Part shown: positions 1 to 34,646 of the stretch, one piece after another | Layout: each line of letters starts with the position of its first letter | Numbering within the stretch: position 1 is the stretch's first letter | Source: Candidatus Methylomirabilota bacterium | GTDB lineage: Bacteria; Methylomirabilota; Methylomirabilia; Rokubacteriales; CSP1-6 | Length of the DNA stretch: 34,646 nt | Direction: 5' to 3' | Assembly: GCA_035260865.1 (NCBI GenBank) | Contig: DATFUK010000336.1 | Location: forward strand, 1 to 34,646 | Made by a program: the position numbers and the translations under genes | Notes under the pieces: model-generated | What the model saw: the letters and a program-made list of their open reading frames with translations, nothing else | What the model was told of the DNA's origin: nothing | The model's database searches: none

Positions 1-2
1 TC

Positions 3-374
3 GGCAGTCGCGGCTACGCGCGGGACAAGCAGGTGGACCCGCCGCCCCCCGGCTCCTACCGCGGGATCGAGAGCGACGAGGAGTTCAACGCGGTGGTCCA
101 GGCCGCCGCCACCGGCCAGGGGCGGCGGCAGGGCTTCGAGCAGCAGCTCGCACAGCTCGACGACCTGAAGGCGCGCGGGCGGATCACCGAGGACGAGTAC
201 GCCACGATGCGCAAGCGGCTGGTCGACGCGGTGACACCCGGTGCGCTCACCCCCGCCCGGCCGTCGCGGCGACACCGCCGCGCACCCTGGCCGGCCGCTG
301 GTACGGGGGGAATCGCTCGGTGCTCGACATTCGCGGCGCCGGGCGAGAGCTTCAATGGGAGTGGGAGCAGGTGA
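3..374 (+). CDS. SHOCT-like domain protein, possibly 5'-partial (frame open to window edge; first in-window start is GTG 33)
   Basis: The segment LAQLDDLKARGRITEDEYATMRKRLV matches the SHOCT short C-terminal domain pattern. Third-position GC is high up to about 240. The tail after 240 is low-complexity with weaker codon bias. Confidence 0.4.
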   Translation, partial: GSRGYARDKQVDPPPPGSYRGIESDEEFNAVVQAAATGQGRRQGFEQQLAQLDDLKARGRITEDEYATMRKRLVDAVTPGALTPARPSRRHRRAPWPAAGTGGIARCSTFAAPGESFNGSGSR

Positions 375-577
375 CCGATCGCGCGACCACACGGGCGTCG
401 GGCACCGGGTCGGCCAGCGGGGAGAAGGTCTCGCTCGTCGGTCGCTCCACCGGCGTCGGGTTCGGCAACTCGCTGCAGTCGTTCTCCCTGACCTGGGACG
501 GCCCCGTGCTGCGCGGCACCTCCACCGGCTCCAACAACCTGCCCCGTGAGGTGCAGTTCAGGCGCGACCGTCGCTGA
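320..577 (+). CDS. Hypothetical protein (85 aa from GTG 320); its coding signal appears to start upstream of the first start codon
   Basis: Third-position GC is strong in this frame from about 240 to 577. There is no family match. It overlaps the preceding ORF by 55 nt. Confidence 0.3.
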   Translation: MLDIRGAGRELQWEWEQVTDRATTRASGTGSASGEKVSLVGRSTGVGFGNSLQSFSLTWDGPVLRGTSTGSNNLPREVQFRRDRR

Positions 578-603
578 GCCGATCGATCTGGTAGAGTGAC
601 CCC

Positions 604-1155
604 GTGCAGAACGGGCTGCTTCCGCGCTTCTTCGAGAGCGTGACCCGGCAGGCCTTCGGTGATCTGGCGATCGACGACGCGCCCGCCCTGCGCTACCTCA
701 CCGAGCTCCTGACCCGCTTCGTCCGCACCGAGGCCCTGCGCACGCTCCGCGAGCTGCCCGGCCGCCGCCTCGACACCGTAGCCGACTCGCTGCTCGCGAT
801 CCAGCACGTATGGGACTGGCAGGCGCCCGGCTTCAACCCGGGCACCGAGCGAGTCCTCCGTCGCCAGATCGGCGACTACACGCTGTTCATGACCGGGATC
901 TTCCGCGACTACGTGGACGGGCTCGCGGTCACCGGCTACTACGAGCACGAGGGGCGCCGCGCCTACCGCTTCGTGGCCGAGGTGGCCCGCGGGGGCGCCG
1001 AGCCGGACGCGCCGCTCTATCGTCGCCTCGCCGATCGGTTCGAGATGTACGCGGGCGCGCTCACCTACGCGCGCAAGGTCTACTTCCGGGCGAACGCGGT
1101 GCCCGCGGAGGCCTGGCCCGCGGATCCCTTCTTCCGCGCGCTGCTCGCCGAATGA
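604..1155 (+). CDS. Hypothetical protein, 183 aa
   Basis: GTG start, coding-like composition and high GC3. Its stop overlaps the next start as ATGA at 1152-1155. No recognisable family. Confidence 0.6.
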   Translation: MQNGLLPRFFESVTRQAFGDLAIDDAPALRYLTELLTRFVRTEALRTLRELPGRRLDTVADSLLAIQHVWDWQAPGFNPGTERVLRRQIGDYTLFMTGIFRDYVDGLAVTGYYEHEGRRAYRFVAEVARGGAEPDAPLYRRLADRFEMYAGALTYARKVYFRANAVPAEAWPADPFFRALLAE

Positions 1156-2339
1156 CCGCGCCCGCGGCGCGCGATGAGACGGCGGCCTGCCTGGCCGCCC
1201 TCGAGGCCGCGCTCGCCGGCGGAGAGCCGCCCGCGCTGGCCCGCGTGAGCCCGGCCGCGCTCGACGACGCGCTGCGCGCACTGGCGAAGCGGCACGGCGC
1301 CGCCTCCCTACCCTTCCTCGAGCATCTCGCGGACGCGGCGTCCGACAAGGACCACCGCCGCGCGGTGCGCCGCGCGCTCTACCGGCTCGAGCAGTCGGGG
1401 CTCCGCCCGACGCGGGCCGCGGCGGCGGCGCCCGCGCGCCCGGTGGTGACGCGCGCGGCCGAGCATCCGGTGCGCGCGTGGCTCTCCGGCATCGACGGCA
1501 GCGGCTCCCGGGCCGCGTGGATCCTCTTCGAGGGCGGCTTCGGCGGCGGCCTGCGGCTCTGCTCCCTGATCCTGAACGACGAGGCGGGAATCATGGACGC
1601 GGCGGGCGGCCCCATCGCGCGCAAGCGGCTCGAGGCGGAGCTGCGCGGGCTGCGCGAGAGCCAGAAGCTGCCGTGGGTGGAGGTGGACGGCCGCCGCGCC
1701 TGCGCCCTCGTGGCCGACGCCCTCGCGCTGCACGAGCGCCTCGGCACGGTGCCGCCCCCCGAGTTCGCGCGCTGGCGGCGGCTATTCGCCGCCGCCGCGC
1801 ATGCGCCTGGTGAGGTGAAGCCGAAGGCGAGCCGAACGGATACAAGAGAGAAGTATACGGTCGACATGCCCACGCCGGTCGACGCGACCAATAATCTCCT
1901 CGAAGCCTCCGCCGCGCTCCTCGACCTCCCCGAGCTCATGGGCTGGTTCATCGACCCCGCCCGTGTCCAGCACGAGGCGCTCGCGATGCTCCAGGTGCGC
2001 GAGAGCCGGCTGGTGGTCTCCGACCAGATCAAGGCGGAGCGCGAGGCCTCCATCGTGGACGGCGTGGTCGAGGCCCAGTTCCCCGACGCGGCGCGCCGGC
2101 GCTGGGCGGCGCGGCTGCGCGAGATGGCGGAGATCTTCCGCATGACCGGACACCTCGAGCCGGCCGCGATGGCCGAGCAGACCGCGGCCGCGCTTGCGGA
2201 CGCCGCGCGGCCGGCGACCGCGATCCCGTTCGCGCGGGCCCTCGCCGCGCGCGGCATCGAGATGGCCTCCGAGGTCGCGCTGGGCCGCACGCGCCTCGCG
2301 GACGTCAGCCGGGCGCCCGCGCGGCGCGCGCGCTCGTGA
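1152..2339 (+). CDS. Hypothetical Ala-rich helical protein, 395 aa (track ORF 810..2339 trimmed to ATG 1152)
   Basis: ATGA overlap with the upstream gene and GTGA overlap with the downstream gene. The composition becomes protein-like from MTAPAARDET onward. No family recognised. Confidence 0.6.
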   Translation: MTAPAARDETAACLAALEAALAGGEPPALARVSPAALDDALRALAKRHGAASLPFLEHLADAASDKDHRRAVRRALYRLEQSGLRPTRAAAAAPARPVVTRAAEHPVRAWLSGIDGSGSRAAWILFEGGFGGGLRLCSLILNDEAGIMDAAGGPIARKRLEAELRGLRESQKLPWVEVDGRRACALVADALALHERLGTVPPPEFARWRRLFAAAAHAPGEVKPKASRTDTREKYTVDMPTPVDATNNLLEASAALLDLPELMGWFIDPARVQHEALAMLQVRESRLVVSDQIKAEREASIVDGVVEAQFPDAARRRWAARLREMAEIFRMTGHLEPAAMAEQTAAALADAARPATAIPFARALAARGIEMASEVALGRTRLADVSRAPARRARS

Positions 2340-3277
2340 TCCCCGGGCTGCGGGTCGGCCACGTCACGGACGCGGTCGGGCTCACCGGCTGCACGGTGAT
2401 CCTGAGCGACGCGCCCGCGGTGGGCGGTGTGGAGATCCGCGGCTGGGCCGCGGGCGTGCACGGCCTCGACTTTCTCGACCCGCGCCACCTCGTGCCCACG
2501 CTCGACGGCGTCGTCCTGGCCGGCGGCAGCGCCTTCGGCCTCGAAGCGATCTGGGGCGTGATGCGCTATCTCGAGGAGCGCGGCGTCGGCTTCCCCACGA
2601 GCCAGACCGTGGTGCCGCACGTGGCCGGCGCCATCCTCTACGACCTCGGGCTCGGCGATCCCACCGCGCGTCCCGATCGCGCGATGGGCCACCGCGCGGC
2701 CGCCGCCGCGCGCCCGGGGCCGGTCGCCGAGGGCAATGTCGGCGCGGGCACCGGGGCCAGTGTCGGTAAGCTCCACGGCATCGCGCGCGCGACCAAGGGC
2801 GGGCTCGGCTGCGCGGTCCTCGAGCGCGGCGGCGTGCACCTGGGCGCGCTGATGGCGGTCAACGCGGTGGGCGACGTGCGCGATCCCGACACGGGGCGGC
2901 TCATCGCGGGGGCGCGCGACGCCACGGACGGCCGCCGGCTGATCGACACCGGCGCCGCGCTCGCCGCGGGCGCCCGCCCACCCGCGTTCCGCCCGACCAA
3001 CACCACCATCGGGCTCGTGGCGACGACCGCGTTGCTCGACAAGGGGGCGGCGGCCCGGCTCGCGCGGCTGGCGATGGACGGCTTCACGCGCGCGCTCTCG
3101 CCACCGCACCTGAACTCCGACGGCGACACGCTCTTCTGCCTCTCGGTGGGCACCGAGCAGGCCGACGTCGACCCCCTCGGCCGCGATGCCGCCGATCTGG
3201 TGGCCCGCGCGATCGCGCGCGCCGTGCGCGCCGCCACCGCGTCCGGCGGCCTCCCCGCCGCCCGCGACCTCGAGTAA
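2336..3277 (+). CDS. P1/S58 (DmpA/BapA-type) family aminopeptidase, Ntn hydrolase
   Basis: Family-typical motifs GNVGAGTGA and TNTTIG and overall DmpA-like layout. 313 aa. GTGA overlap with the upstream ORF. Confidence 0.85.
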   Translation: MIPGLRVGHVTDAVGLTGCTVILSDAPAVGGVEIRGWAAGVHGLDFLDPRHLVPTLDGVVLAGGSAFGLEAIWGVMRYLEERGVGFPTSQTVVPHVAGAILYDLGLGDPTARPDRAMGHRAAAAARPGPVAEGNVGAGTGASVGKLHGIARATKGGLGCAVLERGGVHLGALMAVNAVGDVRDPDTGRLIAGARDATDGRRLIDTGAALAAGARPPAFRPTNTTIGLVATTALLDKGAAARLARLAMDGFTRALSPPHLNSDGDTLFCLSVGTEQADVDPLGRDAADLVARAIARAVRAATASGGLPAARDLE

Positions 3278-3288
3278 CGCCCGTTCTC

Positions 3289-3309
3289 CCTCTCCCCTCA
3301 GGGGAGAGG
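3289..3309. terminator. Perfect 9-bp GC-rich palindrome (CCTCTCCCC-TCA-GGGGAGAGG) between convergent genes; bidirectional terminator or REP-like element
   Basis: Read directly from the sequence. It lies between the dmpA-like stop (3277) and the MBL stop (3331). It is followed by GGGTGAGGGGG. There is no clear U tract. Confidence 0.45.
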
Positions 3310-3330
3310 CCAGGGTGAGGGGGCTGTCGG

Positions 3331-4272
3331 CTACGCCTCGAAGGTAAAGCTCGACCCCACCGACGTCACCACCGTCTCCGACGGCAGGCGCTGGAGCAGG
3401 GTGGCCATGGACTCGAGCCCGGTGCAGTGCTGCGGCACCACCCAGTCCACCTCGAGCGAGCGGAAGGCGTCCACCACCCGCGTGACCCGCTCCTCCTTGA
3501 GGCCGCTCAGGTGGAAGCCGCCGATCACCGCGTGCACCTTGGAGACGCCCGCGATGCGGGTGGCGTTGCGGCAGATCCCGACGATGCCGCGGTGCGAGCA
3601 CGACGTCACCACCACGAGGCCGCGCCCCTTCAGGTTGACGATCAGGGTCTGCTCGCCCAGGAAGTCGTCCGGCACGATCGCCCCGTCGCGCTCGACCCGG
3701 AGATTCGCCGGGATGGGCTCGAAGGGCTCCGCCTCGTGCATCTCCCCGCTCAGCAGCACGCCGTCGGCGAGCAGGGTCGGCGTCCGCACCGTCTCCACCC
3801 GGACATCGTAGCGCTCGATCTCCTCGCGGTAGAGCCGCCCCATGCTGACGCGGTCGGCCCCGCGCTGGTTCCAGCGCGGGAGGAAATGATCCGCCCCGCC
3901 GTGGAACGCGAGCGGCTTCTTCATGGCCGGGCGATAGGTCCGCAGGAAGCCGAGCAGCCCTCCGAAGTGGTCCCAGTGCCCGTGGCTCAGCGCGAGGGCG
4001 TCGATGGTCCCCGGATCGAGGCCGAGCACCCGGAAGTTGTGGGTGATCGCGGCCTCGGAGGGGCCGAAGTCGAAGGCGATCCGCACCGTCTCGCCGCCCC
4101 GCGTGATCTCGACGAAGTGGGCGAGGCCGTGCTCGGCCCGCAGGTCCACCATCTGGCGGGCCACGAAGGCGCTGTACCGGCGCGCGACCTTCTCGTCCTG
4201 ACGGAGCGCGTCGATGTAGTTGTCCACCACCGTGGTGACGCGGACGCGATCGACCGGGGTGAGCGGAGCCAT
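3331..4272 (-). CDS. MBL-fold metallo-hydrolase, 313 aa (track ORF trimmed to ATG 4272)
   Basis: HxHxDH motif (SHGHWDH) and a later CSHRG region. Its start overlaps the upstream stop by 1 nt (TGATG). Confidence 0.85.
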   Translation of the reverse strand: MAPLTPVDRVRVTTVVDNYIDALRQDEKVARRYSAFVARQMVDLRAEHGLAHFVEITRGGETVRIAFDFGPSEAAITHNFRVLGLDPGTIDALALSHGHWDHFGGLLGFLRTYRPAMKKPLAFHGGADHFLPRWNQRGADRVSMGRLYREEIERYDVRVETVRTPTLLADGVLLSGEMHEAEPFEPIPANLRVERDGAIVPDDFLGEQTLIVNLKGRGLVVVTSCSHRGIVGICRNATRIAGVSKVHAVIGGFHLSGLKEERVTRVVDAFRSLEVDWVVPQHCTGLESMATLLQRLPSETVVTSVGSSFTFEA

Positions 4273-4994
4273 CAGTCCACCCGGGTCTCGTCGCGGTACA
4301 TCACCTTGTGGCGGGTCGTCTTGACCCAGTCGTCGATCTCCGCGTCGGTCATGAGGTTGGCCGGATCGAAGCGGTCCCAGCTCGCGATCTGGTCGAGCCG
4401 CTTCTTCCAGCGCTTGTAGGACGGCTTGAGCGGCGGGCCGAAGCACATGACGTCGATGATGCTGAGCTCGTCGGGCACGTCGAGCAGCGGCTTCACCTGC
4501 TTCTGGATGTCGTCCTGCCCGATGGCGGTGATCCACCAGACCGCGTAACCGAGCGCGGCGGCGGCCAGGTGGGCGGACATGGTGGCGGCGGCCACCGACT
4601 GGAGCAGGATGCGCTCGGCGTTCTGGTGGTAGAGGCGGTCGACGTCCGAGCCGTCGTTGAGCACCGGGAAGGCGCGGACGAAGCGGAAGTCGGCCGCGAT
4701 CACGATGAGACCCGGCGCGGTCTTCACCCCGTGGTAGTTGGGGGTCGGAAAGCCCATGCGCAGCTTCGCGCGGTGCTGCTGCTCGTCCACGAAGCACTGG
4801 CCGATCGCCGCCTTCGCGGCCGCGTCGGTGACCACGACGAAGTGCCAGGGCTGCGCATTGGCTCCCGACGGAGCGTGCCGTGCCGCCTCCAGGATCATCT
4901 CGAGGTGCGCCCGGGGAATCTCGGCGGGGGCGAAGGCGCGGTTGGTCATGCGGGAGCGGATCACGTCCATCAGCGACTCGTAGCGGGAGCTCAT
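4272..4994 (-). CDS. Nitroreductase family protein, 240 aa
   Basis: N-terminal RMTNRAF...APSGANAQPW motif typical of the nitroreductase fold. Confidence 0.85.
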   Translation of the reverse strand: MSSRYESLMDVIRSRMTNRAFAPAEIPRAHLEMILEAARHAPSGANAQPWHFVVVTDAAAKAAIGQCFVDEQQHRAKLRMGFPTPNYHGVKTAPGLIVIAADFRFVRAFPVLNDGSDVDRLYHQNAERILLQSVAAATMSAHLAAAALGYAVWWITAIGQDDIQKQVKPLLDVPDELSIIDVMCFGPPLKPSYKRWKKRLDQIASWDRFDPANLMTDAEIDDWVKTTRHKVMYRDETRVD

Positions 4995-5016
4995 GCGGCC
5001 CTCCGACCGGGCGGGA

Positions 5017-6060
5017 TCAGGCGCCGGCTTGTTCTTGCCAGAGCCCCAAGGCGCGCAGGGCAGGCTCGTCGTTGAGATGGAAGAGACAGGCGGGCGCCTG
5101 GCTCGATCGGTTGCGGTGCGTGGTCCAGTGCCACGGCGGCACCACGAACACGTCGCCGGCCTGCCAGTCGAGCGTCCGATCGCCGATCTGGCTCTCGCCC
5201 TGTCCCTCGACCACGTGGACCACCTCGCTGCCGGTGCGGCGCTCGCGCTCGGTCTCCTCGCCGGGTCGCAGCCACCGCGCCTCGGAGCCGATGGTCTTCA
5301 GCGGATACTCGCCGGTGCGCGGGTTCACGTGACGCAGCACCACCGGGGCGCGCCGCGGCGCGGTGGCGGCCATGGCCGCGAGCGCGGCGCGCGCGGTGCG
5401 CCACGGCCAGCGCACCTGCGGGTAGCCGGTCTCCTCGTAGCGCGAGCGGCGAGGTACGAGACCGGCCGCGGTGAATTCGTCCTGGGAGGAGTCGGTCTCG
5501 GTGGTCGGGCTGGACGCGGGCTTCATGGCCGAGGCCCAGTTGGCCTCGACGCCGCGGACGAGTGGAATGTCGAGGCCGTCCAGCCAGATCACCGGCTCGC
5601 GGCCCTCGTGCCCGTGGTCGTGCCCGCGCATCGGCGGCGTGATGATGAAATCGCCGGGTTCCATCGCGCACCGGACGCCGTCCACCGTGGTGTAGGCGCC
5701 CGTGCCCTCGACGATCAGCCGCAGCGCCGCCGCGGTATGGTGATGGCTCGGCGCCGCCTCCCCGGGCAGGATGATCTGCAGCCCCGCGTAGAGCGTGGCG
5801 GTCGCCGAGAAGTTGCCGGGCAGGCCGGGATTGCACAGCACCAGGACCCGCCGCTCCGCCTGCTCGATCGGCACCAGGCGCGCCGCCTCGAGCAGGGGCG
5901 CGCGCAGCTCGCTCCATCGCCACCGGTGCGGCACCACGCGCGTCTGCCGCTCCGGCGGCAGGAGCGCGTGGAGCGCGGTCCAGAGCGGCGCCAGCGAGAG
6001 CGCCTCGAGCCGGTCGGAGTACGCGGCGGGGAGCTGAGCGTCGCGGGTCGAGAGGCTCAT
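5017..6060 (-). CDS. Gentisate 1,2-dioxygenase-like bicupin dioxygenase, 347 aa
   Basis: Bicupin length and layout. First cupin has PGEAAPSHHHTAAALRLIVEG. Second cupin has VVHVVEGQG...GDVFVVPPW. Confidence 0.8.
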   Translation of the reverse strand: MSLSTRDAQLPAAYSDRLEALSLAPLWTALHALLPPERQTRVVPHRWRWSELRAPLLEAARLVPIEQAERRVLVLCNPGLPGNFSATATLYAGLQIILPGEAAPSHHHTAAALRLIVEGTGAYTTVDGVRCAMEPGDFIITPPMRGHDHGHEGREPVIWLDGLDIPLVRGVEANWASAMKPASSPTTETDSSQDEFTAAGLVPRRSRYEETGYPQVRWPWRTARAALAAMAATAPRRAPVVLRHVNPRTGEYPLKTIGSEARWLRPGEETERERRTGSEVVHVVEGQGESQIGDRTLDWQAGDVFVVPPWHWTTHRNRSSQAPACLFHLNDEPALRALGLWQEQAGA

Positions 6061-6064
6061 GACG

Positions 6065-7300
6065 TCAGCAATGCTTGCAGGGCGGGAACTCCCGCGAGTA
6101 GACCGGCTGCTCGAGGAATCGCTGGGGATCGTAGGTCCAGAACTGGCTGACCGCCGGATAGGTGTGGATCACCGTGTTCTGGAGCGCCCCGCCGACCTTC
6201 TCGACCTTGCGGATGTAGATGTTCTGGGTCGGGTTGCCGTAGGCGTCGATCTTGACCGGCCCGCGCGGCGCGTCGGTGATCTCGACCCGACGCAGGGCCG
6301 CCATCAACGCGGCCCGGTCCTCGACCCGCCCGTTCACCGCCTTCACCGCCTCCTCGATCACCCGGGCCCCGGTGTAGCAGTTCTCCGAGTAGAACGACGG
6401 CGAGCGCGCGTACGCCTTCTCGTACGCGGCGCGGAACTTCCGGTTGGCCGTCGTGTCGAGCGCAGCCGAGTAGTGGTGCGCGCTGGTCACCCCGATGGCC
6501 TCGTCGCCGAGCTGGGCGAGCACGTGCTCGTCGGTATGGGTCCCGCCCGCGATCAGCGGGACCCGGCCCTTGAGGCTGCTCTCCGCGTACTGCTTGGTGA
6601 ACAGCACGCTCCAGCGCCCGAGGGCCAGCACGAAGACCGCGTCGGCGTCCCGCTTCACCTGGGCCAGGTACGGCGCGTAGTCCTGGATGTTGAGCGGCAC
6701 CCAGATCTTCTGGATGACCTGGCCGCCGTTGTCCTCGAAGGCCTTGTGGAAGCCGCCGACCGTCTCCCACCCGAAGGCGTAGTCCAGGCTGATCGTGACG
6801 ACCTTCTTGTACTTGAGCACCTTCGCCGCGTACTCCCCGAACGGATGCATGTTGCCACCGGCCGAGAAGCCGGTGCGCACGAGCCACGCCGGCCGCTTGC
6901 GCTGGGTCAGGTCGTCGGCCGAGTTGATGGGGTAGATGGTGGGGATCCCGGCCGCCTCGATCGGCGGGACCAGCGCGTAGGCCACGTTGGAGAGGATGAC
7001 CCCGGCGAGCAGGTTGACCCGGTCGCTGTCGATGAGCTTCCGCAGCTTGGTCACCGCGGTGGCGGGCTGGCCCTCGGTGTCCTCGAGGATGACCTCGAGC
7101 TTGCGCCCCGCGATCTGCATCCCGTGCTCCTGCCAGTACAGCTCGCAGCCGCTGTACATGTCCTTCCCGGCCTGGGCGATGGCGCCCGAGATCGGCGACA
7201 GGAATCCGATCTTGATCGGGCCCTGCGCCTCGGCGGGCCCGGTGGCCATCGCCCCGACCAGCCCGACCACCACCGCGAGCAGCGTTCCGATCGTGCGCAT
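6065..7300 (-). CDS. ABC transporter substrate-binding protein, Leu/Ile/Val-binding (Peripla_BP_6) type, with signal peptide
   Basis: Signal peptide MRTIGTLLAVVVGLVGAMATGPAEA followed by IKIGFLSPISG. GGAGG lies 9 nt upstream of ATG 7300. The alternative start is 7321. Confidence 0.85.
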   Translation of the reverse strand: MRTIGTLLAVVVGLVGAMATGPAEAQGPIKIGFLSPISGAIAQAGKDMYSGCELYWQEHGMQIAGRKLEVILEDTEGQPATAVTKLRKLIDSDRVNLLAGVILSNVAYALVPPIEAAGIPTIYPINSADDLTQRKRPAWLVRTGFSAGGNMHPFGEYAAKVLKYKKVVTISLDYAFGWETVGGFHKAFEDNGGQVIQKIWVPLNIQDYAPYLAQVKRDADAVFVLALGRWSVLFTKQYAESSLKGRVPLIAGGTHTDEHVLAQLGDEAIGVTSAHHYSAALDTTANRKFRAAYEKAYARSPSFYSENCYTGARVIEEAVKAVNGRVEDRAALMAALRRVEITDAPRGPVKIDAYGNPTQNIYIRKVEKVGGALQNTVIHTYPAVSQFWTYDPQRFLEQPVYSREFPPCKHC

Positions 7301-7371
7301 GCGCCGGCTCCTCCGCTCCAATATGGGCCCGAGTCCGGGACAGTCTACCGCTTTGGCCCCGGGTGGGGTAT

Positions 7372-8562
7372 ATGACCGGGGTGCGCGTCGAGCTCGTGCT
7401 GACCGCGGTGGTAGGCCTCGGCGCCCTGTCCATCGACATGTTCCTGCCGTCGCTGCCCACCATCGCCGCCGTGTTCGGCGCCGAGGCCGCGATCGCCCAG
7501 CTCACCGTGACGCTGTTCCTGATGGCCTTCGCGGCCGCCCAGCTCGTCTACGGGCCGCTCTCCGACCGCTTCGGCCGCCGCTGGGTGCTGATCGGCGGCC
7601 TCGGCCTCTACGCGGTGGCCGGGCTCGGCTGCGCGCTCGCCCCCACCATCGGCGTGCTGATCGGGGCCCGCGTGCTCCAGGCCCTGGGCGGGGGCAGCGG
7701 GCCGGTGGTGGCGCGCGCGGTGATCCGGGATCTCTACGATCGCGAGCGCGCCGCGCGCGTCTTCTCCTACATGGGGATGGCCCAGTCCCTCAACCCGATG
7801 CTGGCGCCGATCCTGGGCGGCTACGTGCACGAGGCCTTCGGCTGGCGCGCGATCTTCTTCGTCCTGGCGGGCGCGGGCGCGCTGTTCGTGGCGCTGATGA
7901 TCGCCGGGGTGCCCGAGACCAATACCCGGCGGGATCCCCACGCGCTCCGGCCCGGGCAGATGGGCCGCAACGTGGCGGAGCTGCTCACCGACCGGAGCTA
8001 CGTGGCCTACGTGCTGGTGAACGCGCTGATGTTCGGCGGCCAGTTCGCCTTCATCTCGGGCTCGTCCTTCGTCCTGATCGGCGTCCTCGGCGTCTCGCCG
8101 AGCGGATTCGGGCTCTGCTTTGGATCGGTCGCGGTCGGGATCATGACCGGCACCTTCCTCTCGGGCCGGTTCGGCGCGCGCCTCGGGCTCGACCGCGCCA
8201 TCCTCTCGGGCACCATGCTCGGTGCCGCGGCGGGGCTGATCCTGGCCGGGCTGGCCTGGAGCGGCGTCCTGACGGTGGCGGCGGTGATCGTGCCGATGTT
8301 CGTGTTCGCGGTCGGGCTCGGCCTCACCCTGCCCAACGGCATGGCCGGCGCGGTCGGCCCGTTCCCGCGCATGGCCGGCCTCGCGGCCGCGGTGGCCGGC
8401 TTCCTCCAGATGACCGGCTCGGCGCTCTACAGCGTGGCGGTGGGGCGCTTCTGGGATGGCACCGCGCGGCCGATGACGACCGCGATCGCGGTGGCCGGGA
8501 TCACCGCCCTCCTCTGCTTCTGGCGCCTCCGGTGGAGGCGCCGGCACGACGTGCTAGCATGA
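7372..8562 (+). CDS. MFS transporter, Bcr/CflA-type drug efflux family
   Basis: Twelve-TM-like hydrophobic profile and motif LVYGPLSDRFGRRWVL. ATG 7372, with an alternative GTG at 7363. Confidence 0.85.
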   Translation: MTGVRVELVLTAVVGLGALSIDMFLPSLPTIAAVFGAEAAIAQLTVTLFLMAFAAAQLVYGPLSDRFGRRWVLIGGLGLYAVAGLGCALAPTIGVLIGARVLQALGGGSGPVVARAVIRDLYDRERAARVFSYMGMAQSLNPMLAPILGGYVHEAFGWRAIFFVLAGAGALFVALMIAGVPETNTRRDPHALRPGQMGRNVAELLTDRSYVAYVLVNALMFGGQFAFISGSSFVLIGVLGVSPSGFGLCFGSVAVGIMTGTFLSGRFGARLGLDRAILSGTMLGAAAGLILAGLAWSGVLTVAAVIVPMFVFAVGLGLTLPNGMAGAVGPFPRMAGLAAAVAGFLQMTGSALYSVAVGRFWDGTARPMTTAIAVAGITALLCFWRLRWRRRHDVLA

Positions 8563-8852
8563 GCGCCATGGCGCGCCGGGCGAAGATCATCCGCTTCCCG
8601 ACGCCTCCCCCGAAGCCGCCCGCGCCCGGTCGCGACGCCGCCGAGCTGGTGGAGGCGCGGCGCTGCCGCGATCAGACCGAGGCCCTGGTGGTCCGCGGGC
8701 TGCTCGAGAGCGAGGGCATCGCGGTGGTGCCACGCAGCCGCATCGCCCCGTCGGTCTATCCCTTCAGCGTGGGGCACCAGGCCGAGGTGGTGCTGCTGGT
8801 CGCCGCCGCCGACCTGCCGCGGGCCCTGGCCGTGCTCGCGCGGGAGCGCTAG
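8559..8852 (+). CDS. DUF2007-like small protein (putative signal-transducing fold), 97 aa
   Basis: Hidden in the tail of shadow ORF 6987..8852. ATGA overlap with the MFS stop. EALVVRGLLESEGIAVV...VVLLVAAADLPRALAVL resembles the DUF2007 pattern. Confidence 0.6.
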   Translation: MSAMARRAKIIRFPTPPPKPPAPGRDAAELVEARRCRDQTEALVVRGLLESEGIAVVPRSRIAPSVYPFSVGHQAEVVLLVAAADLPRALAVLARER

Positions 8853-8855
8853 CCG

Positions 8856-9635
8856 CTACTTGTAGAACTTCTCCGGGTCGGGGTCCTGCTTGCTGTTGAA
8901 GGCCCGCCCCATCTCCTTGGCCTCCTCGGTGTGGTAGTAGTTGGCGACCAGGTGATCGATGGACACGCGCGAGAGGCCGGCGACCCCGTTGTGCCGCGCG
9001 TGGAAGGCGGCCTTCAGCGCGCCCAGCGCCTGCGGCCCCCGCTTCTTCAGCTCCTCGCACATGGCCTCGGTGCGCGCGCGCAGCTCCGCGTGAGGCGCCA
9101 CGTCGTTGACGAGCCCCATCGCCTGCGCCTCCTTCGCAGAGTACTTGCGATTGAGGTACCAGATCTCCTTGGCCCGCTTGCGCCCCACCGAGTCCTCGAG
9201 GTACCAGGTGCCGAAGCCCGCGTCGTAGGAGCCCATCGCGGGTCCGACCTGTCGGAACGTGGCCTGCTCGCTCGCCACCGTGAGATCGCACATGTTGGCG
9301 AGCACGTTGCCGCCGCCCACCGAGAAGCCGTTGACCATCGCGATGACCGGCACCGGCATCATGTCGATGAGGGTGTAGAGATCCACCACCGGCGGCACGT
9401 TGTGATAGTGGAGCAGCCCGTCGTTGGGCTCCTTCTCGCCCCCGATGCAGAAGAAGCGGTCGCCCGCGCCGGTGATCACCACCACCCGCACGCCCGCGTC
9501 GTTGCGCGCCTCGTTGAGGGCCTGCGTCATCTCGAGGACGGTCTTGCGCCGGAAGGTGTTGCCCTTGTCGGGCCGGTTGATCGTGATCCACGCGATCTGA
9601 TTCTTGACCTCGGAGAGGATGTCCGTGTACGCCAT
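8856..9635 (-). CDS. MenB/BadI-family crotonase (1,4-dihydroxy-2-naphthoyl-CoA synthase-like), 259 aa
   Basis: Aligns by eye along its full length with MenB (ITINRP..N.F, ITGAGD..FC.GG, VNG...GGG..L...CDLT, FNSKQDP). GAAGGAG lies 7 nt upstream of ATG 9635. Confidence 0.85.
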   Translation of the reverse strand: MAYTDILSEVKNQIAWITINRPDKGNTFRRKTVLEMTQALNEARNDAGVRVVVITGAGDRFFCIGGEKEPNDGLLHYHNVPPVVDLYTLIDMMPVPVIAMVNGFSVGGGNVLANMCDLTVASEQATFRQVGPAMGSYDAGFGTWYLEDSVGRKRAKEIWYLNRKYSAKEAQAMGLVNDVAPHAELRARTEAMCEELKKRGPQALGALKAAFHARHNGVAGLSRVSIDHLVANYYHTEEAKEMGRAFNSKQDPDPEKFYK

Positions 9636-9651
9636 GATGCGACTCCTTCGT

Positions 9652-10440
9652 CTAGGGGAGCGGACGGGTCGGAATGCGGAAGAGCCGGTGCGCGTTCTCG
9701 GTGACGGTCGCCCCGAGCGCCTCGGGGGTGACCCCGCGGAGTCCGGCCACGTGCGCGGCGGTGATGGCCACCCACGCGGGCTCGTTGCGCTGCCCGCGAT
9801 GGGGATGCGGCGGCAGATAGGGGCAGTCGGTCTCCAGCACAAGGCGGTCGGCCGGCACGAAGCGGGCGACGTCGGGGAGGGCCCGCGCGTTCTTGTAGGT
9901 CACCGGCCCCGCGAGGGAGATCATCAGGTCCAGGTCGAGGCAGCGCTTGGCCACCTCCACGTCGGCCGAGAAGCAGTGCATCACGCCGCCGACCTCGCCG
10001 ACGCGCTCCTCCGAGAGGATCGCGAGGGCTTCCGGGTGCGCGTCGCGACAGTGGATGACCACGGGCTTGCCGACCCGCCGCGCCATGTCGAGCTGGCGGC
10101 GCAGCGCGGTCTCCTGCGCGGCGCGGGGTGAGAGGGCGCGGAAGAAGTCGAGGCCCATCTCGCCCAGCGCCACCACCCGGGCCGACCCGCGGGCCAGGCG
10201 CTCCATCGCCTCGAAGTCGGCCTCGGTGACCTCGCCCGCGTCATGCGGATGGATGCCCACCGTGGCCCAGACGTCGGGCAGGCGCTCGGCCAGCGACACC
10301 GCCGCCGGATTGGTCTCGCGGTCGGTGCCGATCGTCACCATCCCGGTCACCCCGGCGGCCTTCGCGCGCTCCAGCACCGCGTCGAGATCCGCCAGCAGCT
10401 CCGGGAAGTGCAGGTGCGCGTGCGTGTCGAAGAGGCGCAT
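9652..10440 (-). CDS. tatD: TatD family metal-dependent hydrolase/DNase
   Basis: MRLFDTHAHLHF start, EMGLDF, VVIHCRDA and LETDCPYL motifs. Confidence 0.9.
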   Translation of the reverse strand: MRLFDTHAHLHFPELLADLDAVLERAKAAGVTGMVTIGTDRETNPAAVSLAERLPDVWATVGIHPHDAGEVTEADFEAMERLARGSARVVALGEMGLDFFRALSPRAAQETALRRQLDMARRVGKPVVIHCRDAHPEALAILSEERVGEVGGVMHCFSADVEVAKRCLDLDLMISLAGPVTYKNARALPDVARFVPADRLVLETDCPYLPPHPHRGQRNEPAWVAITAAHVAGLRGVTPEALGATVTENAHRLFRIPTRPLP

Positions 10441-10462
10441 CGGTCGGTCCCGCGCAATGATA

Positions 10463-11482
10463 TCAGGGCGTGACGGTGAAGCGCAGGCGGCCGATGAGCT
10501 GGCCGCTCGCGGTCACCACATCCACCCGATACTGGCCCGCGATGGGCGCCTTGAGATCGGTGAAGCGCGAGAAGGTGCGGAAGCCCTCGCGCCGGCCCCC
10601 CATCACCGGGGTCGGCAGGATCACGCGGGCGAGCGGCCGGCGATCGCGCCACCAGACGTGCATGATGGGCTGCCGCACGCCGGCCGGCGCGTAGACCGCG
10701 GTGTAGGCGGCCAGCTCTCCCCACTCGAGCACGGTCGCGGTGGACACCACGCCGCCCTGCACCGGCTCCACCGGCTCCAGCTGGGCGACGCCGCGCGCGG
10801 CCACCGCGCGGGCCAGCACGAGGGGCGCGGGCGGCACGAGCCCGCGCGCGAACCAGACGAGGACCAGGGCGAGCGCGGCGGCGGCGAGGGCCACCCCGTG
10901 GGCCCGCAGCCAACCGGTGAACCCTTCCCGCCGGAAGGCGGGAGCGAGCGCGAGCGCGGCCATCACCGCGCTGGCCTCGAGCGAGAGGATGGGCTGCACC
11001 CCGACCAGCGGCAGCGCGACGTTGAGCGCGGCGAAGATGGAGAACGCGAGCAGCGCGTGGTTGAGCCAGGGGCGCGGGTGCACCACTCGCCGATAGATCG
11101 GGTCGACCGCGGTGACGAGCGCGCCGGCCGCGACGAGCGCGGGGAATACCACGTTCCGCGAGTCCAGCGTGGCCGCCGCGTAGTAGGCCGGAAGCACGAA
11201 GAGCAGCAGGTTGTGATAGAGCGTCTGGATCGTGTAGTCCGCGGCGGTGAGCACGAGATCCCGGCCGCGCTCGGTGAGCGGCGCGCGCAGCTCGGTGATG
11301 AGCACGAAGAGCAACCACAGGAGCAGCAGGTAGCCGACGATCCAGCCCACGTGCGGCAGCCCGCGGCGGAAGACGAGCAGGGCGGCCAGCCCCATCGAGA
11401 GCGACACGATCGAGATCGGCCAGCCGCCGAGCCAGCCGACCAGGGGCAGGCGCGGGGCCGGCGCGGCGCCCTGGTCCGTCAC
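10463..11482 (-). CDS. Multi-pass membrane protein with C-terminal DUF2914-like domain, 339 aa
   Basis: GTG 11482 forms a GTGA overlap with the upstream stop. Several TM helices are followed by HVWW...GFRTFS...GQYRVDVVTASGQLIGRLRF, typical of DUF2914. Confidence 0.65.
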   Translation of the reverse strand: MTDQGAAPAPRLPLVGWLGGWPISIVSLSMGLAALLVFRRGLPHVGWIVGYLLLLWLLFVLITELRAPLTERGRDLVLTAADYTIQTLYHNLLLFVLPAYYAAATLDSRNVVFPALVAAGALVTAVDPIYRRVVHPRPWLNHALLAFSIFAALNVALPLVGVQPILSLEASAVMAALALAPAFRREGFTGWLRAHGVALAAAALALVLVWFARGLVPPAPLVLARAVAARGVAQLEPVEPVQGGVVSTATVLEWGELAAYTAVYAPAGVRQPIMHVWWRDRRPLARVILPTPVMGGRREGFRTFSRFTDLKAPIAGQYRVDVVTASGQLIGRLRFTVTP

Positions 11483-12234
11483 GTCCGGACGGGCTCGGCG
11501 GGCACCGGGATCCCCTGCCGCCGCCAGTAGAAGAGGAAGAGCGCGATCGTGAAGAGGGACTGCGCCACCGCCAGCACGCAGTCGAAGAGGACACGCGCCA
11601 CGAAGTGATTGGCGCCGGGCAGCGTCCGGAAGGCCTGGCCGCCCGCGACCGCGACCCCGAAGATCAGCACGAAGAGCGCGGCGGCGGTCCACAGGATGCT
11701 CCAGCGCTGGCCCGCGGTGAGGTCGGCGGCCTGCCGCCAGGCGTTGAACGGGGACGCCCCGCCCAGCACGACCGCCGAGTCCACGAGCGCGAAGCGCACG
11801 AGGAGCACCAGGATGAGCAGGGTCAGACCGATGAGGATCAGGCTCCCCACGAGCCGGAGCACGGACCCCGTCTGGTAGATGAACAGCCAGCCGAGCGAGG
11901 GGAGCAGCAGCACCCAGATCACCACGAAGCGCACCAGCATGAGGCGGGGCCACGCGCTGAACCCCTCGGCGAGGGCCTGCCAGTAGGTGACCGGCACGCC
12001 CTGCTTGATGCGGGCGAGCGCGGACAGCAGCGCGCTCACCACGAACGGATCGAGCACCACCTGCGCGGTGAGGACGACCCGGAGCGCCCGGCCCGCCGAG
12101 TCCTCGCCCGGGTCGAAGAATTCGAGGTAGTTGAGCAGGAGGTGGGTGGGCAGCCACACGGTCAGCGAGATCAGGGTGAAGAGGTGCAGGTGGCGCGCGA
12201 GGAGGCCGAACGTCTCCCCGAGGACGGCGCGCAC
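11479..12234 (-). CDS. Hypothetical multi-pass membrane protein, 251 aa
   Basis: Hydrophobic helices throughout and high GC3. The GTG start shares 1 nt with the metG stop. No family assignment. Confidence 0.55.
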   Translation of the reverse strand: MRAVLGETFGLLARHLHLFTLISLTVWLPTHLLLNYLEFFDPGEDSAGRALRVVLTAQVVLDPFVVSALLSALARIKQGVPVTYWQALAEGFSAWPRLMLVRFVVIWVLLLPSLGWLFIYQTGSVLRLVGSLILIGLTLLILVLLVRFALVDSAVVLGGASPFNAWRQAADLTAGQRWSILWTAAALFVLIFGVAVAGGQAFRTLPGANHFVARVLFDCVLAVAQSLFTIALFLFYWRRQGIPVPAEPVRT

Positions 12235-14135
12235 TACTTGACCTTGGCGCCGGAGGGTAGGTCCCTGTCGAGAGTGATCAGCGACAGCGTGCCGCCGTGC
12301 TCGGCCGCGAGCACCATCCCGTTCGACTCGACGCCCATGAGCGTGGCCGGCTGGAGGTTGGCCACGATGACCACCTTCCGGCCGACGAGGTCGCCGGGCT
12401 CGTAGTGCTCGGCCACTCCCGCCACCAGCGTGCGGGTCTCCTCGCCCACCCGGATCGAGAGCTTGAGGAGCTTCTTGGACTTCGGCACCCGCTCGGCCGC
12501 GAGCACCTCCGCGACCCGCAGCTCCACCTTCTGGAAGTCGGTGATCGGGATCTTGCCCGCATCACCTCCGGCTCCCTCACCCGGCCCTCGCTGGAGGGAG
12601 AGGGTGGTGGGCGCGGCCTTGGTGTCGACGCGCGGGAACAGGCCGGAGATCTTGGTCGCCCGCGGCACCGACGTGAGGCGGCCCACGACGGCGGCCTCGA
12701 GCGTGGGCGGCGCGCTCTGTCCCAGCGCTAGGCGAATCTTGCGGGCCGCGTCCGGCAGGAAGGGATCGAGCATGATCCCGAGGAAGCCGAGCGAGTCCGC
12801 GAGCGTGCACAGCACCCGCTCGAGCCGGCGCCGCTTGGCCGGATCCTTGGCGAGGGCCCACGGCGCATTCGTGTCCACGTAGCGGTTTACCGCGCCGATG
12901 AAGCTCCAGAGCTCGGCGAGGGCCTTCTGGAAGGCGAACTCGCCCATCGCGTGGCCGACGAGGCTCTTCGTCTCCGCGGCGGCCATGTACATCTCCCGGT
13001 CGCCCGGCTCGATCGGCGCGATCACCTGCATGACCGCACCCGCCGCCGCGATCAGGGTGGTGGCGCGGCTCGCCAGGTTGCCGAGGTCGTTGGCCAGGTC
13101 CGCGTTGAGGCGGTCCACGAAGGCCTCCTCGCTGAAATTGGCGTCGAGGCCGAAGTTCATCTCGCGGAGGAGGAAGTACCGGAACGCGTCGTGGCCGTAC
13201 TTGTCGGTGAGCTGGAAGGCCTCCACCACGTTGCCGACGGACTTGGACATCTTGCTGCCGCCCAGCGACCAGTAGCCGTGGACGTTGAGCCGCCGGTAGA
13301 GCGGGATGCCCGCCGCCTTCAGCATGGTCGGCCAGTAGACCCCATGCGGCTTCAGGATGTCCTTGCCGATCAGGTGCTCGACGTGCTCCCAGAGCCCGTG
13401 GGTCTTCGGGTTCTCCGGGTCCGAGACCGCCGAGTAGTAGTTGAGGAGCGCGTCGAACCAGACATAGGTCACGTACTGGTCGTCGAAGGGCAGCGGGATG
13501 CCCCACTCGACCCGCGACCGGGGCCGGCTGATGGACAGATCCTGAAGCGGCTCGCGCAGGAAGCCCAGCACCTCGTTCCGGTACCGGTCGGGCTGGATGA
13601 AGCCGGGGTTGTCCTCCAGGTGCTTGATCAGCCACGCCTGGTACTTCGACATCTTGAAGAAGTAGTTCTTCTCCTTGACGAAGGTCAGCGCGGTCTGGTG
13701 ATCGGGACACTTGCCGTCCACGATCTCCTTCTCGGTGTAGAAGCGCTCGCAGCCGTAGCAGTACCAGCCTCCGTACTCGCCGAAGTAGATCTCCCCCGCG
13801 TCGTGGAGGCGCTGCAGAACCTCCTGCACCACCTTCCGGTGGCGGGGCTCGGTGGTGCGGATGAAGTCGTCGTTGGTGATCCCGAGGCGACGCCACGTCT
13901 CCTGGAAGACCGCCGCGATCTCGTCCGCGTAGGCCTGCGGCGACTTGCCGGCGGCGGCGGCCACCTGGGCGATCCGCTCGCCGTGCTCGTCGGTGCCGGT
14001 GAGGAGGTACACGCGGTCGCCCGCGAGCCGGCGGTAGCGGCACATCGCGTCGGCCATGATGGTGGTGCACGCGTGCCCGAGGTGCGGACGCGCGTTGACG
14101 TAGTAGATCGGGGTCGTGAGATAGAAGGTGCTCAT
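12234..14135 (-). CDS. metG: Methionine--tRNA ligase with C-terminal tRNA-binding (Trbp111/EMAP-like) domain
   Basis: HIGH-region variant (PHLGH), KMSKS motif present, zinc knuckle (CYGCERF...CPDH), and a C-terminal OB-fold tail. Confidence 0.95.
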   Translation of the reverse strand: MSTFYLTTPIYYVNARPHLGHACTTIMADAMCRYRRLAGDRVYLLTGTDEHGERIAQVAAAAGKSPQAYADEIAAVFQETWRRLGITNDDFIRTTEPRHRKVVQEVLQRLHDAGEIYFGEYGGWYCYGCERFYTEKEIVDGKCPDHQTALTFVKEKNYFFKMSKYQAWLIKHLEDNPGFIQPDRYRNEVLGFLREPLQDLSISRPRSRVEWGIPLPFDDQYVTYVWFDALLNYYSAVSDPENPKTHGLWEHVEHLIGKDILKPHGVYWPTMLKAAGIPLYRRLNVHGYWSLGGSKMSKSVGNVVEAFQLTDKYGHDAFRYFLLREMNFGLDANFSEEAFVDRLNADLANDLGNLASRATTLIAAAGAVMQVIAPIEPGDREMYMAAAETKSLVGHAMGEFAFQKALAELWSFIGAVNRYVDTNAPWALAKDPAKRRRLERVLCTLADSLGFLGIMLDPFLPDAARKIRLALGQSAPPTLEAAVVGRLTSVPRATKISGLFPRVDTKAAPTTLSLQRGPGEGAGGDAGKIPITDFQKVELRVAEVLAAERVPKSKKLLKLSIRVGEETRTLVAGVAEHYEPGDLVGRKVVIVANLQPATLMGVESNGMVLAAEHGGTLSLITLDRDLPSGAKVK

Positions 14136-14156
14136 GCGTCGGGGTGGACGACCGCC

Positions 14157-15047
14157 TCAGGCCGGCTTGACGTGGTCGCGTCCTTCCCAGGTGAGCTGCT
14201 CGAGTGGGACCTCCGCCTCGGTGCCGTCCGGGAAGCCGACGACCACCGACTGCTTCAGCACCCGCAGCGACCGCACCTTGCCGGTCATGCAGCCGCCCCC
14301 GCCGCAATCCGCGGAGCAGGCGGTGTTCACGCGCGGCAGCCGCGAGCGCAGCTCCTCGTAGGTCGAGAACTCGTAGAGCAGGCAGCACTTGAGCCGCCCG
14401 CAATTGCCGAGGAGCCGGCTGTCGGTGAGCGGCATGTCCTGGGCCTTGGCCATCTTCACCGAGATCGGGTCGAACTTGCGGAGGTGTGAGGAGCAGCAGA
14501 GCTGCCGGCCGCAGGGGCCGATGCCGTCGAGCATCTTGGTGGTGTCGCGCGCCCCGATCTGGCGCATCTCGATCCGCGCGTGGAACTCGCGGGCGAGGTC
14601 GCGCACGAGGTCGCGGAAGTCCACCCGCTCCTCCGAGTTGAAGAAGACGGTGACCCGGCGGCGCGAGGCCTCGATCTCCACGTCCACGATCTTCATGGCG
14701 AGCGCGCGCGCGCGGGCCATCCGCTGGCACGTCTCCACACCGCGCACCTCGCGCGCCCGGCGGTCGCGCCACTCGCCCGCCTCCGCGGTGGTGGCGCGCC
14801 GGACCACGCGGCGGTAGACGCGGTCGCGCTTGAAGGCGGGCAGCGCGCGCTTGGGGCGGCGCACCTCGCCCACCGCGCTGCCCCCGCCCATGTCCACCAC
14901 CACGAGGTCGCCCACGTGGAGATCGGTGTCGGTGGTCAGGTGGTCCTCGGCCAGGAGCGGCTCGCGCAGCCGCACCCCGATCAGGTACTGCGGCGTCTCC
15001 TCGGCCACCGAGGCGGCGGTCGCGGCGGGCTCGAGCGGCTCGGTCAT
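14157..15047 (-). CDS. ricT: PSP1-domain protein (RicT/YaaT-like)
   Basis: PSP1 core (VFFNSEERVDFRDLVRDLAREF...IEMRQIG.RD) with Cys clusters GPCGRQLCC and CGRLKCC. It occupies the conserved position after holB. Confidence 0.85.
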   Translation of the reverse strand: MTEPLEPAATAASVAEETPQYLIGVRLREPLLAEDHLTTDTDLHVGDLVVVDMGGGSAVGEVRRPKRALPAFKRDRVYRRVVRRATTAEAGEWRDRRAREVRGVETCQRMARARALAMKIVDVEIEASRRRVTVFFNSEERVDFRDLVRDLAREFHARIEMRQIGARDTTKMLDGIGPCGRQLCCSSHLRKFDPISVKMAKAQDMPLTDSRLLGNCGRLKCCLLYEFSTYEELRSRLPRVNTACSADCGGGGCMTGKVRSLRVLKQSVVVGFPDGTEAEVPLEQLTWEGRDHVKPA

Positions 15048-15048
15048 G

Positions 15049-15936
15049 TCAGGCGGCCTTTCCGGTGAGCCGGCCCAGCAGCACTTCCACGCTGAGCCGG
15101 GGCGAGACGCTTCCCTGCAGCGCGAACCACGCCTCGCGACAATCGCGCAGCGCGCCCAGCACCCGATCGAGCGAGCGCCCCCCGCCCGCCTTCGCGGCGG
15201 CCTCGCCGAAGACGGCCAGGGCGGGGGCGCCGGCCGCCGCGCAGAGCAGATCGCGGTGCCAGAGCCAGCACGCCTGGACGAACGCCTCGGCGGCCGGCCG
15301 GTCGCGGCCGACCTGGTCGCCCAGGCGCAGGATGGCCTCGACGCCCTGCTCGCGCGCCTCGGCCAGGAGCCGCAGGCTACGGGTATGCGCCTCGCCGCTC
15401 ACGTCGGGGAAGAGCGCGGGCGCGCCCGCTACGAGCCGGGGGAGGAAGCGCACGACCTGGCAGCGCGAGAGCACGGTGGCGGGCAGCGCGCGGATCTGGG
15501 AGAGGACCAGGATGATCACGGTCCGCGCCGGCGGCTCCTCGAGCGTCTTGAGCAGGGCCTGCGGCGTCGAGGCGGTCATCTTCTCCGCCTCGTCCACGAT
15601 GAAGACCTTCCAGGCCGCCTCGGCGGGCTTGAGCGAAGCCCGGCGCTCCAGCTCCCGGATCGCCTCGATGCGCAGCGCCGGCGTGCCCTTGGGATTGCTC
15701 GGGGGCGGCGTCGGCCCCAGCAGGTGCACGTCCGGATGGCTGCCGCGCTCGACGCGGGCGGCGGCGGGGCCCCCCTGCGGCGCGACGAGGGCGGACGCGA
15801 AGGCCAGCGCGGTGGCCTTGCGGCCCGAACCCTCGGGGCCGACGAAGGCGTAGGCGTGGGCCACCCGCTCCGAGGCGATCGCGCGCCGCAGCAGCGTCAC
15901 CGCCTCGGCCTGGTCGCGGATCGCGTCAAGCGCCAC
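15049..15936 (-). CDS. holB: DNA polymerase III delta-prime subunit (track ORF trimmed to GTG 15936)
   Basis: HAYAFVGPEGSGRKATA Walker-like motif and the SRCQVVRF box. Conserved tmk-holB order. The start is uncertain by a few codons. Confidence 0.8.
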   Translation of the reverse strand: MALDAIRDQAEAVTLLRRAIASERVAHAYAFVGPEGSGRKATALAFASALVAPQGGPAAARVERGSHPDVHLLGPTPPPSNPKGTPALRIEAIRELERRASLKPAEAAWKVFIVDEAEKMTASTPQALLKTLEEPPARTVIILVLSQIRALPATVLSRCQVVRFLPRLVAGAPALFPDVSGEAHTRSLRLLAEAREQGVEAILRLGDQVGRDRPAAEAFVQACWLWHRDLLCAAAGAPALAVFGEAAAKAGGGRSLDRVLGALRDCREAWFALQGSVSPRLSVEVLLGRLTGKAA

Positions 15937-16564
15937 GCAGGCCTCCGCGCCGCGCCAGCAGCTCGTCCACCGCGCGCACGACGTCGGCGTGGAGCGCGTC
16001 CGGATCGCGGTCGGCGTCCAGCACCACCACGCGATTCTTGTCCGCGCGCGCGATCTCCAGATACCCCTCGCGCACGCGGCGGTGGAAGGCGGTGTCCATC
16101 TTCTCGAAGGCGTCGAGCGCACGCCCGCGGATGCGCCGCATCCCCGAGACCGGATCGAGATCCAGCACCAGCGTGAGGTCGGGGAGGACCCCGCCCGTCG
16201 CCAGCATGTTCAGCTCCCGGATCGTCTGGACGTCCATGCCCTGGCCGTAGCCCTGGTAGGCGACCGTCGCGTCCGCGTAGCGGTCGGAGATCACCACCGC
16301 GCCCCGCGCGAGCGCCGGCGCGATGACGCGCGTGACGTGCTCCTGACGCGCGGCCATGAAGAGGAAGGCCTGGGTGAGCGGTGTCGGCGTGGGACCGGCG
16401 GCCTCGAACAGCGCGCGCACCCGGACGCCCAGCGGGGTGCCGTCGGGCTCGCTGGTCCGCACAACTTGGAGGCCGCGCCCCGATAAATGCTGCTCCAGCC
16501 GCGCGCACTGGGTGGATTTGCCGGATCCCTCGACGCCCTCGACCGTGATCAGCACCGCAGGCAT
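15926..16564 (-). CDS. tmk: dTMP (thymidylate) kinase
   Basis: ITVEGVEGSGKST P-loop and the DRY motif (ISDRYADAT). Confidence 0.92.
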   Translation of the reverse strand: MPAVLITVEGVEGSGKSTQCARLEQHLSGRGLQVVRTSEPDGTPLGVRVRALFEAAGPTPTPLTQAFLFMAARQEHVTRVIAPALARGAVVISDRYADATVAYQGYGQGMDVQTIRELNMLATGGVLPDLTLVLDLDPVSGMRRIRGRALDAFEKMDTAFHRRVREGYLEIARADKNRVVVLDADRDPDALHADVVRAVDELLARRGGLRGA

Positions 16565-16570
16565 GGGCGT

Positions 16571-16579
16571 ACTCTAACA
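16571..16579 (-). promoter_or_regulatory. Extended -10 element (TGT-TAGAGT) 6 nt upstream of the tmk ATG; putative leaderless promoter
   Basis: The minus strand reads TGTTAGAGT-acgccc-ATG. There is no Shine-Dalgarno before tmk. No convincing -35. Confidence 0.3.
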
Positions 16580-16703
16580 CACTGATTTGGCGGGGGCCCC
16601 CTCGCCACCCCGGGGGCTAGCTCAGGGTAATTTCTTCCACAGTTGGCACCCCGCCTTTCTTAACGCGAAGCAGCGAACCCGACGAGAACCCGCGCGGAAC
16701 GGG

Positions 16704-16723
16704 TCTTTCCGTCTCTTTCCGTC
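16704..16723. repeat. Tandem direct 10-mer (TCTTTCCGTC x2) flanked by CGGAAC on both sides
   Basis: Read directly. It lies inside the atypical 318-nt non-coding stretch 16565-16882. Confidence 0.7.
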
Positions 16724-16882
16724 GGAACACGCGGTGGCGCGCCTCTTGCTCTTCTCTGGAACACTCGCGGCGGAGAGCGGGTTGAAGAAGTAGCGGAGTC
16801 CTCGCCACACACCGGTTCTGAGCGAGGTTCAACCCGCCTCCGCCGAGGGTCCTAGTCACGTCGGGTCGGGAGGGGCGAGATC

Positions 16883-17239
16883 ATGGAGAGCAGCCTGGCG
16901 CTACAGAGCACGGGGATGCGTGGCCGCGGACTCGGCTGGCGGGCCGAGCGGTGCGCGGACCCGCAAAGTTGCGACCTTCACCTCTGTATCTCGGACGACC
17001 GCGGCAGCTTCTGGCACCCCGCGGATCCCCTTGCGTTCGCCCGCTGGCGCATTCGCGCCGACATCGACGCCATTCCGGCCCACGTGGCGGTCCGCATGAG
17101 CCGCGGCCGGGAGGCGATCCGGCGCGGCATGATGCTGGGCGCGATCGGGGTCGGCGGCACCGCCGCGGTGCTGGGCAGCGTGTGGTGGGGCCGTCAGAGG
17201 CGCTTCTCCATGAAGACGCTGAGCGGATCCGGGCTGTAG
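16883..17239 (+). CDS. Hypothetical small protein with C-terminal TM helix, 118 aa
   Basis: GGGAGGGG lies 8 nt upstream of ATG 16883. High GC3. TM segment GMMLGAIGVGGTAAVLGSVWWG. Its 3' end overlaps the convergent GNAT gene by 46 nt, which lowers confidence. Confidence 0.4.
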   Translation: MESSLALQSTGMRGRGLGWRAERCADPQSCDLHLCISDDRGSFWHPADPLAFARWRIRADIDAIPAHVAVRMSRGREAIRRGMMLGAIGVGGTAAVLGSVWWGRQRRFSMKTLSGSGL

Positions 17240-17652
17240 TCGGCGAACGCTTCACGCTCCACGTAGCCCGCGGAGCGGTAGAGCCCGAGCGCCTCCGGCT
17301 GGTGAATGCCGGTCTCGAGGCGCAGGAAGCCGACCCCCTCCCGTCGCGCCTCCTCTTCGATCCGCTCGAGGAGACGGCGCCCGAGCTTGAGTCCCCGGGC
17401 CTCCGGGGATATGAACATTCGCTTCAGCTCCCCCCATCCCGCCGGATCGATCCGTAGCGCGCCGCAGCCCAAGGCCTGCCCATCCCGCCTCGCGACGAAG
17501 AAGCGCACGCTCGGCTCCGCCAGCGCGTCCACGTCCACGAAGTGGTTGCTCTCCGCCGGGTAGAGGACGCTCTGGTAGACGTCGAGCGCCTCGATCAGGC
17601 GCATCACGTCGGCCTGCCGGGGCGACTCGATGCGCAGCGTGATCTCGGTCAT
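17194..17652 (-). CDS. GNAT family N-acetyltransferase
   Basis: Acetyl-CoA-binding motif RGLKLGRRLLERIEEEA. 152 aa. ATGA overlap with the upstream gene. Confidence 0.85.
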   Translation of the reverse strand: MTEITLRIESPRQADVMRLIEALDVYQSVLYPAESNHFVDVDALAEPSVRFFVARRDGQALGCGALRIDPAGWGELKRMFISPEARGLKLGRRLLERIEEEARREGVGFLRLETGIHQPEALGLYRSAGYVEREAFADYSPDPLSVFMEKRL

Positions 17653-18473
17653 CGGCCCCGCCGCCGCTCGACGCGCCGCGCCACCGCCCAGTAGCGGAGC
17701 GCGGGCGGCACCAGCGGGAGGCCGCCGCGCGTGGCGGCGGCGAGGCCCCGCATCACGCGCTCGCGCCGGCCGTCCCAGGAGAAACCGTAGGCCGCGCGGA
17801 GCGCGGGGGGCAGCAGACCGACGGCCGGCAGCGCGGCCAGCCAGAGCGCGGGCCGGACGACGGCCGGCGCGGGTGGCCGAATGATCTCCCGGGAGAGCCG
17901 ACGGGCCGTGTCGGTCACCTCGATCACGCCCCCGCCGAGCATCGCGTCCAGGTACTCGCGGAGCCGGCCCTCCGTTCGCGGCAGCCGGCCCGGCGGGATC
18001 CCGAGCGCCGACTCGATGCCACCGGCCTCCTCGCAGTAGCGATCGGCCTCCGCGGGGCTGACCGGCCCCACGAAGAGCCGATACGTCAGCAGGAACGACT
18101 CGACCAGGGTCGCGTGCACCCAGGTGAGCAGCTCGGGATCGTGGGCGCTGTACGCGGCCCCGCCCGCCGACTCGTCGAGCCGCCCGTGGACCCGGTCGTG
18201 GATGGCGTTGATCCGGGCGGCGGCGCGGGCCGCCTCGTCCGCCGAGCCGAAGGTCAGCGCGAGCATCGCGGAAATCGTCCGGTGCAGGCGCCGGAACCGC
18301 CCCCAGCGGTCGGTCGTGAACCCGCTGTGCTCGGCCACCCCGCGCGCCACCTTCGGGTGCGCGATCTGGAGCAGGATGGCCCGGCCCCAGCCGGCCAGGA
18401 GCACCCGCTCCCGGTGGATCTTCCAGGCCATGCCACCCCCGACAAAAGCCTCGGCGGAGATCGACCCGGGCAT
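17649..18473 (-). CDS. MpaB/DUF2236 family oxygenase-like protein (track ORF trimmed to ATG 18473; alternative start 18431)
   Basis: WKIHRERVLLAGWGRAILLQIAHPKVARGV...INAIHDRVHG is typical of DUF2236. Confidence 0.75.
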   Translation of the reverse strand: MPGSISAEAFVGGGMAWKIHRERVLLAGWGRAILLQIAHPKVARGVAEHSGFTTDRWGRFRRLHRTISAMLALTFGSADEAARAAARINAIHDRVHGRLDESAGGAAYSAHDPELLTWVHATLVESFLLTYRLFVGPVSPAEADRYCEEAGGIESALGIPPGRLPRTEGRLREYLDAMLGGGVIEVTDTARRLSREIIRPPAPAVVRPALWLAALPAVGLLPPALRAAYGFSWDGRRERVMRGLAAATRGGLPLVPPALRYWAVARRVERRRGR

Positions 18474-18560
18474 GCGAGCATTATGCGCGTGGCCCGGAAA
18501 CTTCGGGAGCCCGTCGCCCGTTCTCTGAGAGTCACCCACTATCGTGGAAAGGAGCACGCC

Positions 18561-19112
18561 ATGCGTCGCATGACCCTGCTGCTGCTCGCGACCCTGCTGC
18601 TGGCCGCCGTCGGCCTCGGCGCGGCCGGCCCGGCCGCCGCCCTGGAAGTCGGCCAGAAGGCGCCCGATTTCACCTTGCCCGGTCCCGGTAACAAGCCCGT
18701 GAAGCTGTCCGAATTGACCGCCAAGGGTCCGGTGGTCGTCTTCACCTTCATCCAGGCGTTCACCAGCACCTGAAGCAAGGAGCTCCTCGGCTTCGAGGAG
18801 AGCCTGCCCAAGTTCACCGCCGCCGGGGCCCAGGTCGTGGGCGTGAGCGCCGACCACGCGGCCACGCTCGAGGCCTTCACCAAGCAGAACAAGATCAACT
18901 ACCTCCTGCTGTCCGACTTCCGCCGCGCGATGCTACCCGGGTACGACGCGCTGGTCACCGACGAGAAGAGCCCGATCTTCCGCTACGCCAAGCGCGCCTA
19001 CTACGTCATCGACAAGAACGGCGTGGTCCGGTACATGAAGGTCATGGAGAACCCGCTCGACCTGCTGGAGCCGGCCGACGTGCTGAAGGCGCTCAAGGAC
19101 GCGGGCGTGTGA
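18561..19112 (+). CDS. AhpC/TSA-family peroxiredoxin with in-frame TGA (18771-18773) read as selenocysteine; N-terminal signal peptide; 183 aa
   Basis: Track ORFs 18114..18773 and 18837..19112 share a frame. Read-through gives VVVFTFIQAFTST-U-SKELLGFEES...GVSADH...LLSDF, the Prx active-site layout with U at the peroxidatic Cys. GGAAAGGAG lies 6 nt upstream of ATG 18561. A hairpin follows the TGA. Confidence 0.8.
18779..18804 (+). promoter_or_regulatory. Putative bacterial SECIS hairpin for the peroxiredoxin UGA
   Basis: 7-bp stem CUCCUCG/CGAGGAG (18783-18789 and 18794-18800) with a GCUU loop at 18790-18793. There are 2 further GC pairs beyond a 2x2 internal loop. The loop starts 17 nt after the UGA. 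Confidence 0.55.
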
Positions 19113-19663
19113 GCACGCGCCCATTCGCCGCATCCATCCTGATCGCGGCGGCGCTCTGGGCCGGGGCCGCGGCGGCGCAGCCCGCCGCCGCGCCGCCGGC
19201 CTGGGCGAAGCTTGGCGTCCAGCCCTACGAATCGCCCAAGCCCGCCCCGGCCTTCGCGCTGCCCGCGCTCGACGGGCGCACCGTGCGGCTCGAGGATCAG
19301 AAGGGCAAAGCGCTGCTGCTCTTCTTCTGGGCCACCTGGTGACCGACCTGCCGGGAGGAGTTACCTTCCGTCAATCGGTTGTACGAGGAATTCAAGGGCC
19401 AGGGGCTCGAAGTCTTGCTGATCAGCTTTCGCGAGAGCGCGGATCTCGTGAAGCGCACGGTGGCCGAGCGCGGCTACACCGCGCCGGTGCTGCTCGACGC
19501 CTCGGGTGACGTCACCGGCCGGGCCTACGGCGTCTTCGGGCCGCCCACCGTCTACCTGGTGGACCGCGAGGGGCGGCTGGTCGGCCGGATGATCGGCGGC
19601 GGCGACTGGAGCGGCGCCACCGCGCGCGAGGTCATCCGCGGCTTCGTCGCGCCCAAGCGCTGA
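19109..19663 (+). CDS. TlpA/ResA-like thioredoxin-fold thiol:disulfide oxidoreductase with in-frame TGA (19340-19342) read as selenocysteine (UxxC motif); signal peptide; 184 aa
   Basis: Track ORFs 19109..19342 and 19379..19663 share a frame. Read-through gives LLLFFWATW-U-PTC-REELPSVNRLYEEFKGQGLEVL, the canonical WCxxC redox motif with U in the first position. The GTG start overlaps the upstream stop by 4 nt. Confidence 0.8.
19352..19370 (+). promoter_or_regulatory. Putative bacterial SECIS hairpin for the TlpA-like UGA
   Basis: 7-bp stem CGGGAGG/CCUUCCG (one G-U pair) with an AGUUA loop at 19359-19363. The loop starts 17 nt after the UGA, the same spacing as in the neighbouring gene. Confidence 0.5.
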
Positions 19664-19667
19664 CCGG

Positions 19668-20240
19668 CTAGCTGCGGCCGGCGGCCAGTGGGGGCGGGCC
19701 CGCCTGGTCGCGGGCGTGGATCGCCATCGCGACGAGCGCGCCCACCAGATCGCCGAGGCCGGCGCGCGCGGCCGGGTCGGCGAGCTTGCCGTCCTGGAAG
19801 TGACCGGACTCCAGGTACACGCTGGTCGGCACCACCCGCGCCCCGAACCACGCGAGCACCGCGCGGAGCTGCCAGTCCACCCCCAGGTAGTGATGGAGCG
19901 TCGCGCCCATCGCCACGATGCCCACCGGCTTGGCCCGCAGCGCCTCCACCGGCGTGAGATCGAGCAGGTTCTTGAGCGCGCCGGTGAACGAGGCGCGGTA
20001 GACGGGGCTCGCGAGCAGGACCGCGTCGGCCTCGGCGATCGCGCCGACGACCCGCGCGGTGTCGTCGGGGTAGCGGTCGAGCGCGCGCCCGTCCGCGAAG
20101 GAGACGCGATGCTCGCCCAGGCTCAGCACGGTGGCGGCGACCGCCGGCTGCTCGGCCGCGCGATCGGCCGCGAAGCGCACCGCCGCGTCGAGACGCCCGG
20201 GCGGCGTCACCGCGCCCACCACCGCCAGGACCCGGGTCAC
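19668..20240 (-). CDS. NADPH-dependent FMN reductase (SsuE-like), 190 aa
   Basis: ASPVYRASFTGALKNLLDL closely matches the SsuE-family motif. GTGA overlap with the upstream monooxygenase stop. Confidence 0.8.
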   Translation of the reverse strand: MTRVLAVVGAVTPPGRLDAAVRFAADRAAEQPAVAATVLSLGEHRVSFADGRALDRYPDDTARVVGAIAEADAVLLASPVYRASFTGALKNLLDLTPVEALRAKPVGIVAMGATLHHYLGVDWQLRAVLAWFGARVVPTSVYLESGHFQDGKLADPAARAGLGDLVGALVAMAIHARDQAGPPPLAAGRS

Positions 20241-21340
20241 CGCGCGAGCGCCGCCGCGCGATCCCGCTCGCGGCGGGCGACCTCGGTGCGCACCAGGGGG
20301 ATCAGCTCGCGGCCGTACTCGATCGCGTCGTTGAGCGGATCGAAGCCGCGGATCAGCAGCGTGGTCACGCCGAGCTCGTGGTAGTCCAGCAGCGCCTCCG
20401 CGACCTGCTCGGGGGTACCCACGAGCGCGGTGGTATTGCCCTGGCCGCCCACCGCCGCCGCGATCGGCGTCCACAGCCGCTTGTCGTGCACCTCGGCCTG
20501 CTGGGCGAAGTCGACCAGCCGCCGCGCGCCCACCGCCTCGGGCTGGGGAACGCCGCGCGACCCCTGCTTGGCCTGCACCTGCTCCAGGATCGCGCGCGCC
20601 TTGGCCCAGGCCTGCGCCTCGGTCGGGGCGATGATCGGCCGCAGCGAGACGCTGAACCGCGGCAGGTCCGGGTCGCGGCCGACGCCCGCCGCGGCCGCGC
20701 GCACGCCCGCGATGCGATCGCGGATCGCGGCGAGCGGCTCGCCCCACAGCATGTAGACGTCGCAGTGCCGGACGCCGATCCGGTGCGCGGCCTCGGAGGC
20801 GCCGCCGAAGTAGAGCGGCACGTGCGGCTGCTGCACCGGCTTCACGTCCGAGTACGCCGCGGTCACCCGGTAGAACTCGCCGGCGTGATCGAAGGGCCGC
20901 GCCTCCGTCCACACCCGCCGCATCACCCCGAGGTACTCGTCGGTACGTCGGTAACGCGTGTCGTGGTCCACGAAGTCCCCATCGCGCGCCTGGTCGGCGT
21001 CGCTGCCGCCGGTGATGATGTGGAGCGCGAGCCGGCCCGCCGAGAGCTGATCGAGCGTGGCCGCCTTGCGCGCGGCCAGCGTGGGCGCGACGAAGCCGGG
21101 GCGGTGGGCGAGCAGGTAGCCGAGGCGCTCGGTGTGCGCGGCGGCGTACGCCGAGATGAGGAAGCCGTCCGCGGACGTCGACGTGTAGCCGACCAGCACC
21201 TTGTCGAAGCCGGCGCGCTCGTGAGCCTGGGAGAACTCCCGGACCCAGGCCATGTCGATCGCGCCGCCGATCACGTGCACCGCGGCGCCGTCGGCCCCTT
21301 CGGGCCGTACCCCGATCATCCCGATGAACTCGATGGCCAT
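20237..21340 (-). CDS. FMNH2-dependent LLM-class monooxygenase, alkanesulfonate monooxygenase (SsuD) family, 367 aa
   Basis: Collinear by eye with SsuD (RPGFVAPTLAARKAATLDQLS.GR, ITGGS, PLYFGGAS, MLWGEP). AGGAGGG lies upstream of ATG 21340. Confidence 0.85.
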   Translation of the reverse strand: MAIEFIGMIGVRPEGADGAAVHVIGGAIDMAWVREFSQAHERAGFDKVLVGYTSTSADGFLISAYAAAHTERLGYLLAHRPGFVAPTLAARKAATLDQLSAGRLALHIITGGSDADQARDGDFVDHDTRYRRTDEYLGVMRRVWTEARPFDHAGEFYRVTAAYSDVKPVQQPHVPLYFGGASEAAHRIGVRHCDVYMLWGEPLAAIRDRIAGVRAAAAGVGRDPDLPRFSVSLRPIIAPTEAQAWAKARAILEQVQAKQGSRGVPQPEAVGARRLVDFAQQAEVHDKRLWTPIAAAVGGQGNTTALVGTPEQVAEALLDYHELGVTTLLIRGFDPLNDAIEYGRELIPLVRTEVARRERDRAAALAR

Positions 21341-22596
21341 CACGCCCTCCTGATCAGTCCCGGCCGGGGGCGCGCGGCGCCCGCGGCGATATGGTCGGCG
21401 AGATGGGCGGCGTCGTCTCCGACCCCGCACAGCACGGACGACTTGAGCTTGTGGAGCCACGGCAGGCCCAGGAAGTAGAGCCCCTCGCAGCCGGTGACCC
21501 CCCGCTGGTGGATCGGCTCGCCCCGGTCGTCGAGCACGGGCGCGTCGACCCACCCGAAGTCGCGCCGGAACCCGGTGGCCCAGACCACCGACATGATGCC
21601 TGAAGCGACCAGGTCGAGCTCGCGAATCGGCGCCCGGGTCGCCGCGCGCGCCACCGCGATCACCGGCGGCGTCTCCGCCGGGGCCGCGAGCCCGGACCGG
21701 GCGACGTAGGCGTCCACCGCGCGCGTGAACACGCCGACGCTCTCGTCGCCGGCGGCCAGCAGCGCGGCCAGGTCGTCGGCCAGGCGCAGGCGTGAGCCGG
21801 TGACGTCCACGAGACGCCCGAGCAGCGTGACGCCGGCGGCCGCGTAGTCGCGCAGGTCGATGTCGTGGCCGCCGCCAACCCCGGTCACCAGCGGATTCGG
21901 CCGCTCCCGCGCCTCTGGACGCTCGTCGCGCGTCTGGTCGAGCGCGCCGATCCGCTCCATCCACCAGAACATGTCGCGGCCGCGGTAGCGGCGCGGATAA
22001 CGCCGGTGGCGGCCCACCGAGAGGTACACGGGGCGGCCCGCGGCGAGCAGATCCTCCACGATCTGGCAGCCGGAGGCGCCGGAGCCGACGACGAGCACCG
22101 CGCCCGCGGGAAGCTGCGCCGGGTTGCGATACCCGCTCGCGTGCACCTGGAGGACGCTCGGCGGAAGCGCGTGACGGAGCGCCGGCACGATCGGCTCCTG
22201 GTAGGGACCGGTGGCGACGACGACGTTGGCGGCCTCGATCGGCCCCTCCGTGGTCTCGAGCCGGAATCGGCCGGCCTCCGCGCGGACGCGGTCCACGCGC
22301 ACGCCGGTTCGCACCGGCGCGGCGACGAGCTCGCGATACCGCTCGATGAAGGCGATGACCTCGCCGCGCGTGGCGAAGCCGTCCGGCTCGCTCCCGTGAT
22401 ACTCGTGACCGGGCAGCCGGAGGCTCCAGTTGGGGAACTGAAACATCAGCGAGTCCCAGCGCTCGCTCCGCCAGCGCTCGGCCACGCGCCCCCGCTCGAG
22501 GATGACGTGCGGGCGCCCGAGCCGGCCCAGGTGGTAGCTGAGCGCGATGCCCGCGTGTCCGCCGCCCACGATCACCGTCTCGTACCGGGTCGCCAT
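21340..22596 (-). CDS. Flavin-containing monooxygenase / FAD-NAD(P)-binding oxidoreductase, 418 aa
   Basis: N-terminal VIVGGGHAG dinucleotide fold, a second VLVVGSGASG motif, and the ATGF motif near the C-terminus. Confidence 0.8.
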   Translation of the reverse strand: MATRYETVIVGGGHAGIALSYHLGRLGRPHVILERGRVAERWRSERWDSLMFQFPNWSLRLPGHEYHGSEPDGFATRGEVIAFIERYRELVAAPVRTGVRVDRVRAEAGRFRLETTEGPIEAANVVVATGPYQEPIVPALRHALPPSVLQVHASGYRNPAQLPAGAVLVVGSGASGCQIVEDLLAAGRPVYLSVGRHRRYPRRYRGRDMFWWMERIGALDQTRDERPEARERPNPLVTGVGGGHDIDLRDYAAAGVTLLGRLVDVTGSRLRLADDLAALLAAGDESVGVFTRAVDAYVARSGLAAPAETPPVIAVARAATRAPIRELDLVASGIMSVVWATGFRRDFGWVDAPVLDDRGEPIHQRGVTGCEGLYFLGLPWLHKLKSSVLCGVGDDAAHLADHIAAGAARPRPGLIRRA

Positions 22597-22605
22597 GACG
22601 CGACA

Positions 22606-22634
22606 AGGCTACGGAGGTGTGATGGCCGAGTCAA
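22606..22634 (-). promoter_or_regulatory. Putative sigma70-type promoter for the FMO-ssuD-ssuE-like operon (TTGACT-17 nt-TAGCCT), 9 nt from the ATG
   Basis: The minus strand reads TTGACT cggccatcacacctccg TAGCCT tgtcgcgtc ATG. No Shine-Dalgarno. Confidence 0.4.
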
Positions 22635-22640
22635 TCTGAC

Positions 22641-22646
22641 TATACT
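22641..22646 (+). promoter_or_regulatory. Putative -10 box TATACT 6 nt upstream of the lhr ATG (leaderless arrangement)
   Basis: The plus strand reads TATACT gttgcg ATG. No Shine-Dalgarno and a weak -35. Confidence 0.35.
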
Positions 22647-22652
22647 GTTGCG

Positions 22653-26897
<4,245 letters not shown>

Positions 26898-27052
26898 CAG
26901 CCGTCAGCTGCGAGGGTAGCCGGGCGGCGAGAAGGGTCCAGCTGCGGGGCGGGGCCCGAAGGCCGGGCGCGAGGCGTGCTCTTGTACGTTGAGCGCCCCG
27001 GACGAGGGCGCCAACGAAGCAGATGGGCCCGTATCGGCGCCCGTCGCCGAAG

Positions 27053-27340
27053 CTAGCGACCCAAGCCCCTCGTCTGGATCCCCTGCGTGACGTCGCGGTC
27101 GAGATCGGGGCGCCGGGCGGGACCCGGCTGGACCTCGCGCAGCATGCGGTCGGTCCGCTGGCGGTCGAGCTCGCGCACCGCCTGCGTCGTGTCCTCCTCG
27201 ATCTTCCGGGGGGGCACCGGCCGGAGGGCAGGCGCCCGCTGCTTGTACTCCAGGTCGAGCGGGCCCGTGGACTTCGTCTGGGCCGGCGCGATCCCGGCGC
27301 TCGCGAGCACCAACAGCACGGCCAGCGGCAACGTCTTCAT
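27053..27340 (-). CDS. Hypothetical small secreted protein, 95 aa
   Basis: GGAGGGAG lies directly upstream of ATG 27340. Signal peptide MKTLPLAVLLVLASAGIAPAQ. No family match. Confidence 0.5.
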   Translation of the reverse strand: MKTLPLAVLLVLASAGIAPAQTKSTGPLDLEYKQRAPALRPVPPRKIEEDTTQAVRELDRQRTDRMLREVQPGPARRPDLDRDVTQGIQTRGLGR

Positions 27341-27445
27341 GGCTCCCTCCGTGCTAGAGCCTAGGCGCCGCCCGGCCGCGGAGTCAAATTTTGCCTCCGG
27401 ACCCGGATCAGGCCCCGAAGACCACCCGGGTGCCCGTGGGTCGAT

Positions 27446-28234
27446 TCATAGGGCCTCCGCGGCCAGGACCTCGAGGTCCTGTGCGCGCGCTTCGAACCAG
27501 GCGAGGCGCTCCCGCAGCCGTACCACCTCGCCGATGATCGCGAGCATCGGCGGCGCCAGCCGGGCCGCGCGGGCGCGGGTCACGACGGCGCGGAGCGTGG
27601 TGACCGTGACCTCCTGCGCCTCGGTCGTGCCCCAGCGGATCAGCGCCACCGGAGTGTCGGGGGAGCGGCCGTGCCCGACCAGCTCTGCGGCGATGCGCGG
27701 GAGGCTGGCGGCGCCCATCAGCACGACGAGCGTGTCCACCGCGGTGGCGAGCCGGCCCCAGTCCACATCGGGGTGATCCTTGGTCGGATCCTCGTGCCCG
27801 GTCACGACCGCGAACGAGGAGCCCAGGCCCCGGTGGGTCACCGGGATGCCGGCGTAGGCGGGCACCGCGAGCGCGGCGCTCACCCCCGGCACCACCTCGA
27901 AGGGGATGCCCGCCTCCGCCAGCGCCAAGCCCTCCTCGCCTCCGCGGCCGAACACGAAGGGATCGCCGCCCTTGAGGCGGACCACCGAGCGACCGAGGCG
28001 CGCCTGCTCGATCAGCCGCGCGTTGATCTGGTCCTGGGGCAGGCAGTGGCCCCCGGCGCGCTTGCCCGCGAAGAGGCGCAGCGCGGCGGCCGGGGCCTCG
28101 TCGAGGAGCGCGGGATTCACGAGGCGATCGTAGACGACCACGTCGGCGCGGCGCAGGATCTCGAGCCCGCGCACCGTCATGAGCCCGGGATCGCCCGGCC
28201 CGGCGCCGACCAGGTAGACGCGTCCCTCGTCCAT
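27446..28234 (-). CDS. cobA: Uroporphyrinogen-III C-methyltransferase (SUMT), 262 aa
   Basis: VYLVGAGPGDPGLMTVRG, VVRLKGGDPFVFGRGGEE and VPGVSA motifs. Its start shares 1 nt with the upstream stop. Confidence 0.9.
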   Translation of the reverse strand: MDEGRVYLVGAGPGDPGLMTVRGLEILRRADVVVYDRLVNPALLDEAPAAALRLFAGKRAGGHCLPQDQINARLIEQARLGRSVVRLKGGDPFVFGRGGEEGLALAEAGIPFEVVPGVSAALAVPAYAGIPVTHRGLGSSFAVVTGHEDPTKDHPDVDWGRLATAVDTLVVLMGAASLPRIAAELVGHGRSPDTPVALIRWGTTEAQEVTVTTLRAVVTRARAARLAPPMLAIIGEVVRLRERLAWFEARAQDLEVLAAEAL

Positions 28235-28863
28235 CAGGCCGACTCGAGATCCCGCGCGAGCCGGGCGCGCGCCTGGCGGTAGCGCTTGTCCGCGATGAGC
28301 CGGCGCAGGCCGCCGTCGAGCGCGCGCCGCCACCGGTCCGGCCCCGCGGAGACCGCCCGCCGCCGCAGGTCTTCTCGCGCCTCCGCGGCCATCTCGACCA
28401 GCGTCGCGTGGTCCTCGGTGAGATAGCCCTCCAGCTCCTCCCGGATCGCCCGCGCCGCCGCCGGGCTCGCCCCGCCGGTGGATACCGCGACCACGAGCCG
28501 CCCGCGCCGGATCACCGCGGGCAGGATGAAGTCGCAGCGCGCGGGCTCGTCGGCCGCGTTGACCCAGATCCCGCGCTCGCGCCCCTCCGCCGCGACCGCG
28601 CCGCTCACCGTGGGATCGTCGGTGGCGACGAGCGCGAGGCGGCGCCCCGCGACGTCACCGTCCTGGTACGGGCGTGGAAGATGCTCGATCCGGCCGGCCG
28701 CGACCCAGCCGGCGAGCCGCGGCGTCACGGTGGGGCTCACCACCGTGACGTTCGCGCCCGCGGCCAGCAGGCCCTCGACCTTCCCCTCGGCCACCGGACC
28801 GCCCCCCACGACGAGGACGGGGCGATCCGTGAGATCGAGGAAGACCGGGTAGTAGGCGCTCAC
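28234..28863 (-). CDS. sirC: Precorrin-2 dehydrogenase / sirohydrochlorin ferrochelatase (SirC / CysG N-domain-like)
   Basis: YPVFLDL..RPVLVVGGGPVA Rossmann start and a VSTGGASPAAARAIRE motif. Confidence 0.85.
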   Translation of the reverse strand: MSAYYPVFLDLTDRPVLVVGGGPVAEGKVEGLLAAGANVTVVSPTVTPRLAGWVAAGRIEHLPRPYQDGDVAGRRLALVATDDPTVSGAVAAEGRERGIWVNAADEPARCDFILPAVIRRGRLVVAVSTGGASPAAARAIREELEGYLTEDHATLVEMAAEAREDLRRRAVSAGPDRWRRALDGGLRRLIADKRYRQARARLARDLESA

Positions 28864-28864
28864 G

Positions 28865-29509
28865 TCAGCGCTTGGCCGGCTCGGGCTGGGGCGTGAGGCG
28901 CAGGTACGGCTTGAGCGCGCGCCAGCCCCTCGGGAACTTCGCCCGCGCCTCCTCGTCGGTGACCGCGGGCACGATGATCACGTCCTCGCCCGGCCTCCAG
29001 TTCACCGGGGTCGCGACGCGATGTCCGTCGGTGAGCTGCAGCGAATCGATCACGCGCAGGATCTCGTCGAAGTTGCGGCCGGTGGTCTGGGGATACGTGA
29101 TGAACAGGCGGATCTTCTTCTTGGGATCGATCACGAACACGGTGCGGACGGTGTAGACCTCGTCGTGGGCGGGATGGATCATGCCGTAGAGGCTGGCCAC
29201 CTTGCGGTCCGGATCGGCGATGATCGGGAAGTCCACCGCGTAGCCCTGCGTCTCCTTGATGTCGGCGAGCCAGCCCTGGTGCGACGTGACCGGATCGATC
29301 GAGAGGCCGATCGCCTTGACCCCGCGCCGCTCGAACTCGGGCCGGAGGCGCGCGACGTAGCCGAGCTCGGTCGTGCACACCGGCGTGAAGTCGCGCGGGT
29401 GGGAGAAGAGGACCGCCCAGCTGTCGCCGAGCCAGTCGTGGAAGCTGACGGGGCCGGCGGTGGTCTCGGCCTGGAAATCGGGAGCGGTGTCGCCTAGTCG
29501 CAGGGTCAT
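28865..29509 (-). CDS. 1-Cys peroxiredoxin (Prx6 type), 214 aa
   Basis: LFSHPRDFTPVCTTELG active site and a Prx6-type C-terminal extension. AAGGAGA lies 7 nt upstream of ATG 29509. Confidence 0.9.
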   Translation of the reverse strand: MTLRLGDTAPDFQAETTAGPVSFHDWLGDSWAVLFSHPRDFTPVCTTELGYVARLRPEFERRGVKAIGLSIDPVTSHQGWLADIKETQGYAVDFPIIADPDRKVASLYGMIHPAHDEVYTVRTVFVIDPKKKIRLFITYPQTTGRNFDEILRVIDSLQLTDGHRVATPVNWRPGEDVIIVPAVTDEEARAKFPRGWRALKPYLRLTPQPEPAKR

Positions 29510-29543
29510 GGTCGTGTCTCCTTGTCGGTTCGGGTTGTCGGGG

Positions 29544-31241
29544 TCAGCCTTCGAGGCCATGGGGGACGGGGCCGGGGGAGGCGTCGCGGGTCACCGCCGC
29601 GACGGGCGCGCCCGCCAGGTACGTCCGGAGCTCGTCGTCGGTGCGCGCGGCGCAGAACGCGCGGAAGCTCTCGCCCGCGTGGCGCTCGGCGAGGTAGACG
29701 CGCAGCAGGCGCTCCACCGCCTCGGGCACCGCGTGGGCGGGCACCCGGTAGCCGACGGGCCGGGCCACCGCCTGGTGGCGGCCGACCGCGCCGCCCACGC
29801 AGAAGTAGTAGGCGTCCACCAGGCGGCCGTCCATCTTGATCTTCTTGCCCTCGATACCGATGTCCGCGATCCAGTGCTGGCCGCAGCTGTTGGGGCAGCC
29901 GGTGACGTTGATGCGCACGTGCTCCTGGAAACCGGGCAGGCGGCCCTCCAGGTCCTCCACGAGCCAGCGGGCGAAGGCCTTGGTCTCGGTCAGCGCGAGC
30001 TTGCAGAACTCGCTGCCGGTGCAGGCCACCGTCCCGCGGCGGAACGGAGACGCGTCCAGCGGGAAGCCGGCGCGCTCGATCGCGCGCTCGAGCTCGGCCG
30101 CCCGGGCCCGGGGCGCGTTGACCACGATGAGGTTCTGCATCGTGGTGGTCCGGAGCTCCCCGGTGCCGAAGCGCTCCGCGAGCCCGGCGACCTCGCGCAT
30201 CTGGTCCGGGGTGAGCCGGCCCCGCAGGATCGGCAGGCCCGCGTAGACGAGCCCGGCCTGCTTCTGCGGATGGATCCCCACGTGGTCGCGATAGGCCTCC
30301 TCGGGCAGGGTCTCCGGGACCGCCGGATCGAGGGAAAAGCCCAGGCGCGCGTGGAGCGCGTTCAGGAACCGGTCCGGCGTCCAGCCGTGGTCGAGGAAGA
30401 GGAACTTGAGTCGCGCCTTCTCGCGGTTCTGGCGGAGCACGTCGCTGTCGCGGAAGATCTCGGAGACGCCCTTGACCACCGCGAGCACCTGGTCGGGCCG
30501 CACGAAGGCGTTGACCCGGAGCGCGAGATGCGGCTGGGTGGACAGCCCGCCGCCCACCCGTAGCGAGTAGCCCACGCGCCCGCTGTAGCCGTCGCGCACC
30601 GCGGTGAGACCCACGTCGTTGATCTCGGGATAGCTGCACCACACGCGGCAGCCGGTGATCGAGACCTTGTACTTGCGCGGCAGGTTGTAGAACTCGGCGC
30701 TGCCGTTCACCATCGCGGTCGCGGCCTCCACGAGCGGCGAGGCGTCCACGATCTCGTCGGCGTCGAGCCCGGCGAGCGGGCAGCCGGTGATGTTGCGCGT
30801 CACGTCGCCGCAGGTGCCCAGGCTGCTGAGCCCGCACTCGCCCAGCGCGGAGAAGATCGCGGGCAGGTCCTCGATCCGCACCCAGTGCAGCTGCACGTTC
30901 TGGCGGACGGTGAGATCGGCCACTCCGCGCGCGTGGCGCTCGGCCAGGTCGGCGAGCACGCGGAGCTGCGCGGCCGACAGGATCCCGTTGGGGATGCGGA
31001 CGCGCAGCATGAAGTAAGGCACCGCCTTCCCTTCTCCGCCCTTGCCTCCCACCGCGCCCACCCCGTCCCCCTGGGTATAGATGCCCCACCATCGGAAGTA
31101 CGTGCCGAGCCACTCCGGGGGAATCGCCTGGAAGCCTTCCCGCGCGAAGCGGACGATCTCCGCGTGCGCGGCCCACGGGTTCAGCTCCCGCTTGAGCCGC
31201 TCCACCCGCTGCGCCTTGGTCTCCTTCGCCGCCTCGTTCAC
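29544..31241 (-). CDS. Ferredoxin-dependent sulfite reductase, NirA/SirA family (siroheme-[4Fe-4S]), 565 aa
   Basis: Two nitrite/sulfite reductase repeats and the Cys cluster CTGSEFC...TGCPNSC. AGGAGG lies 7 nt upstream of GTG 31241. The sulfite versus nitrite assignment is inferred from the siroheme and Cys-leader context. Confidence 0.88.
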   Translation of the reverse strand: MNEAAKETKAQRVERLKRELNPWAAHAEIVRFAREGFQAIPPEWLGTYFRWWGIYTQGDGVGAVGGKGGEGKAVPYFMLRVRIPNGILSAAQLRVLADLAERHARGVADLTVRQNVQLHWVRIEDLPAIFSALGECGLSSLGTCGDVTRNITGCPLAGLDADEIVDASPLVEAATAMVNGSAEFYNLPRKYKVSITGCRVWCSYPEINDVGLTAVRDGYSGRVGYSLRVGGGLSTQPHLALRVNAFVRPDQVLAVVKGVSEIFRDSDVLRQNREKARLKFLFLDHGWTPDRFLNALHARLGFSLDPAVPETLPEEAYRDHVGIHPQKQAGLVYAGLPILRGRLTPDQMREVAGLAERFGTGELRTTTMQNLIVVNAPRARAAELERAIERAGFPLDASPFRRGTVACTGSEFCKLALTETKAFARWLVEDLEGRLPGFQEHVRINVTGCPNSCGQHWIADIGIEGKKIKMDGRLVDAYYFCVGGAVGRHQAVARPVGYRVPAHAVPEAVERLLRVYLAERHAGESFRAFCAARTDDELRTYLAGAPVAAVTRDASPGPVPHGLEG

Positions 31242-31254
31242 GTGCGTTCCTCCT

Positions 31255-31308
31255 GAAAACACGAAAGCCGAGTGGCGGCCGCCTCTTCACGGCCTCCACT
31301 CGGCTTTG
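31255..31308 (-). terminator. Strong intrinsic-terminator-like hairpin plus U tract in the 5' leader of the sulfite reductase gene (putative attenuator)
   Basis: The minus-strand RNA reads AAAGCCGAGUGG-A-GGCCG-UGAAGAGG-CGGCC-G-CCACUCGGCUUU, giving 12+5 bp. It is followed by CGUGUUUUC and then immediately by AGGAGG. It lies downstream of a promoter, not directly after a gene. Confidence 0.6.
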
Positions 31309-31334
31309 CGTCTCGGTGCTACGACGTTCGGCTG

Positions 31335-31415
31335 CTAGAAGGCCTGGGGTGCGCCCGGACAACAACCCGGACAACAACAGCGATGCGCACGCCTGCTGAC
31401 GACGGCCTTCTTCAT
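31335..31415 (-). CDS. Polycysteine leader peptide sORF, 26 aa: MKKAVVSRRAHRCCCPGCCPGAPQAF
   Basis: Translated by hand from the minus strand, ATG 31415 to TAG 31337-31335. It has five Cys codons, all TGT. The start lies 7 nt after a -10 box. A terminator hairpin and cysteine-biosynthesis genes lie downstream. Confidence 0.6.
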   Translation of the reverse strand: MKKAVVSRRAHRCCCPGCCPGAPQAF

Positions 31416-31422
31416 GCCGGGA

Positions 31423-31452
31423 ATACTACATAAACTTGAGCGGGATTGTCAA
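31423..31452 (-). promoter_or_regulatory. Near-consensus sigma70-type promoter: TTGACA-18 nt-TAGTAT, 7 nt upstream of the sORF ATG
   Basis: The minus strand reads TTGACA atcccgctcaagtttatg TAGTAT tcccggc ATG. The -35 overlaps the mscS stop codon. Confidence 0.55.
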
Positions 31453-32249
31453 GAACTCATAAGTACCCGAACTTCCTGCTTGGGAAGCGGCACCTGGATC
31501 CCCGCGGCCGCGAACCGATCGACCAGGGCCCGGTAGAGCTCGGCCTCGGCGGCCACGACGTCGGCCACCCGCACCCAGGGGTTGACCCCGACCCGAACGC
31601 CGGCCAGCTCGAGCTGGGCCACCCCGACCACCGGAGAAGGATCCGTCAACACCCGGGAGTTGGCGACAACCACCTCGCGCACCATGGCCAGCACCGCGGC
31701 CAGGTCCGAGCCGTGCGGCACCATCACGGCCAGGTGGATCTGGCGGGTGTTACCGAAGTTGTGGAGGATCTCCCCGACGATCTTGCGGTTGGGAATGATG
31801 ATGCGGGACCGATCGGGGTGGAGCAGGGTGGTCGAGAACAGCTCGATCGTGTGCACGTCGCCCTTCATGCCGACCACCTCGACGTGCTCGCCCACCCGGA
31901 ACGGCTTGGTGAAGATGATGGTGAGCCCCGCGATGACGTTGCCCAGCACCCCCTGGAGCGCGATGCCGATGCCGAGGCCGGCCACGCCGATGCCGGCCAC
32001 CAGCGGGGCGATCTGGAAGCCGAACTTGTCGAGCGCGATCACCAGCGCGAACAGCAGGACCACGACTCTCACGACCCGCACCATCAGCCGCCGCATCGGC
32101 GGCTCGAGCGCCATGCGGGTGAGCGGCCGCTCCACCACGTTGCCCACCCACCACGCGACGGCGAAGCCGACGCCGAGGATGACGAACGCGCCGAGGACCT
32201 GGAACCCGTAGCGGATCGCGAGATCGATGATCAGATCTTGGGCGGGCAT
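31449..32249 (-). CDS. mscS: Small-conductance mechanosensitive channel (MscS family)
   Basis: Three TM helices followed by the MscS beta-domain motif FTKPFRVGEHVEV.G..G.V..I.L..T. Confidence 0.88.
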   Translation of the reverse strand: MPAQDLIIDLAIRYGFQVLGAFVILGVGFAVAWWVGNVVERPLTRMALEPPMRRLMVRVVRVVVLLFALVIALDKFGFQIAPLVAGIGVAGLGIGIALQGVLGNVIAGLTIIFTKPFRVGEHVEVVGMKGDVHTIELFSTTLLHPDRSRIIIPNRKIVGEILHNFGNTRQIHLAVMVPHGSDLAAVLAMVREVVVANSRVLTDPSPVVGVAQLELAGVRVGVNPWVRVADVVAAEAELYRALVDRFAAAGIQVPLPKQEVRVLMSS

Positions 32250-32311
32250 GGGCGCCCCCCGGTCATGACCGCGGGCCGTGAGAGCCTGTCAATCATTGCG
32301 CTGCGCGTGCC

Positions 32312-32893
32312 TCAGCGCTCTTTGGTCAAGAACGTATCGTTGCGGTTCTTCGACCAGCACGCCTCGTTCTTCTCGGTGCAGCCCGGCCGCTCCTTGCCGT
32401 AGGAGATCGTGGTGATCCGCGAGGCCTCGACCCCGTTGGACACGAGGTAGTTCATCGCCGCCTTGGCCCGCCGCTCGCCCAGGGCCAGGTTGTACTCGGC
32501 GGTACCCCGCTCGTCGCAGTGGCCTTCGATCAGCACGAGCTGGTTGGGGTTGGCCTTGAGATAGGCCGCGCTGGCCGTGAGGGTCTGGGTGTCATCGGGC
32601 CGGAGGTCGGCCTTGTCGAAGGCGAAGAAGATCTGCTTGAGCGCGGTGTTGCTCCGGTACTCCTTGGGCGGCGCCGGCGGGGCGGGCGCGGGAGCGGGCG
32701 CGACGGTGGGCGGCGCCACCGGAGCCGGCGCGACCGGAGCCGGGGCCGGCGTGGGCGGCGCCACCGCGGCGGGCGGGATCGGCGGCGGAGCGGTCGCGGC
32801 GGTCATCGCGGGGCGTTTCGGGCAGCCCGCGAGGAGCAGGGTAAGCGAGATGATCGGCAGCAGCGTGGCGACGGTACGGACGCGTCTATTCAT
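32312..32893 (-). CDS. pal: Peptidoglycan-associated lipoprotein (OmpA-family C-terminal domain) with Pro/Ala-rich linker
   Basis: Lipobox LLAGC, and FAFDKADLRPD...LIEGHCDERGTAEYNLALGERRA. AGGAGAA lies 7 nt upstream of ATG 32893. Confidence 0.9.
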   Translation of the reverse strand: MNRRVRTVATLLPIISLTLLLAGCPKRPAMTAATAPPPIPPAAVAPPTPAPAPVAPAPVAPPTVAPAPAPAPPAPPKEYRSNTALKQIFFAFDKADLRPDDTQTLTASAAYLKANPNQLVLIEGHCDERGTAEYNLALGERRAKAAMNYLVSNGVEASRITTISYGKERPGCTEKNEACWSKNRNDTFLTKER

Positions 32894-32923
32894 GGTCCGG
32901 TTCTCCTGATGGTCGACGTTGGA

Positions 32924-34099
32924 CTATTTCTTCATGCGCTGCTCGAGACCACGCAGCAGCTTCTCGGCCTGGTCGATGTTGCGGCGGGCGTTGGCGTTGC
33001 TCGGGTCCATCTCGAGGACCACACGCCACTCCGCGATGGCTTCCTTGAGCTTCTCCTCGCGGTAGAAGCGCACGCCCTGGGTGTAGTGCTGCTCGATGAT
33101 GCGGGTGCGGGCCTGGCGGAGGAGGCTGGGCACGTCCTCGTAGTCGGGCTGAAGGCGCGCCAGCTGGTTGAGGCTCTGGATCGACTCGGGGTAGTGGCGC
33201 GCCTCCATCTGGCTCTTGGCCTGCCCGTAGAGCGCCTGCTTCTTGAGGGTCAGGCCCTCGCGGTCGCCCGGCTTGCCGGACAGGAACTTGTCCACCGTCG
33301 CGATGGCGTCGGGATAGTCGCTGCGTTCGAGCGCCTCGCGGGCCTCCACGAGCAGCGGATTGACCTCGGGGACGAACTCCTCCTTGGCCGAGGGCCCCGC
33401 CGGCGCGGTGGGGCCCGGGGTCGGACCCGGGCGCGGCACGTCCGGGGTGGGAATGGCCGCGACCACCGGCGGGGGCTTGCGCGCCTCCGGGTGCACGAAC
33501 GGCACGCCGGGGATCTCGGGGATCTTGAGCGTGGCGCCCGGGGTCAGGCGCGGATTGGGCGGGAGCTGGTTGGTCTCCCAGATCACCTCACCCCGCGAGC
33601 GGTCGCCGTAGTAGCGCTGGGCCAGCGCGGTCAGCGTGTCCCCCGCCCGCACGGTGTGGGTGAGGAACTCCACCTCGCGCGTGTCGCTCTGGAGCGCGTC
33701 GAAGGCGGGGCGGTTGAACGGGTCGAGCGCGAGGGCGGCGAGGAACTTGCGGCGCGCCTCCACCTGCACGCCGCGGGCGAGCGCCTTGCGCCCCTCGTCG
33801 AGCCGCTCGGCCACCGCCTGGTCGATGCGCGCCTGCAGGGCCCGCAGCGACTCGCGCGGCCGCGCGTCCGCGGGCGTGATCGCGAGCGCGATCTTCCATT
33901 CCTCGGCCGCGCGCCGGAGCTGGCCGTCGCGCTCGAGCGCCTCCGCCTGCTGGCGGTGTCGCGCCGCGAGCGGATCGCGCGCGGCCGCGGCGGGCCCCGC
34001 GCCGGGCTCGCTCGGGGTGGAGGCGGTCATCGAGGCGCAGCCGCTCAGGGCCAGGCCGAGCGCCGCGGCGGCGAGCCATCCGCGCCCCGCGGCACTCAC
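32924..34099 (-). CDS. Lipoprotein with LysM domain and TPR-like repeats, 391 aa
   Basis: GTG 34099 forms a GTGA overlap with the upstream stop. Lipobox LALSGC. LysM segment HTVRAGDTLTALAQRYYGD...ATLKIP. C-terminal TPR-like helices. Confidence 0.75.
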   Translation of the reverse strand: MSAAGRGWLAAAALGLALSGCASMTASTPSEPGAGPAAAARDPLAARHRQQAEALERDGQLRRAAEEWKIALAITPADARPRESLRALQARIDQAVAERLDEGRKALARGVQVEARRKFLAALALDPFNRPAFDALQSDTREVEFLTHTVRAGDTLTALAQRYYGDRSRGEVIWETNQLPPNPRLTPGATLKIPEIPGVPFVHPEARKPPPVVAAIPTPDVPRPGPTPGPTAPAGPSAKEEFVPEVNPLLVEAREALERSDYPDAIATVDKFLSGKPGDREGLTLKKQALYGQAKSQMEARHYPESIQSLNQLARLQPDYEDVPSLLRQARTRIIEQHYTQGVRFYREEKLKEAIAEWRVVLEMDPSNANARRNIDQAEKLLRGLEQRMKK

Positions 34100-34646
34100 C
34101 TCAGGTTCTCCTCCTGGAAGACGTTCAGGTTCTTGACGAAGTCGTCGAGCGTCATCTCGGAATAGATCTGGCTGCGGTGGCCCGCGAGCGGCCGCACGAA
34201 GGAGGCATTGCCCTGGCGGCGCACCGAGAAGGCGGCGATGTAGCCGTACTCCTTCACCTTCGGCAGCAGGCCTTCCTCCCAGCGCCCGTAGGGGTAGGCC
34301 AGGATCGGGCTCCGGCGGCCGAGGTTGCGATTGAACAGCTCCTGCGGCTGCTCGAGCTCCGCCTGCATGCGGCGCGCGTACTGGGCCTCCGTCTCGCCCT
34401 GGGCGCGACGCAGGTCCGCGTGGGTCTTGCTGTGGGCCTGGATGTCCATGCCCGCGGCGGCCATCTCGCGCAGGTCGGCCCACGAGAGCGAGGCGCGTCC
34501 CGCGCCCACCCAGTCCGTATAGATGAAGAGGGTCGCGGTGAAGCCCAGCTCCCGGAGGACCGGATAGGCGTGGTCCTTGAACGCGTGGTAGCCGTCGTCG
34601 AAGGTCAGCACGACCGCGCGCTGGGGGAGCTGCCGGTTGAGGCGGG
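34096..34646 (-). CDS. Polysaccharide deacetylase (NodB homology) family protein, 5'-partial at window edge
   Basis: TFDDGY motif, HSKTH motif and LAYPYG motif. The ORF remains open to position 34646. Confidence 0.8.
   Translation of the reverse strand, partial: RLNRQLPQRAVVLTFDDGYHAFKDHAYPVLRELGFTATLFIYTDWVGAGRASLSWADLREMAAAGMDIQAHSKTHADLRRAQGETEAQYARRMQAELEQPQELFNRNLGRRSPILAYPYGRWEEGLLPKVKEYGYIAAFSVRRQGNASFVRPLAGHRSQIYSEMTLDDFVKNLNVFQEENLR

Follow-up and report, generated by a model that had tools for sequence, protein, structure and literature searches.

Peroxiredoxins that carry selenocysteine (Sec) have been known since 2001 and rank among the commonest predicted bacterial selenoproteins. 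Two groups are established as selenoprotein families, namely the Sec-peroxiredoxins with a TxxU motif and the peroxiredoxin-like proteins with a UxxC motif (PMC1088965, PMC2398784, PMC5029168). The Sargasso Sea data yielded 43 peroxiredoxin and 22 peroxiredoxin-like selenoprotein sequences (PMC1088965), the GOS data yielded 253 peroxiredoxin and 225 peroxiredoxin-like 1 sequences (PMC2398784), and a comparative survey of bacterial genomes recorded Sec-peroxiredoxins in 78 organisms (PMC5029168). A few of the GOS reads contained two adjoining selenoprotein genes, including one pair of a peroxiredoxin and a peroxiredoxin-like 2 gene (PMC2398784). Pairing of a peroxiredoxin with a thioredoxin-like reductant is known from the Caulobacter crescentus envelope pathway that runs from ScsB through TlpA to PprX, where TlpA acts as the reductant of PprX, a periplasmic peroxiredoxin (PMC3322552). 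As for the phylum Methylomirabilota, a total of 63 predicted selenoprotein genes has been reported for one metagenome-assembled genome (MAG; Deng et al. 2026, cited via PMC13188914), and Sec-containing Group 4 hydrogenases have been reported from it (PMC13582414).

Here, we describe a locus from a Candidatus Methylomirabilota bacterium, located on a stretch of DNA of 34,646 nucleotides that was analyzed as a whole (hereafter, the window). Its two consecutive genes, a peroxiredoxin gene (gene 1) and a gene for a TlpA/ResA-like protein (gene 2), each contain a single in-frame TGA in the active-site motif (Table 1). We infer, with a probability of roughly 0.88, that both are intact selenoprotein genes in which this UGA is read as Sec.

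Table 1. Features of the two-gene locus, in window coordinates.
Feature	Position	Strand	Details
Shine-Dalgarno-like AGGAG	18550..18554	+	6 nt upstream of the peroxiredoxin ATG; direct sequence reading
Peroxiredoxin gene (gene 1), AhpC/TSA, Bcp/PrxQ-like	18561..19112	+	183 codons; Sec at codon 71; motif FIQAFTST-U-SKE (TxxU)
Candidate signal peptide, peroxiredoxin N-terminus	18561..18641	+	MRRMTLLLLATLLLAAVGLGAAGPAAA, followed by LEVGQ; predicted from sequence features
In-frame TGA read as Sec, peroxidatic position	18771..18773	+	Codon 71; from ortholog, structure and distant-homolog alignments
Candidate SECIS of the peroxiredoxin gene	18778..18805	+	CUCCUCG-GCUU-CGAGGAG hairpin plus 3-bp lower stem
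Parts of the candidate SECIS	18783-18789/18794-18800; 18790-18793; 18778-18780/18803-18805	+	Upper stem (7 bp); loop GCUU; lower stem
Terminal TGA of the peroxiredoxin gene, read as stop	19110..19112	+	Overlaps the gene-2 GTG start (GTGTGA, 4-nt overlap)
TlpA/ResA-like thiol:disulfide oxidoreductase gene (gene 2)	19109..19663	+	184 codons; Sec at codon 78; FFWATW-U-PTC (UxxC)
In-frame TGA read as Sec, first Cys of CxxC	19340..19342	+	Sole in-frame TGA within gene 2
Gene-2 SECIS hairpin	19352..19370	+	CGGGAGG-AGUUA-CCUUCCG; 7 bp; spacing 16 nt; -9.3 kcal/mol

The initial annotation had proposed a single peroxiredoxin gene interrupted by a TGA exactly at the peroxidatic Cys, and both parts of this proposal were borne out. 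Read in one frame from the ATG at 18561, the 183-codon ORF has the TGA at 18771-18773 as its sole internal stop and gives the peptide originally proposed; the two fragments listed earlier, 18114..18773 and 18837..19112, are ORFs called mechanically in that same frame. With U written as C, the product matches the entire AhpC-TSA profile PF00578 (E = 2.7e-29; positions 1-124 of 124, covered by residues 30-159) and also PF08534 (Redoxin). Its top solved relatives are archaeal Bcp/PrxQ proteins, led by 2ywn (E = 1.2e-27) and followed by 3hjp and 2cx3. In 2ywn and 2cx3 the residue opposite the TGA is the peroxidatic Cys (AAFTQVC-TKE and AAFSPVC-TKE, respectively), with 3hjp displaying Ser rather than Cys in this column. 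The catalytic Arg is retained (KRAYYVID), aligning with the KRA(V/Y)FVID of the solved Bcp structures. Within the active-site motif of the window protein the Thr at -3 is present (F-T-S-T-U) and the Pro of PxxxTxxU is absent (F-I-Q-A-F-T-S-T-U); four orthologs have replaced this Thr, with Ala in L005 and L007 and Asn in L019 and L022. Neither this protein nor that of gene 2 attains the cut-off of any NCBIfam model, including PrxU, Prx-SUH and WAxxUGC, and a promoter and terminator scan of 18300-19900 found none.

It is the comparative data, not the hairpin discussed below, that give the Sec observation its strength. With one genome per species scanned, 23 orthologs were recovered at 58-90% identity to the window protein, labeled as Methylomirabilota, Rokubacteria or NC10, except for three under "uncultured bacterium" and one under "Candidatus Acidoferrum". 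All 23 have an internal stop in the same column and no further stop or frameshift before their normal end. The codon in the Sec column is TGA in 24 of 24 sequences (the window and the 23 orthologs, all from distinct MAGs), a count that, like the other ortholog-based counts given here, comes from sequences that are not independent of one another. Pairwise dN/dS between the orthologs and the window ranges from 0.07 to 0.36 over the 43 codons 5' of the TGA and from 0.25 to 0.66 over the 112 codons 3' of it, with 23 of 23 comparisons falling in these ranges. Values below 1 on the 3' side indicate that the downstream portion is translated and constrained, in agreement with the original proposal that coding continues undiminished past the stop. 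The Sec column holds Cys in three close homologs (P0009, P0012 and P0013) and also in 58 of 60 more distant ones, where the codon is TGT or TGC. A further three distant homologs have an active-site TGA of their own, two of them from Leptolinea, with the canonical motif PLAWTPI-U, and one from Acidiferrales (W-U-PYC). The invariant TGA, the Cys-bearing homologs and the purifying selection 3' of the TGA together support the reading as a Sec-peroxiredoxin: the TGA very likely encodes Sec at the peroxidatic position of a single intact gene. As was also foreseen, gene callers return pieces of this gene: more than 100 of the best 120 protein-database clusters are C-terminal fragments of 102-113 aa, some of which carry the name "redoxin domain-containing protein".

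A second TGA-containing gene lies immediately 3' of the peroxiredoxin gene, an observation absent from the initial annotation. Its GTG start overlaps the peroxiredoxin stop by 4 nt. The product matches PF00578 (E = 1.7e-27) as well as PF08534, and its best NCBIfam scores, both under the respective cut-offs, are to ResA (99.5 bits) and TlpA (71.6 bits). In alignments the TGA falls on the first Cys of both the WCPPC motif of 3kcm and the WCKPC motif of ResA (4nmu), and it is present at the same site in 22 of 22 sequences of this gene. The only Cys of the protein is that of the UxxC motif. Across the ortholog loci, gene 2 with its TGA is found directly 3' of the peroxiredoxin gene in 21 of 23, the exceptions being L015, where the contig ends, and L020, whose paralogous W-[stop]-GC gene lies elsewhere. 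Neither a conserved third gene nor a membrane donor of the CcdA/DsbD/ScsB type was found near the pair, the neighbors varying across the ten loci inspected. As all other neighbors differ between loci, the conserved unit consists of the peroxiredoxin gene and gene 2.

The N-termini of both proteins begin with one or two charged residues, continue into a hydrophobic stretch and close with an Ala-rich end ahead of the conserved domain, which in the peroxiredoxin is of the AxA type. Comparable N-termini are seen in the peroxiredoxin orthologs, and the solved cytoplasmic Bcp homologs begin at the EIGE/EVGQ motif. Since these signal-peptide-like segments precede the point in the domain at which the cytoplasmic homologs start, both proteins are probably exported, going by their N-terminal sequences.

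These features suggest the following scheme. The segment 18561-19663 would be a two-gene, translationally coupled operon for two selenoproteins, in which one UGA per gene would be recoded to Sec, presumably through the bacterial SelB/tRNA-Sec system. The recoding would be guided by a stem-loop whose apical loop is spaced 16 nt from the UGA, and the remaining UGAs, including the peroxiredoxin's own stop, would terminate translation normally. The first gene would supply a Bcp/PrxQ-like peroxiredoxin with Sec71 as its sole redox-active residue, given that the mature protein is devoid of Cys (zero Cys in 24 of 24 sequences, and none upstream of U). The second would supply a thioredoxin-fold TlpA/ResA-like protein with a UxxC active site. 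Their likely function would be an extracytoplasmic peroxide-reduction relay: peroxide would oxidize Prx-Se- to Prx-SeOH, which the UxxC protein would resolve through a mixed Se-Se or Se-S bond before closing its internal selenenylsulfide, and a CcdA/DsbD-type membrane reductant, encoded elsewhere, would then re-reduce the UxxC protein.

That the two proteins form a redox pair, as their gene adjacency suggests, is plausible at about even odds. This model draws support from the Caulobacter TlpA-PprX precedent and from a Cys-type homolog (L083, from DNA of 54% G+C), the gene 3' of which codes for an exported thioredoxin with a WCPTC motif. Alternatively, both might be selenoproteins without acting on each other, with the TlpA-like protein having another envelope role, such as cytochrome c or copper-centre maturation, and the peroxiredoxin being reduced by other means. 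To judge from the names of the PDB and NCBIfam matches, TlpA/ResA/CcmG relatives do serve such roles. However, the retention of the adjacency in 21 of 23 loci while the other neighbors vary, the overlap of the two genes, the absence of a resolving Cys from the peroxiredoxin itself (24 of 24), and the same precedent and Cys-type gene arrangement speak against separate roles, which we accordingly regard as rather unlikely.

We then turned to the RNA structures that might direct Sec insertion at the two UGAs. The published criteria for bacterial SECIS elements (bSECIS), taken from a 2026 review, specify an upper stem of 4-16 bp that carries an apical loop of 3-9 nt, a G within the first two positions of the loop (PMC13188914, Fig. 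2A), a UGA-to-loop distance of 16-37 nt, and a minimum free energy (MFE) of no more than -7.5 kcal/mol (PMC13188914). We implemented these criteria for contiguous stems. Their specificity is low: 17.9% of the codon positions in the other genes of the window have a compliant hairpin downstream. Restricting these control positions to a spacing of 16 nt and an energy of -9.3 kcal/mol or lower leaves 0.6%. A compliant hairpin follows the Cys codon in only one of the 60 distant, Cys-type homologs.

The hairpin of gene 2 is a textbook bacterial SECIS. It is present with its AGUUR loop in all 22 sequences, 21 of which pass the strict criteria, all with a spacing of 16 nt and the loop AG(U/G)U(A/G). 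Its six core pairs are intact in 22 of 22, with compensatory changes from G-C to A-U in L010 and from A-U to G-C in L011, and overall pairing amounts to 96.8%, as against 54-67% when the partners are slid. The hairpin is maintained by codons that these genes seldom use otherwise: the Leu codon is TTA or TTG in 21 of 22 sequences, compared to 3.8% elsewhere in these genes, and the Pro codon is CCT in 21 of 22, compared to 7.6% elsewhere. Further, the 51-nt stretch that follows the UGA folds more stably than its synonymous recodings do (mean z -1.46), with control segments of gene 2 ranging from -0.57 to +0.11.

The situation in gene 1 is less uniform. The 7-bp hairpin with a GCUU loop, which the initial annotation had described as consistent with a bacterial SECIS, does exist at 18783-18800. 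Its first nucleotide is the 10th one 3' of the TGA; it has a spacing of 16 nt, an energy of -10.6 kcal/mol and G at loop position 1, and it falls within all four published bSECIS limits. Taken alone, however, this candidate SECIS is weak evidence: it reaches z = -1.37 against dinucleotide shuffles, which is within chance, and the background of compliant hairpins is the high one given above. The structure is limited to the window and its two closest relatives, L001 and L002, being the MFE structure in the window and L001.

The absence of this hairpin from orthologs that carry the TGA had been named beforehand as grounds for abandoning the Sec reading, and most of these orthologs do indeed lack it. 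We do not take this as evidence against Sec, because a different, covarying helix occupies the region in those sequences and an excess of structure is confined to the 51 nt after the UGA. In 17 other orthologs the MFE fold is a long hairpin with a 9-bp outer helix, pairing alignment columns 18-26 with 44-52. This helix is 92.6% paired, shows compensatory changes at five pairs, and exceeds 500 of 500 shuffles as well as all slid controls. The strict scan finds no compliant hairpin in the orthologs with this helix, as their apical loop lacks the consensus G. Across the orthologs, the stability of the 51 nt 3' of the UGA exceeds that of synonymous recodings (mean z -1.75; p <= 0.05 in 58% of orthologs), compared to a mean z of -0.46 to +0.52 for six control segments of gene 1; over both genes, 12 control offsets were covered, with a mean z of -0.57 to +0.52. 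In the window itself, three consecutive pairs of the alternative helix are broken, and enforcing its remaining pairs gives a fold of -17.7 kcal/mol, versus -25.8 kcal/mol for the fold with the GCUU hairpin. Still other hairpins are found in L019, L021 and L022. The window would thus belong to a small clade that uses the GCUU hairpin, and the presence of this hairpin in three sequences and of a different covarying helix in about 17 suggests that the gene-1 SECIS has turned over within the family.

These structures could in principle serve a readthrough of UGA that does not involve Sec, in which a hairpin stimulates near-cognate insertion of Trp or Cys to give a Trp- or Cys-containing protein. 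Such a reading would accommodate the departure of the structure from the canonical SECIS loop rule in most gene-1 orthologs. It would also fit the outcome of the searches for the Sec machinery: Pfam scans, which included 20 further ORFs and recovered ordinary housekeeping genes, found no SelA, SelB or SelD within the window, ARAGORN detected neither a tRNA in the window nor a tRNA-Sec in any of the 23 ortholog loci, and the complete window, compared with Rfam at gathering thresholds, had zero matches, and hence no SECIS or tRNA-Sec family. Against this, the two active-site motifs are unrelated, and in both of them the recoded site falls exactly on the column of the catalytic Cys, which is the Sec/Cys-pair signature. 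The gene-2 hairpin, held in place by rare codons, suits the SelB-type consensus (G-U in a 5-nt loop, with a spacing of 16 nt). Moreover, a peroxidatic Trp would be inactive, and yet the gene is under purifying selection, and the phylum is one reported as selenoprotein-rich. We therefore consider readthrough without Sec highly improbable.

A genome-wide reassignment of TGA to Trp or Gly (genetic code 4 or 25), with both sites being ordinary sense codons, would explain the W or G that stands in the Sec column of several "full-length" database entries from short contigs (P0002-P0008, P0010 and P0011). However, these entries run on past the true terminal TGA into junk tails, which identifies them as gene calls made under code 4 or 25. 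Reassignment is effectively refuted by TGA serving as the stop of 23 of the 24 peroxiredoxin genes and of most genes of the window, by the long genes without an internal TGA (the Lhr helicase with 1414 aa and MetG with 633 aa), and by a window-wide scan for TGAs flanked on both sides by coding-like sequence, which returned only the peroxiredoxin site and 14157-14159; the G+C content of the genome (72%) is likewise unlike that of the known code 4/25 lineages. The TGA at 14157-14159 was considered as a further recoded site and rejected, as it marks the PSP1/MetG junction, where two ordinary genes lie in one frame. Finally, a nonsense mutation in a once Cys-containing peroxiredoxin, or an assembly error, would fit the 102-113-aa C-terminal fragment that is all that gene callers and public annotation provide, but is refuted by the recurrence of the same TGA in 24 of 24 independent assemblies of different species, by frames free of extra stops and frameshifts with dN/dS below 1 after the TGA, and by the RNA structure selected directly 3' of it, with the adjacent gene 2 repeating the pattern.

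With Sec decoding as the preferred reading of both UGAs, an entire clade of peroxiredoxins from soil and groundwater emerges as having been miscalled, either as fragments or with a false Trp or Gly in the active site. Two selenoproteins are thereby added to a phylum recently reported as selenoprotein-rich, and the predicted export points to a selenium-based peroxide defense outside the cytoplasm. For comparative work, the locus also offers what is probably a clean case of SECIS replacement in a gene whose protein is conserved. More tentatively, the two genes may represent an exported all-selenium peroxide module of Methylomirabilota, made up of a 1-Sec peroxiredoxin that lacks Cys and a dedicated TlpA-like UxxC reductase that cycle through diselenide or selenenylsulfide states, with its SECIS replaced within one family; this composite picture is possible, with the odds somewhat against it. 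If true, the exported module would be the all-selenium counterpart of the Caulobacter TlpA-PprX pathway and a natural system for studying SECIS turnover under coding constraint. None of this overturns current understanding: the Sec-peroxiredoxin finding is solid, and to a specialist it would come as no surprise.

PrxU of Eubacterium acidaminophilum is a cytoplasmic peroxiredoxin of the AhpC/Prx1 type. It resembles the window protein in that Sec, shown experimentally in PrxU (NF040737), replaces the peroxidatic Cys, whereas the window protein is Bcp/PrxQ-like with a predicted signal peptide. The PrxU model is also longer (233 positions), and the window peroxiredoxin reaches 32.2 bits against its cut-off of 270, on which grounds an identity with PrxU was rejected. 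The same verdict applies to the Prx-SUH thiol peroxidase (NF045827), with a score of 33.2 bits against a cut-off of 298 and no CxxU motif.

By its PF00578 domain, its TxxU motif and its Sec/Cys pair, the window gene falls within the definition of the Sec-peroxiredoxin family. Shared with that family are the AhpC/TSA domain, the peroxidatic Sec and the Thr at -3 (T-S-T-U), as are the far greater abundance of Cys homologs and the position of the SECIS in the coding region right after the UGA. It differs in being Cys-free, Bcp/PrxQ-like and, by prediction, exported, in its motif FIQAFTxTU without the Pro of PxxxTxxU, and in belonging to a subfamily so far seen in Methylomirabilota only. The window peroxiredoxin is arguably the representative of a new subfamily of Sec-peroxiredoxins, exported if the sequence-based prediction holds. 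The archaeal Bcp/PrxQ proteins (2ywn/4g2e, 3hjp and 2cx3) match best in sequence (E = 1e-27 to 2.5e-24), with the Thr and Arg aligning; in contrast to the window protein, they are cytoplasmic and Cys-based and retain the Pro of PxxxTxxC.

Gene 2, in turn, shares with the peroxiredoxin-like 1 selenoproteins (PF00578, UxxC) the matches to PF00578 and PF08534 and the Sec as the first residue of UxxC, and it differs from them in being nearest to ResA/TlpA and in its fixed place in an operon behind a Sec-peroxiredoxin. At the level of the whole locus, the Caulobacter TlpA-PprX system likewise pairs a thioredoxin-like TlpA with a peroxiredoxin, there for peroxide reduction in the cell envelope, a location that is predicted for the present pair. 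The Caulobacter pathway employs Cys throughout and has a known membrane donor, whereas here Sec would occupy both sites and there is no linked donor gene; the likeness drawn here between the two systems is one of pathway layout.

We compared the putative SECIS elements of the peroxiredoxin gene in an alignment (A2) of the region starting at its in-frame TGA (window 18771-18836) with those of 23 orthologs, all bearing TGA at the selenocysteine (Sec) column. This comparison revealed SECIS turnover among orthologs of a single gene. The short GCUU hairpin is the form used by the window and two orthologous loci, L001 and L002. About 17 orthologs feature instead a long helix that is mutually exclusive with the GCUU hairpin, displays covariation and has an apical loop lacking G. 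Hairpins distinct from both forms were found in L019, L021 and L022.

The active-site motif varies across the same clade: the normally conserved Thr at -3 relative to the peroxidatic residue is replaced by Ala in L005 and L007 and by Asn in L019 and L022, and the motif Pro is absent throughout. Such losses are unusual for peroxiredoxins; their tolerance may be explained by Sec being already deprotonated. For orthologs on short JGI contigs (P0002-P0008, P0010 and P0011), the public "full-length" gene calls show W or G at the Sec position, and several of them continue beyond the genuine TGA stop, which adds junk tails. The call for P0012, a true Cys form, likewise overruns its stop. Genetic code 4 or 25 was apparently used for these calls.

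Another candidate selenoprotein is encoded by the neighboring TlpA/ResA-like gene, whose in-frame TGA takes the place of the first cysteine of WCxxC. A paralogous TlpA-like gene from a Rokubacteria MAG (L020:4373-4705) has an in-frame stop within its active-site motif, WGSW-*-GCR, which suggests that the phylum has further UxxC-type selenoproteins. The closest ortholog locus, L001 (DASQAL010000178.1), shows 90% identity for both genes. It is labeled Candidatus Acidoferrum sp. (Acidobacteriota), and nearly all other orthologs are from Methylomirabilota; the label may stem from a binning error or transfer.

Features in the window beyond the probable Sec peroxiredoxin gene
Feature	Position	Strand	Remark
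TGA ending PSP1-domain gene	14157-14159	-	in frame with MetG gene 21 nt downstream
TlpA/ResA-like gene	19109-19663	+	directly 3' of peroxiredoxin gene
TGA in TlpA/ResA-like gene	19340-19342	+	
SECIS hairpin of TlpA/ResA-like gene	19352-19370	+	strongly conserved
Conventional Cys-based peroxiredoxin	28865-29512	-	motif DFTPVCTTE; passes NCBIfam PRK13189 cut-off

Since the window also codes for a Cys-based peroxiredoxin (226.8 bits against a cut-off of 211), with TGA as its terminal stop, the organism possesses both Cys- and Sec-type versions. The PSP1-domain TGA, a read-through candidate from a mechanical scan, was rejected, as PSP1-domain and MetG are simply two adjacent genes.

Among more distant homologs, an active-site TGA also occurs in L071:208-603, L075:10016-10405 and L068:10010-10516. 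Of these, two come from Leptolinea (Chloroflexota) and have the canonical PLAWTPI-U motif, and one, with W-U-PYC, is from Acidiferrales; all three represent independent Sec forms from other phyla. At L083:317-1286, on a contig of 54% G+C, a Cys-type homolog is followed by an exported thioredoxin with WCPTC, a sulfur version of the proposed peroxiredoxin-plus-reductant pair.

What the first reader, a model, noticed from the sequence alone, without database searches (positions are those of the whole stretch)
19109..19663. TlpA/ResA-like thioredoxin-fold gene with TGA in the first position of the CxxC motif (UxxC)
Track fragments 19109..19342 and 19379..19663 share a frame. Read-through of TGA 19340-19342 yields GKALLLFFWATW-U-PTC-REELPSVNRLYEEFKGQGLEVLLISF. 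The canonical motif of TlpA/ResA-type oxidoreductases is FWATWC-P-x-C-R-x-E-x-P, so the stop replaces the nucleophilic Cys precisely. A 7-bp hairpin (19352-19370, loop AGUUA) follows. The M shown at 19379 in the track is an internal TTG (Leu) codon, not a real start.
Basis: partly seen in the sequence, partly recalled or inferred. Interest (0 to 1): 0.8.

Follow-up and report, generated by a model that had tools for sequence, protein, structure and literature searches.

The report
Selenocysteine TlpA-like reductase gene (UxxC)
The in-frame TGA is real and almost certainly encodes selenocysteine in the active site of an exported TlpA/ResA-type thiol reductase of a Methylomirabilota (Rokubacteria) bacterium. 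This kind of bacterial selenoprotein is already known, but public databases annotate this one as two gene fragments.

Summary
19109..19663 (+) is one reading frame with a single internal TGA (19340-19342) at the first position of the CxxC motif of a TlpA/ResA-like thioredoxin-fold protein. A 7-bp hairpin (19352-19370, loop AGUUA) follows it.

Comparative evidence supports selenocysteine:
- About 35 loci have TGA at this codon (26 distinct downstream sequences). More distant homologues have TGC or TGT.
- The 100 codons after the TGA are under purifying selection.
- The hairpin meets every rule of the published bacterial SECIS model.
- The hairpin is built from codons that are very rare in this 72% GC genome. 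It shows compensatory changes, and two Cys-type relatives encoding the same or a similar peptide have lost it.
- TGA is the normal stop codon here and ends this gene too.

Not shown: selA, selB, selC and selD could not be searched for in this genome, and selenium insertion is untested.

The gene is translationally coupled to an upstream exported peroxiredoxin. That gene also carries an in-frame TGA and encodes no cysteine in the mature protein. The pair probably forms an envelope peroxide-reducing relay.

UxxC Prx-like/TlpA-like selenoproteins are a long-known family, and Methylomirabilota is reported to be rich in selenoproteins. I rate this a new member of a known kind, of modest interest.

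The parts
19109..19663 (+). Complete TlpA/ResA-like selenoprotein gene: GTG start, 184 codons with one internal TGA, TGA terminator at 19661-19663.
   Evidence: The orthologue alignment runs across the TGA to the natural stop. PDB sequence matches: 3kcm 1.4e-28, ResA 4nmu 2.1e-25, TlpA 1jfu 2e-16.
19109..19177 (+). Predicted signal peptide (MSTRPFAASILIAAALWAGAAAA|Q). Judged by eye: a basic residue, a hydrophobic core, then AxA.
   Evidence: Sequence reading. All orthologues have an equivalent N-terminal hydrophobic leader. No signal-peptide predictor was available.
19340..19342 (+). In-frame TGA, the predicted selenocysteine codon (U of UxxC).
   Evidence: TGA at the homologous codon in about 35 loci (26 distinct sequences in alignment A1). 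It is TGC or TGT in all loci of 46% identity or less and in the Cys-type relatives L107, L163 and L164.
19340..19351 (+). Redox motif U-P-T-C. The Cys at 19349-19351 is the only cysteine of the mature protein.
   Evidence: It aligns with the CxxC of ResA and 3kcm.
19352..19370 (+). Core of the SECIS-like hairpin: 7-bp stem CGGGAGG/CCUUCCG and apical loop AGUUA (19359-19363). The loop begins 16 nt after the UGA.
   Evidence: -9.3 kcal/mol for the hairpin alone; 99.1% of cells paired, 2 compensatory pairs; synonymous divergence 0.045 in the stem against 0.30 elsewhere.
19349..19373 (+). Extended helix: U19349-A19373 and G19350-C19372 flank the core stem.
   Evidence: Pair 10-34 is invariant and pair 11-33 is kept in 25 of 26 sequences.
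19095..19112 (+). Translational-coupling junction. It holds a Shine-Dalgarno-like AAGGA (19095-19099), the GTG start (19109-19111) and the upstream gene's TGA stop (19110-19112), which overlap as GTGA.
   Evidence: The GTGA or ATGA overlap is conserved in all 8 orthologous loci examined.
18561..19112 (+). Upstream partner gene: an exported PrxQ/BCP-type peroxiredoxin with its own in-frame TGA (18771-18773, FTST-U-SKE). The mature protein has no cysteine.
   Evidence: AhpC-TSA 2.7e-29 across the stop; best NCBIfam match is Bcp-type thiol peroxidase; both TGAs present in 29 related loci; zero Cys in the 8 orthologues examined.
18783..18800 (+). Hairpin after the peroxiredoxin TGA: stem CUCCUCG/CGAGGAG, loop GCUU. 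The loop also begins 16 nt after that UGA.
   Evidence: -12.7 kcal/mol. It is conserved in close orthologues and differs in distant ones.

Best explanation
19109..19663 is a single gene for an exported TlpA/ResA-like thiol:disulfide reductase whose nucleophilic active-site residue is selenocysteine (U-P-T-C).

Decoding: UGA 19340-19342 is read by Sec-tRNA(Sec). SelB delivers that tRNA after binding the hairpin just downstream (stem 19352-19370, apical loop AGUUA, loop starting 16 nt after the UGA). The real terminator is the TGA at 19661-19663, which has no such hairpin.

Function: the gene is translationally coupled (GTGA overlap) to an upstream exported PrxQ-type peroxiredoxin. That enzyme's peroxidatic residue is also encoded by UGA, and its mature form has no cysteine. 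The likely job of the TlpA-like protein is to recycle this peroxiredoxin in the cell envelope. Its selenolate would attack the oxidised selenium of the peroxiredoxin, and its own Cys would then resolve the mixed bond to leave an internal Se-S bond. A DsbD/CcdA/ScsB-type membrane reductase encoded elsewhere would re-reduce that bond.

Shown here: the single gene, TGA conservation paired with Cys in homologues, selection on the downstream frame, RNA-level conservation of the hairpin, the operon structure, and the Cys content. Inferred: Sec insertion itself, export, the partnership with the peroxiredoxin, and the upstream electron donor.
For: 1. One gene. Pfam AhpC-TSA and Redoxin domains span the TGA. 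PDB sequence matches cover residues 44-169. A model of a 63%-identical Cys orthologue (pLDDT 88.8) places CxxC at the N-terminus of helix 73-92. It superposes on ResA, 3kcm and TlpA with TM-scores of 0.75-0.90 normalised to the target.

2. Sec/Cys pairing. TGA sits at the same codon in 5 of 5 Methylomirabilota/Rokubacteria genome loci and about 30 metagenome loci of 59-99% identity. The codon is TGC or TGT in more than 130 loci of 46% identity or less and in the close Cys-type relatives L107, L163 and L164.

3. The downstream frame is translated. Nei-Gojobori dN/dS is 0.23-0.45 over the 100 codons after the TGA at dS 0.4-1.0, against 0.10-0.42 upstream. One close pair with a low downstream dS (0.17) gave 0.58.

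4. SECIS.

5. RNA-level selection.
- The hairpin uses Leu TTA (0.1% of 777 Leu codons in the window), or TTG (1.5%) in some orthologues, and Pro CCT (2.5%).
- These codons are kept in 24-25 of 25 orthologues.
- Synonymous differences are 0.045 in stem codons against 0.30 in the rest of the gene.
- Of 234 pair cells, 99.1% are paired.
- G-C becomes A-U in L004 and A-U becomes G-C in L103 through changes on both sides. Pair 16-28 occurs as GU, GC and AU. No shuffle out of 500 reached these values.

6. Natural control. Cys-type L163 encodes the same peptide CREELPSV with the codons CGC and CCG, which break the stem. L164 uses CTG for Leu and also lacks the hairpin.

7. TGA is an ordinary stop here. 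It ends 15 of 20 confident genes in the window, including this gene and its neighbour.

8. Lineage. Sec-type enzymes are reported from Methylomirabilota, and a MAG of the phylum is reported with 63 predicted selenoprotein genes.

9. Partner. A Prx(TGA)-TlpA(TGA) pair occurs in 29 related loci. The stop/start overlap is conserved, the mature Prx is Cys-free, and U and C are the only redox residues of the TlpA-like protein. There is a precedent in the Caulobacter ScsB-TlpA-PprX envelope peroxide pathway (PMC3322552).
Against: The window has no tRNA-Sec and no selA, selB or selD.

No Rfam family matches the hairpin. Its fold energy is no better than shuffled sequence (z = -0.63).

Covariation rests on single sequences per compensatory pair.

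The Cys-type relative L107 still has the hairpin. Part of the hairpin's conservation could therefore come from the conserved peptide CREELPSV, or L107 may be a recent Sec-to-Cys conversion.

Export was judged by eye only. The Prx-TlpA partnership rests on gene order and on analogy. No DsbD/CcdA/ScsB gene lies in the window.
Confidence: 0.88

Rival explanations
1. The UGA is recoded through the same SECIS and SelB route, but cysteine is inserted by a non-canonical tRNA (tRNA-ReC, also called selC*). The mature protein would then carry an ordinary CxxC motif.
For: Such tRNAs decode UGA as Cys when a SECIS lies downstream. They are found in 13-17% of the genomes surveyed in PMC13582414. Sequence data cannot tell this apart from Sec insertion. 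Sec-type and Cys-type forms of this family are interleaved in a rough NJ tree.
Against: That survey named Armatimonadota, Desulfobacterota and JAPLJL01 among the UXXU-type genomes carrying tRNA-ReC, but not Methylomirabilota. The tRNA was rare (about 2.3%) in Sec-type genomes without UXXU motifs. Keeping a costly UGA plus hairpin across about 35 loci merely to insert Cys is hard to explain when one TGA-to-TGC change does the same, as in L163 and L164. No tRNA of any kind lies in the window.
Confidence: 0.04
2. SelB-independent stop-codon read-through: a near-cognate tRNA (Trp, Cys or Arg) reads the UGA, helped by the downstream hairpin. Most ribosomes would stop.
For: UGA is the leakiest stop codon. 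The hairpin's fold energy is unremarkable on its own. The Sec machinery has not been shown for this genome.
Against: The stop sits exactly on the catalytic Cys. Inserting Trp or Arg there would kill a reductase, yet the whole domain is under purifying selection. The hairpin geometry and the G-U in the loop match the SelB-type SECIS model. The neighbouring gene has a UGA at its own catalytic residue.
Confidence: 0.03
3. The gene is a pseudogene, or the TGA is a sequencing or assembly error. Alternatively the two fragments are separate genes, as public annotation has them.
For: Databases list the halves as separate proteins of 71-77 and 94-105 residues, named 'TlpA disulfide reductase family protein, partial', 'peroxiredoxin' or 'hypothetical protein'. 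One low-coverage contig has GGA at the site (L162).
Against: The same TGA appears in about 35 independently assembled loci of 59-99% identity. dN/dS is below 0.5 on both sides in all diverged pairs. Neither half is a complete thioredoxin fold. The 'start' of the second fragment is the TTG or TTA Leu codon inside the hairpin loop or another internal codon. Homologues in other phyla are single polypeptides.
Confidence: 0.02
4. The organism uses a genetic code in which TGA is a sense codon, either Trp (code 4) or Gly (code 25).
For: Some gene callers produced full-length proteins with W at the site (P0003, whose DNA in L161 has TGA).
Against: TGA ends 15 of 20 confident genes in the window, including this gene and its neighbour. 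Only two coding-like in-frame TGAs exist in 34.6 kb, and both lie on catalytic residues. The genome is 72% GC, unlike known TGA-reassigned lineages.
Confidence: 0.01

Closest known systems
Prx-like thiol:disulfide oxidoreductase ('Prx-like 1') selenoprotein family: PF00578 domain with a UxxC motif. It appears in bacterial selenoproteome surveys (PMC1794560, PMC2398784) and in the family table of PMC13188914.
   Same: It shares the AhpC-TSA (PF00578) domain with a thioredoxin-type UxxC motif in place of CxxC, a SECIS hairpin directly after the UGA inside the coding region, and abundant Cys homologues.
   Different: Membership was judged only by the literature's operational definition (Pfam family plus motif). 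The reference protein WP_010940744.1 could not be fetched for comparison. The reference members come from Deltaproteobacteria, Clostridia and marine samples, whereas this clade is Methylomirabilota from soil and groundwater. The fixed operon with a Sec-peroxiredoxin is not described in the papers I read. [quoted passage not shown]
'Redoxin family protein' selenoprotein: PF08534, UxxC, example HEU0032618.1, in the table of PMC13188914.
   Same: The protein also matches PF08534 Redoxin (5.3e-23) and has UxxC. The example accession looks like those given to third-party-annotated MAG proteins, such as HEY7868051.1 in this family.
   Different: The example sequence could not be retrieved, so identity with this family is untested.
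ResA (Bacillus), TlpA (Bradyrhizobium) and CcmG/DsbE: extracytoplasmic Cys-type thiol-disulfide reductases.
   Same: It shares the fold, the position of the motif at the N-terminus of helix 1, the WCxxC context, the Glu six residues after the first Cys (ResA Glu80), the cis-Pro 'PT' loop and an N-terminal export or anchor sequence.
   Different: Sec replaces the nucleophilic Cys. Scores fall below the NCBIfam cut-offs for ResA (99.5 against 170), TlpA (71.6 against 230) and DsbE (55.8 against 123), so it is a family member but not an equivalog. There are no cytochrome c maturation or Sco/CoxB genes nearby; the neighbour is a peroxiredoxin.
Caulobacter crescentus ScsB-TlpA-PprX envelope peroxide-reduction pathway (PMC3322552).
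   Same: Both involve an exported PrxQ-type peroxiredoxin kept reduced by an exported TlpA-like thioredoxin. Here the two genes are adjacent and translationally coupled.
   Different: Both catalytic residues are Sec here, and the peroxiredoxin has no resolving Cys. No ScsB/DsbD gene lies in the window. The partnership is inferred, not tested.
NCBIfam NF041054, ResA-like WAxxUGC motif-containing selenoprotein. [quoted passage not shown]
   Same: It is a TlpA/ResA-like fold with Sec in the active site.
   Different: That family's motif is UGC, not UxxC. The score is 54.7 bits against a cut-off of 300, and the model is 354 positions long against 184 residues here. This protein is not a member.

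Membership tests
Bacterial selenoprotein gene (SelB/SECIS-dependent UGA decoding) | In-frame UGA aligned with a redox-active Cys in homologues | tested here: met
   TGA aligns with TGC or TGT in more than 130 homologous loci and in the close Cys-type relatives L107, L163 and L164.
Bacterial selenoprotein gene (SelB/SECIS-dependent UGA decoding) | Reading frame conserved and under purifying selection downstream of the UGA | tested here: met
   dN/dS is 0.23-0.45 over the 100 downstream codons at dS 0.4-1.0, similar to the upstream part. Alignment.
Bacterial selenoprotein gene (SelB/SECIS-dependent UGA decoding) | bSECIS model: apical loop 3-9 nt, upper stem 4-16 bp, G in the first two loop positions, 16-37 nt between UGA and loop, MFE no higher than -7.5 kcal/mol | tested here: met
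   The loop AGUUA is 5 nt with G at position 2 followed by U. The stem is 7 bp, the spacing 16 nt and the energy -9.3 kcal/mol. The rules are quoted from PMC13188914.
Bacterial selenoprotein gene (SelB/SECIS-dependent UGA decoding) | The hairpin is conserved as RNA: covariation, suppressed synonymous change, and loss in Cys forms | tested here: met
   99.1% of cells are paired and two pairs show changes on both sides. Synonymous divergence is 0.045 in the stem against 0.30 elsewhere. The rare codons TTA/TTG and CCT are retained. The hairpin is lost in Cys-type L163 and L164 but retained in L107.
Bacterial selenoprotein gene (SelB/SECIS-dependent UGA decoding) | selA, selB, selC (tRNA-Sec) and selD present in the same genome | not testable with these tools
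   The 34.6-kb window holds none of them, and the 36 related loci scanned hold no tRNA. Literature reports Sec-type enzymes in Methylomirabilota and a MAG of the phylum with 63 predicted selenoprotein genes.
Bacterial selenoprotein gene (SelB/SECIS-dependent UGA decoding) | Selenium shown in the protein (75Se labelling or mass spectrometry) | not testable with these tools
   This needs an experiment.
TlpA/ResA/CcmG-like extracytoplasmic thiol-disulfide oxidoreductases | Thioredoxin fold of the TlpA/ResA type | tested here: met
   PDB sequence matches: 3kcm 1.4e-28, ResA 4nmu 2.1e-25, TlpA 1jfu 2e-16. A model of Cys orthologue P0004 (pLDDT 88.8) matches ResA, 3kcm and TlpA with TM-scores of 0.75-0.90 to the target. 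The model is of an orthologue, not of the window protein.
TlpA/ResA/CcmG-like extracytoplasmic thiol-disulfide oxidoreductases | W-C-x-x-C active site at the N-terminus of helix 1, followed by a conserved Glu and a cis-Pro loop | tested here: met
   W-U-P-T-C-R-E-E aligns with WCKPCEKE of ResA 4nmu and WCPPCREE of 3kcm, and GPPT aligns with the 'PT' cis-Pro loop. The first Cys is replaced by the UGA codon.
TlpA/ResA/CcmG-like extracytoplasmic thiol-disulfide oxidoreductases | N-terminal signal peptide or membrane anchor | tested here: met
   By inspection only: MSTRPFAASILIAAALWAGAAAA|Q, with equivalent leaders in all orthologues. No predictor was run.
ResA, TlpA or DsbE as specific equivalogs (NCBIfam NF002854, NF047696, TIGR00385) | Score above the curated cut-off | tested here: not met
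   Scores are 99.5 against 170, 71.6 against 230 and 55.8 against 123 bits. This is a family-level relative, not an orthologue of the characterised enzymes.
ResA-like WAxxUGC selenoprotein (NCBIfam NF041054) | Score above the cut-off and a UGC motif | tested here: not met
   The score is 54.7 against 300 bits, and the motif is UPTC, not UGC.
Prx-like 1 / Prx-like thiol:disulfide oxidoreductase selenoproteins | PF00578 domain with a UxxC motif (the operational definition used in PMC2398784 and PMC13188914) | tested here: met
   PF00578 matches at 1.7e-27 across the UGA and the motif is U-P-T-C.
Prx-like 1 / Prx-like thiol:disulfide oxidoreductase selenoproteins | Direct sequence relationship to reference members (for example WP_010940744.1) | not tested
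   Reference sequences could not be retrieved by accession with these tools.

The most novel reading that the evidence does not exclude
The two adjacent, translationally coupled genes encode a dedicated all-selenium peroxide-reduction relay in the cell envelope. A cysteine-free 1-Sec PrxQ-type peroxiredoxin would be recycled by the UxxC TlpA-like protein through an intermolecular Se-Se intermediate. The Cys of UxxC would then resolve that intermediate. This would be a selenoprotein reductase/peroxidase pair that has co-evolved as an operon across Methylomirabilota. It is not described in the selenoproteome papers I could read.
Probability: 0.35. Interest if true: 0.5.

Novelty: new member of a known kind. 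Interest (0 to 1): 0.3.

Why it matters
Three points follow from this.

1. Annotation. Hundreds of database entries for this family are truncated halves named 'partial TlpA', 'peroxiredoxin' or 'hypothetical'. A few are full-length only because the TGA was translated as Trp. Correct calls would add two selenoproteins per genome across a widespread soil and groundwater phylum.

2. Selenium biology. The finding fits recent claims that Methylomirabilota carry very large selenoproteomes. It shows repeated Sec/Cys switching inside one family, with the SECIS decaying once Cys is fixed.

3. Mechanism. A conserved operon of an exported Cys-free Sec-peroxiredoxin and a UxxC reductase is a tractable case for asking what Sec buys in the oxidising cell envelope.

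None of this changes current understanding of selenocysteine decoding.

Tried and rejected
- Rfam scans found nothing relevant: no hits at gathering thresholds over the whole window, and only chance-level hits in 18500-19800 at E up to 10.
- ARAGORN found no tRNA in the window or in 36 related loci.
- Fold z-scores of the hairpin regions were not significant (-0.6 to -1.0). I dropped thermodynamics as evidence and used codon-level and comparative tests instead.
- Pfam scans of about 40 candidate ORFs found no selA, selB, selD or DsbD/CcdA/ScsB in the window. Its genes are housekeeping ones: metG, tmk, holB, TatD, Lhr helicase, sulfite reductase and sirohaem synthesis.
- Literature searches for selenocysteine with Rokubacteria or Methylomirabilis gave nothing specific. 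The supplement of PMC13582414 is not held. The Cell Reports paper on the 63-selenoprotein MAG was not found in the library.
- One contig look-up returned no DNA (P0119).
- I did not query with recalled E. coli SelB or SelD sequences. The 120 best hits would all be enterobacterial and would say nothing about this lineage.
- A scan for other coding-like in-frame TGAs in the window found only the two known ones. The two other hits were an antisense frame and a same-frame gene junction.
- The NJ tree of Sec and Cys forms has no support values, so I use it only as a hint of repeated conversions.
Full report
**1. Observation**

- ORFs 19109..19342 and 19379..19663 share a frame.
- Translating 19109-19663 gives 184 codons with one internal stop...EDQKGKALLLFFWATW*PTCREELPSVNRLYEEF.... 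The frame ends at TGA 19661-19663.
- The 'M' at 19379 is the TTG Leu codon of ...NRLYEEF....
- RNA folding puts a 7-bp stem CGGGAGG/CCUUCCG at 19352-19358 and 19364-19370, with loop AGUUA at 19359-19363. Two flanking pairs extend it (U19349-A19373 and G19350-C19372).
- With the stop read as Cys, Pfam AhpC-TSA (1.7e-27) and Redoxin (5.3e-23) match residues 44-165, which runs across the TGA.

The fold energy alone is no better than shuffled sequence in this 72% GC DNA (z = -0.63). The case therefore has to rest on comparison with related sequences.

**2. Related sequences**

A protein search returned a dozen full-length relatives at 52-67% identity. It also returned more than 100 clusters of fragments of about 101 residues covering only the part after the TGA. 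Sources name these fragments 'TlpA disulfide reductase family protein, partial [Methylomirabilota bacterium]', 'peroxiredoxin' or 'hypothetical protein'.

At the DNA level:
- All five close genome loci (Rokubacteria/Methylomirabilota MAGs, 62-90% identity) have TGA at the same codon and a conserved frame to the natural stop.
- All metagenome loci of 59-99% identity that cover the site also have TGA, except L107, which has TGC.
- Loci fetched through fragment proteins add more TGA cases (L165-L171). They also add two Cys-type relatives (L163 and L164, both TGC).
- All loci of 46% identity or less, from other phyla, have TGC or TGT.
- A 'full-length' database protein with W at the site (P0003) has TGA in its DNA, so a gene caller used code 4. 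One with G (P0002) has GGA, on a contig of coverage 1.9.

**3. Is the downstream part translated?**

Nei-Gojobori estimates on diverged pairs give dN/dS of 0.23-0.45 for the 100 codons after the TGA, at dS 0.4-1.0. The 34 codons before it give 0.10-0.42. One close pair with a low downstream dS (0.17) gave 0.58. Both halves evolve as one protein. Neither half alone is a thioredoxin fold.

**4. Is TGA otherwise a stop?**

TGA ends 15 of 20 confident genes in the window, including this gene and its upstream neighbour. A scan for TGAs flanked on both sides by coding-like composition found only 18771 and 19340 as credible cases. A reassigned genetic code is excluded.

**5. The hairpin as a SECIS element**

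The published bacterial SECIS model asks for four things (quoted from PMC13188914):
- an apical loop of 3-9 nt on an upper stem of 4-16 bp;
- a G in the first two loop positions, usually followed by G or U;
- 16-37 nt between the UGA and the loop;
- a minimum free energy no higher than -7.5 kcal/mol.

Here the loop is AGUUA and the stem is 7 bp. The spacing is 16 nt and the hairpin alone folds at -9.3 kcal/mol. All four rules are met.

The RNA-level evidence is stronger than the fit to the model.
- The hairpin is written with Leu TTA (0.1% of 777 Leu codons in the window's genes), or TTG (1.5%) in some orthologues, and with Pro CCT (2.5%). It also uses Arg CGG rather than the preferred CGC.
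- In 25 distinct Sec-type orthologues, CCT and CGG are each kept in 24. The Leu codon is always TTA or TTG, apart from one GTA (Val).
- At codons where the amino acid is identical, synonymous differences are 0.045 in the six stem codons. They are 0.49 at the loop Leu codon and 0.30 in the rest of the gene.
- On 26 distinct sequences, 99.1% of pair cells are standard pairs.
- Pair 15-29 changes from G-C to A-U in L004: a synonymous CGA together with a Ser-to-Leu change.
- Pair 17-27 changes from A-U to G-C in L103: a Glu-to-Gly change together with a synonymous CCC.
- Pair 16-28 occurs as GU, GC and AU. No shuffle out of 500 reached the observed values.
- A natural control exists. Cys-type L163 encodes the identical peptide CREELPSV but with CGC and CCG, which puts two mismatches in the stem. 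Cys-type L164 uses CTG for Leu and has no hairpin.
- Cys-type L107 keeps the hairpin. This fits a recent Sec-to-Cys change, like the 'remnant SECIS' cases described in PMC1794560.

**6. What the protein is**

By sequence it is closest to PDB 3kcm, a Geobacter thioredoxin-family protein with the motif FWATWCPPCREEIPS (1.4e-28). ResA (4nmu, 2.1e-25) and Bradyrhizobium TlpA (1jfu, 2e-16) follow. In the two alignments printed (3kcm and ResA 4nmu), the WCxxC motif, the Glu six residues after the first Cys and the cis-Pro 'PT' loop all align.

An AlphaFold model of the 63%-identical Cys orthologue P0004 has pLDDT 88.8. It places CxxC at the start of helix 73-92 and superposes on ResA, 3kcm and TlpA with TM-scores of 0.75-0.90 normalised to the target.

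No NCBIfam equivalog cut-off is reached: ResA 99.5 against 170, TlpA 71.6 against 230. The known selenoprotein model NF041054 (WAxxUGC) scores 54.7 against 300. The protein is therefore a TlpA/ResA-family member, not an orthologue of the characterised enzymes, and not a member of the UGC family.

The N-terminus reads as a signal peptide (MSTRPFAASILIAAALWAGAAAA|Q), judged by eye. The mature protein has a single Cys, the one in UxxC.

**7. Context and likely function**

The upstream gene (18561..19112) is a PrxQ/BCP-type peroxiredoxin with a signal peptide. It has its own in-frame TGA at the peroxidatic position (FTST-U-SKE, 18771-18773). A hairpin follows whose loop also begins 16 nt after that UGA.
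- Its mature sequence has no cysteine in any of the 8 orthologues examined.
- Its stop overlaps the TlpA-like start as GTGA or ATGA in every one of those loci, with an AAGGA 9 nt upstream here.
- Both TGAs occur together in 29 related loci.
- L164 combines a Sec-type peroxiredoxin with a Cys-type TlpA-like protein, so the double-Sec state is common but not obligatory.

The best functional analogy is the Caulobacter envelope pathway ScsB to TlpA to PprX, in which an exported TlpA reduces an exported PrxQ-type peroxiredoxin (PMC3322552).

I infer that the UxxC protein recycles the oxidised Sec-peroxiredoxin and is itself re-reduced by a DsbD/CcdA/ScsB-type protein. No such gene lies in the window. 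This part rests on gene order and analogy only.

**8. What is not shown**

The window has no tRNA and no selA, selB or selD. The window appears to come from a 37-kb metagenome contig: L081, WNFK01066621.1, is 99% identical.

Support for the lineage comes from the literature:
- Sec-type [NiFeSe] hydrogenases are reported from Methylomirabilota. Across that survey's Sec-type genomes of nine phyla, selABCD was detected in about 90% (PMC13582414).
- A 2026 review cites a Methylomirabilota MAG with 63 predicted selenoprotein genes (PMC13188914).

The same hydrogenase paper notes that tRNA-ReC can insert Cys at SECIS-linked UGA codons. Sequence data cannot exclude this, so I keep it as a low-probability rival.

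**9. Comparison with what is known, and novelty**

Thioredoxin-fold proteins with UxxC are the commonest kind of bacterial selenoprotein.
- 'Prx-like thiol:disulfide oxidoreductase' (PF00578, UxxC) and 'thiol:disulfide interchange protein' (UxxC) appear in the earliest surveys. 'Prx-like 1' had 225 members in the GOS data (PMC1794560, PMC2398784).
- The 2026 review also lists a 'Redoxin family protein' (PF08534, UxxC).

By the operational definition of Pfam family plus motif, this gene belongs to that class. I could not compare it directly with the reference sequences. It is best described as a new, and in databases mis-annotated, member of a known kind.

The part I did not find described is the conserved operon of a Cys-free Sec-peroxiredoxin with a UxxC reductase. 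[quoted passage not shown]

**10. Verdict**

- Confidence that this is a Sec-decoded UGA in a single TlpA-like gene is about 0.88.
- Interest is 0.3. The finding is solid and useful for annotation, with a moderately interesting two-selenoprotein module, but it would not surprise a selenoprotein specialist.

Noticed in passing
window 18561-19112 (+), TGA at 18771-18773: The upstream gene is an exported PrxQ/BCP-type peroxiredoxin with an in-frame TGA at the peroxidatic position (FTST-U-SKE). Its mature protein has no cysteine in any of the 8 orthologues examined. The TGA is conserved in 29 related loci. Its downstream hairpin is conserved only among close relatives.
   Followed up: partly
window 19095-19112: The TlpA-like GTG start overlaps the peroxiredoxin TGA stop (GTGA), and an AAGGA lies 9 nt upstream. 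The GTGA or ATGA overlap is conserved in all orthologous loci examined, which implies translational coupling.
   Followed up: yes
proteins P0030, P0066, P0003, P0002, P0039; loci L161, L162: Public annotation of this family is wrong in several ways. The halves are called as separate 'partial TlpA', 'peroxiredoxin' or 'hypothetical' proteins. P0003 shows Trp at the site because the TGA was translated with code 4. P0002 has a real GGA (Gly) on a contig of coverage 1.9 whose hairpin is intact. P0039 shows Ser at the site; I did not check its DNA.
   Followed up: partly
loci L163, L164, L107 and the tree: Cys-type and Sec-type members are interleaved in a rough NJ tree, which suggests repeated Sec/Cys conversions within Methylomirabilota. 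L163 and L164 have lost the hairpin and L107 keeps it. L164 pairs a Sec-type peroxiredoxin with a Cys-type TlpA-like protein.
   Followed up: partly
locus L001 (DASQAL010000178.1): The record is labelled Candidatus Acidoferrum sp. (Acidobacteriota). Yet its gene pair is 90% identical to the window and clusters with the Methylomirabilota/Rokubacteria loci. The contig is probably mis-binned or mislabelled.
   Followed up: no
locus L081 (WNFK01066621.1, 37,343 bp): This contig is 99% identical over the whole gene and is of similar length to the window. It is probably the source contig or a near-identical strain.
   Followed up: no
protein P0001 (131 aa, from a 573-bp contig): This is a circularly permuted chimera: the C-terminal half of the protein is followed by the N-terminal half and ends at ...FFWATW. 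It looks like an assembly artefact of a short looped contig.
   Followed up: no
window 28868-29590 (-): A second peroxiredoxin of the 1-Cys type (AhpC-TSA plus 1-cysPrx_C domains, no in-frame stop) lies next to sulfite/nitrite reductase and sirohaem synthesis genes (27449-31286).
   Followed up: no
window 810-3601 and 9899-12561: These stretches hold long ORFs on both strands with few Pfam matches: Peptidase_S58 at 2336-3274, and DUF5924 plus DUF2914 at 10466-12157. Gene content there is unresolved.
   Followed up: no

Follow-up and report, generated by a model that had tools for sequence, protein, structure and literature searches.

The stretch of DNA analysed here, in the following called the window (34,646 nucleotides), carries two overlapping genes whose products are predicted to be an exported peroxiredoxin (Prx) with selenocysteine (Sec) in its active site and a TlpA-like thioredoxin with a U-x-x-C centre. 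Comparative data support the reading of both in-frame TGA triplets as Sec codons, and they support the two genes being conserved, translationally coupled neighbours across Rokubacteria/Methylomirabilota. The pair looks like a selenium version of the sulfur-based relay that removes peroxide from the envelope of Caulobacter. We consider it reasonably probable that the two genes form a bicistronic operon for an exported Sec-Prx and its UxxC TlpA-like reductant, which together would constitute a peroxide relay re-reduced by a donor of the DsbD family; what we infer within this proposal is the route of export, the activity as a peroxidase, the specificity for the partner and the identity of the electron donor.

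In-frame UGA codons and their hairpins

The initial annotation had described two Sec genes in this region, the GTG start of the second (19109) overlapping the stop of the first (19110–19112). Genes, coordinates and overlap were all found in place. The relevant features are as follows.

18550..18554, + strand: Shine-Dalgarno-like AGGAG, 6 nt 5' of the gene 1 ATG (read off the sequence)
18561..19112, + strand: gene 1, predicted exported BCP/PrxQ-type peroxiredoxin selenoprotein (translation; 183 codons)
18561..18641, + strand: predicted Sec-type signal peptide of gene 1 (27 aa, MRRMTLLLLATLLLAAVGLGAAGPAAA, cleaved before LEVGQKAPDF; heuristic, 74 orthologues)
18771..18773, + strand: UGA of gene 1, read as selenocysteine 71 in the peroxidatic position (TGA conservation; Cys in homologues)
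18783..18800, + strand: candidate SECIS hairpin of gene 1 (fold; 7-bp stem CUCCUCG/CGAGGAG at 18783–18789/18794–18800, loop GCUU at 18790–18793)
19109..19112, + strand: GTGA overlap, gene 2 start (GTG 19109–19111) on gene 1 stop (19110–19112) (sequence)
19109..19663, + strand: gene 2, predicted exported TlpA/ResA-like thioredoxin-fold selenoprotein (translation; 184 codons)
19109..19177, + strand: predicted signal peptide of gene 2 (23 aa, MSTRPFAASILIAAALWAGAAAA, then QP; heuristic, 69 orthologues)
19340..19342, + strand: UGA of gene 2, read as selenocysteine 78, the N-terminal nucleophile of the CxxC motif (TGA conservation; Cys in homologues)
19352..19370, + strand: SECIS hairpin of gene 2 (fold; stem CGGGAGG/CCUUCCG at 19352–19358/19364–19370, loop AGUUA at 19359–19363)

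Gene 1 extends from ATG 18561 to TGA 19110–19112 and gene 2 from GTG 19109 to TGA 19661–19663. Each frame is interrupted by one internal TGA (18771–18773, codon 71, and 19340–19342, codon 78, respectively), and no further candidate Sec codon was detected in the window. Orthologous Prx genes were recovered at 80 species-level genome loci, and TGA occupies the site in 80/80. The partner TGA is present at about 72 of these loci (70 intact and two frameshifted genes) and at 27 further metagenome loci. Cys is found at the gene 1 site in more distant Prx homologues (P0009, P0012, P0013) and at the gene 2 site in P0124–P0133. Thus, a conserved in-frame UGA at the position of a catalytic Cys, as in other bacterial selenoprotein genes, is present in both, and the Sec reading put forward initially is borne out by these data together with the covariation described below.

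Could the TGAs be something else, namely real stops in genes that are split or in decay, sequencing errors, or Trp or Gly codons? Almost all public gene calls split or mistranslate both genes, giving either fragments or W/G at the site; for gene 1, W or G appears in records that were translated under other genetic codes. Moreover, neither tRNA-Sec nor any other tRNA (ARAGORN) was detected in the window, selA, selB, selC and selD were absent from its scanned ORFs, and no Rfam element reached the gathering thresholds. This reading is, however, already contradicted by the comparative data, and we regard it as extremely improbable. Beyond their conservation at so many loci, the TGAs fall exactly on the catalytic Cys of the homologues, strong coding conservation and high third-position G+C continue on both sides of each of them, and the downstream hairpins covary. 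In addition, the true stop of the Prx gene is itself TGA in 69/69 pairs, with aligning C-termini, which shows that the genetic code is not reassigned. A Methylomirabilota metagenome-assembled genome with 63 selenoprotein genes has been reported, and the phylum as a whole is likewise reported to be rich in selenoproteins (PMC13188914).

Each UGA would be decoded as Sec by means of the hairpin just 3' of it, which presents a SelB-binding loop at a fixed distance; the terminal UGA of gene 1, having no such hairpin, would serve for termination. The window DNA has a G+C content of 72%, and taken singly the hairpins are no better than chance (z = −1.4 for gene 1 and −1.0 for gene 2; 20/200 and 37/200 shuffles, respectively, fold equally well). 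Because they are inseparable from shuffled sequences, the single folds were excluded as evidence, and the reality of the hairpins rests on the comparison with relatives. Across 70 sequences the gene 2 hairpin is paired in 97.5% of cells, with compensatory double changes at 3 pairs; none of 500 shuffles equalled it, slid registers are just 42–75% paired, and RNAalifold recovered the structure independently. The gene 1 stem is perfect in the clade of the window (window, L001–L006, L008), for which RNAalifold predicts it, yet poorly kept family-wide (52.8% of cells paired). Most Prx relatives possess an alternative, longer hairpin (nt 18–52; 85.4% paired, 42 compensatory cells) that is disrupted in the window. 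RNAalifold found no consensus structure for all 81 Prx segments, and the family was therefore divided into clades for folding. A hairpin downstream of the UGA is hence found for either gene, covarying in gene 2 and either clade-perfect or of the other, covarying type in gene 1.

In both window hairpins the loop starts at nt 20, taking the U of UGA as nt 1, i.e., at the 17th nt past the codon. Identical spacing had been proposed as a property of the pair. It holds for the window but, as a trait of the pair, is restricted to the window and its closest clade (8/81 sequences). Moreover, SECIS decoding in bacteria has a fixed geometry, which would by itself yield equal distances between UGA and loop.

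Coupling of the genes and predicted export of their products

The UxxC partner gene lies immediately 3' of the Prx gene at about 72/80 loci. Loci labelled as NC10 (L058, L063, L068 and L069) are among those with the pair, and L017, L030, L033 and L044 belong to long contigs of Rokubacteria. Among 69 pairs, the two genes overlap by 4 nt (ATGA/GTGA) in 50 and by 1 nt (TGATG) in 17, and they are separated by a 2-nt gap in the remaining 2. The stop/start overlap that is expected of a translationally coupled operon is thus kept in 67/69 pairs, which agrees with the claim that the genes are conserved as neighbours. The other gene is missing at about 9 Prx loci and at several loci of the partner. When the flanking ORFs of the 80 genome loci and the window were clustered, no conserved third gene emerged, the flanks being variable. 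A scan of positions 18250–19850 revealed neither a σ70 consensus promoter nor an intrinsic terminator. We propose that genes 1 and 2 form a single bicistronic operon in which gene 2 would be initiated mainly by ribosomes that have just finished gene 1. If so, both proteins would be produced together, and only upon successful Sec decoding.

Whether both genes switch jointly between Cys and Sec forms, a check suggested at the outset, was answered in the negative: 6/6 Cys-type TlpA relatives examined sit 3' of a Sec-type Prx, and co-switching was rejected. The pairing thus persists with a Cys partner. That conservation of the neighbourhood is confined to the pair, and that the pair outlasts the exchange of Sec in the partner, supports a functional link between the two putative proteins.

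The N-termini of both window proteins are hydrophobic and end in Ala-x-Ala. Signal peptides were assessed by heuristics (charge, hydropathy, AxA). In 74 orthologues of gene 1 the presequence has a median length of 27 residues, a net charge of +2 over the first 8 residues and a best 10-residue Kyte-Doolittle mean of 2.76. Ala occupies position −1 in 71 of them (Ser in the other 3) and position −3 in 58 (Val in 13). The mature N-terminus of the Prx is nearly invariant, and the presequence is divergent. All 69 orthologues of gene 2 begin with one or more basic residues followed by a hydrophobic core (median 2.74, minimum 1.99 for the best 10 residues on the Kyte-Doolittle scale), small residues and the conserved (A)PDF/PAW. 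By these heuristics, the signal-peptide-like presequences noted initially are kept in kind over 74 and 69 orthologues.

Both N-termini fit the n-region/h-region/AxA architecture of cleavable Sec-type signal peptides, and the Sec pathway is the probable export route. The gene 1 product would be freed of its 27-residue signal peptide to yield a BCP-type Prx with Sec71 as sole redox residue, and the gene 2 product would be exported in the same way. The gene 2 N-terminus may be either a cleaved signal peptide or an uncleaved signal anchor. The MRR start of the Prx had suggested the twin-arginine (Tat) route, which was rejected: RR is not conserved in the orthologues, and the strong hydrophobicity of the h-region speaks against it as well.

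Family relationships of the two proteins

The gene 1 product contains the AhpC/TSA thioredoxin-fold domain that is characteristic of BCP/PrxQ-type peroxiredoxins, covering positions 1–124 of the 124 in the Pfam profile (AhpC-TSA, PF00578; E = 2.7e-29). Its nearest relatives of solved structure are the archaeal Bcp-type Prx 2ywn, 3hjp and 2cx3 (E = 1e-27 to 2.5e-24), with which the active-site Thr, Sec and Arg line up. In the alignment with 2ywn, FTSTU corresponds to FTQVC, which places Thr at −3 as in TxxC, and KRAYYVID to KRAVFVID, which contains the Arg. In an alignment of 10 Prx homologues T62 is invariant and R145 nearly so. The protein thus has a T-x-x-U motif and not a single Cys over its whole length. 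The Pro of the PxxxTxxC motif, reported to be conserved throughout Prx (PMC3322552; PMC13188914), is missing, there being a one-residue deletion relative to 2ywn exactly at this point (tfi.qaft versus AFYpAAFT). Its lack is a family-wide trait, as every Prx relative reads [FY]T[FI][IVM]xA[FY]T.

The gene 2 product, with a WATW-U-PT-C motif and one Cys in total, matches AhpC-TSA, Redoxin, Thioredoxin_8 and Thioredoxin of Pfam. Solved relatives are 3kcm, ResA and TlpA (1jfu), with E values of 9e-29 to 9e-16. A centre of the W-C-x-x-C type is present as W-U-P-T-C, with FWATWCPPCREE of 3kcm aligned to FWATW(U)PTCREE, and the cis-Pro loop is recognizable as GPPT aligned to GVPET in the same comparison. 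The NCBIfam ResA and TlpA models match the protein with scores under their cut-offs. In fact, neither the gene 1 nor the gene 2 product attains any NCBIfam model, so that no curated family name can be assigned to either of them.

Families resembling both proteins, i.e., Prx (TxxU) and Prx-like/TlpA-like (UxxC), have been listed as predicted selenoproteins (PMC13188914; PMC2398784). Known Sec-containing Prx (PF00578, TxxU), including PrxU (NCBIfam NF040737), share the peroxidatic Sec and the AhpC/TSA fold with the window Prx. The latter scores only 32 bits against the PrxU model (cut-off 270) and, unlike PrxU, belongs to the Bcp-like branch, carries a signal peptide, and is devoid of the motif Pro and a resolving Cys. 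The UxxC families of Prx-like thiol:disulfide oxidoreductases and TlpA-like proteins (cd02966) from selenoproteome surveys have the same PF00578/Redoxin-type fold and U-x-x-C motif as the gene 2 product, but the surveys give neither a partner nor a localization. The 'WAxxUGC' ResA-like model of NCBIfam describes another motif, and gene 2 remains far under its cut-off.

Given that the gene 2 product is closest to models or structures of ResA, TlpA, DsbE and StoA, the pair might instead be an envelope thiol/selenol-disulfide couple for protein maturation, acting on apocytochrome c or copper-site cysteines as is the classical task of TlpA, ResA and CcmG, with the Prx-like protein being no peroxidase at all. 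The missing Pro and the failure of any NCBIfam peroxiredoxin model to reach its cut-off for gene 1 would be in line with this view. Retention of the peroxidatic position and of the Prx-site Thr and Arg, and a relationship to solved proteins that are Bcp-type peroxidases, argue against it. In the TlpA/ResA-CcdA modules of cytochrome c maturation, too, an exported TlpA/ResA-like thioredoxin relies on a membrane protein of the DsbD family. A module of this kind, better suited to maturation, occurs separately in the bin of one pair locus (L010); its TlpA is of the CxxC type and encoded beside ccdA, whereas the window partner is of the UxxC type and encoded beside a Prx. As the flanks of the pair loci share no conserved gene for a cytochrome or copper protein, we consider a role in maturation improbable, and the peroxide relay remains the preferred interpretation.

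A candidate peroxide relay and its possible electron donor

In Caulobacter crescentus, exported PprX is reduced by exported TlpA, which in turn is reduced by ScsB, a member of the DsbD family, as established experimentally (Cho et al. 2012, PMC3322552). The contention that a coupled, secreted pair of this kind is not a characterized system therefore does not hold in general, since this sulfur-based relay is known and the TxxU and UxxC families have been listed. Common to both systems are a signal-bearing BCP/PrxQ-type Prx and an exported TlpA-type thioredoxin, here predicted from sequence; TlpA of Caulobacter requires a DsbD-family membrane transporter, and for the window pair such a donor is a candidate. 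Differences are evident as well. PprX is a Cys enzyme with a complete PxxxTxxC motif and a resolving Cys, whereas the window Prx has Sec, no Cys and no Pro. The TlpA partner is Cys-based in Caulobacter and of the U-x-x-C type here. The Caulobacter genes have unlinked locus numbers (CC1673, CC2210), whereas the window genes overlap. Finally, the donor is ScsB in Caulobacter, and the only candidate seen for the window pair is CcdA, encoded elsewhere. By analogy, the pair would be a real, widespread and seemingly undescribed selenium variant of this relay, though it may be mentioned by Haft and Tolstoy (2025), who dealt with selenoprotein neighbourhoods.

We propose the following cycle. The Prx selenolate would reduce hydrogen peroxide or an organic hydroperoxide and thereby become a selenenic acid. 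With no resolving Cys in the Prx, this selenenic acid would be attacked by Sec78 of the TlpA/ResA-like partner, yielding a mixed diselenide. Resolution by Cys81 of the partner would then free the Prx and leave the partner as a selenenylsulfide. The latter would be re-reduced, with electrons from cytoplasmic thioredoxin, by a membrane protein of the DsbD family whose gene lies elsewhere; CcdA is the most likely candidate.

As already stated in the initial annotation, no CcdA/DsbD motif is present in the window, and the scan was also negative for the flanks of the pair, with no DsbD-family gene within 6 kb at any of the 80 loci. The same scan detected genuine genes beside unrelated TlpA genes at L116 and L143, which served as positive controls. 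The recommended genome search thus yielded nothing near the pair but did uncover a ccdA gene at 3001–3738 of L172 (contig DATIWG010000048.1); the assembly is the one that also holds pair locus L010 (DATIWG010000074.1). The G+C content of the two contigs is about 72%, and CcdA proteins labelled as Methylomirabilota are 88–89% identical to the query. Because the metagenome bin linking the two contigs is mislabelled as an archaeon, CcdA and the pair probably, though not certainly, reside in a single genome. Since it adjoins its own Cys-type (CxxC) TlpA paralogue, with a 4-nt gene overlap, this CcdA may serve cytochrome c maturation instead of the Prx/TlpA-like pair.

Electrons might also flow in the opposite sense. 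Peroxiredoxin-driven thiol oxidation in eukaryotic systems provides a model in which the Prx would use peroxide to oxidize the TlpA-like protein, which would pass disulfides on to envelope substrates or a signalling target. A Prx with one Sec and no resolving residue must hand its oxidizing equivalent to another protein, neither the operon nor its flanks encode a reductant for the partner, and the two proteins would be made in a coupled manner, all of which is compatible with an oxidizing function. TlpA/ResA-type proteins are, however, established as reductants, the characterized bacterial precedent operates in the reducing direction (PMC3322552), CcdA is present in a bin carrying the pair, and the neighbourhood contains no conserved gene for a candidate substrate. 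In our opinion the oxidizing direction is quite improbable, and we favour the reducing relay.

It is tempting to speculate one step further and to picture an all-selenium extracytoplasmic peroxide cycle, in which a one-selenol Prx is recycled via an intermolecular diselenide with its U-x-x-C partner and which was selected in Rokubacteria/NC10 for resistance to over-oxidation in an oxidizing envelope. We put this forward tentatively and hold it to be rather unlikely. To our knowledge, an intermolecular diselenide is not known as a catalytic intermediate of any peroxiredoxin system. If the idea were correct, the frequent exchange of Sec for Cys in the partner only would mark the half of the relay that truly needs selenium.

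The pair amounts to a natural experiment on the retention of Sec: the Prx has Sec at 80/80 close loci and Cys only in distant homologues, and the partner toggles between Sec and Cys. There is also a practical side, as annotation pipelines miss the pair by splitting or mistranslating both genes. If our inference holds, the two genes would encode two selenoproteins that act on each other after joint synthesis and joint export, an arrangement both widespread and conserved, and the one characterized bacterial envelope Prx pathway would gain a selenium-based counterpart in a large, uncultured phylum of soil bacteria.

Gene structure of the pair and its occurrence in relatives

Inspection of the sequence confirmed that region 18561-19663 contains two reading frames on the same strand, each interrupted by one in-frame TGA and joined by a GTGA overlap.

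Features of the pair and its surroundings
6 nt 5' of the frame 1 ATG, forward strand: sequence AGGAG
18561 (ATG) to 19110-19112 (TGA), forward strand: frame 1, peroxiredoxin (Prx); internal TGA at 18771-18773 (codon 71)
19109 (GTG) to 19661-19663 (TGA), forward strand: frame 2, TlpA-like partner; internal TGA at 19340-19342 (codon 78)
GTGA, forward strand: overlap in which the frame 2 GTG is shared with the frame 1 stop
Upstream of the pair, opposite strand: MpaB-family oxygenase gene
Downstream of the pair, convergent: FMN reductase gene

With cysteine placed at the TGA, the frame 1 product is an AhpC/TSA-Redoxin protein (Pfam, E = 2.7e-29) and that of frame 2 a Redoxin/Thioredoxin_8 protein (Pfam). 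Frame 1 encodes no cysteine, and its TGA lies within FTSTU, where peroxiredoxins have TxxC. The frame 2 product carries the motif WATW-U-PT-C and a single cysteine. When all six frames of the window were scanned, just these two TGAs showed coding-like flanking composition. Because the neighbours lie on opposite or convergent strands and the remaining genes of the window are of the housekeeping type (metG, tmk, holB and others), the pair constitutes an isolated bicistron. A second Prx gene in the window (28865-29560, reverse strand) encodes a 1-Cys Prx with a 1-cysPrx_C domain and an ordinary cysteine; since its N-terminal residues (MASKADPDNPNRQG...) are polar and not hydrophobic, this protein is presumably cytoplasmic.

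The close homologues found in protein searches number in the hundreds, but nearly all are C-terminal pieces of 101-113 residues starting right after the TGA. Full-length records with W or G at this site were few, and those with Cys just a few. In public gene calls, both selenoprotein genes are split at the TGA, or this codon is translated, on short contigs, as Trp (P0002-P0008, P0123) or Gly (P0010, P0122), residues which indicate that the record was translated under a different genetic code. Thus, full-length family members are almost invisible in databases. One record from a 573-nt ENA contig (P0121) is a 131-residue protein in which the TlpA-like C-terminal part is fused before the N-terminal part, as if circularly permuted; this order is probably a short-contig assembly artefact.

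A locus scan with one genome per species yielded 566 loci, of which the best 80 were analysed (69 labelled Rokubacteria, Methylomirabilota or NC10, and 11 from bins with another or no taxon label). Among these best 80, the Prx TGA is at the same codon throughout, and an intact U-x-x-C partner lies directly 3' of Prx in 70, so that the two genes are indeed conserved as neighbours; flanking genes conserved around the pair were not found. The partner is absent at about nine of the 80 loci, cut off by a contig edge at one, and present in frameshifted form at L020 and L022. The latter frameshifts (L020, about 5760-5800; L022, about 6750-6800; MFD-series assemblies) lie shortly 3' of the SECIS hairpin and are due to an indel in the assembly or else to decay of the copy; the genome with L020 also carries L019, which makes L020 its second copy. 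At partner-less Sec-Prx loci, the next gene codes for a conserved small protein with no family assigned and the motifs GYVYNRxGE ... YRVSxWDYTW (L065 from 6535, L074 from 2028, L078 from 6538, L079 from 6520).

The Prx stop and the partner start overlap by 4 nt in 50 of 69 pairs; a further 17 overlap by 1 nt, and the other two have a 2-nt gap. Overlap in 67 of 69 pairs supports the translational coupling proposed in the initial annotation. In all 69 pairs the Prx stop codon is itself TGA, which therefore serves as both Sec and stop codon inside one operon and rules out a reassigned genetic code.

Predicted export and the post-UGA hairpins

Signal peptides were called heuristically by measuring classic features (charge, hydrophobic core, small residues), and on this basis the N-termini of both proteins are signal-peptide-like across 74 Prx and 69 partner orthologues, as had been suspected from the window. 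The Prx presequence comprises a median of 27 residues before a nearly invariant LEVGQKAPDF, with a net charge of +2 over the first eight residues, a strongly hydrophobic core, Ala (71/74) or Ser (3/74) at position -1 and mostly Ala (58/74) or Val (13/74) at position -3; the remainder is unconserved. Since the Pfam domain begins at residue 30, the presequence is an extra segment in front of the catalytic domain, and the lack of conservation of the twin arginine of MRRM argues for the general Sec route. All 69 partner N-termini begin with one or more basic residues, continue with a hydrophobic core and small residues, and lead into the conserved mature part. Exported selenoproteins have been predicted earlier (SAO system).

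With the U of UGA taken as nt 1, the RNAfold structure of gene 1 has a 7-bp stem at nt 13-19/24-30 with loop GCUU, and that of gene 2 a 7-bp stem at nt 13-19/25-31 with loop AGUUA. The loop thus starts at nt 20 in both genes, and the equal spacing noted initially is real in the window. Bacterial SECIS elements require a fixed spacing between the UGA and the SelB-binding loop, so equal spacing in two genes is expected and not informative; moreover, it is confined to the clade of the window. Single-sequence folds are unremarkable at 72% G+C (z = -1.4 for gene 1 and -1.0 for gene 2), and the hairpins were therefore judged by comparison with relatives. That of gene 2 is present in 70 of 70 sequences with 97.5% of cells paired and compensatory double changes at three pairs (e.g., CGGUCGG/CCGACCG in L077); none of 500 shuffles matched the observed values, register shifts lowered pairing to 42-75%, and RNAalifold recovered the hairpin independently.

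The window and its seven closest relatives can form the short gene 1 hairpin (loop nt 20-23) perfectly, and six others can do so almost perfectly; family-wide, 52.8% of its cells are paired. Most Prx relatives have a longer hairpin (nt 18-52, apical loop near nt 33-35; 85.4% of cells paired, 42 compensatory cells, covariation score matched by 0 of 500 shuffles), which is broken in the window. RNAalifold found no consensus Prx hairpin for the whole family. Some Prx sequences hold both hairpins. These differences between clades (window 18771-18825 versus L009-L080, alignment A3) look like SECIS turnover inside one gene family.

Candidate electron donor and relation to known systems

A motif scan detected no CcdA/DsbD-type donor in the window, in agreement with the initial annotation, and none up to 6 kb away from the 80 pair loci; the same scan detects genuine CcdA/DsbD beside unrelated TlpA genes. 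A search with one such CcdA gene, located on a contig of 73% G+C, matched Methylomirabilota proteins named CcdA (88-89% identical). One match lies on DATIWG010000048.1, which comes from the assembly that also holds pair locus L010 (DATIWG010000074.1), both contigs having about 72% G+C. Hence, a candidate DsbD-family donor is available in a pair-carrying bin. On the former contig (L172, 2456-3738), ccdA and its own Cys-type TlpA paralogue overlap by 4 nt (ATGA), and a Cys-type TlpA-like gene and ccdA do likewise at L116 (1813-3161), so that this lineage has a second envelope redox module with translational coupling. The bin of L010 and L172 (GCA_035519555.1) carries an archaeal label, probably in error. 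Rokubacteria-type genes on contigs of about 72% G+C are filed under bins named Nitrosotalea, Nitrosocosmicus, Acidoferrum, Verrucomicrobiia and others; these bins (that of L010 and L172 and those of L004, L007, L008, L012, L050, L056, L066 and L077) are probably mislabelled or chimeric.

The closest solved relatives are archaeal Bcp-type enzymes for Prx, and a Geobacter thioredoxin-family protein, ResA and TlpA for the partner. Prx retains the active-site Thr, peroxidatic position and Arg, but departs from the family definition in that the Pro of PxxxTxxC is deleted. Neither protein reaches the cut-off of any NCBIfam model, including PrxU in the case of Prx and the ResA-like WAxxUGC selenoprotein in that of the partner. 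The idea that the system lacks precedent has to be corrected: in Caulobacter, the exported BCP-type PprX is reduced by an exported TlpA that in turn needs the DsbD-family protein ScsB (Cho et al. 2012, PMC3322552). Systems of this kind, in which a TlpA-type protein serves as reductant of a periplasmic peroxidase, are thus already characterised. Among the predicted families in selenoprotein surveys are Prx (TxxU) and Prx-like/TlpA-like (UxxC) proteins, and a recent review mentions 63 selenoprotein genes in one Methylomirabilota genome (PMC13188914, PMC2398784). An earlier description of the Sec-Prx/TlpA-like pair was not found in the literature searched, whose coverage is incomplete.

Selenocysteine versus cysteine in the two genes

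Six Cys-type partners (WATWCPDC or WATWCPFC; P0126, P0127, P0129, P0131, P0132, P0133) could be placed on contigs, and all six lie directly behind a Prx gene that still has its TGA (L081, L082, L165, L167, L168, L169). The two genes therefore do not switch jointly between Sec and Cys forms, as had been considered. Behind the Cys-type Prx P0013 lies a small thioredoxin of another type. Sec-type Prx and Sec-type partners are each also found alone; TlpA-like paralogues with WATW-U-P[TN]-C or U-S-T-C and no upstream Prx (L086, L090, L096, L098, L100, L101, L106, L109) indicate that the U-x-x-C family also exists independently.

Taken together, the comparative data give good support to a functional couple of two selenoproteins that are predicted to be exported and are translationally coupled. 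From the homologies, the linkage of the genes and the precedent in Caulobacter, we propose that they most likely function as a selenium-based envelope hydroperoxide-reducing relay that would be fed by CcdA. Sec retention is asymmetric: the Prx keeps selenium and the partner toggles, as seen with all six Cys-type partners examined. This asymmetry and the proposed recycling of a one-selenol Prx by a U-x-x-C partner make the pair worth experiment.

Follow-up and report, generated by a model that had tools for sequence, protein, structure and literature searches.

The hairpin between a promoter and the sulfite reductase gene (sir) on the minus strand of the window (the whole 34,646-nt stretch of DNA that was analysed) was probably an intrinsic terminator belonging to a transcription attenuator of the leader-peptide type, ribosome-mediated and sensing cysteine via charged tRNA-Cys. 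On this reading of the sequence, the sir operon is probably transcribed only under cysteine shortage. A first-pass annotation had proposed an attenuator coupled to a Cys-rich short ORF (sORF), and this proposal was backed by the recurrence of the whole module, the TGT codons, the conservation of the hairpin, and the use of the same scaffold with Trp codons before trpE. On the minus strand, the leader consisted of the promoter, a 26-codon ORF, the hairpin, an imperfect U tract, AGGAGG and the sir start, in this order. The individual features were the following.

31423 to 31452, minus strand: promoter, -35 hexamer TTGACA (31452-31447), 18-nt spacer, -10 hexamer TAGTAT (31428-31423), from a consensus scan
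31335 to 31415, minus strand: leader sORF, 26 codons plus TAG, peptide MKKAVVSRRAHRCCCPGCCPGAPQAF, from the sequence and orthologous sORFs
31404 to 31411, minus strand: region 1, AGAAGGCC, leader nt 5-12, present in the MFE structure, pairs with region 2
31359 to 31379, minus strand: regulatory codons TGT TGT TGT (31379-31371), CCG GGT, TGT TGT (31364-31359), putative ribosome stall site under Cys-tRNA shortage
31337 to 31344, minus strand: region 2, GGCCUUCU, leader nt 72-79, overlaps the stop codon, pairs with region 1 or region 3
31308 to 31336, minus strand: purine-rich spacer AGCAGCCGAACGUCGUAGCACCGAGACGC including the GUC...GAC motif, from conservation
31264 to 31307, minus strand: terminator hairpin, 17 bp, one A.G mismatch, 8-nt loop, from folding and conserved versions
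31297 to 31291, minus strand: region 3, GGAGGCC, apical part of the terminator 5' arm, pairs with region 2
31255 to 31263, minus strand: imperfect U tract CGUGUUUUC, from the sequence
31239 to 31254, minus strand: sir Shine-Dalgarno AGGAGG (31254-31249) and start codon GTG (31241-31239), from the sequence and relatives
27446 to 31241, minus strand: operon sir-prx-sirC-cobA under the putative control of the leader, from Pfam matches
29544 to 31241, minus strand: ferredoxin-type sulfite reductase, sir (Pfam NIR_SIR/NIR_SIR_ferr)
28865 to 29560, minus strand: 1-Cys peroxiredoxin, prx (Pfam AhpC-TSA/1-cysPrx_C)
28234 to 28863, minus strand: sirohaem synthase-like NAD-binding protein (Pfam NAD_binding_7/Sirohm_synth_M)
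27446 to 28333, start uncertain, minus strand: uroporphyrin-III C-methyltransferase (Pfam TP_methylase)

The promoter that the annotation had placed upstream of the hairpin was recovered by the consensus scan with 10 of 12 consensus positions, and it was the sole promoter-like site in 4 kb, where 0.2 such sites were expected. The TGA stop codon of mscS sat within its -35 hexamer. The promoter was kept in all window-type relatives, and the motif TTCTTGACAAT was seen again at sir promoters of other Rokubacteria. Downstream, the operon had genes belonging to the pathway of the putatively sensed amino acid, namely those for sulfite reductase and sirohaem synthesis. Relatives aligned from residue 1 of the sir GTG, which was separated from AGGAGG by 7 nt. 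Neither other poly-Cys leaders or sulfur genes nor a second copy of the spacer and terminator were found in the 34,646-nt window, the latter having been sought with CM R1, a covariance model built on spacer and terminator.

The ATG of the sORF was located 7 nt past the -10 hexamer, had no Shine-Dalgarno sequence, and lay in a GGCATG context that was invariant in relatives. Judging by this spacing, the transcript may start at the sORF start codon and the sORF may be translated leaderless. Five of its 26 codons specified Cys, arranged in the runs CCC and CC, so that at least two consecutive Cys codons preceded sir. All five were TGT, as opposed to TGC at each of the 20 Cys positions of the seven neighbouring genes, and TGTTGTTGT was found just once in the window. 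The same preference was seen across the window-type leaders, with TGT at 41 of 49 Cys codons versus 5 of 111 in sir.

The module of promoter, Cys-run sORF, near-invariant spacer and terminator was found ahead of sir in about 10 related Rokubacteria/Methylomirabilota sequences, which also retained the GGCATG start context, the TGT run and region 2. The module accompanied sir irrespective of whether mscS or pal was the upstream gene, in support of the earlier claim that the hairpin is more than the terminator of mscS. In the window-type leaders, the spacer and terminator had a mean identity of 93%, the N-terminal part of the sORF only 61% at the nucleotide level, and the third codon positions of sir 77%, below the value for spacer and terminator. 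Accordingly, the N-termini of the orthologous sORFs (L001, L002, L004, L081, L082, L085, L087 and L088) were variable while the TGT run was conserved. In one locus (L084), the terminator was still there after loss of both the promoter and the first half of the sORF.

This pattern also bore on the idea of a functional Cys-rich micropeptide, perhaps metal-binding, as the product of the sORF, with the hairpin simply serving as the terminator of the sORF. The CCCPG motif was indeed conserved, and a zinc-ribbon protein was encoded at the same position in relatives. However, the leader peptides varied in length (17-26 aa), in the number of Cys residues (3-5) and at the C-terminus, and in four relatives (L001, L004, L085 and L087) the peptide ended at PGAA with the downstream nucleotide block still invariant. 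Thus, conservation acted at the nucleotide and codon level, and no protein family was matched: Pfam searches with the sORF peptide and with the zinc-ribbon ORF gave nothing above threshold and only generic zinc-ribbon matches. We consider the micropeptide very improbable.

The 17-bp hairpin with a U tract that the annotation had described between the promoter and the sir Shine-Dalgarno was present at 31307-31264, with the 5' arm AAAGCCGAGUGGAGGCCG, the loop UGAAGAGG and the 3' arm CGGCCGCCACUCGGCUUU forming 18 positions with one A.G mismatch. The 80-nt stretch 31255-31334 folded at -44.5 kcal/mol compared with an average of -25.7 for shuffled sequences (z = -5.8), none of 200 shuffles being as stable, and the core stem accounted for -35 to -39 kcal/mol. 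The sORF was separated from sir, the first structural gene, by a predicted intrinsic terminator with an imperfect U tract: together with UUU from the stem end this tract read UUUCGUGUUUU, was interrupted (UUU-CGUG-UUUU), and was able to pair with GAGACGC upstream of the stem, at the 3' end of the spacer. The window terminator scored 82.5 bits with CM R1. Conservation ahead of sir orthologs, on which the earlier proposal depended, was borne out in about 60 Rokubacteria loci, where the structure was kept with compensatory changes. These loci provided 50 distinct hairpins of 13-17 bp, and at one pair, for example, 27 sequences had A-U where 20 had G-C. A known riboswitch, T-box or other Rfam family was rejected because no curated covariance model matched. 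Rfam gave 0 matches at the gathering score for the window and nine related loci, and only chance miRNA-type matches (E 0.15 or worse) in E-value mode on the leader.

A CM R1 match was also found upstream of trpE in another locus (L007; 29.8 bits, E about 9e-6), where it was preceded by MTRSESLWWWRRWWCPEGGRTAPA and a stop codon. Five further Rokubacteria trpE loci possessed Trp-run sORFs and a AGCCGAGG...CCUCGGCU terminator, and the trpE leaders (L007 1362-1518 and L161-L165) scored 13-34 bits with CM R1. Their Trp run, WWW-RR-WW (WWWRRWW), paralleled the CCC-PG-CC of the window. Moreover, the two types of leader had in common the TTGACA promoter, the 3+2 run of regulatory codons, the spacer, pairing of the 5' end with the stop-proximal segment, and the terminator base AGCCGAG...CUCGGCU. 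The trpE leaders differed in their Trp codons, a more variable spacer, other apical stem and stop-proximal sequences, and an ATG located 9-10 nt past the -10 hexamer instead of 7 nt. No published description of the Rokubacteria trpE leaders was found in literature searches.

Most other Rokubacteria had a 62-88-aa zinc-ribbon ORF, rather than a poly-Cys sORF, ahead of the same terminator, and in 53 loci this ORF lay directly before the same spacer and terminator. Thus, the terminator did not strictly need a poly-Cys leader. The last two Cys codons of the zinc-ribbon ORF in these sister lineages were also the rare UGU.

The spacer itself contained GUC/GAC in 45 of 47 Rokubacteria leaders, and RNAalifold applied to these 47 leaders returned nothing beyond the base of the terminator and a 3-bp GUC/GAC pairing that was invariant, with no conserved alternative fold. 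A small hairpin upstream of AAGGC (GCC...GGC; GGC...GCC in the window) was dismissed because it had at most 3 bp and was inconsistent between loci. A T-box-like reading of the spacer was rejected by inspection, as there was no specifier or T-box sequence. The spacer was conserved beyond the needs of a mere linker (93% identity), and no pairing partner accounted for this. One could therefore suppose that a protein or RNA acts in trans on the purine-rich spacer (GUC...GAC, AAGGC) and controls the terminator, with the sORF being secondary; in the sister lineages, the factor could be the zinc-ribbon protein, whose ORF precedes the spacer in the 53 loci. The lack of a significant antiterminator in cis (see below) fits this explanation as well. 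On the other hand, a cysteine-specific factor was unlikely because the scaffold was also present before trpE, no zinc-ribbon gene occurred at the window-type loci within the locus sequences compared, and neither Rfam nor Pfam lent support. We consider antitermination in trans quite unlikely; it would be compatible with sensing by the ribosome.

Within the attenuator that we favour, two alternative pairings were visible. Region 1 (AGAAGGCC) and region 2 (GGCCUUCU) formed an 8-bp helix of -15.3 kcal/mol that was part of the MFE structure and enclosed the sORF as a domain. Pairing of the sORF start, suggested from the letters alone, was thus found with the sORF end. Across 14 leaders of the sir and trp types, this pairing of the 5' end with the stop-proximal segment was better than in shuffled sequences (mean z -2.07), and the helix changed in sequence between leaders in a covarying manner; in two loci (L002 and L085), region 1 was changed with no compensation. 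Region 2 was invariant in all window-type leaders, including those where it fell outside the sORF. Another pairing that had been pointed out, GGCCUUC (31344-31338) with GGAGGCC, was also there: this region 2:3 helix had 7 bp with one G-U and -13 to -14 kcal/mol. In contrast, the pair GUGCGC/GCGCAC around the Cys codons was present in the letters but absent from the MFE structure.

The region 2:3 helix would be the candidate antiterminator. Its 7-9 bp amounted to -13 to -15 kcal/mol, whereas the terminator reached -35 to -44, and only the apical half of the 5' arm was spanned. In silico, its probability before emergence of the 3' arm was 0.76-0.97 with a ribosome on the Cys codons, and 0 when the ribosome was at the stop codon or absent. 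Hence folding with a mimicked stalled ribosome, as the annotation had advised, did let the helix form, and only then, but the helix was short, invariant and no better than controls. When the upstream 75 nt were searched for their best duplex with the 5' arm, no advantage over shuffled sequences emerged (window z +1.7; Rokubacteria mean +0.16), a locus's own 5' arm paired no better than those of other loci (mean z +0.34), and same-type and different-type combinations of sir and trp leaders differed only weakly. No covariation of region 2:3 was detected, the pairing being invariant among 10 window-type leaders. When 147 nt were available, the terminator won at equilibrium in every modelled scenario, and control would therefore need to be kinetic.

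These results were also what would be expected of a constitutive or leaky terminator that ends mscS and/or sORF transcripts with a fixed low readthrough, any regulation being exerted at the promoter and the Cys run sensing nothing. No antiterminator was statistically detectable in the Rokubacteria-type leaders, the terminator was thermodynamically dominant in all modelled states, L084 kept it despite lacking the promoter and the 5' part of the sORF, and the conserved motif CGATCGA in the promoter spacer could be an operator. However, such a terminator leaves much unexplained: the exclusive use of the rare TGT, the conserved Cys run beside a variable peptide, the invariance of region 2, which two different reading-frame solutions both place at the stop codon, the covariation in the region 1:2 helix, and the appearance of the scaffold ahead of trpE with Trp codons in place of Cys. 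We consider a constitutive or leaky terminator unlikely.

As an attenuator, the leader may work as follows. Transcription would start at or next to the A of the sORF ATG, and a 70S ribosome would translate the 26 codons of the leader with no Shine-Dalgarno to guide it. Given ample cysteine, this ribosome would reach the stop codon and cover region 2, which it would do in both reading-frame variants. After its release, region 1 would capture region 2 and leave the terminator 5' arm free; the hairpin would then form and end most transcripts at about 31255-31262, ahead of sir. Under cysteine shortage, the ribosome would stall on the five rare UGU codons. Since a ribosome stalled there leaves region 1 uncovered, the model needs a second ribosome that queues over region 1. 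The free region 2 might then pair with GGAGGCC in the apical 5' arm and delay nucleation of the hairpin, allowing RNA polymerase to read into sir-prx-sirC-cobA. Steric antitermination by a ribosome terminating at the sORF stop codon was rejected: the stop codon was at least 27 nt away from the stem, a distance at or beyond the threshold at which a terminating ribosome of E. coli no longer blocks a terminator (PMC4824070), and the effect would go the wrong way.

A separate poly-Cys leader followed by a terminator was found at 64 Acidobacteriota sir loci, this time with a clear antiterminator. The 5' arm of the Acidobacteriota terminator was complementary to the 3' part of the sORF at a constant position, with a median z of -2.1 versus shuffled sequences. 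The Cys codons were again skewed, TGT making up 299 of 473 in the leaders versus 61 of 725 in sir. We regard these leaders as an independent recurrence. Over all 161 loci, about 130 kept the anatomy of an intrinsic terminator.

Classical leader-peptide attenuators control trp, his, leu, thr, ilv and pheA in Proteobacteria, and trp and ilvB in Actinobacteria. The window leader resembled them in having a short ORF rich in codons for the regulating amino acid, then an intrinsic terminator, and then biosynthetic genes; in the proposed choice among 1:2, 2:3 and 3:4 pairings according to the ribosome position; and in a thermodynamically favoured terminator, which would make control kinetic. In contrast to these systems, the window leader would sense cysteine and target sulfite reductase, was apparently leaderless with no Shine-Dalgarno, had region 1 at the extreme 5' end and not over the regulatory codons, used a rare synonymous codon for the latter, and had a candidate antiterminator on the apical half of the 5' arm only, with no statistical support.

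The mycobacterial polycysteine leaderless sORFs (Canestrari et al. 2020, bioRxiv 10.1101/834739; predicted earlier by Seliverstov et al. 2005, PMC1262725) were closer in some respects. They are leaderless, as the window sORF may be, and like it they carry consecutive Cys codons, stand as the first ORF in operons for cysteine metabolism, have been proposed as sensors of charged tRNA-Cys by ribosome stalling, and seemingly evolved independently at several loci. The window leader differed from them in its strong conserved intrinsic terminator, its phylum, and the lack of sequence similarity; the leaders of Actinobacteria are without terminators. Because this closest experimentally studied system works by translational control, Ms5788A freeing a sequestered ribosome-binding site (bioRxiv 10.1101/834739), stalling in the poly-Cys sORF of the window could similarly expose the sir Shine-Dalgarno, with the hairpin being structural and no terminator at all. 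Indeed, CCUUCU in region 2 was complementary to AGGAGG, and the Shine-Dalgarno adjoined the hairpin base and was partly paired in the predicted ensembles. Nevertheless, folding of the window gave no Shine-Dalgarno-sequestering duplex that a stalled ribosome would relieve, and the predicted ensembles contained neither a defined sequestering helix nor a ribosome-dependent switch in accessibility. Moreover, pairing of region 2 with the Shine-Dalgarno would act in the wrong direction, and the GC-rich stem, U tract and upstream A-rich complement were those of an intrinsic terminator in the great majority of loci. We consider control at the level of translation improbable.

Another tandem-Cys uORF, uORFC-8-2 upstream of cysS in Rhodobacterales, has been explained by ribosome-mediated attenuation in response to Cys (Brewer et al. 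2021, PMC8632094). It resembled the window leader in the tandem Cys codons, the stems and the terminal U run. It differed in being alphaproteobacterial, in targeting a cysteinyl-tRNA synthetase and not sulfate assimilation, in having two Cys codons that were mostly UGC, and in its unrelated structure and sequence. Membership in this family (cysS, a two-stem consensus, tandem Cys near codons 14-15) was rejected, since the window had sir downstream, belonged to another phylum and had no Rfam match. Literature searches found no poly-Cys leaders for Acidobacteria or Rokubacteria or upstream of sulfite reductase. The type of switch is well known, but no description of it for sulfite reductase or in Rokubacteria was found, and the leader is absent from Rfam.

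The Cys and Trp leaders could also be regarded as versions of one reusable Rokubacteria attenuator cassette, which we put forward tentatively and at a low probability. It would consist of a leaderless sORF closed by pairing of its 5' end with the stop region, the spacer, and the AGCCGAG/CUCGGCU terminator, and a codon swap (UGG for trpE, UGU for sir) would set the amino acid. Sensing would be based on a queue of ribosomes extending back as far as the 5' end, with no canonical antiterminator, and the spacer would be a generic pause or factor-binding module. The zinc-ribbon ORF would then be an ancestral dual-function leader from which the poly-Cys mini-ORF was derived.

To our knowledge, experiments have demonstrated cysteine-sensing leader peptides only in mycobacteria, with translation as the level of control, and such peptides have been predicted for cysS in Rhodobacterales. 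We also know of almost no attenuators with an assigned function in Rokubacteria/Methylomirabilota and Acidobacteriota. The window locus and its relatives would extend cysteine sensing to terminator-based attenuation and to the sulfate-assimilation gene sir, in these two uncultivated or poorly studied soil phyla. The systematic choice of the rare UGU in the leaders, in genomes that otherwise favour UGC, offers a clear, testable mark of a translation-speed sensor. Moreover, the scaffold common to the Cys and Trp leaders points to codon exchange on a fixed RNA chassis as a way in which attenuators can evolve. Finally, annotation pipelines could use such leaders as a marker of cysteine-regulated operons in metagenomes.

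The region upstream of the ferredoxin-type sulfite reductase gene (sir) was organized as follows.

31452-31423, minus strand: promoter TTGACA-18-TAGTAT (consensus scan)
31449, minus strand: end of mscS, with its stop codon inside the TTGACA hexamer
31415-31335, minus strand: leader short ORF (sORF) of 26 codons, MKKAVVSRRAHRCCCPGCCPGAPQAF, with its ATG 7 bases past the -10 hexamer
Between sORF and hairpin, minus strand: 27-nt spacer (sequence)
31307-31264, minus strand: hairpin with an 8-nt loop and a stem of 18 positions, one of them an A.G mismatch (sequence)
3' of the hairpin, minus strand: CGUGUUUUC, then AGGAGG, then the sir GTG (sequence)

The hairpin, promoter, sORF, Shine-Dalgarno sequence and sir start reported in the first-pass annotation were thus borne out in every detail. 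The consensus scan of 4 kb gave a single promoter-like site (0.2 expected), and there was no purine-rich stretch between the -10 hexamer and the sORF ATG. The hairpin had been called a terminator, and folding agreed: the 80-nt stretch containing it reached -44.5 kcal/mol (z -5.8), and 0/200 shuffles were as stable. Besides sir, the operon behind the leader comprised genes for a 1-Cys peroxiredoxin, a protein resembling sirohaem synthase and a uroporphyrin methyltransferase.

For each of the 160 loci fetched, we inspected the sequence upstream of sir. Among species-representative genomes and metagenomes, the nearest Sir relatives came from Candidatus Rokubacteria/Methylomirabilota and then from Acidobacteriota (Terriglobales). 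The window's arrangement was present in about ten sequences (L001, L002, L004, L081, L082, L085, L087, L088, partially in L086 and as a remnant in L084). These window-type leaders had a common promoter, an invariant GGCATG start context, a freely variable N-terminal part of the sORF (MKKATGRALEHR, MKQVMISVAQHF, MQKAGGRAHR, MKTGRASAH and others), a run of 3-5 Cys codons in every sORF and, after it, a block extending from GGCCTTCT to the terminator. This block had a mean pairwise identity of 93%, exceeding the values for sir third codon positions (77%) and for the 5' part of the sORF (61%). Moreover, the upstream gene was pal, not mscS, in L001, L004, L084 and L087; therefore, the module belongs to sir and, as the first-pass annotation held, the hairpin is not simply the mscS terminator. 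Conservation upstream of sir orthologs comprised the window-type sequences and about 50 further Rokubacteria loci with a homologous terminator base, and we conclude that the window element is a real, conserved regulatory element. In L084 (1380-1500), the spacer and terminator were intact, but the leader had lost its promoter and the sORF its 5' half, leaving CGCTGTTGTTGTCCGGGCGCCGCCTAG alone directly after pal.

Codon usage in the sORF was distinctive. All five of its Cys codons were TGT, while the seven neighbouring genes used TGC at 20 of 20 positions (window G+C 72%), and TGTTGTTGT was unique to the sORF within the window. The TGT share of Cys codons was 41/49 in window-type leaders vs 5/111 in the adjacent sir genes, and 299/473 vs 61/725 in Acidobacteriota. 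This rare-codon signature is one of two features worth following up.

The approximately 50 further Rokubacteria loci had a homologous spacer (AAGGCGAAAGUCGAAGC..AAGACA) and terminator base (AAGCCGRG...CYCGGCUUU), one base pair of which alternated between A-U (27 sequences) and G-C (20). Their apical stems were entirely unlike: 50 distinct hairpins of 13-17 bp and -21 to -37 kcal/mol. The poly-Cys mini-ORF was replaced, at exactly its position in the window, by a zinc-ribbon-like ORF of 62-88 aa (CPxC...KCxRCKAWVEVPLRYxG, then stop); in L103 (1189-1392), this ORF lay between mscS and sir. It was found by tblastn in 53 loci (including L103, L003, L005-L007, L020 and L083) and in 0 window-type loci, and Pfam gave generic, sub-threshold zinc-ribbon matches only. 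Its last two Cys codons were TGT in 43/49 and 34/49 cases (earlier Cys codons 17/102; sir 34/448), suggesting a Cys-sensor role for its end as well. The zinc-ribbon ORF, complete or truncated, adjoined the sir Shine-Dalgarno sequence in L110, L118 and L119 with no spacer or terminator, indicating that the regulatory region is evolutionarily plastic. In L008 (2801-4300), sir formed an in-frame fusion with the ATP sulfurylase upstream of it (PUA_2, ATP-sulfurylase, then NIR_SIR_ferr, no stop) and had neither leader nor terminator. Upstream sequence of the same pattern occurred in L011, L013, L036, L109, L111, L113-L117, L121, L122, L125, L136 and L139, the fusion being established for L008 alone.

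An extended motif, TTCTTGACAATnnCGATCGAnAATnnGTATTTT, was common to Rokubacteria sir promoters (window 31423-31460, L015, L018, L021, L025, L028, L031, L056, L067, L110, L118, L128, L140), also where the promoter stood directly before sir without any leader; a transcription factor could bind its conserved spacer as an operator. The purine-rich leader spacer (window 31308-31336) was conserved above neutral sites, with GUC...GAC in 45/47 aligned leaders and AAGGC corresponding to CAGCC in the window. No pairing partner or function was found for it in the window or in the homologous spacers of the aligned leaders; it may pause transcription or bind a generic factor.

Outside sir leaders, the covariance model built on the spacer and terminator (CM R1) detected one extra copy, at L007 1412-1518 (29.8 bits, E about 9e-6), upstream of trpE-trpG (Pfam). 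This leader (1320-1535) had a TTGACA-17-TACTGT promoter and the sORF MTRSESLWWWRRWWCPEGGRTAPA, with its stop, 5' of the spacer and terminator. TrpE homologues led to five further Rokubacteria trpE loci (L161-L165, leaders at about 1240-1500). All five had a promoter with ATG 9-10 nt past the -10 hexamer, a Trp-run sORF with a UAG stop followed by a spacer, and a terminator whose base, AGCCGAGG...CCUCGGCU, was that of the window element. A putative near-leaderless start and a helix linking the 5' end to the stop-proximal segment were also common to the trp and window leaders, and WWW-RR-WW in the trp leader mirrored the window's CCC-PG-CC. A cysteine-specific protein or metabolite binding the leader spacer would be an alternative to codon sensing, but the occurrence of the same scaffold in Trp leaders argues against it.

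Competing pairings had also been proposed in the first-pass annotation. In the window, the 5'-end helix joined AGAAGGCC (region 1, leader nt 5-12) with GGCCUUCU (region 2, nt 72-79). It was in the MFE structure of 6/8 window-type leaders and was stronger than shuffles across 14 sir and trp leaders (mean z -2.07; at most 1.7% of shuffles as good in 9/14), and its sequence changed between leaders (e.g., ACGCGGUCC/GGACCGCG in L007). We regard this helix as real. The second pairing, a candidate antiterminator, joined GGCCUUC of region 2 with GGAGGCC in the apical 5' arm (region 3; 7-9 bp, -13 to -15 kcal/mol). Ensemble calculations gave it a probability of 0.76-0.97 before the 3' arm emerges when a ribosome was stalled on the Cys codons, and 0 with the ribosome on the stop codon or absent. 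In either reading-frame variant of the leader, the stop codon was at most a few bases from region 2, and the trp leaders had a matching geometry, (A/G)CCCG(C/U)G at the stop codon pairing with GCGGG in the apical arm. However, this pairing was no better than shuffles (window z +1.7) or than pairing with the 5' arms of other loci, had no covariation within the window clade, and at equilibrium was displaced by the terminator in every case once the 3' arm was available. Its role as an antiterminator is thus plausible but tentative.

When cysteine is plentiful, the pioneer ribosome would reach the stop codon and hide region 2, the hairpin would form, and transcription would end before sir. In E. 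coli, a terminating ribosome at a 27-nt spacer distance no longer suppresses the terminator (PMC4824070), so the window's spacer should permit this. When cysteine is scarce, the ribosome would stall on the UGU run. Alone it would fall short of region 1, but if another ribosome ran into it from about 10 codons behind, that one would be positioned exactly over leader nt 5-12. In all window-type leaders, the first Cys codon was codon 10-13. Queued ribosomes would leave region 2 free to take the nucleation site of the terminator. This queuing step, which we infer, is the weakest link of the model.

Sixty-four Acidobacteriota loci (within L016-L080 and L106-L159) had a promoter and a poly-Cys sORF (e.g., MS..NLRAVCCCTCCCCACVCSGAGRLLT or ..CCCTCCCCACVCSGAGRLLT, each followed by a stop) about 60-250 nt upstream of sir, with a strong terminator 3' of it (ACCCACCGCCAG-loop-CUGGCGGUGGGU and a U run). 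The 3' part of the sORF, UCUGGCGCGGGGA, was complementary to the whole 5' arm, pairing with ACCCACCGCCAGA at a constant position, and this antiterminator pairing beat shuffles (z below -1.64 in 63% of loci, median -2.1). By its sequence organization, this leader is predicted to be a textbook attenuator. CM R1 had no match at Acidobacteriota sir loci, which makes it a separate family in sequence; it was not in Rfam. L053 (5733-5925) contained a second poly-Cys sORF (..MHGVCCCWCCCLAVSRAPRSRSM, then stop) with a terminator, between sir and a CysH-like gene (ECGLH motif), a hint that Acidobacteriota may have a Cys attenuation regulon of more than one operon.

Leader-peptide attenuators are textbook cases for trp, his, leu, thr, ilv and phe, and the window element would resemble them in its working, with a Cys-codon sORF, an intrinsic terminator and pathway genes downstream. 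Cysteine leader peptides without terminators have been predicted in Actinobacteria (PMC1262725) and shown to be leaderless translational attenuators in mycobacteria (bioRxiv 10.1101/834739), and a uORF with two Cys codons and a terminator has been predicted upstream of cysS in Rhodobacterales (PMC8632094). Since the ribosome-binding-site sequestration that defines the mycobacterial class was not found in the window element, membership of that class was rejected. Our literature search turned up no poly-Cys leader reported upstream of sulfite reductase or from Rokubacteria/Acidobacteriota, and Rfam had no family for the window leader.

The conserved module, the TGT bias and the Trp-leader scaffold supported the candidate attenuator before sir, and its predicted class is most likely a cysteine-sensing leader-peptide transcription attenuator. 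The Rokubacteria trpE leaders appear to be an undescribed trp attenuator family. Given their matching organization, the window element is probably one member of a lineage-specific attenuator scaffold in which the codon run decides specificity, and this scaffold common to Cys and Trp leaders is the second feature worth following up.

Follow-up and report, generated by a model that had tools for sequence, protein, structure and literature searches.

Introduction

Leader-peptide attenuation is a textbook mechanism, and the sulfite reductase and siroheme genes feed cysteine synthesis by an established pathway. To our knowledge, attenuation by a cysteine leader peptide has been demonstrated only in mycobacteria, as a translational variant that does without a terminator. 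Mycobacteria have leaderless short open reading frames (sORFs) with polycysteine (poly-Cys) tracts (Ms5788A and six other loci of Mycobacterium smegmatis, and Rv2334A), and in M. smegmatis such sORFs confer a cysteine response (Canestrari et al. 2020, 10.1101/834739). Control at Ms5788A acts on translation: the Shine-Dalgarno sequence of the following gene is paired to the Cys tract, and no terminator is present (10.1101/834739). Two sets of predictions are also close. The motif uORFC-8-2, found 5' of cysS in Rhodobacterales, combines tandem Cys codons at about codons 14 to 15 with a terminator stem followed by a U run and is predicted to act as a ribosome-dependent attenuator (PMC8632094), and cys leader candidates have been proposed in the Actinobacteria (Mycobacterium, P. 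acnes, and B. longum; Seliverstov et al. 2005, PMC1262725).

Here, we report, from uncultured soil Rokubacteria, a probable trp-style layout, complete in its parts, that precedes the gene for the committed reductive step of sulfate assimilation, together with an analogous layout in Acidobacteriota. Both elements are absent from Rfam and from the literature searched; this Rokubacterial and acidobacterial version of a cysteine leader appears to be undescribed.

Leader ORF and operon

The window, that is, the whole 34,646-nucleotide stretch of DNA that was analyzed (contig DATFUK010000336.1), belongs to a Rokubacterium/Methylomirabilota relative, which fits the nonactinobacterial lineage assumed in an initial annotation made from the sequence alone. 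The leader and the operon behind it have the following parts:

31447..31452 (-), -35 hexamer TTGACA from the promoter scan, overlapping the stop codon of the MscS-like gene that lies upstream
31423..31428 (-), -10 hexamer TAGTAT, ending 7 nt 5' of the sORF ATG
31335..31415 (-), leader sORF of 26 codons with an ATG start and a TAG stop (31337..31335), product MKKAVVSRRAHRCCCPGCCPGAPQAF
31359..31379 (-), putative Cys sensor tract (codons 31379..31371 and 31364..31359), in which 5/5 Cys codons are the rare TGT
31249..31254 (-), Shine-Dalgarno sequence AGGAGG of sir, read from the sequence
29544..31241 (-), sir, a ferredoxin-type sulfite/nitrite reductase gene with a GTG start (Pfam NIR_SIR and NIR_SIR_ferr), first gene of the operon
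28865-29560 (-), 1-Cys peroxiredoxin gene (Pfam), between sir and sirC
28234-28863 (-), sirC-like precorrin-2 dehydrogenase gene (Pfam)
27446-28333 (-), cobA-like uroporphyrinogen methyltransferase gene (Pfam)

The sORF is unannotated and has Cys at codon positions 13-15 and 18-19 (5/26 codons). Retranslation reproduced the 26-codon minus-strand frame of the initial annotation, from the ATG at 31415 to the TAG, as well as its five TGT codons; its statement that the Cys codons of neighboring genes are all TGC proved about 91% true, with 8 TGT to 84 TGC in the window (18 high-GC3 ORFs). At this codon usage, five TGT codons in a row have a probability of ~5e-6. Within the Cys tract, 12 nt are duplicated in tandem (31376-31365 and 31364-31353), which supplies an extra CCPG; among the relatives, only L004 also has it. 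The window has a single copy of the string TGTTGTTGT. The degenerate pattern TGYTGYTGY has four further matches there, TGCTGCTGC, and the one of these four that was inspected, at 26104, consists of out-of-frame Leu codons in a helicase gene. An ORF scan of the window returned no second short ORF with five Cys, and five other CC-containing ORFs had 3 to 6 Cys over 18 to 69 codons, mostly TGC. No tRNA genes were present in the window.

The sigma-70 promoter scan gave 10/12 matches, with 1 site found versus 0.1 expected. The -35 hexamer is nearly invariant in relatives (TTGATA in one), and the spacing from the -10 hexamer to the ATG is constant in every relative that has the ATG. With 7 nt between the end of the -10 hexamer and the ATG, and no Shine-Dalgarno sequence there, the sORF transcript is probably leaderless.

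The remainder of the operon after sir spans 27446..29560 (-), in a gene order also seen in relatives, and its genes join the committed reductive step of sulfate assimilation to siroheme supply (sirC and cobA). Pfam agreed with the sulfite reductase, sirC, and cobA assignments of the initial annotation and added the peroxiredoxin to the list.

RNA structure and attenuation model

The RNA elements of the leader, some of them predicted to pair in alternative ways, are as follows:

31404..31411 (-), region 1 AGAAGGCC, leader nt 5-12, complementary to region 2
31337..31344 (-), region 2 GGCCUUCU, overlapping the TAG stop and able to pair with region 1 or region 3
31309..31326 (-), mini-hairpin CGUC..N10..GACG, within the proposed antiterminator loop
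31291..31297 (-), region 3 GGAGGCC, within the half of the terminator 5' arm nearer the loop and the proposed partner of region 2
31256..31307 (-), predicted intrinsic terminator, stem AAAGCCGAGUGG-A-GGCCGU / GCGGCC-G-CCACUCGGCUUU (31307-31264), then CGUGUUUU (31263-31256)

The predicted terminator (-35.0 kcal/mol) follows the sORF, ahead of the sir start, and carries a U tract, which is interrupted (CGUGUUUU); folding of the whole leader gave a z score of -4.8. The terminator is homologous across 48 Rokubacterial leaders, in which its basal pair switches between G-C and A-U (30:18), its upper stem is hypervariable yet complementary throughout, and a terminator-like unit, the hairpin followed by GGCUUU(C/U)G.UUU, is conserved. 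On this comparative ground, we regard the terminator as well supported. Its presence places the locus closer to trpL/hisL transcription attenuation than to the translational Shine-Dalgarno masking of Ms5788A. Assignment of the hairpin to the upstream MscS gene was considered and rejected, since the promoter-terminator cassette stays with sir where the upstream gene differs. The initial annotation made no mention of an intrinsic terminator.

Regions 1 and 2 form a helix of 8 bp (-12.9 kcal/mol), and regions 2 and 3 form one of 7 bp (-13.4 kcal/mol). Across 13 relatives, 95% of cells in the 1:2 helix were paired, C-to-U changes preserving G-U pairs, and the helix was part of the minimum free energy (MFE) structure of most relatives; the 2:3 helix (GGCCUUC:GGAGGCC) was 100% paired in the same 13, with no compensatory change. 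Taken over all helices, pairing was 95 to 100% in the 13 relatives, versus 36 to 71% in slid controls. Two-sided (double) changes in 1:2 or 2:3 pairs were absent from the poly-Cys clade, because its sequences vary too little. Comparison of cognate with noncognate duplexes was null family-wide when the whole upstream segment was used (-17.0 versus -17.5 kcal/mol) and gave a difference of -0.7 kcal/mol for a short homologous segment (permutation p ~0.01, uncorrected for phylogeny). The 2:3 helix entered the MFE structure with a ribosome modeled on the Cys codons and the terminator 3' arm still unmade, and it was unable to form with the ribosome modeled at the stop. At equilibrium, the terminator always beats the 2:3 helix, which covers only the upper half of the 5' arm, so antitermination would have to be kinetic. 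We treat GGCCUUC:GGAGGCC as a candidate antiterminator that is conserved and has the right geometry, with no compensatory changes.

We consider it likely, with a probability of roughly 70%, that the sORF is a leader peptide of the trpL/hisL type, a ribosome-mediated transcription attenuator through which sir-prx-sirC-cobA would respond to the supply of charged tRNA-Cys. Transcription would begin at or beside the ATG, and a ribosome would load onto the leaderless 5' end and translate the sORF. With ample Cys-tRNA, it would reach the TAG inside region 2 (GGCCUUCU), which would then be covered or, after ribosome release, paired with region 1 (AGAAGGCC); the 19-nt 5' arm of the terminator would be left free to pair with the 3' arm, and polymerase would halt at the U tract before sir. 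With scarce Cys-tRNA, the ribosome would stall at the five UGU codons, between regions 1 and 2, and block the 1:2 helix. Region 2 would then pair with GGAGGCC before the 3' arm is made, nucleation of the hairpin would be blocked, and transcription would read through into sir. UGU is read by tRNA-Cys via G:U wobble. We infer the cysteine response of the operon, like the kinetic competition behind it, from this arrangement of parts.

Alternatively, the sORF might sense Cys-tRNA and act post-transcriptionally, as Ms5788A does, through the structure of the sir ribosome-binding site, Rho access, or mRNA stability, with the hairpin being mainly structural. This mode of action has been shown experimentally for a poly-Cys leaderless sORF (10.1101/834739); the interrupted U tract would suit it, as would the pairing predicted for the sir start codon (P of 0.6 to 1.0) and Shine-Dalgarno sequence (P of 0.36 to 0.79). 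We nevertheless judge it improbable: masking of the Shine-Dalgarno sequence by the Cys tract, the Ms5788A mechanism, is not predicted here (P ~0 in 12/13 leaders), the partners of the start codon vary between relatives and are not conserved, the hairpin and GGCUUU(C/U)G.UUU are kept as a terminator-like unit in the 48 leaders, and in Acidobacteriota a canonical terminator, U tract included, takes the equivalent place.

Conservation in close relatives

The promoter, the ATG spacing (where an ATG is present), and a run of 2 to 5 Cys codons recur in twelve close relatives; their sORF products include MKKALCCCCCPSAAQAF, MKKATGRALEHRCCCPGAA, MQKAGGRAHRCSCPGCCPGAA, and MKQVMISVAQHFCCCPAGDRGAF, among others. 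The Cys run is in frame with the promoter-proximal ATG in 11/13 relatives. In L162, one extra base puts the Cys codons out of frame, and L164 has ATA instead of ATG. The peptide around the run drifts, with 5, 10, or 12 residues before it and a stop position that shifts. The sORFs contain three independent indels, of 21, 12, and 6 nt, each a multiple of three. The sORFs of the window and four relatives total 18 TGT to 0 TGC, against 9 to 117 in their genes; those of L169 and L164, which are outside this count, do contain TGC, the product of synonymous TGT/TGC changes.

Identity between relatives is 92 to 98% from the sORF end to the terminator, 69 to 84% at four-fold sites of sir, and 40 to 76% in the N-terminal region of the sORF; by this comparison of sequences, the RNA after the sORF is constrained more strongly than sir synonymous sites. 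The first seven bases of region 2 (GGCCUUC) are invariant in the 13 relatives, with C for U at the eighth and last base only in L164, and the segment is kept whether it is translated in another frame or falls 3' of the stop codon. In the window, L002, and L169, region 2 and the TAG overlap, and the stop of the other relatives lies 9 to 10 nt upstream, which is within the ribosome footprint. The ORF, the geometry of its promoter, the terminator, and the conservation of the pairing segments are visible in the sequence and its comparison.

The related loci compared came to 907 kb in total. Outside sir upstream regions, only 7 Cys-rich ORFs were found in them, counting ORFs of 7 to 47 codons, start and stop codons among these, that contain CCC and four or more Cys. 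By a looser definition (at least 3 Cys including a CC pair, in at most 69 aa), a poly-Cys sORF was present in ~78 of ~157 sir upstream regions. L053, 5' of a cysH-like gene, and L134, 5' of a rhodanese-sir pair, suggest that there may be a regulon of poly-Cys sORF and terminator units. The initial annotation had proposed a search for Cys-run sORFs upstream of orthologous sir genes, and they were found both in these relatives and in Acidobacteriota. Its reading of the sORF as a cysteine leader peptide of the trpL/hisL kind gained support from the conserved start and Cys run amid a drifting peptide, from the constraint on the RNA after the sORF, from the terminator, and from 74 parallel loci in Acidobacteriota (below).

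The same alignments bear on two readings that deny the sORF a sensing role. If it were a chance ORF in a structured 5' untranslated region, the UGU-rich stretch would be conserved as RNA only. Most close relatives have identical TGT codons, so coding and RNA constraint are inseparable there, and the frame is shifted in L162 and lacks its ATG in L164. Against this stand the three independent indels in multiples of three, the TGT/TGC interchange that preserves Cys in L169, in L164, and all through the Acidobacteriota sORFs, the fixed position of the ATG relative to the -10 hexamer, and the very strong enrichment of poly-Cys ORFs 5' of sir compared with the rest of the 907 kb, which together make a chance ORF very improbable. 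We hold it to be equally far-fetched that the product is a functional Cys-rich micropeptide (metal-binding or redox-active, for example) merely cotranscribed with sir. Its Cys-Pro-Gly repeats do look like metal-binding knuckles, and the operon includes a peroxiredoxin; however, no peptide conservation extends beyond the Cys run (the N terminus, the number of Cys from 2 to 5, the C-terminal frame, and the stop all vary), and what conservation there is acts at the RNA level, 3' of the ORF.

Parallel in Acidobacteriota

In Acidobacteriota, a phylum dominant in soil, next to nothing is known of gene regulation, and some members are cultivable. An analogous poly-Cys sORF was found at 74 acidobacteriotal sir loci, each followed by a strong terminator (74/74), and the analogous layout occurs in nearly all Acidobacteriota sampled. 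These sORFs begin 9 to 10 nt after the promoter. Their Cys codons are TGT and TGC in a ratio of 332 to 214, versus 67 to 791 in the sir genes. Most of the terminators have at least 4 uninterrupted U's, and many have T5-8. The sORF tail, CUGGCG, is a copy of the 3' arm of the terminator and was paired with the 5' arm in 94% of cells versus 24 to 50% in controls, with no double changes; the test of cognate against noncognate duplexes was weak, the arms being too conserved. The terminator is unrelated to the Rokubacterial one, and the Acidobacteriota leaders are an independent parallel.

Cassette variants in other Rokubacteria

In most other Rokubacteria, the same promoter-terminator cassette holds a strongly conserved zinc-ribbon ORF of 64 to 67 aa that is probably leaderless. 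The window leader is homologous to this cassette; in its clade, only an amplified Cys knuckle is left (CPGC to CCCPGCCPG), and the window has no zinc-ribbon ORF homologue. The C-terminal CPRC of the zinc-ribbon ORF has TGT-biased codons, and the codon after it is AAA, which is rare. In some relatives, only truncated remnants with one Cys codon are left, and the ORF of L015 is Cys-free. All Pfam and NCBIfam matches of the zinc-ribbon family were below cutoff, a PDB sequence search gave a marginal match to ribosomal protein S27e only, and there is weak similarity to Com-like RNA-binding translational regulators. The ORF slot upstream of Rokubacterial sir would on this view be labile and might record the origin of a sensor leader from a protein-coding gene, the zinc-ribbon ORF being either a long cysteine-sensing leader or a regulator that binds RNA and acts on the terminator beside it, and the poly-Cys sORF its streamlined descendant; we offer this history tentatively and hold it to be doubtful.

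These variants also bear on whether the terminator is regulated by a protein or small ligand that reads the GUCG..GAC/AAGNC element, with the sORF an accessory or by-product. The invariant GUCG..GAC element 5' of the terminator has no part in the attenuator model. Its mini-hairpin GUC/GAC is nearly invariant (46-48/48 Rokubacterial leaders) and shows no covariation, as would be expected of a sequence-specific binding site; the cassette serves very different ORFs (zinc ribbon, truncated remnants, and the Cys-free L015), of which the zinc ribbon is itself weakly Com-like, and the ribosome-dependent antiterminator lacks covariation. A protein or ligand alone, however, would leave two things unexplained, namely, the in-frame run of rare Cys codons near the promoter in 11/13 relatives and the poly-Cys sORFs before the unrelated terminator of Acidobacteriota (74/74). 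Rfam returned nothing relevant for the leader (E up to 10) or for 16 related loci (gathering score), and the window holds no zinc-ribbon gene. We think regulation of this kind unlikely and retain ribosome-mediated attenuation as the preferred reading.

Significance and comparison with known systems

If ribosome-mediated attenuation by cysteine is borne out, the leader would provide a ready metagenome marker for cysteine-regulated operons and a natural case of rare, wobble-read codons selected to sharpen a ribosomal sensor. The Acidobacteriota would offer a cultivable test system, and the turnover of ORFs within a fixed promoter-terminator cassette would show the birth and replacement of leader peptides.

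Among described systems, the mycobacterial sORFs (10.1101/834739) share with this locus an unannotated ORF at the extreme 5' end of the transcript (a predicted end here), consecutive Cys codons, and a sulfur/cysteine operon, and in both cases Cys-tRNA is proposed to be sensed through ribosome pausing. The present leader differs in belonging to Rokubacteria/Methylomirabilota, in showing no sequence homology to them, in its use of rare synonymous Cys codons, and, unlike Ms5788A, in having a strong predicted intrinsic terminator 3' of the sORF.

As in trpL, hisL, pheL, thrL, and ilvL of E. coli and Salmonella, a promoter is followed by a short ORF with regulatory codons and a stop in or near region 2. 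The proposed mutually exclusive 1:2, 2:3, and 3:4 pairings, the terminator before the first biosynthetic gene, and the comparable helix energies are likewise those of classical attenuators. Unlike in these, the leader would sense cysteine, its ORF lacks a Shine-Dalgarno sequence and is probably leaderless, the regulatory codons lie in the 1-2 loop and not inside region 1, and the proposed antiterminator extends over the upper half of the terminator arm only, with no covariation so far.

The alphaproteobacterial motif uORFC-8-2 (PMC8632094) has two Cys codons, mostly UGC, and controls cysteinyl-tRNA synthetase, whereas sir is the first gene here; its sequence and structure are unrelated to those of our leader. 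The actinobacterial candidates (PMC1262725), also derived from comparative genomics, are likewise short ORFs with Cys runs near the stop, 5' of cys or cbs operons. They have no recognizable terminator, and Rho dependence was proposed for them, whereas the terminator is the best-supported part of the leader described here.

Features of the leader and operon, all on the minus strand (window coordinates):
31452-31423, minus: promoter TTGACA-18-TAGTAT, the sole such site in the kilobase scanned (0.1 expected)
31415-31335, minus: sORF of 26 codons, ATG start, TAG stop, product MKKAVVSRRAHRCCCPGCCPGAPQAF*
31307-31264, minus: terminator hairpin AAAGCCGAGUGG-A-GGCCGU / GCGGCC-G-CCACUCGGCUUU, beginning 27 nt past the sORF stop
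29544-31241, minus: sir, ferredoxin-type sulfite/nitrite reductase, GTG start
28865-29560, minus: 1-Cys peroxiredoxin gene, embedded in the sir-sirC-cobA operon
28234-28863, minus: sirC-like gene
27446-28333, minus: cobA-like gene

The region upstream of sir is probably a transcription attenuator of the trp type, its poly-Cys leader peptide encoded at a leaderless 5′ end; its transcription start, translation, termination efficiency, and cysteine response we infer from sequence. Conceptual translation confirmed the 26-codon minus-strand sORF of the initial annotation (31335-31415), whose five Cys codons are all TGT (5/5). Because the 18 window ORFs with the GC3 signature of real genes use TGC 84 times and TGT 8 times, such a run is very unusual for this genome (G+C content, roughly 72%). 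TGTTGTTGT occurs once in the window, where no other short ORF comes near the sORF in Cys density. A 12-nt tandem duplication (31353-31376, minus strand; UGUUGUCCGGGU / UGUUGUCCGGGC), common only to the window and the related locus L004, adds CCPG to the peptide and suggests that the Cys run expands by slippage.

Sulfite reductase, sirC, and cobA follow downstream, as annotated initially; the peroxiredoxin gene (28865-29560) is an addition, and its position within the operon is conserved in L162, L163, L168, and L169 (L numbers are related sir loci fetched for comparison). An MscS-like channel gene (31449-32249, minus strand) separates the sir leader from the pal/OmpA-like gene, as it does in L162 and L169, and in the window the leader promoter's −35 hexamer overlaps the stop codon of this gene. 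L161, L163, L165, and L167 lack it and have the OmpA-like gene immediately upstream of the leader.

The −10 hexamer ends 7 nt before the sORF ATG, with no purine-rich Shine-Dalgarno sequence between them; if translated, the sORF would use a leaderless or nearly leaderless 5′ end. The terminator, which the initial annotation did not mention, has a stem energy of −35 kcal/mol and is followed in turn by CGUGUUUU, AGGAGG, and the sir start codon, GTG. Compared with shuffled sequences, the complete leader has a fold 4.8 standard deviations better. When 48 Rokubacterial leaders were aligned, the base of the stem was conserved, one switch from G-C to A-U dividing the leaders 30:18, and the upper stem varied in sequence and length, yet its two sides were complementary in all sequences examined (about −22 to −43 kcal/mol); GGCUUU and a U-rich tail follow the hairpin. 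On this comparative evidence, we treat the terminator as established, real, and old. That it merely terminates the upstream gene was ruled out, because the cassette stays with sir while that gene varies (MscS in the window, L162, and L169; OmpA/Pal-like in five others; PAS histidine kinase in L164).

Just before the terminator (31309-31326, minus strand; homologous columns 81-96 of alignment A2), a GUCG..(8-10 nt)..GAC element in the context AAGGC..AAGAC..AAGCC is nearly invariant (46-48/48 leaders) and has no covariation across the 48 leaders. It plays no role in the attenuator model.

Metagenome bins of Rokubacteria/Methylomirabilota supplied the nearest sir genes (87-98% protein identity), and twelve relatives with the same leader were recovered (L001, L002, L004, L081, and L161-L169). 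They keep the promoter hexamers (−35 TTGACA in all except L164, which has TTGATA), the spacing between −10 hexamer and ATG, and a run of 2-5 Cys codons, for example, TGT TGC TGT TGT TGT in L169 and TGC TGC TGT in L164. The run is preceded by 5, 10, or 12 residues with little conservation; the stop codon falls within GGCCUUCUAG or 9-10 nt upstream of it, and all three identifiable sORF indels (21, 12, and 6 nt) are multiples of three. From the sORF end to the terminator end, RNA identity to the window is 92-98%; it is 69-84% at four-fold degenerate sir sites of the same genomes and 40-76% in the N-terminal part of the sORF. This pattern is that of a regulatory leader in which, judging by sequence, the sensor codon run and the RNA are under selection and the peptide is not. 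It supports the cysteine leader peptide proposed initially by analogy with trpL and hisL: the Cys run and RNA are kept and the rest of the peptide drifts. Exceptions are L162 (about 700-760), in which an additional nucleotide between the start codon and the TGT run shifts the Cys codons into another reading frame, and L164 (about 590-660), in which ATA replaces ATG and region 1 is weakened; both could be assembly errors or decaying copies. The contig name of L162 suggests a long-read assembly.

Three mutually exclusive pairings were computed for the window leader. Region 1 (AGAAGGCC, leader nt 5-12) pairs with region 2 (GGCCUUCU, nt 72-79, which includes part of the stop codon) at −12.9 kcal/mol, and region 2 pairs with region 3 (GGAGGCC, nt 119-125, within that half of the terminator 5′ arm which is nearer the loop) at −13.4 kcal/mol; the third is the 3:4 terminator. 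These helix energies resemble those of the E. coli trp leader. Constrained folds used a 31-nt ribosome footprint at Cys codon 13, 15, or 19 and transcripts ending at nt 134 or 140. With the footprint on the Cys codons and the 3′ arm incomplete, the minimum-energy structure contained the 2:3 helix at one or both lengths tested; with the footprint at the sORF stop codon, the 2:3 helix was impossible. A ribosome stalled on the Cys codons would also block 1:2 pairing, since the loop that separates regions 1 and 2 contains these codons. In full-length transcript folds the terminator always wins, so antitermination, if any, must be kinetic.

Pairing across the 13 poly-Cys leaders was 95-100% (36-71% in slid controls) for helices 1:2, 2:3, and 3:4 and for a small, conserved hairpin. 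Region 1 has five C-to-U changes, each keeping G-U pairs, and in the relatives region 2 does not vary over its first seven bases (GGCCUUC) and has C instead of U as its last base only in L164. No double-sided (compensatory) changes were found among the 13 leaders, because they vary too little. In the 48 leaders, the short segment homologous to region 2 favored its cognate terminator arm over distant arms by a mean of −0.7 kcal/mol and in 71% of cases (permutation P of about 0.01, without phylogenetic correction), as in spacer CCGUC with arm GACGG versus CCCUC with GAGGG; a cruder version of this test was null. The modeled antiterminator is a well-placed candidate.

In about 44 other Rokubacterial loci, a homologous promoter and terminator flank a 64- to 67-codon, probably leaderless ORF directly upstream of sir (L003, L083-L089, and about 35 others; e.g., L084 558-758). 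Its zinc-ribbon-like product is strongly conserved (..RCxVC..VVVKNAILRVDRASGRVTAKCPRCKAWVEVPLRYxG*). The ORF is absent from the window; by global alignment, the window promoter and everything from ACCCC..AGGCCTTCTAG onward are homologous to these loci, and region 2 corresponds to GGCACTCCTAG, just past the zinc-ribbon stop codon. The first CxxC is written mainly with TGC (79/88 codons) and the second with TGT (62/88), followed in 28/44 ORFs by the rare Lys codon AAA (8% in sir genes). The protein had no Pfam or NCBIfam match above cut-off and 251 short homologues; those with an organism name are Methylomirabilota, and some are labeled "phage FluMu protein Com" by one source. Similarity was weak both to the Com-like "translational regulator" family (E value, 8e-4 to 7e-3) and to Mu Com over the CPRCK motif (hhalign, 45%).

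Other relatives hold truncated remnants with a single Cys codon in the slot about 260 nt upstream of sir (L021, L031, and L104). Those in L021 and L104 are zinc-ribbon remnants of 23-24 codons, L104 lacking the terminator, and that in L031 is a decayed zinc-ribbon copy keeping CGATGTAAAGC. The slot ORF of L015 has no Cys; L018 and L120 have no leader and a promoter directly before sir, apparently like L028 and L102 from their promoter-to-sir layout. The Rokubacterial loci L008, L013, L090, L091, L094, and L100 have no leader cassette; a coding region that terminates in ..FFDETFYCRRCE.V.SPKTCPH.., possibly an ATP-sulfurylase C-terminus, abuts or overlaps sir on its upstream side. Such varied contents indicate that the cassette ORF is labile, and the window CPGC repeat may descend from the CPRC knuckle of the zinc-ribbon ORF, which we offer as a lead.

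Of the 160 sir loci that protein similarity retrieved, 74 belonging to Acidobacteriota bins (within L016-L080 and L114-L160) carry a poly-Cys sORF (e.g., MSGSFNLRAVCCCTCCCCACVCSGAGRLLT) about 60-200 nt upstream of sir. In 59/74, a TTGnnn-N16-19-TAnnnT promoter ends 6-12 nt (mostly 9-10 nt) ahead of an in-frame start codon, which is ATG with one exception. The encoded peptides have 26-33 residues and up to nine Cys. A canonical terminator (ACCCACCGCCAG...CUGGCGGUGGGUUUUUU) follows the sORF in 74/74 loci, two being missed by regular expression but evident on inspection of the sequence. Conservation of the sORF tail (..SGAG..) is at the nucleotide level; the CUGGCG in this tail is a copy of terminator 3′-arm sequence and pairs with CGCCAG in the 5′ arm. 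The nine-pair antiterminator formed in 94% of cells (24-50% in slid controls), with no double changes. TGT and TGC interchange freely, which shows selection on the amino-acid reading; the TGT share is 61% in these sORFs (332:214) versus 8% in adjacent sir genes (67:791; Fisher P of about 1e-104, uncorrected for relatedness). Since these terminators are unrelated in sequence to those of Rokubacteria, the systems look analogous rather than homologous. A second poly-Cys sORF in L053 (4732-4854, plus strand), just upstream of an ORF that we take by eye to be CysH-like, and one in L134 (71-172, plus strand), separated from sir by an ORF judged by eye to be rhodanese-like, hint at a multi-operon cysteine regulon.

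The strong selection for the rare UGU codon, the large undescribed sister class in Acidobacteriota, and the leader ORF turnover inside a conserved cassette are worth follow-up. Rfam 15 has no family matching the window leader or the Acidobacteriota sORF class, and searches of the open literature with follow-up reading, PMC2965389 and PMC4833913 included, turned up nothing on sir leaders of either group. Published predictions include terminator-less, Cys-rich leader peptides in Actinobacteria, from 2005 (PMC1262725), and, in front of cysS in Rhodobacterales, a uORF with two Cys codons and a terminator (PMC8632094). In M. smegmatis, poly-Cys leaderless sORFs confer a cysteine response; according to that paper, uORF attenuation for cysteine was previously undescribed and the mechanism at the other M. 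smegmatis loci is undetermined (10.1101/834739). The Cys tract of Ms5788A, a translational attenuator, pairs with the Shine-Dalgarno sequence of the next gene (10.1101/834739), whereas such pairing is not predicted for the window leader (probability of about 0 with the sir Shine-Dalgarno in 12/13 poly-Cys leaders). By these predictions, the window leader does not duplicate the translational device of mycobacteria; it would belong to a known kind of attenuator, here in new phyla and at the sir operon.
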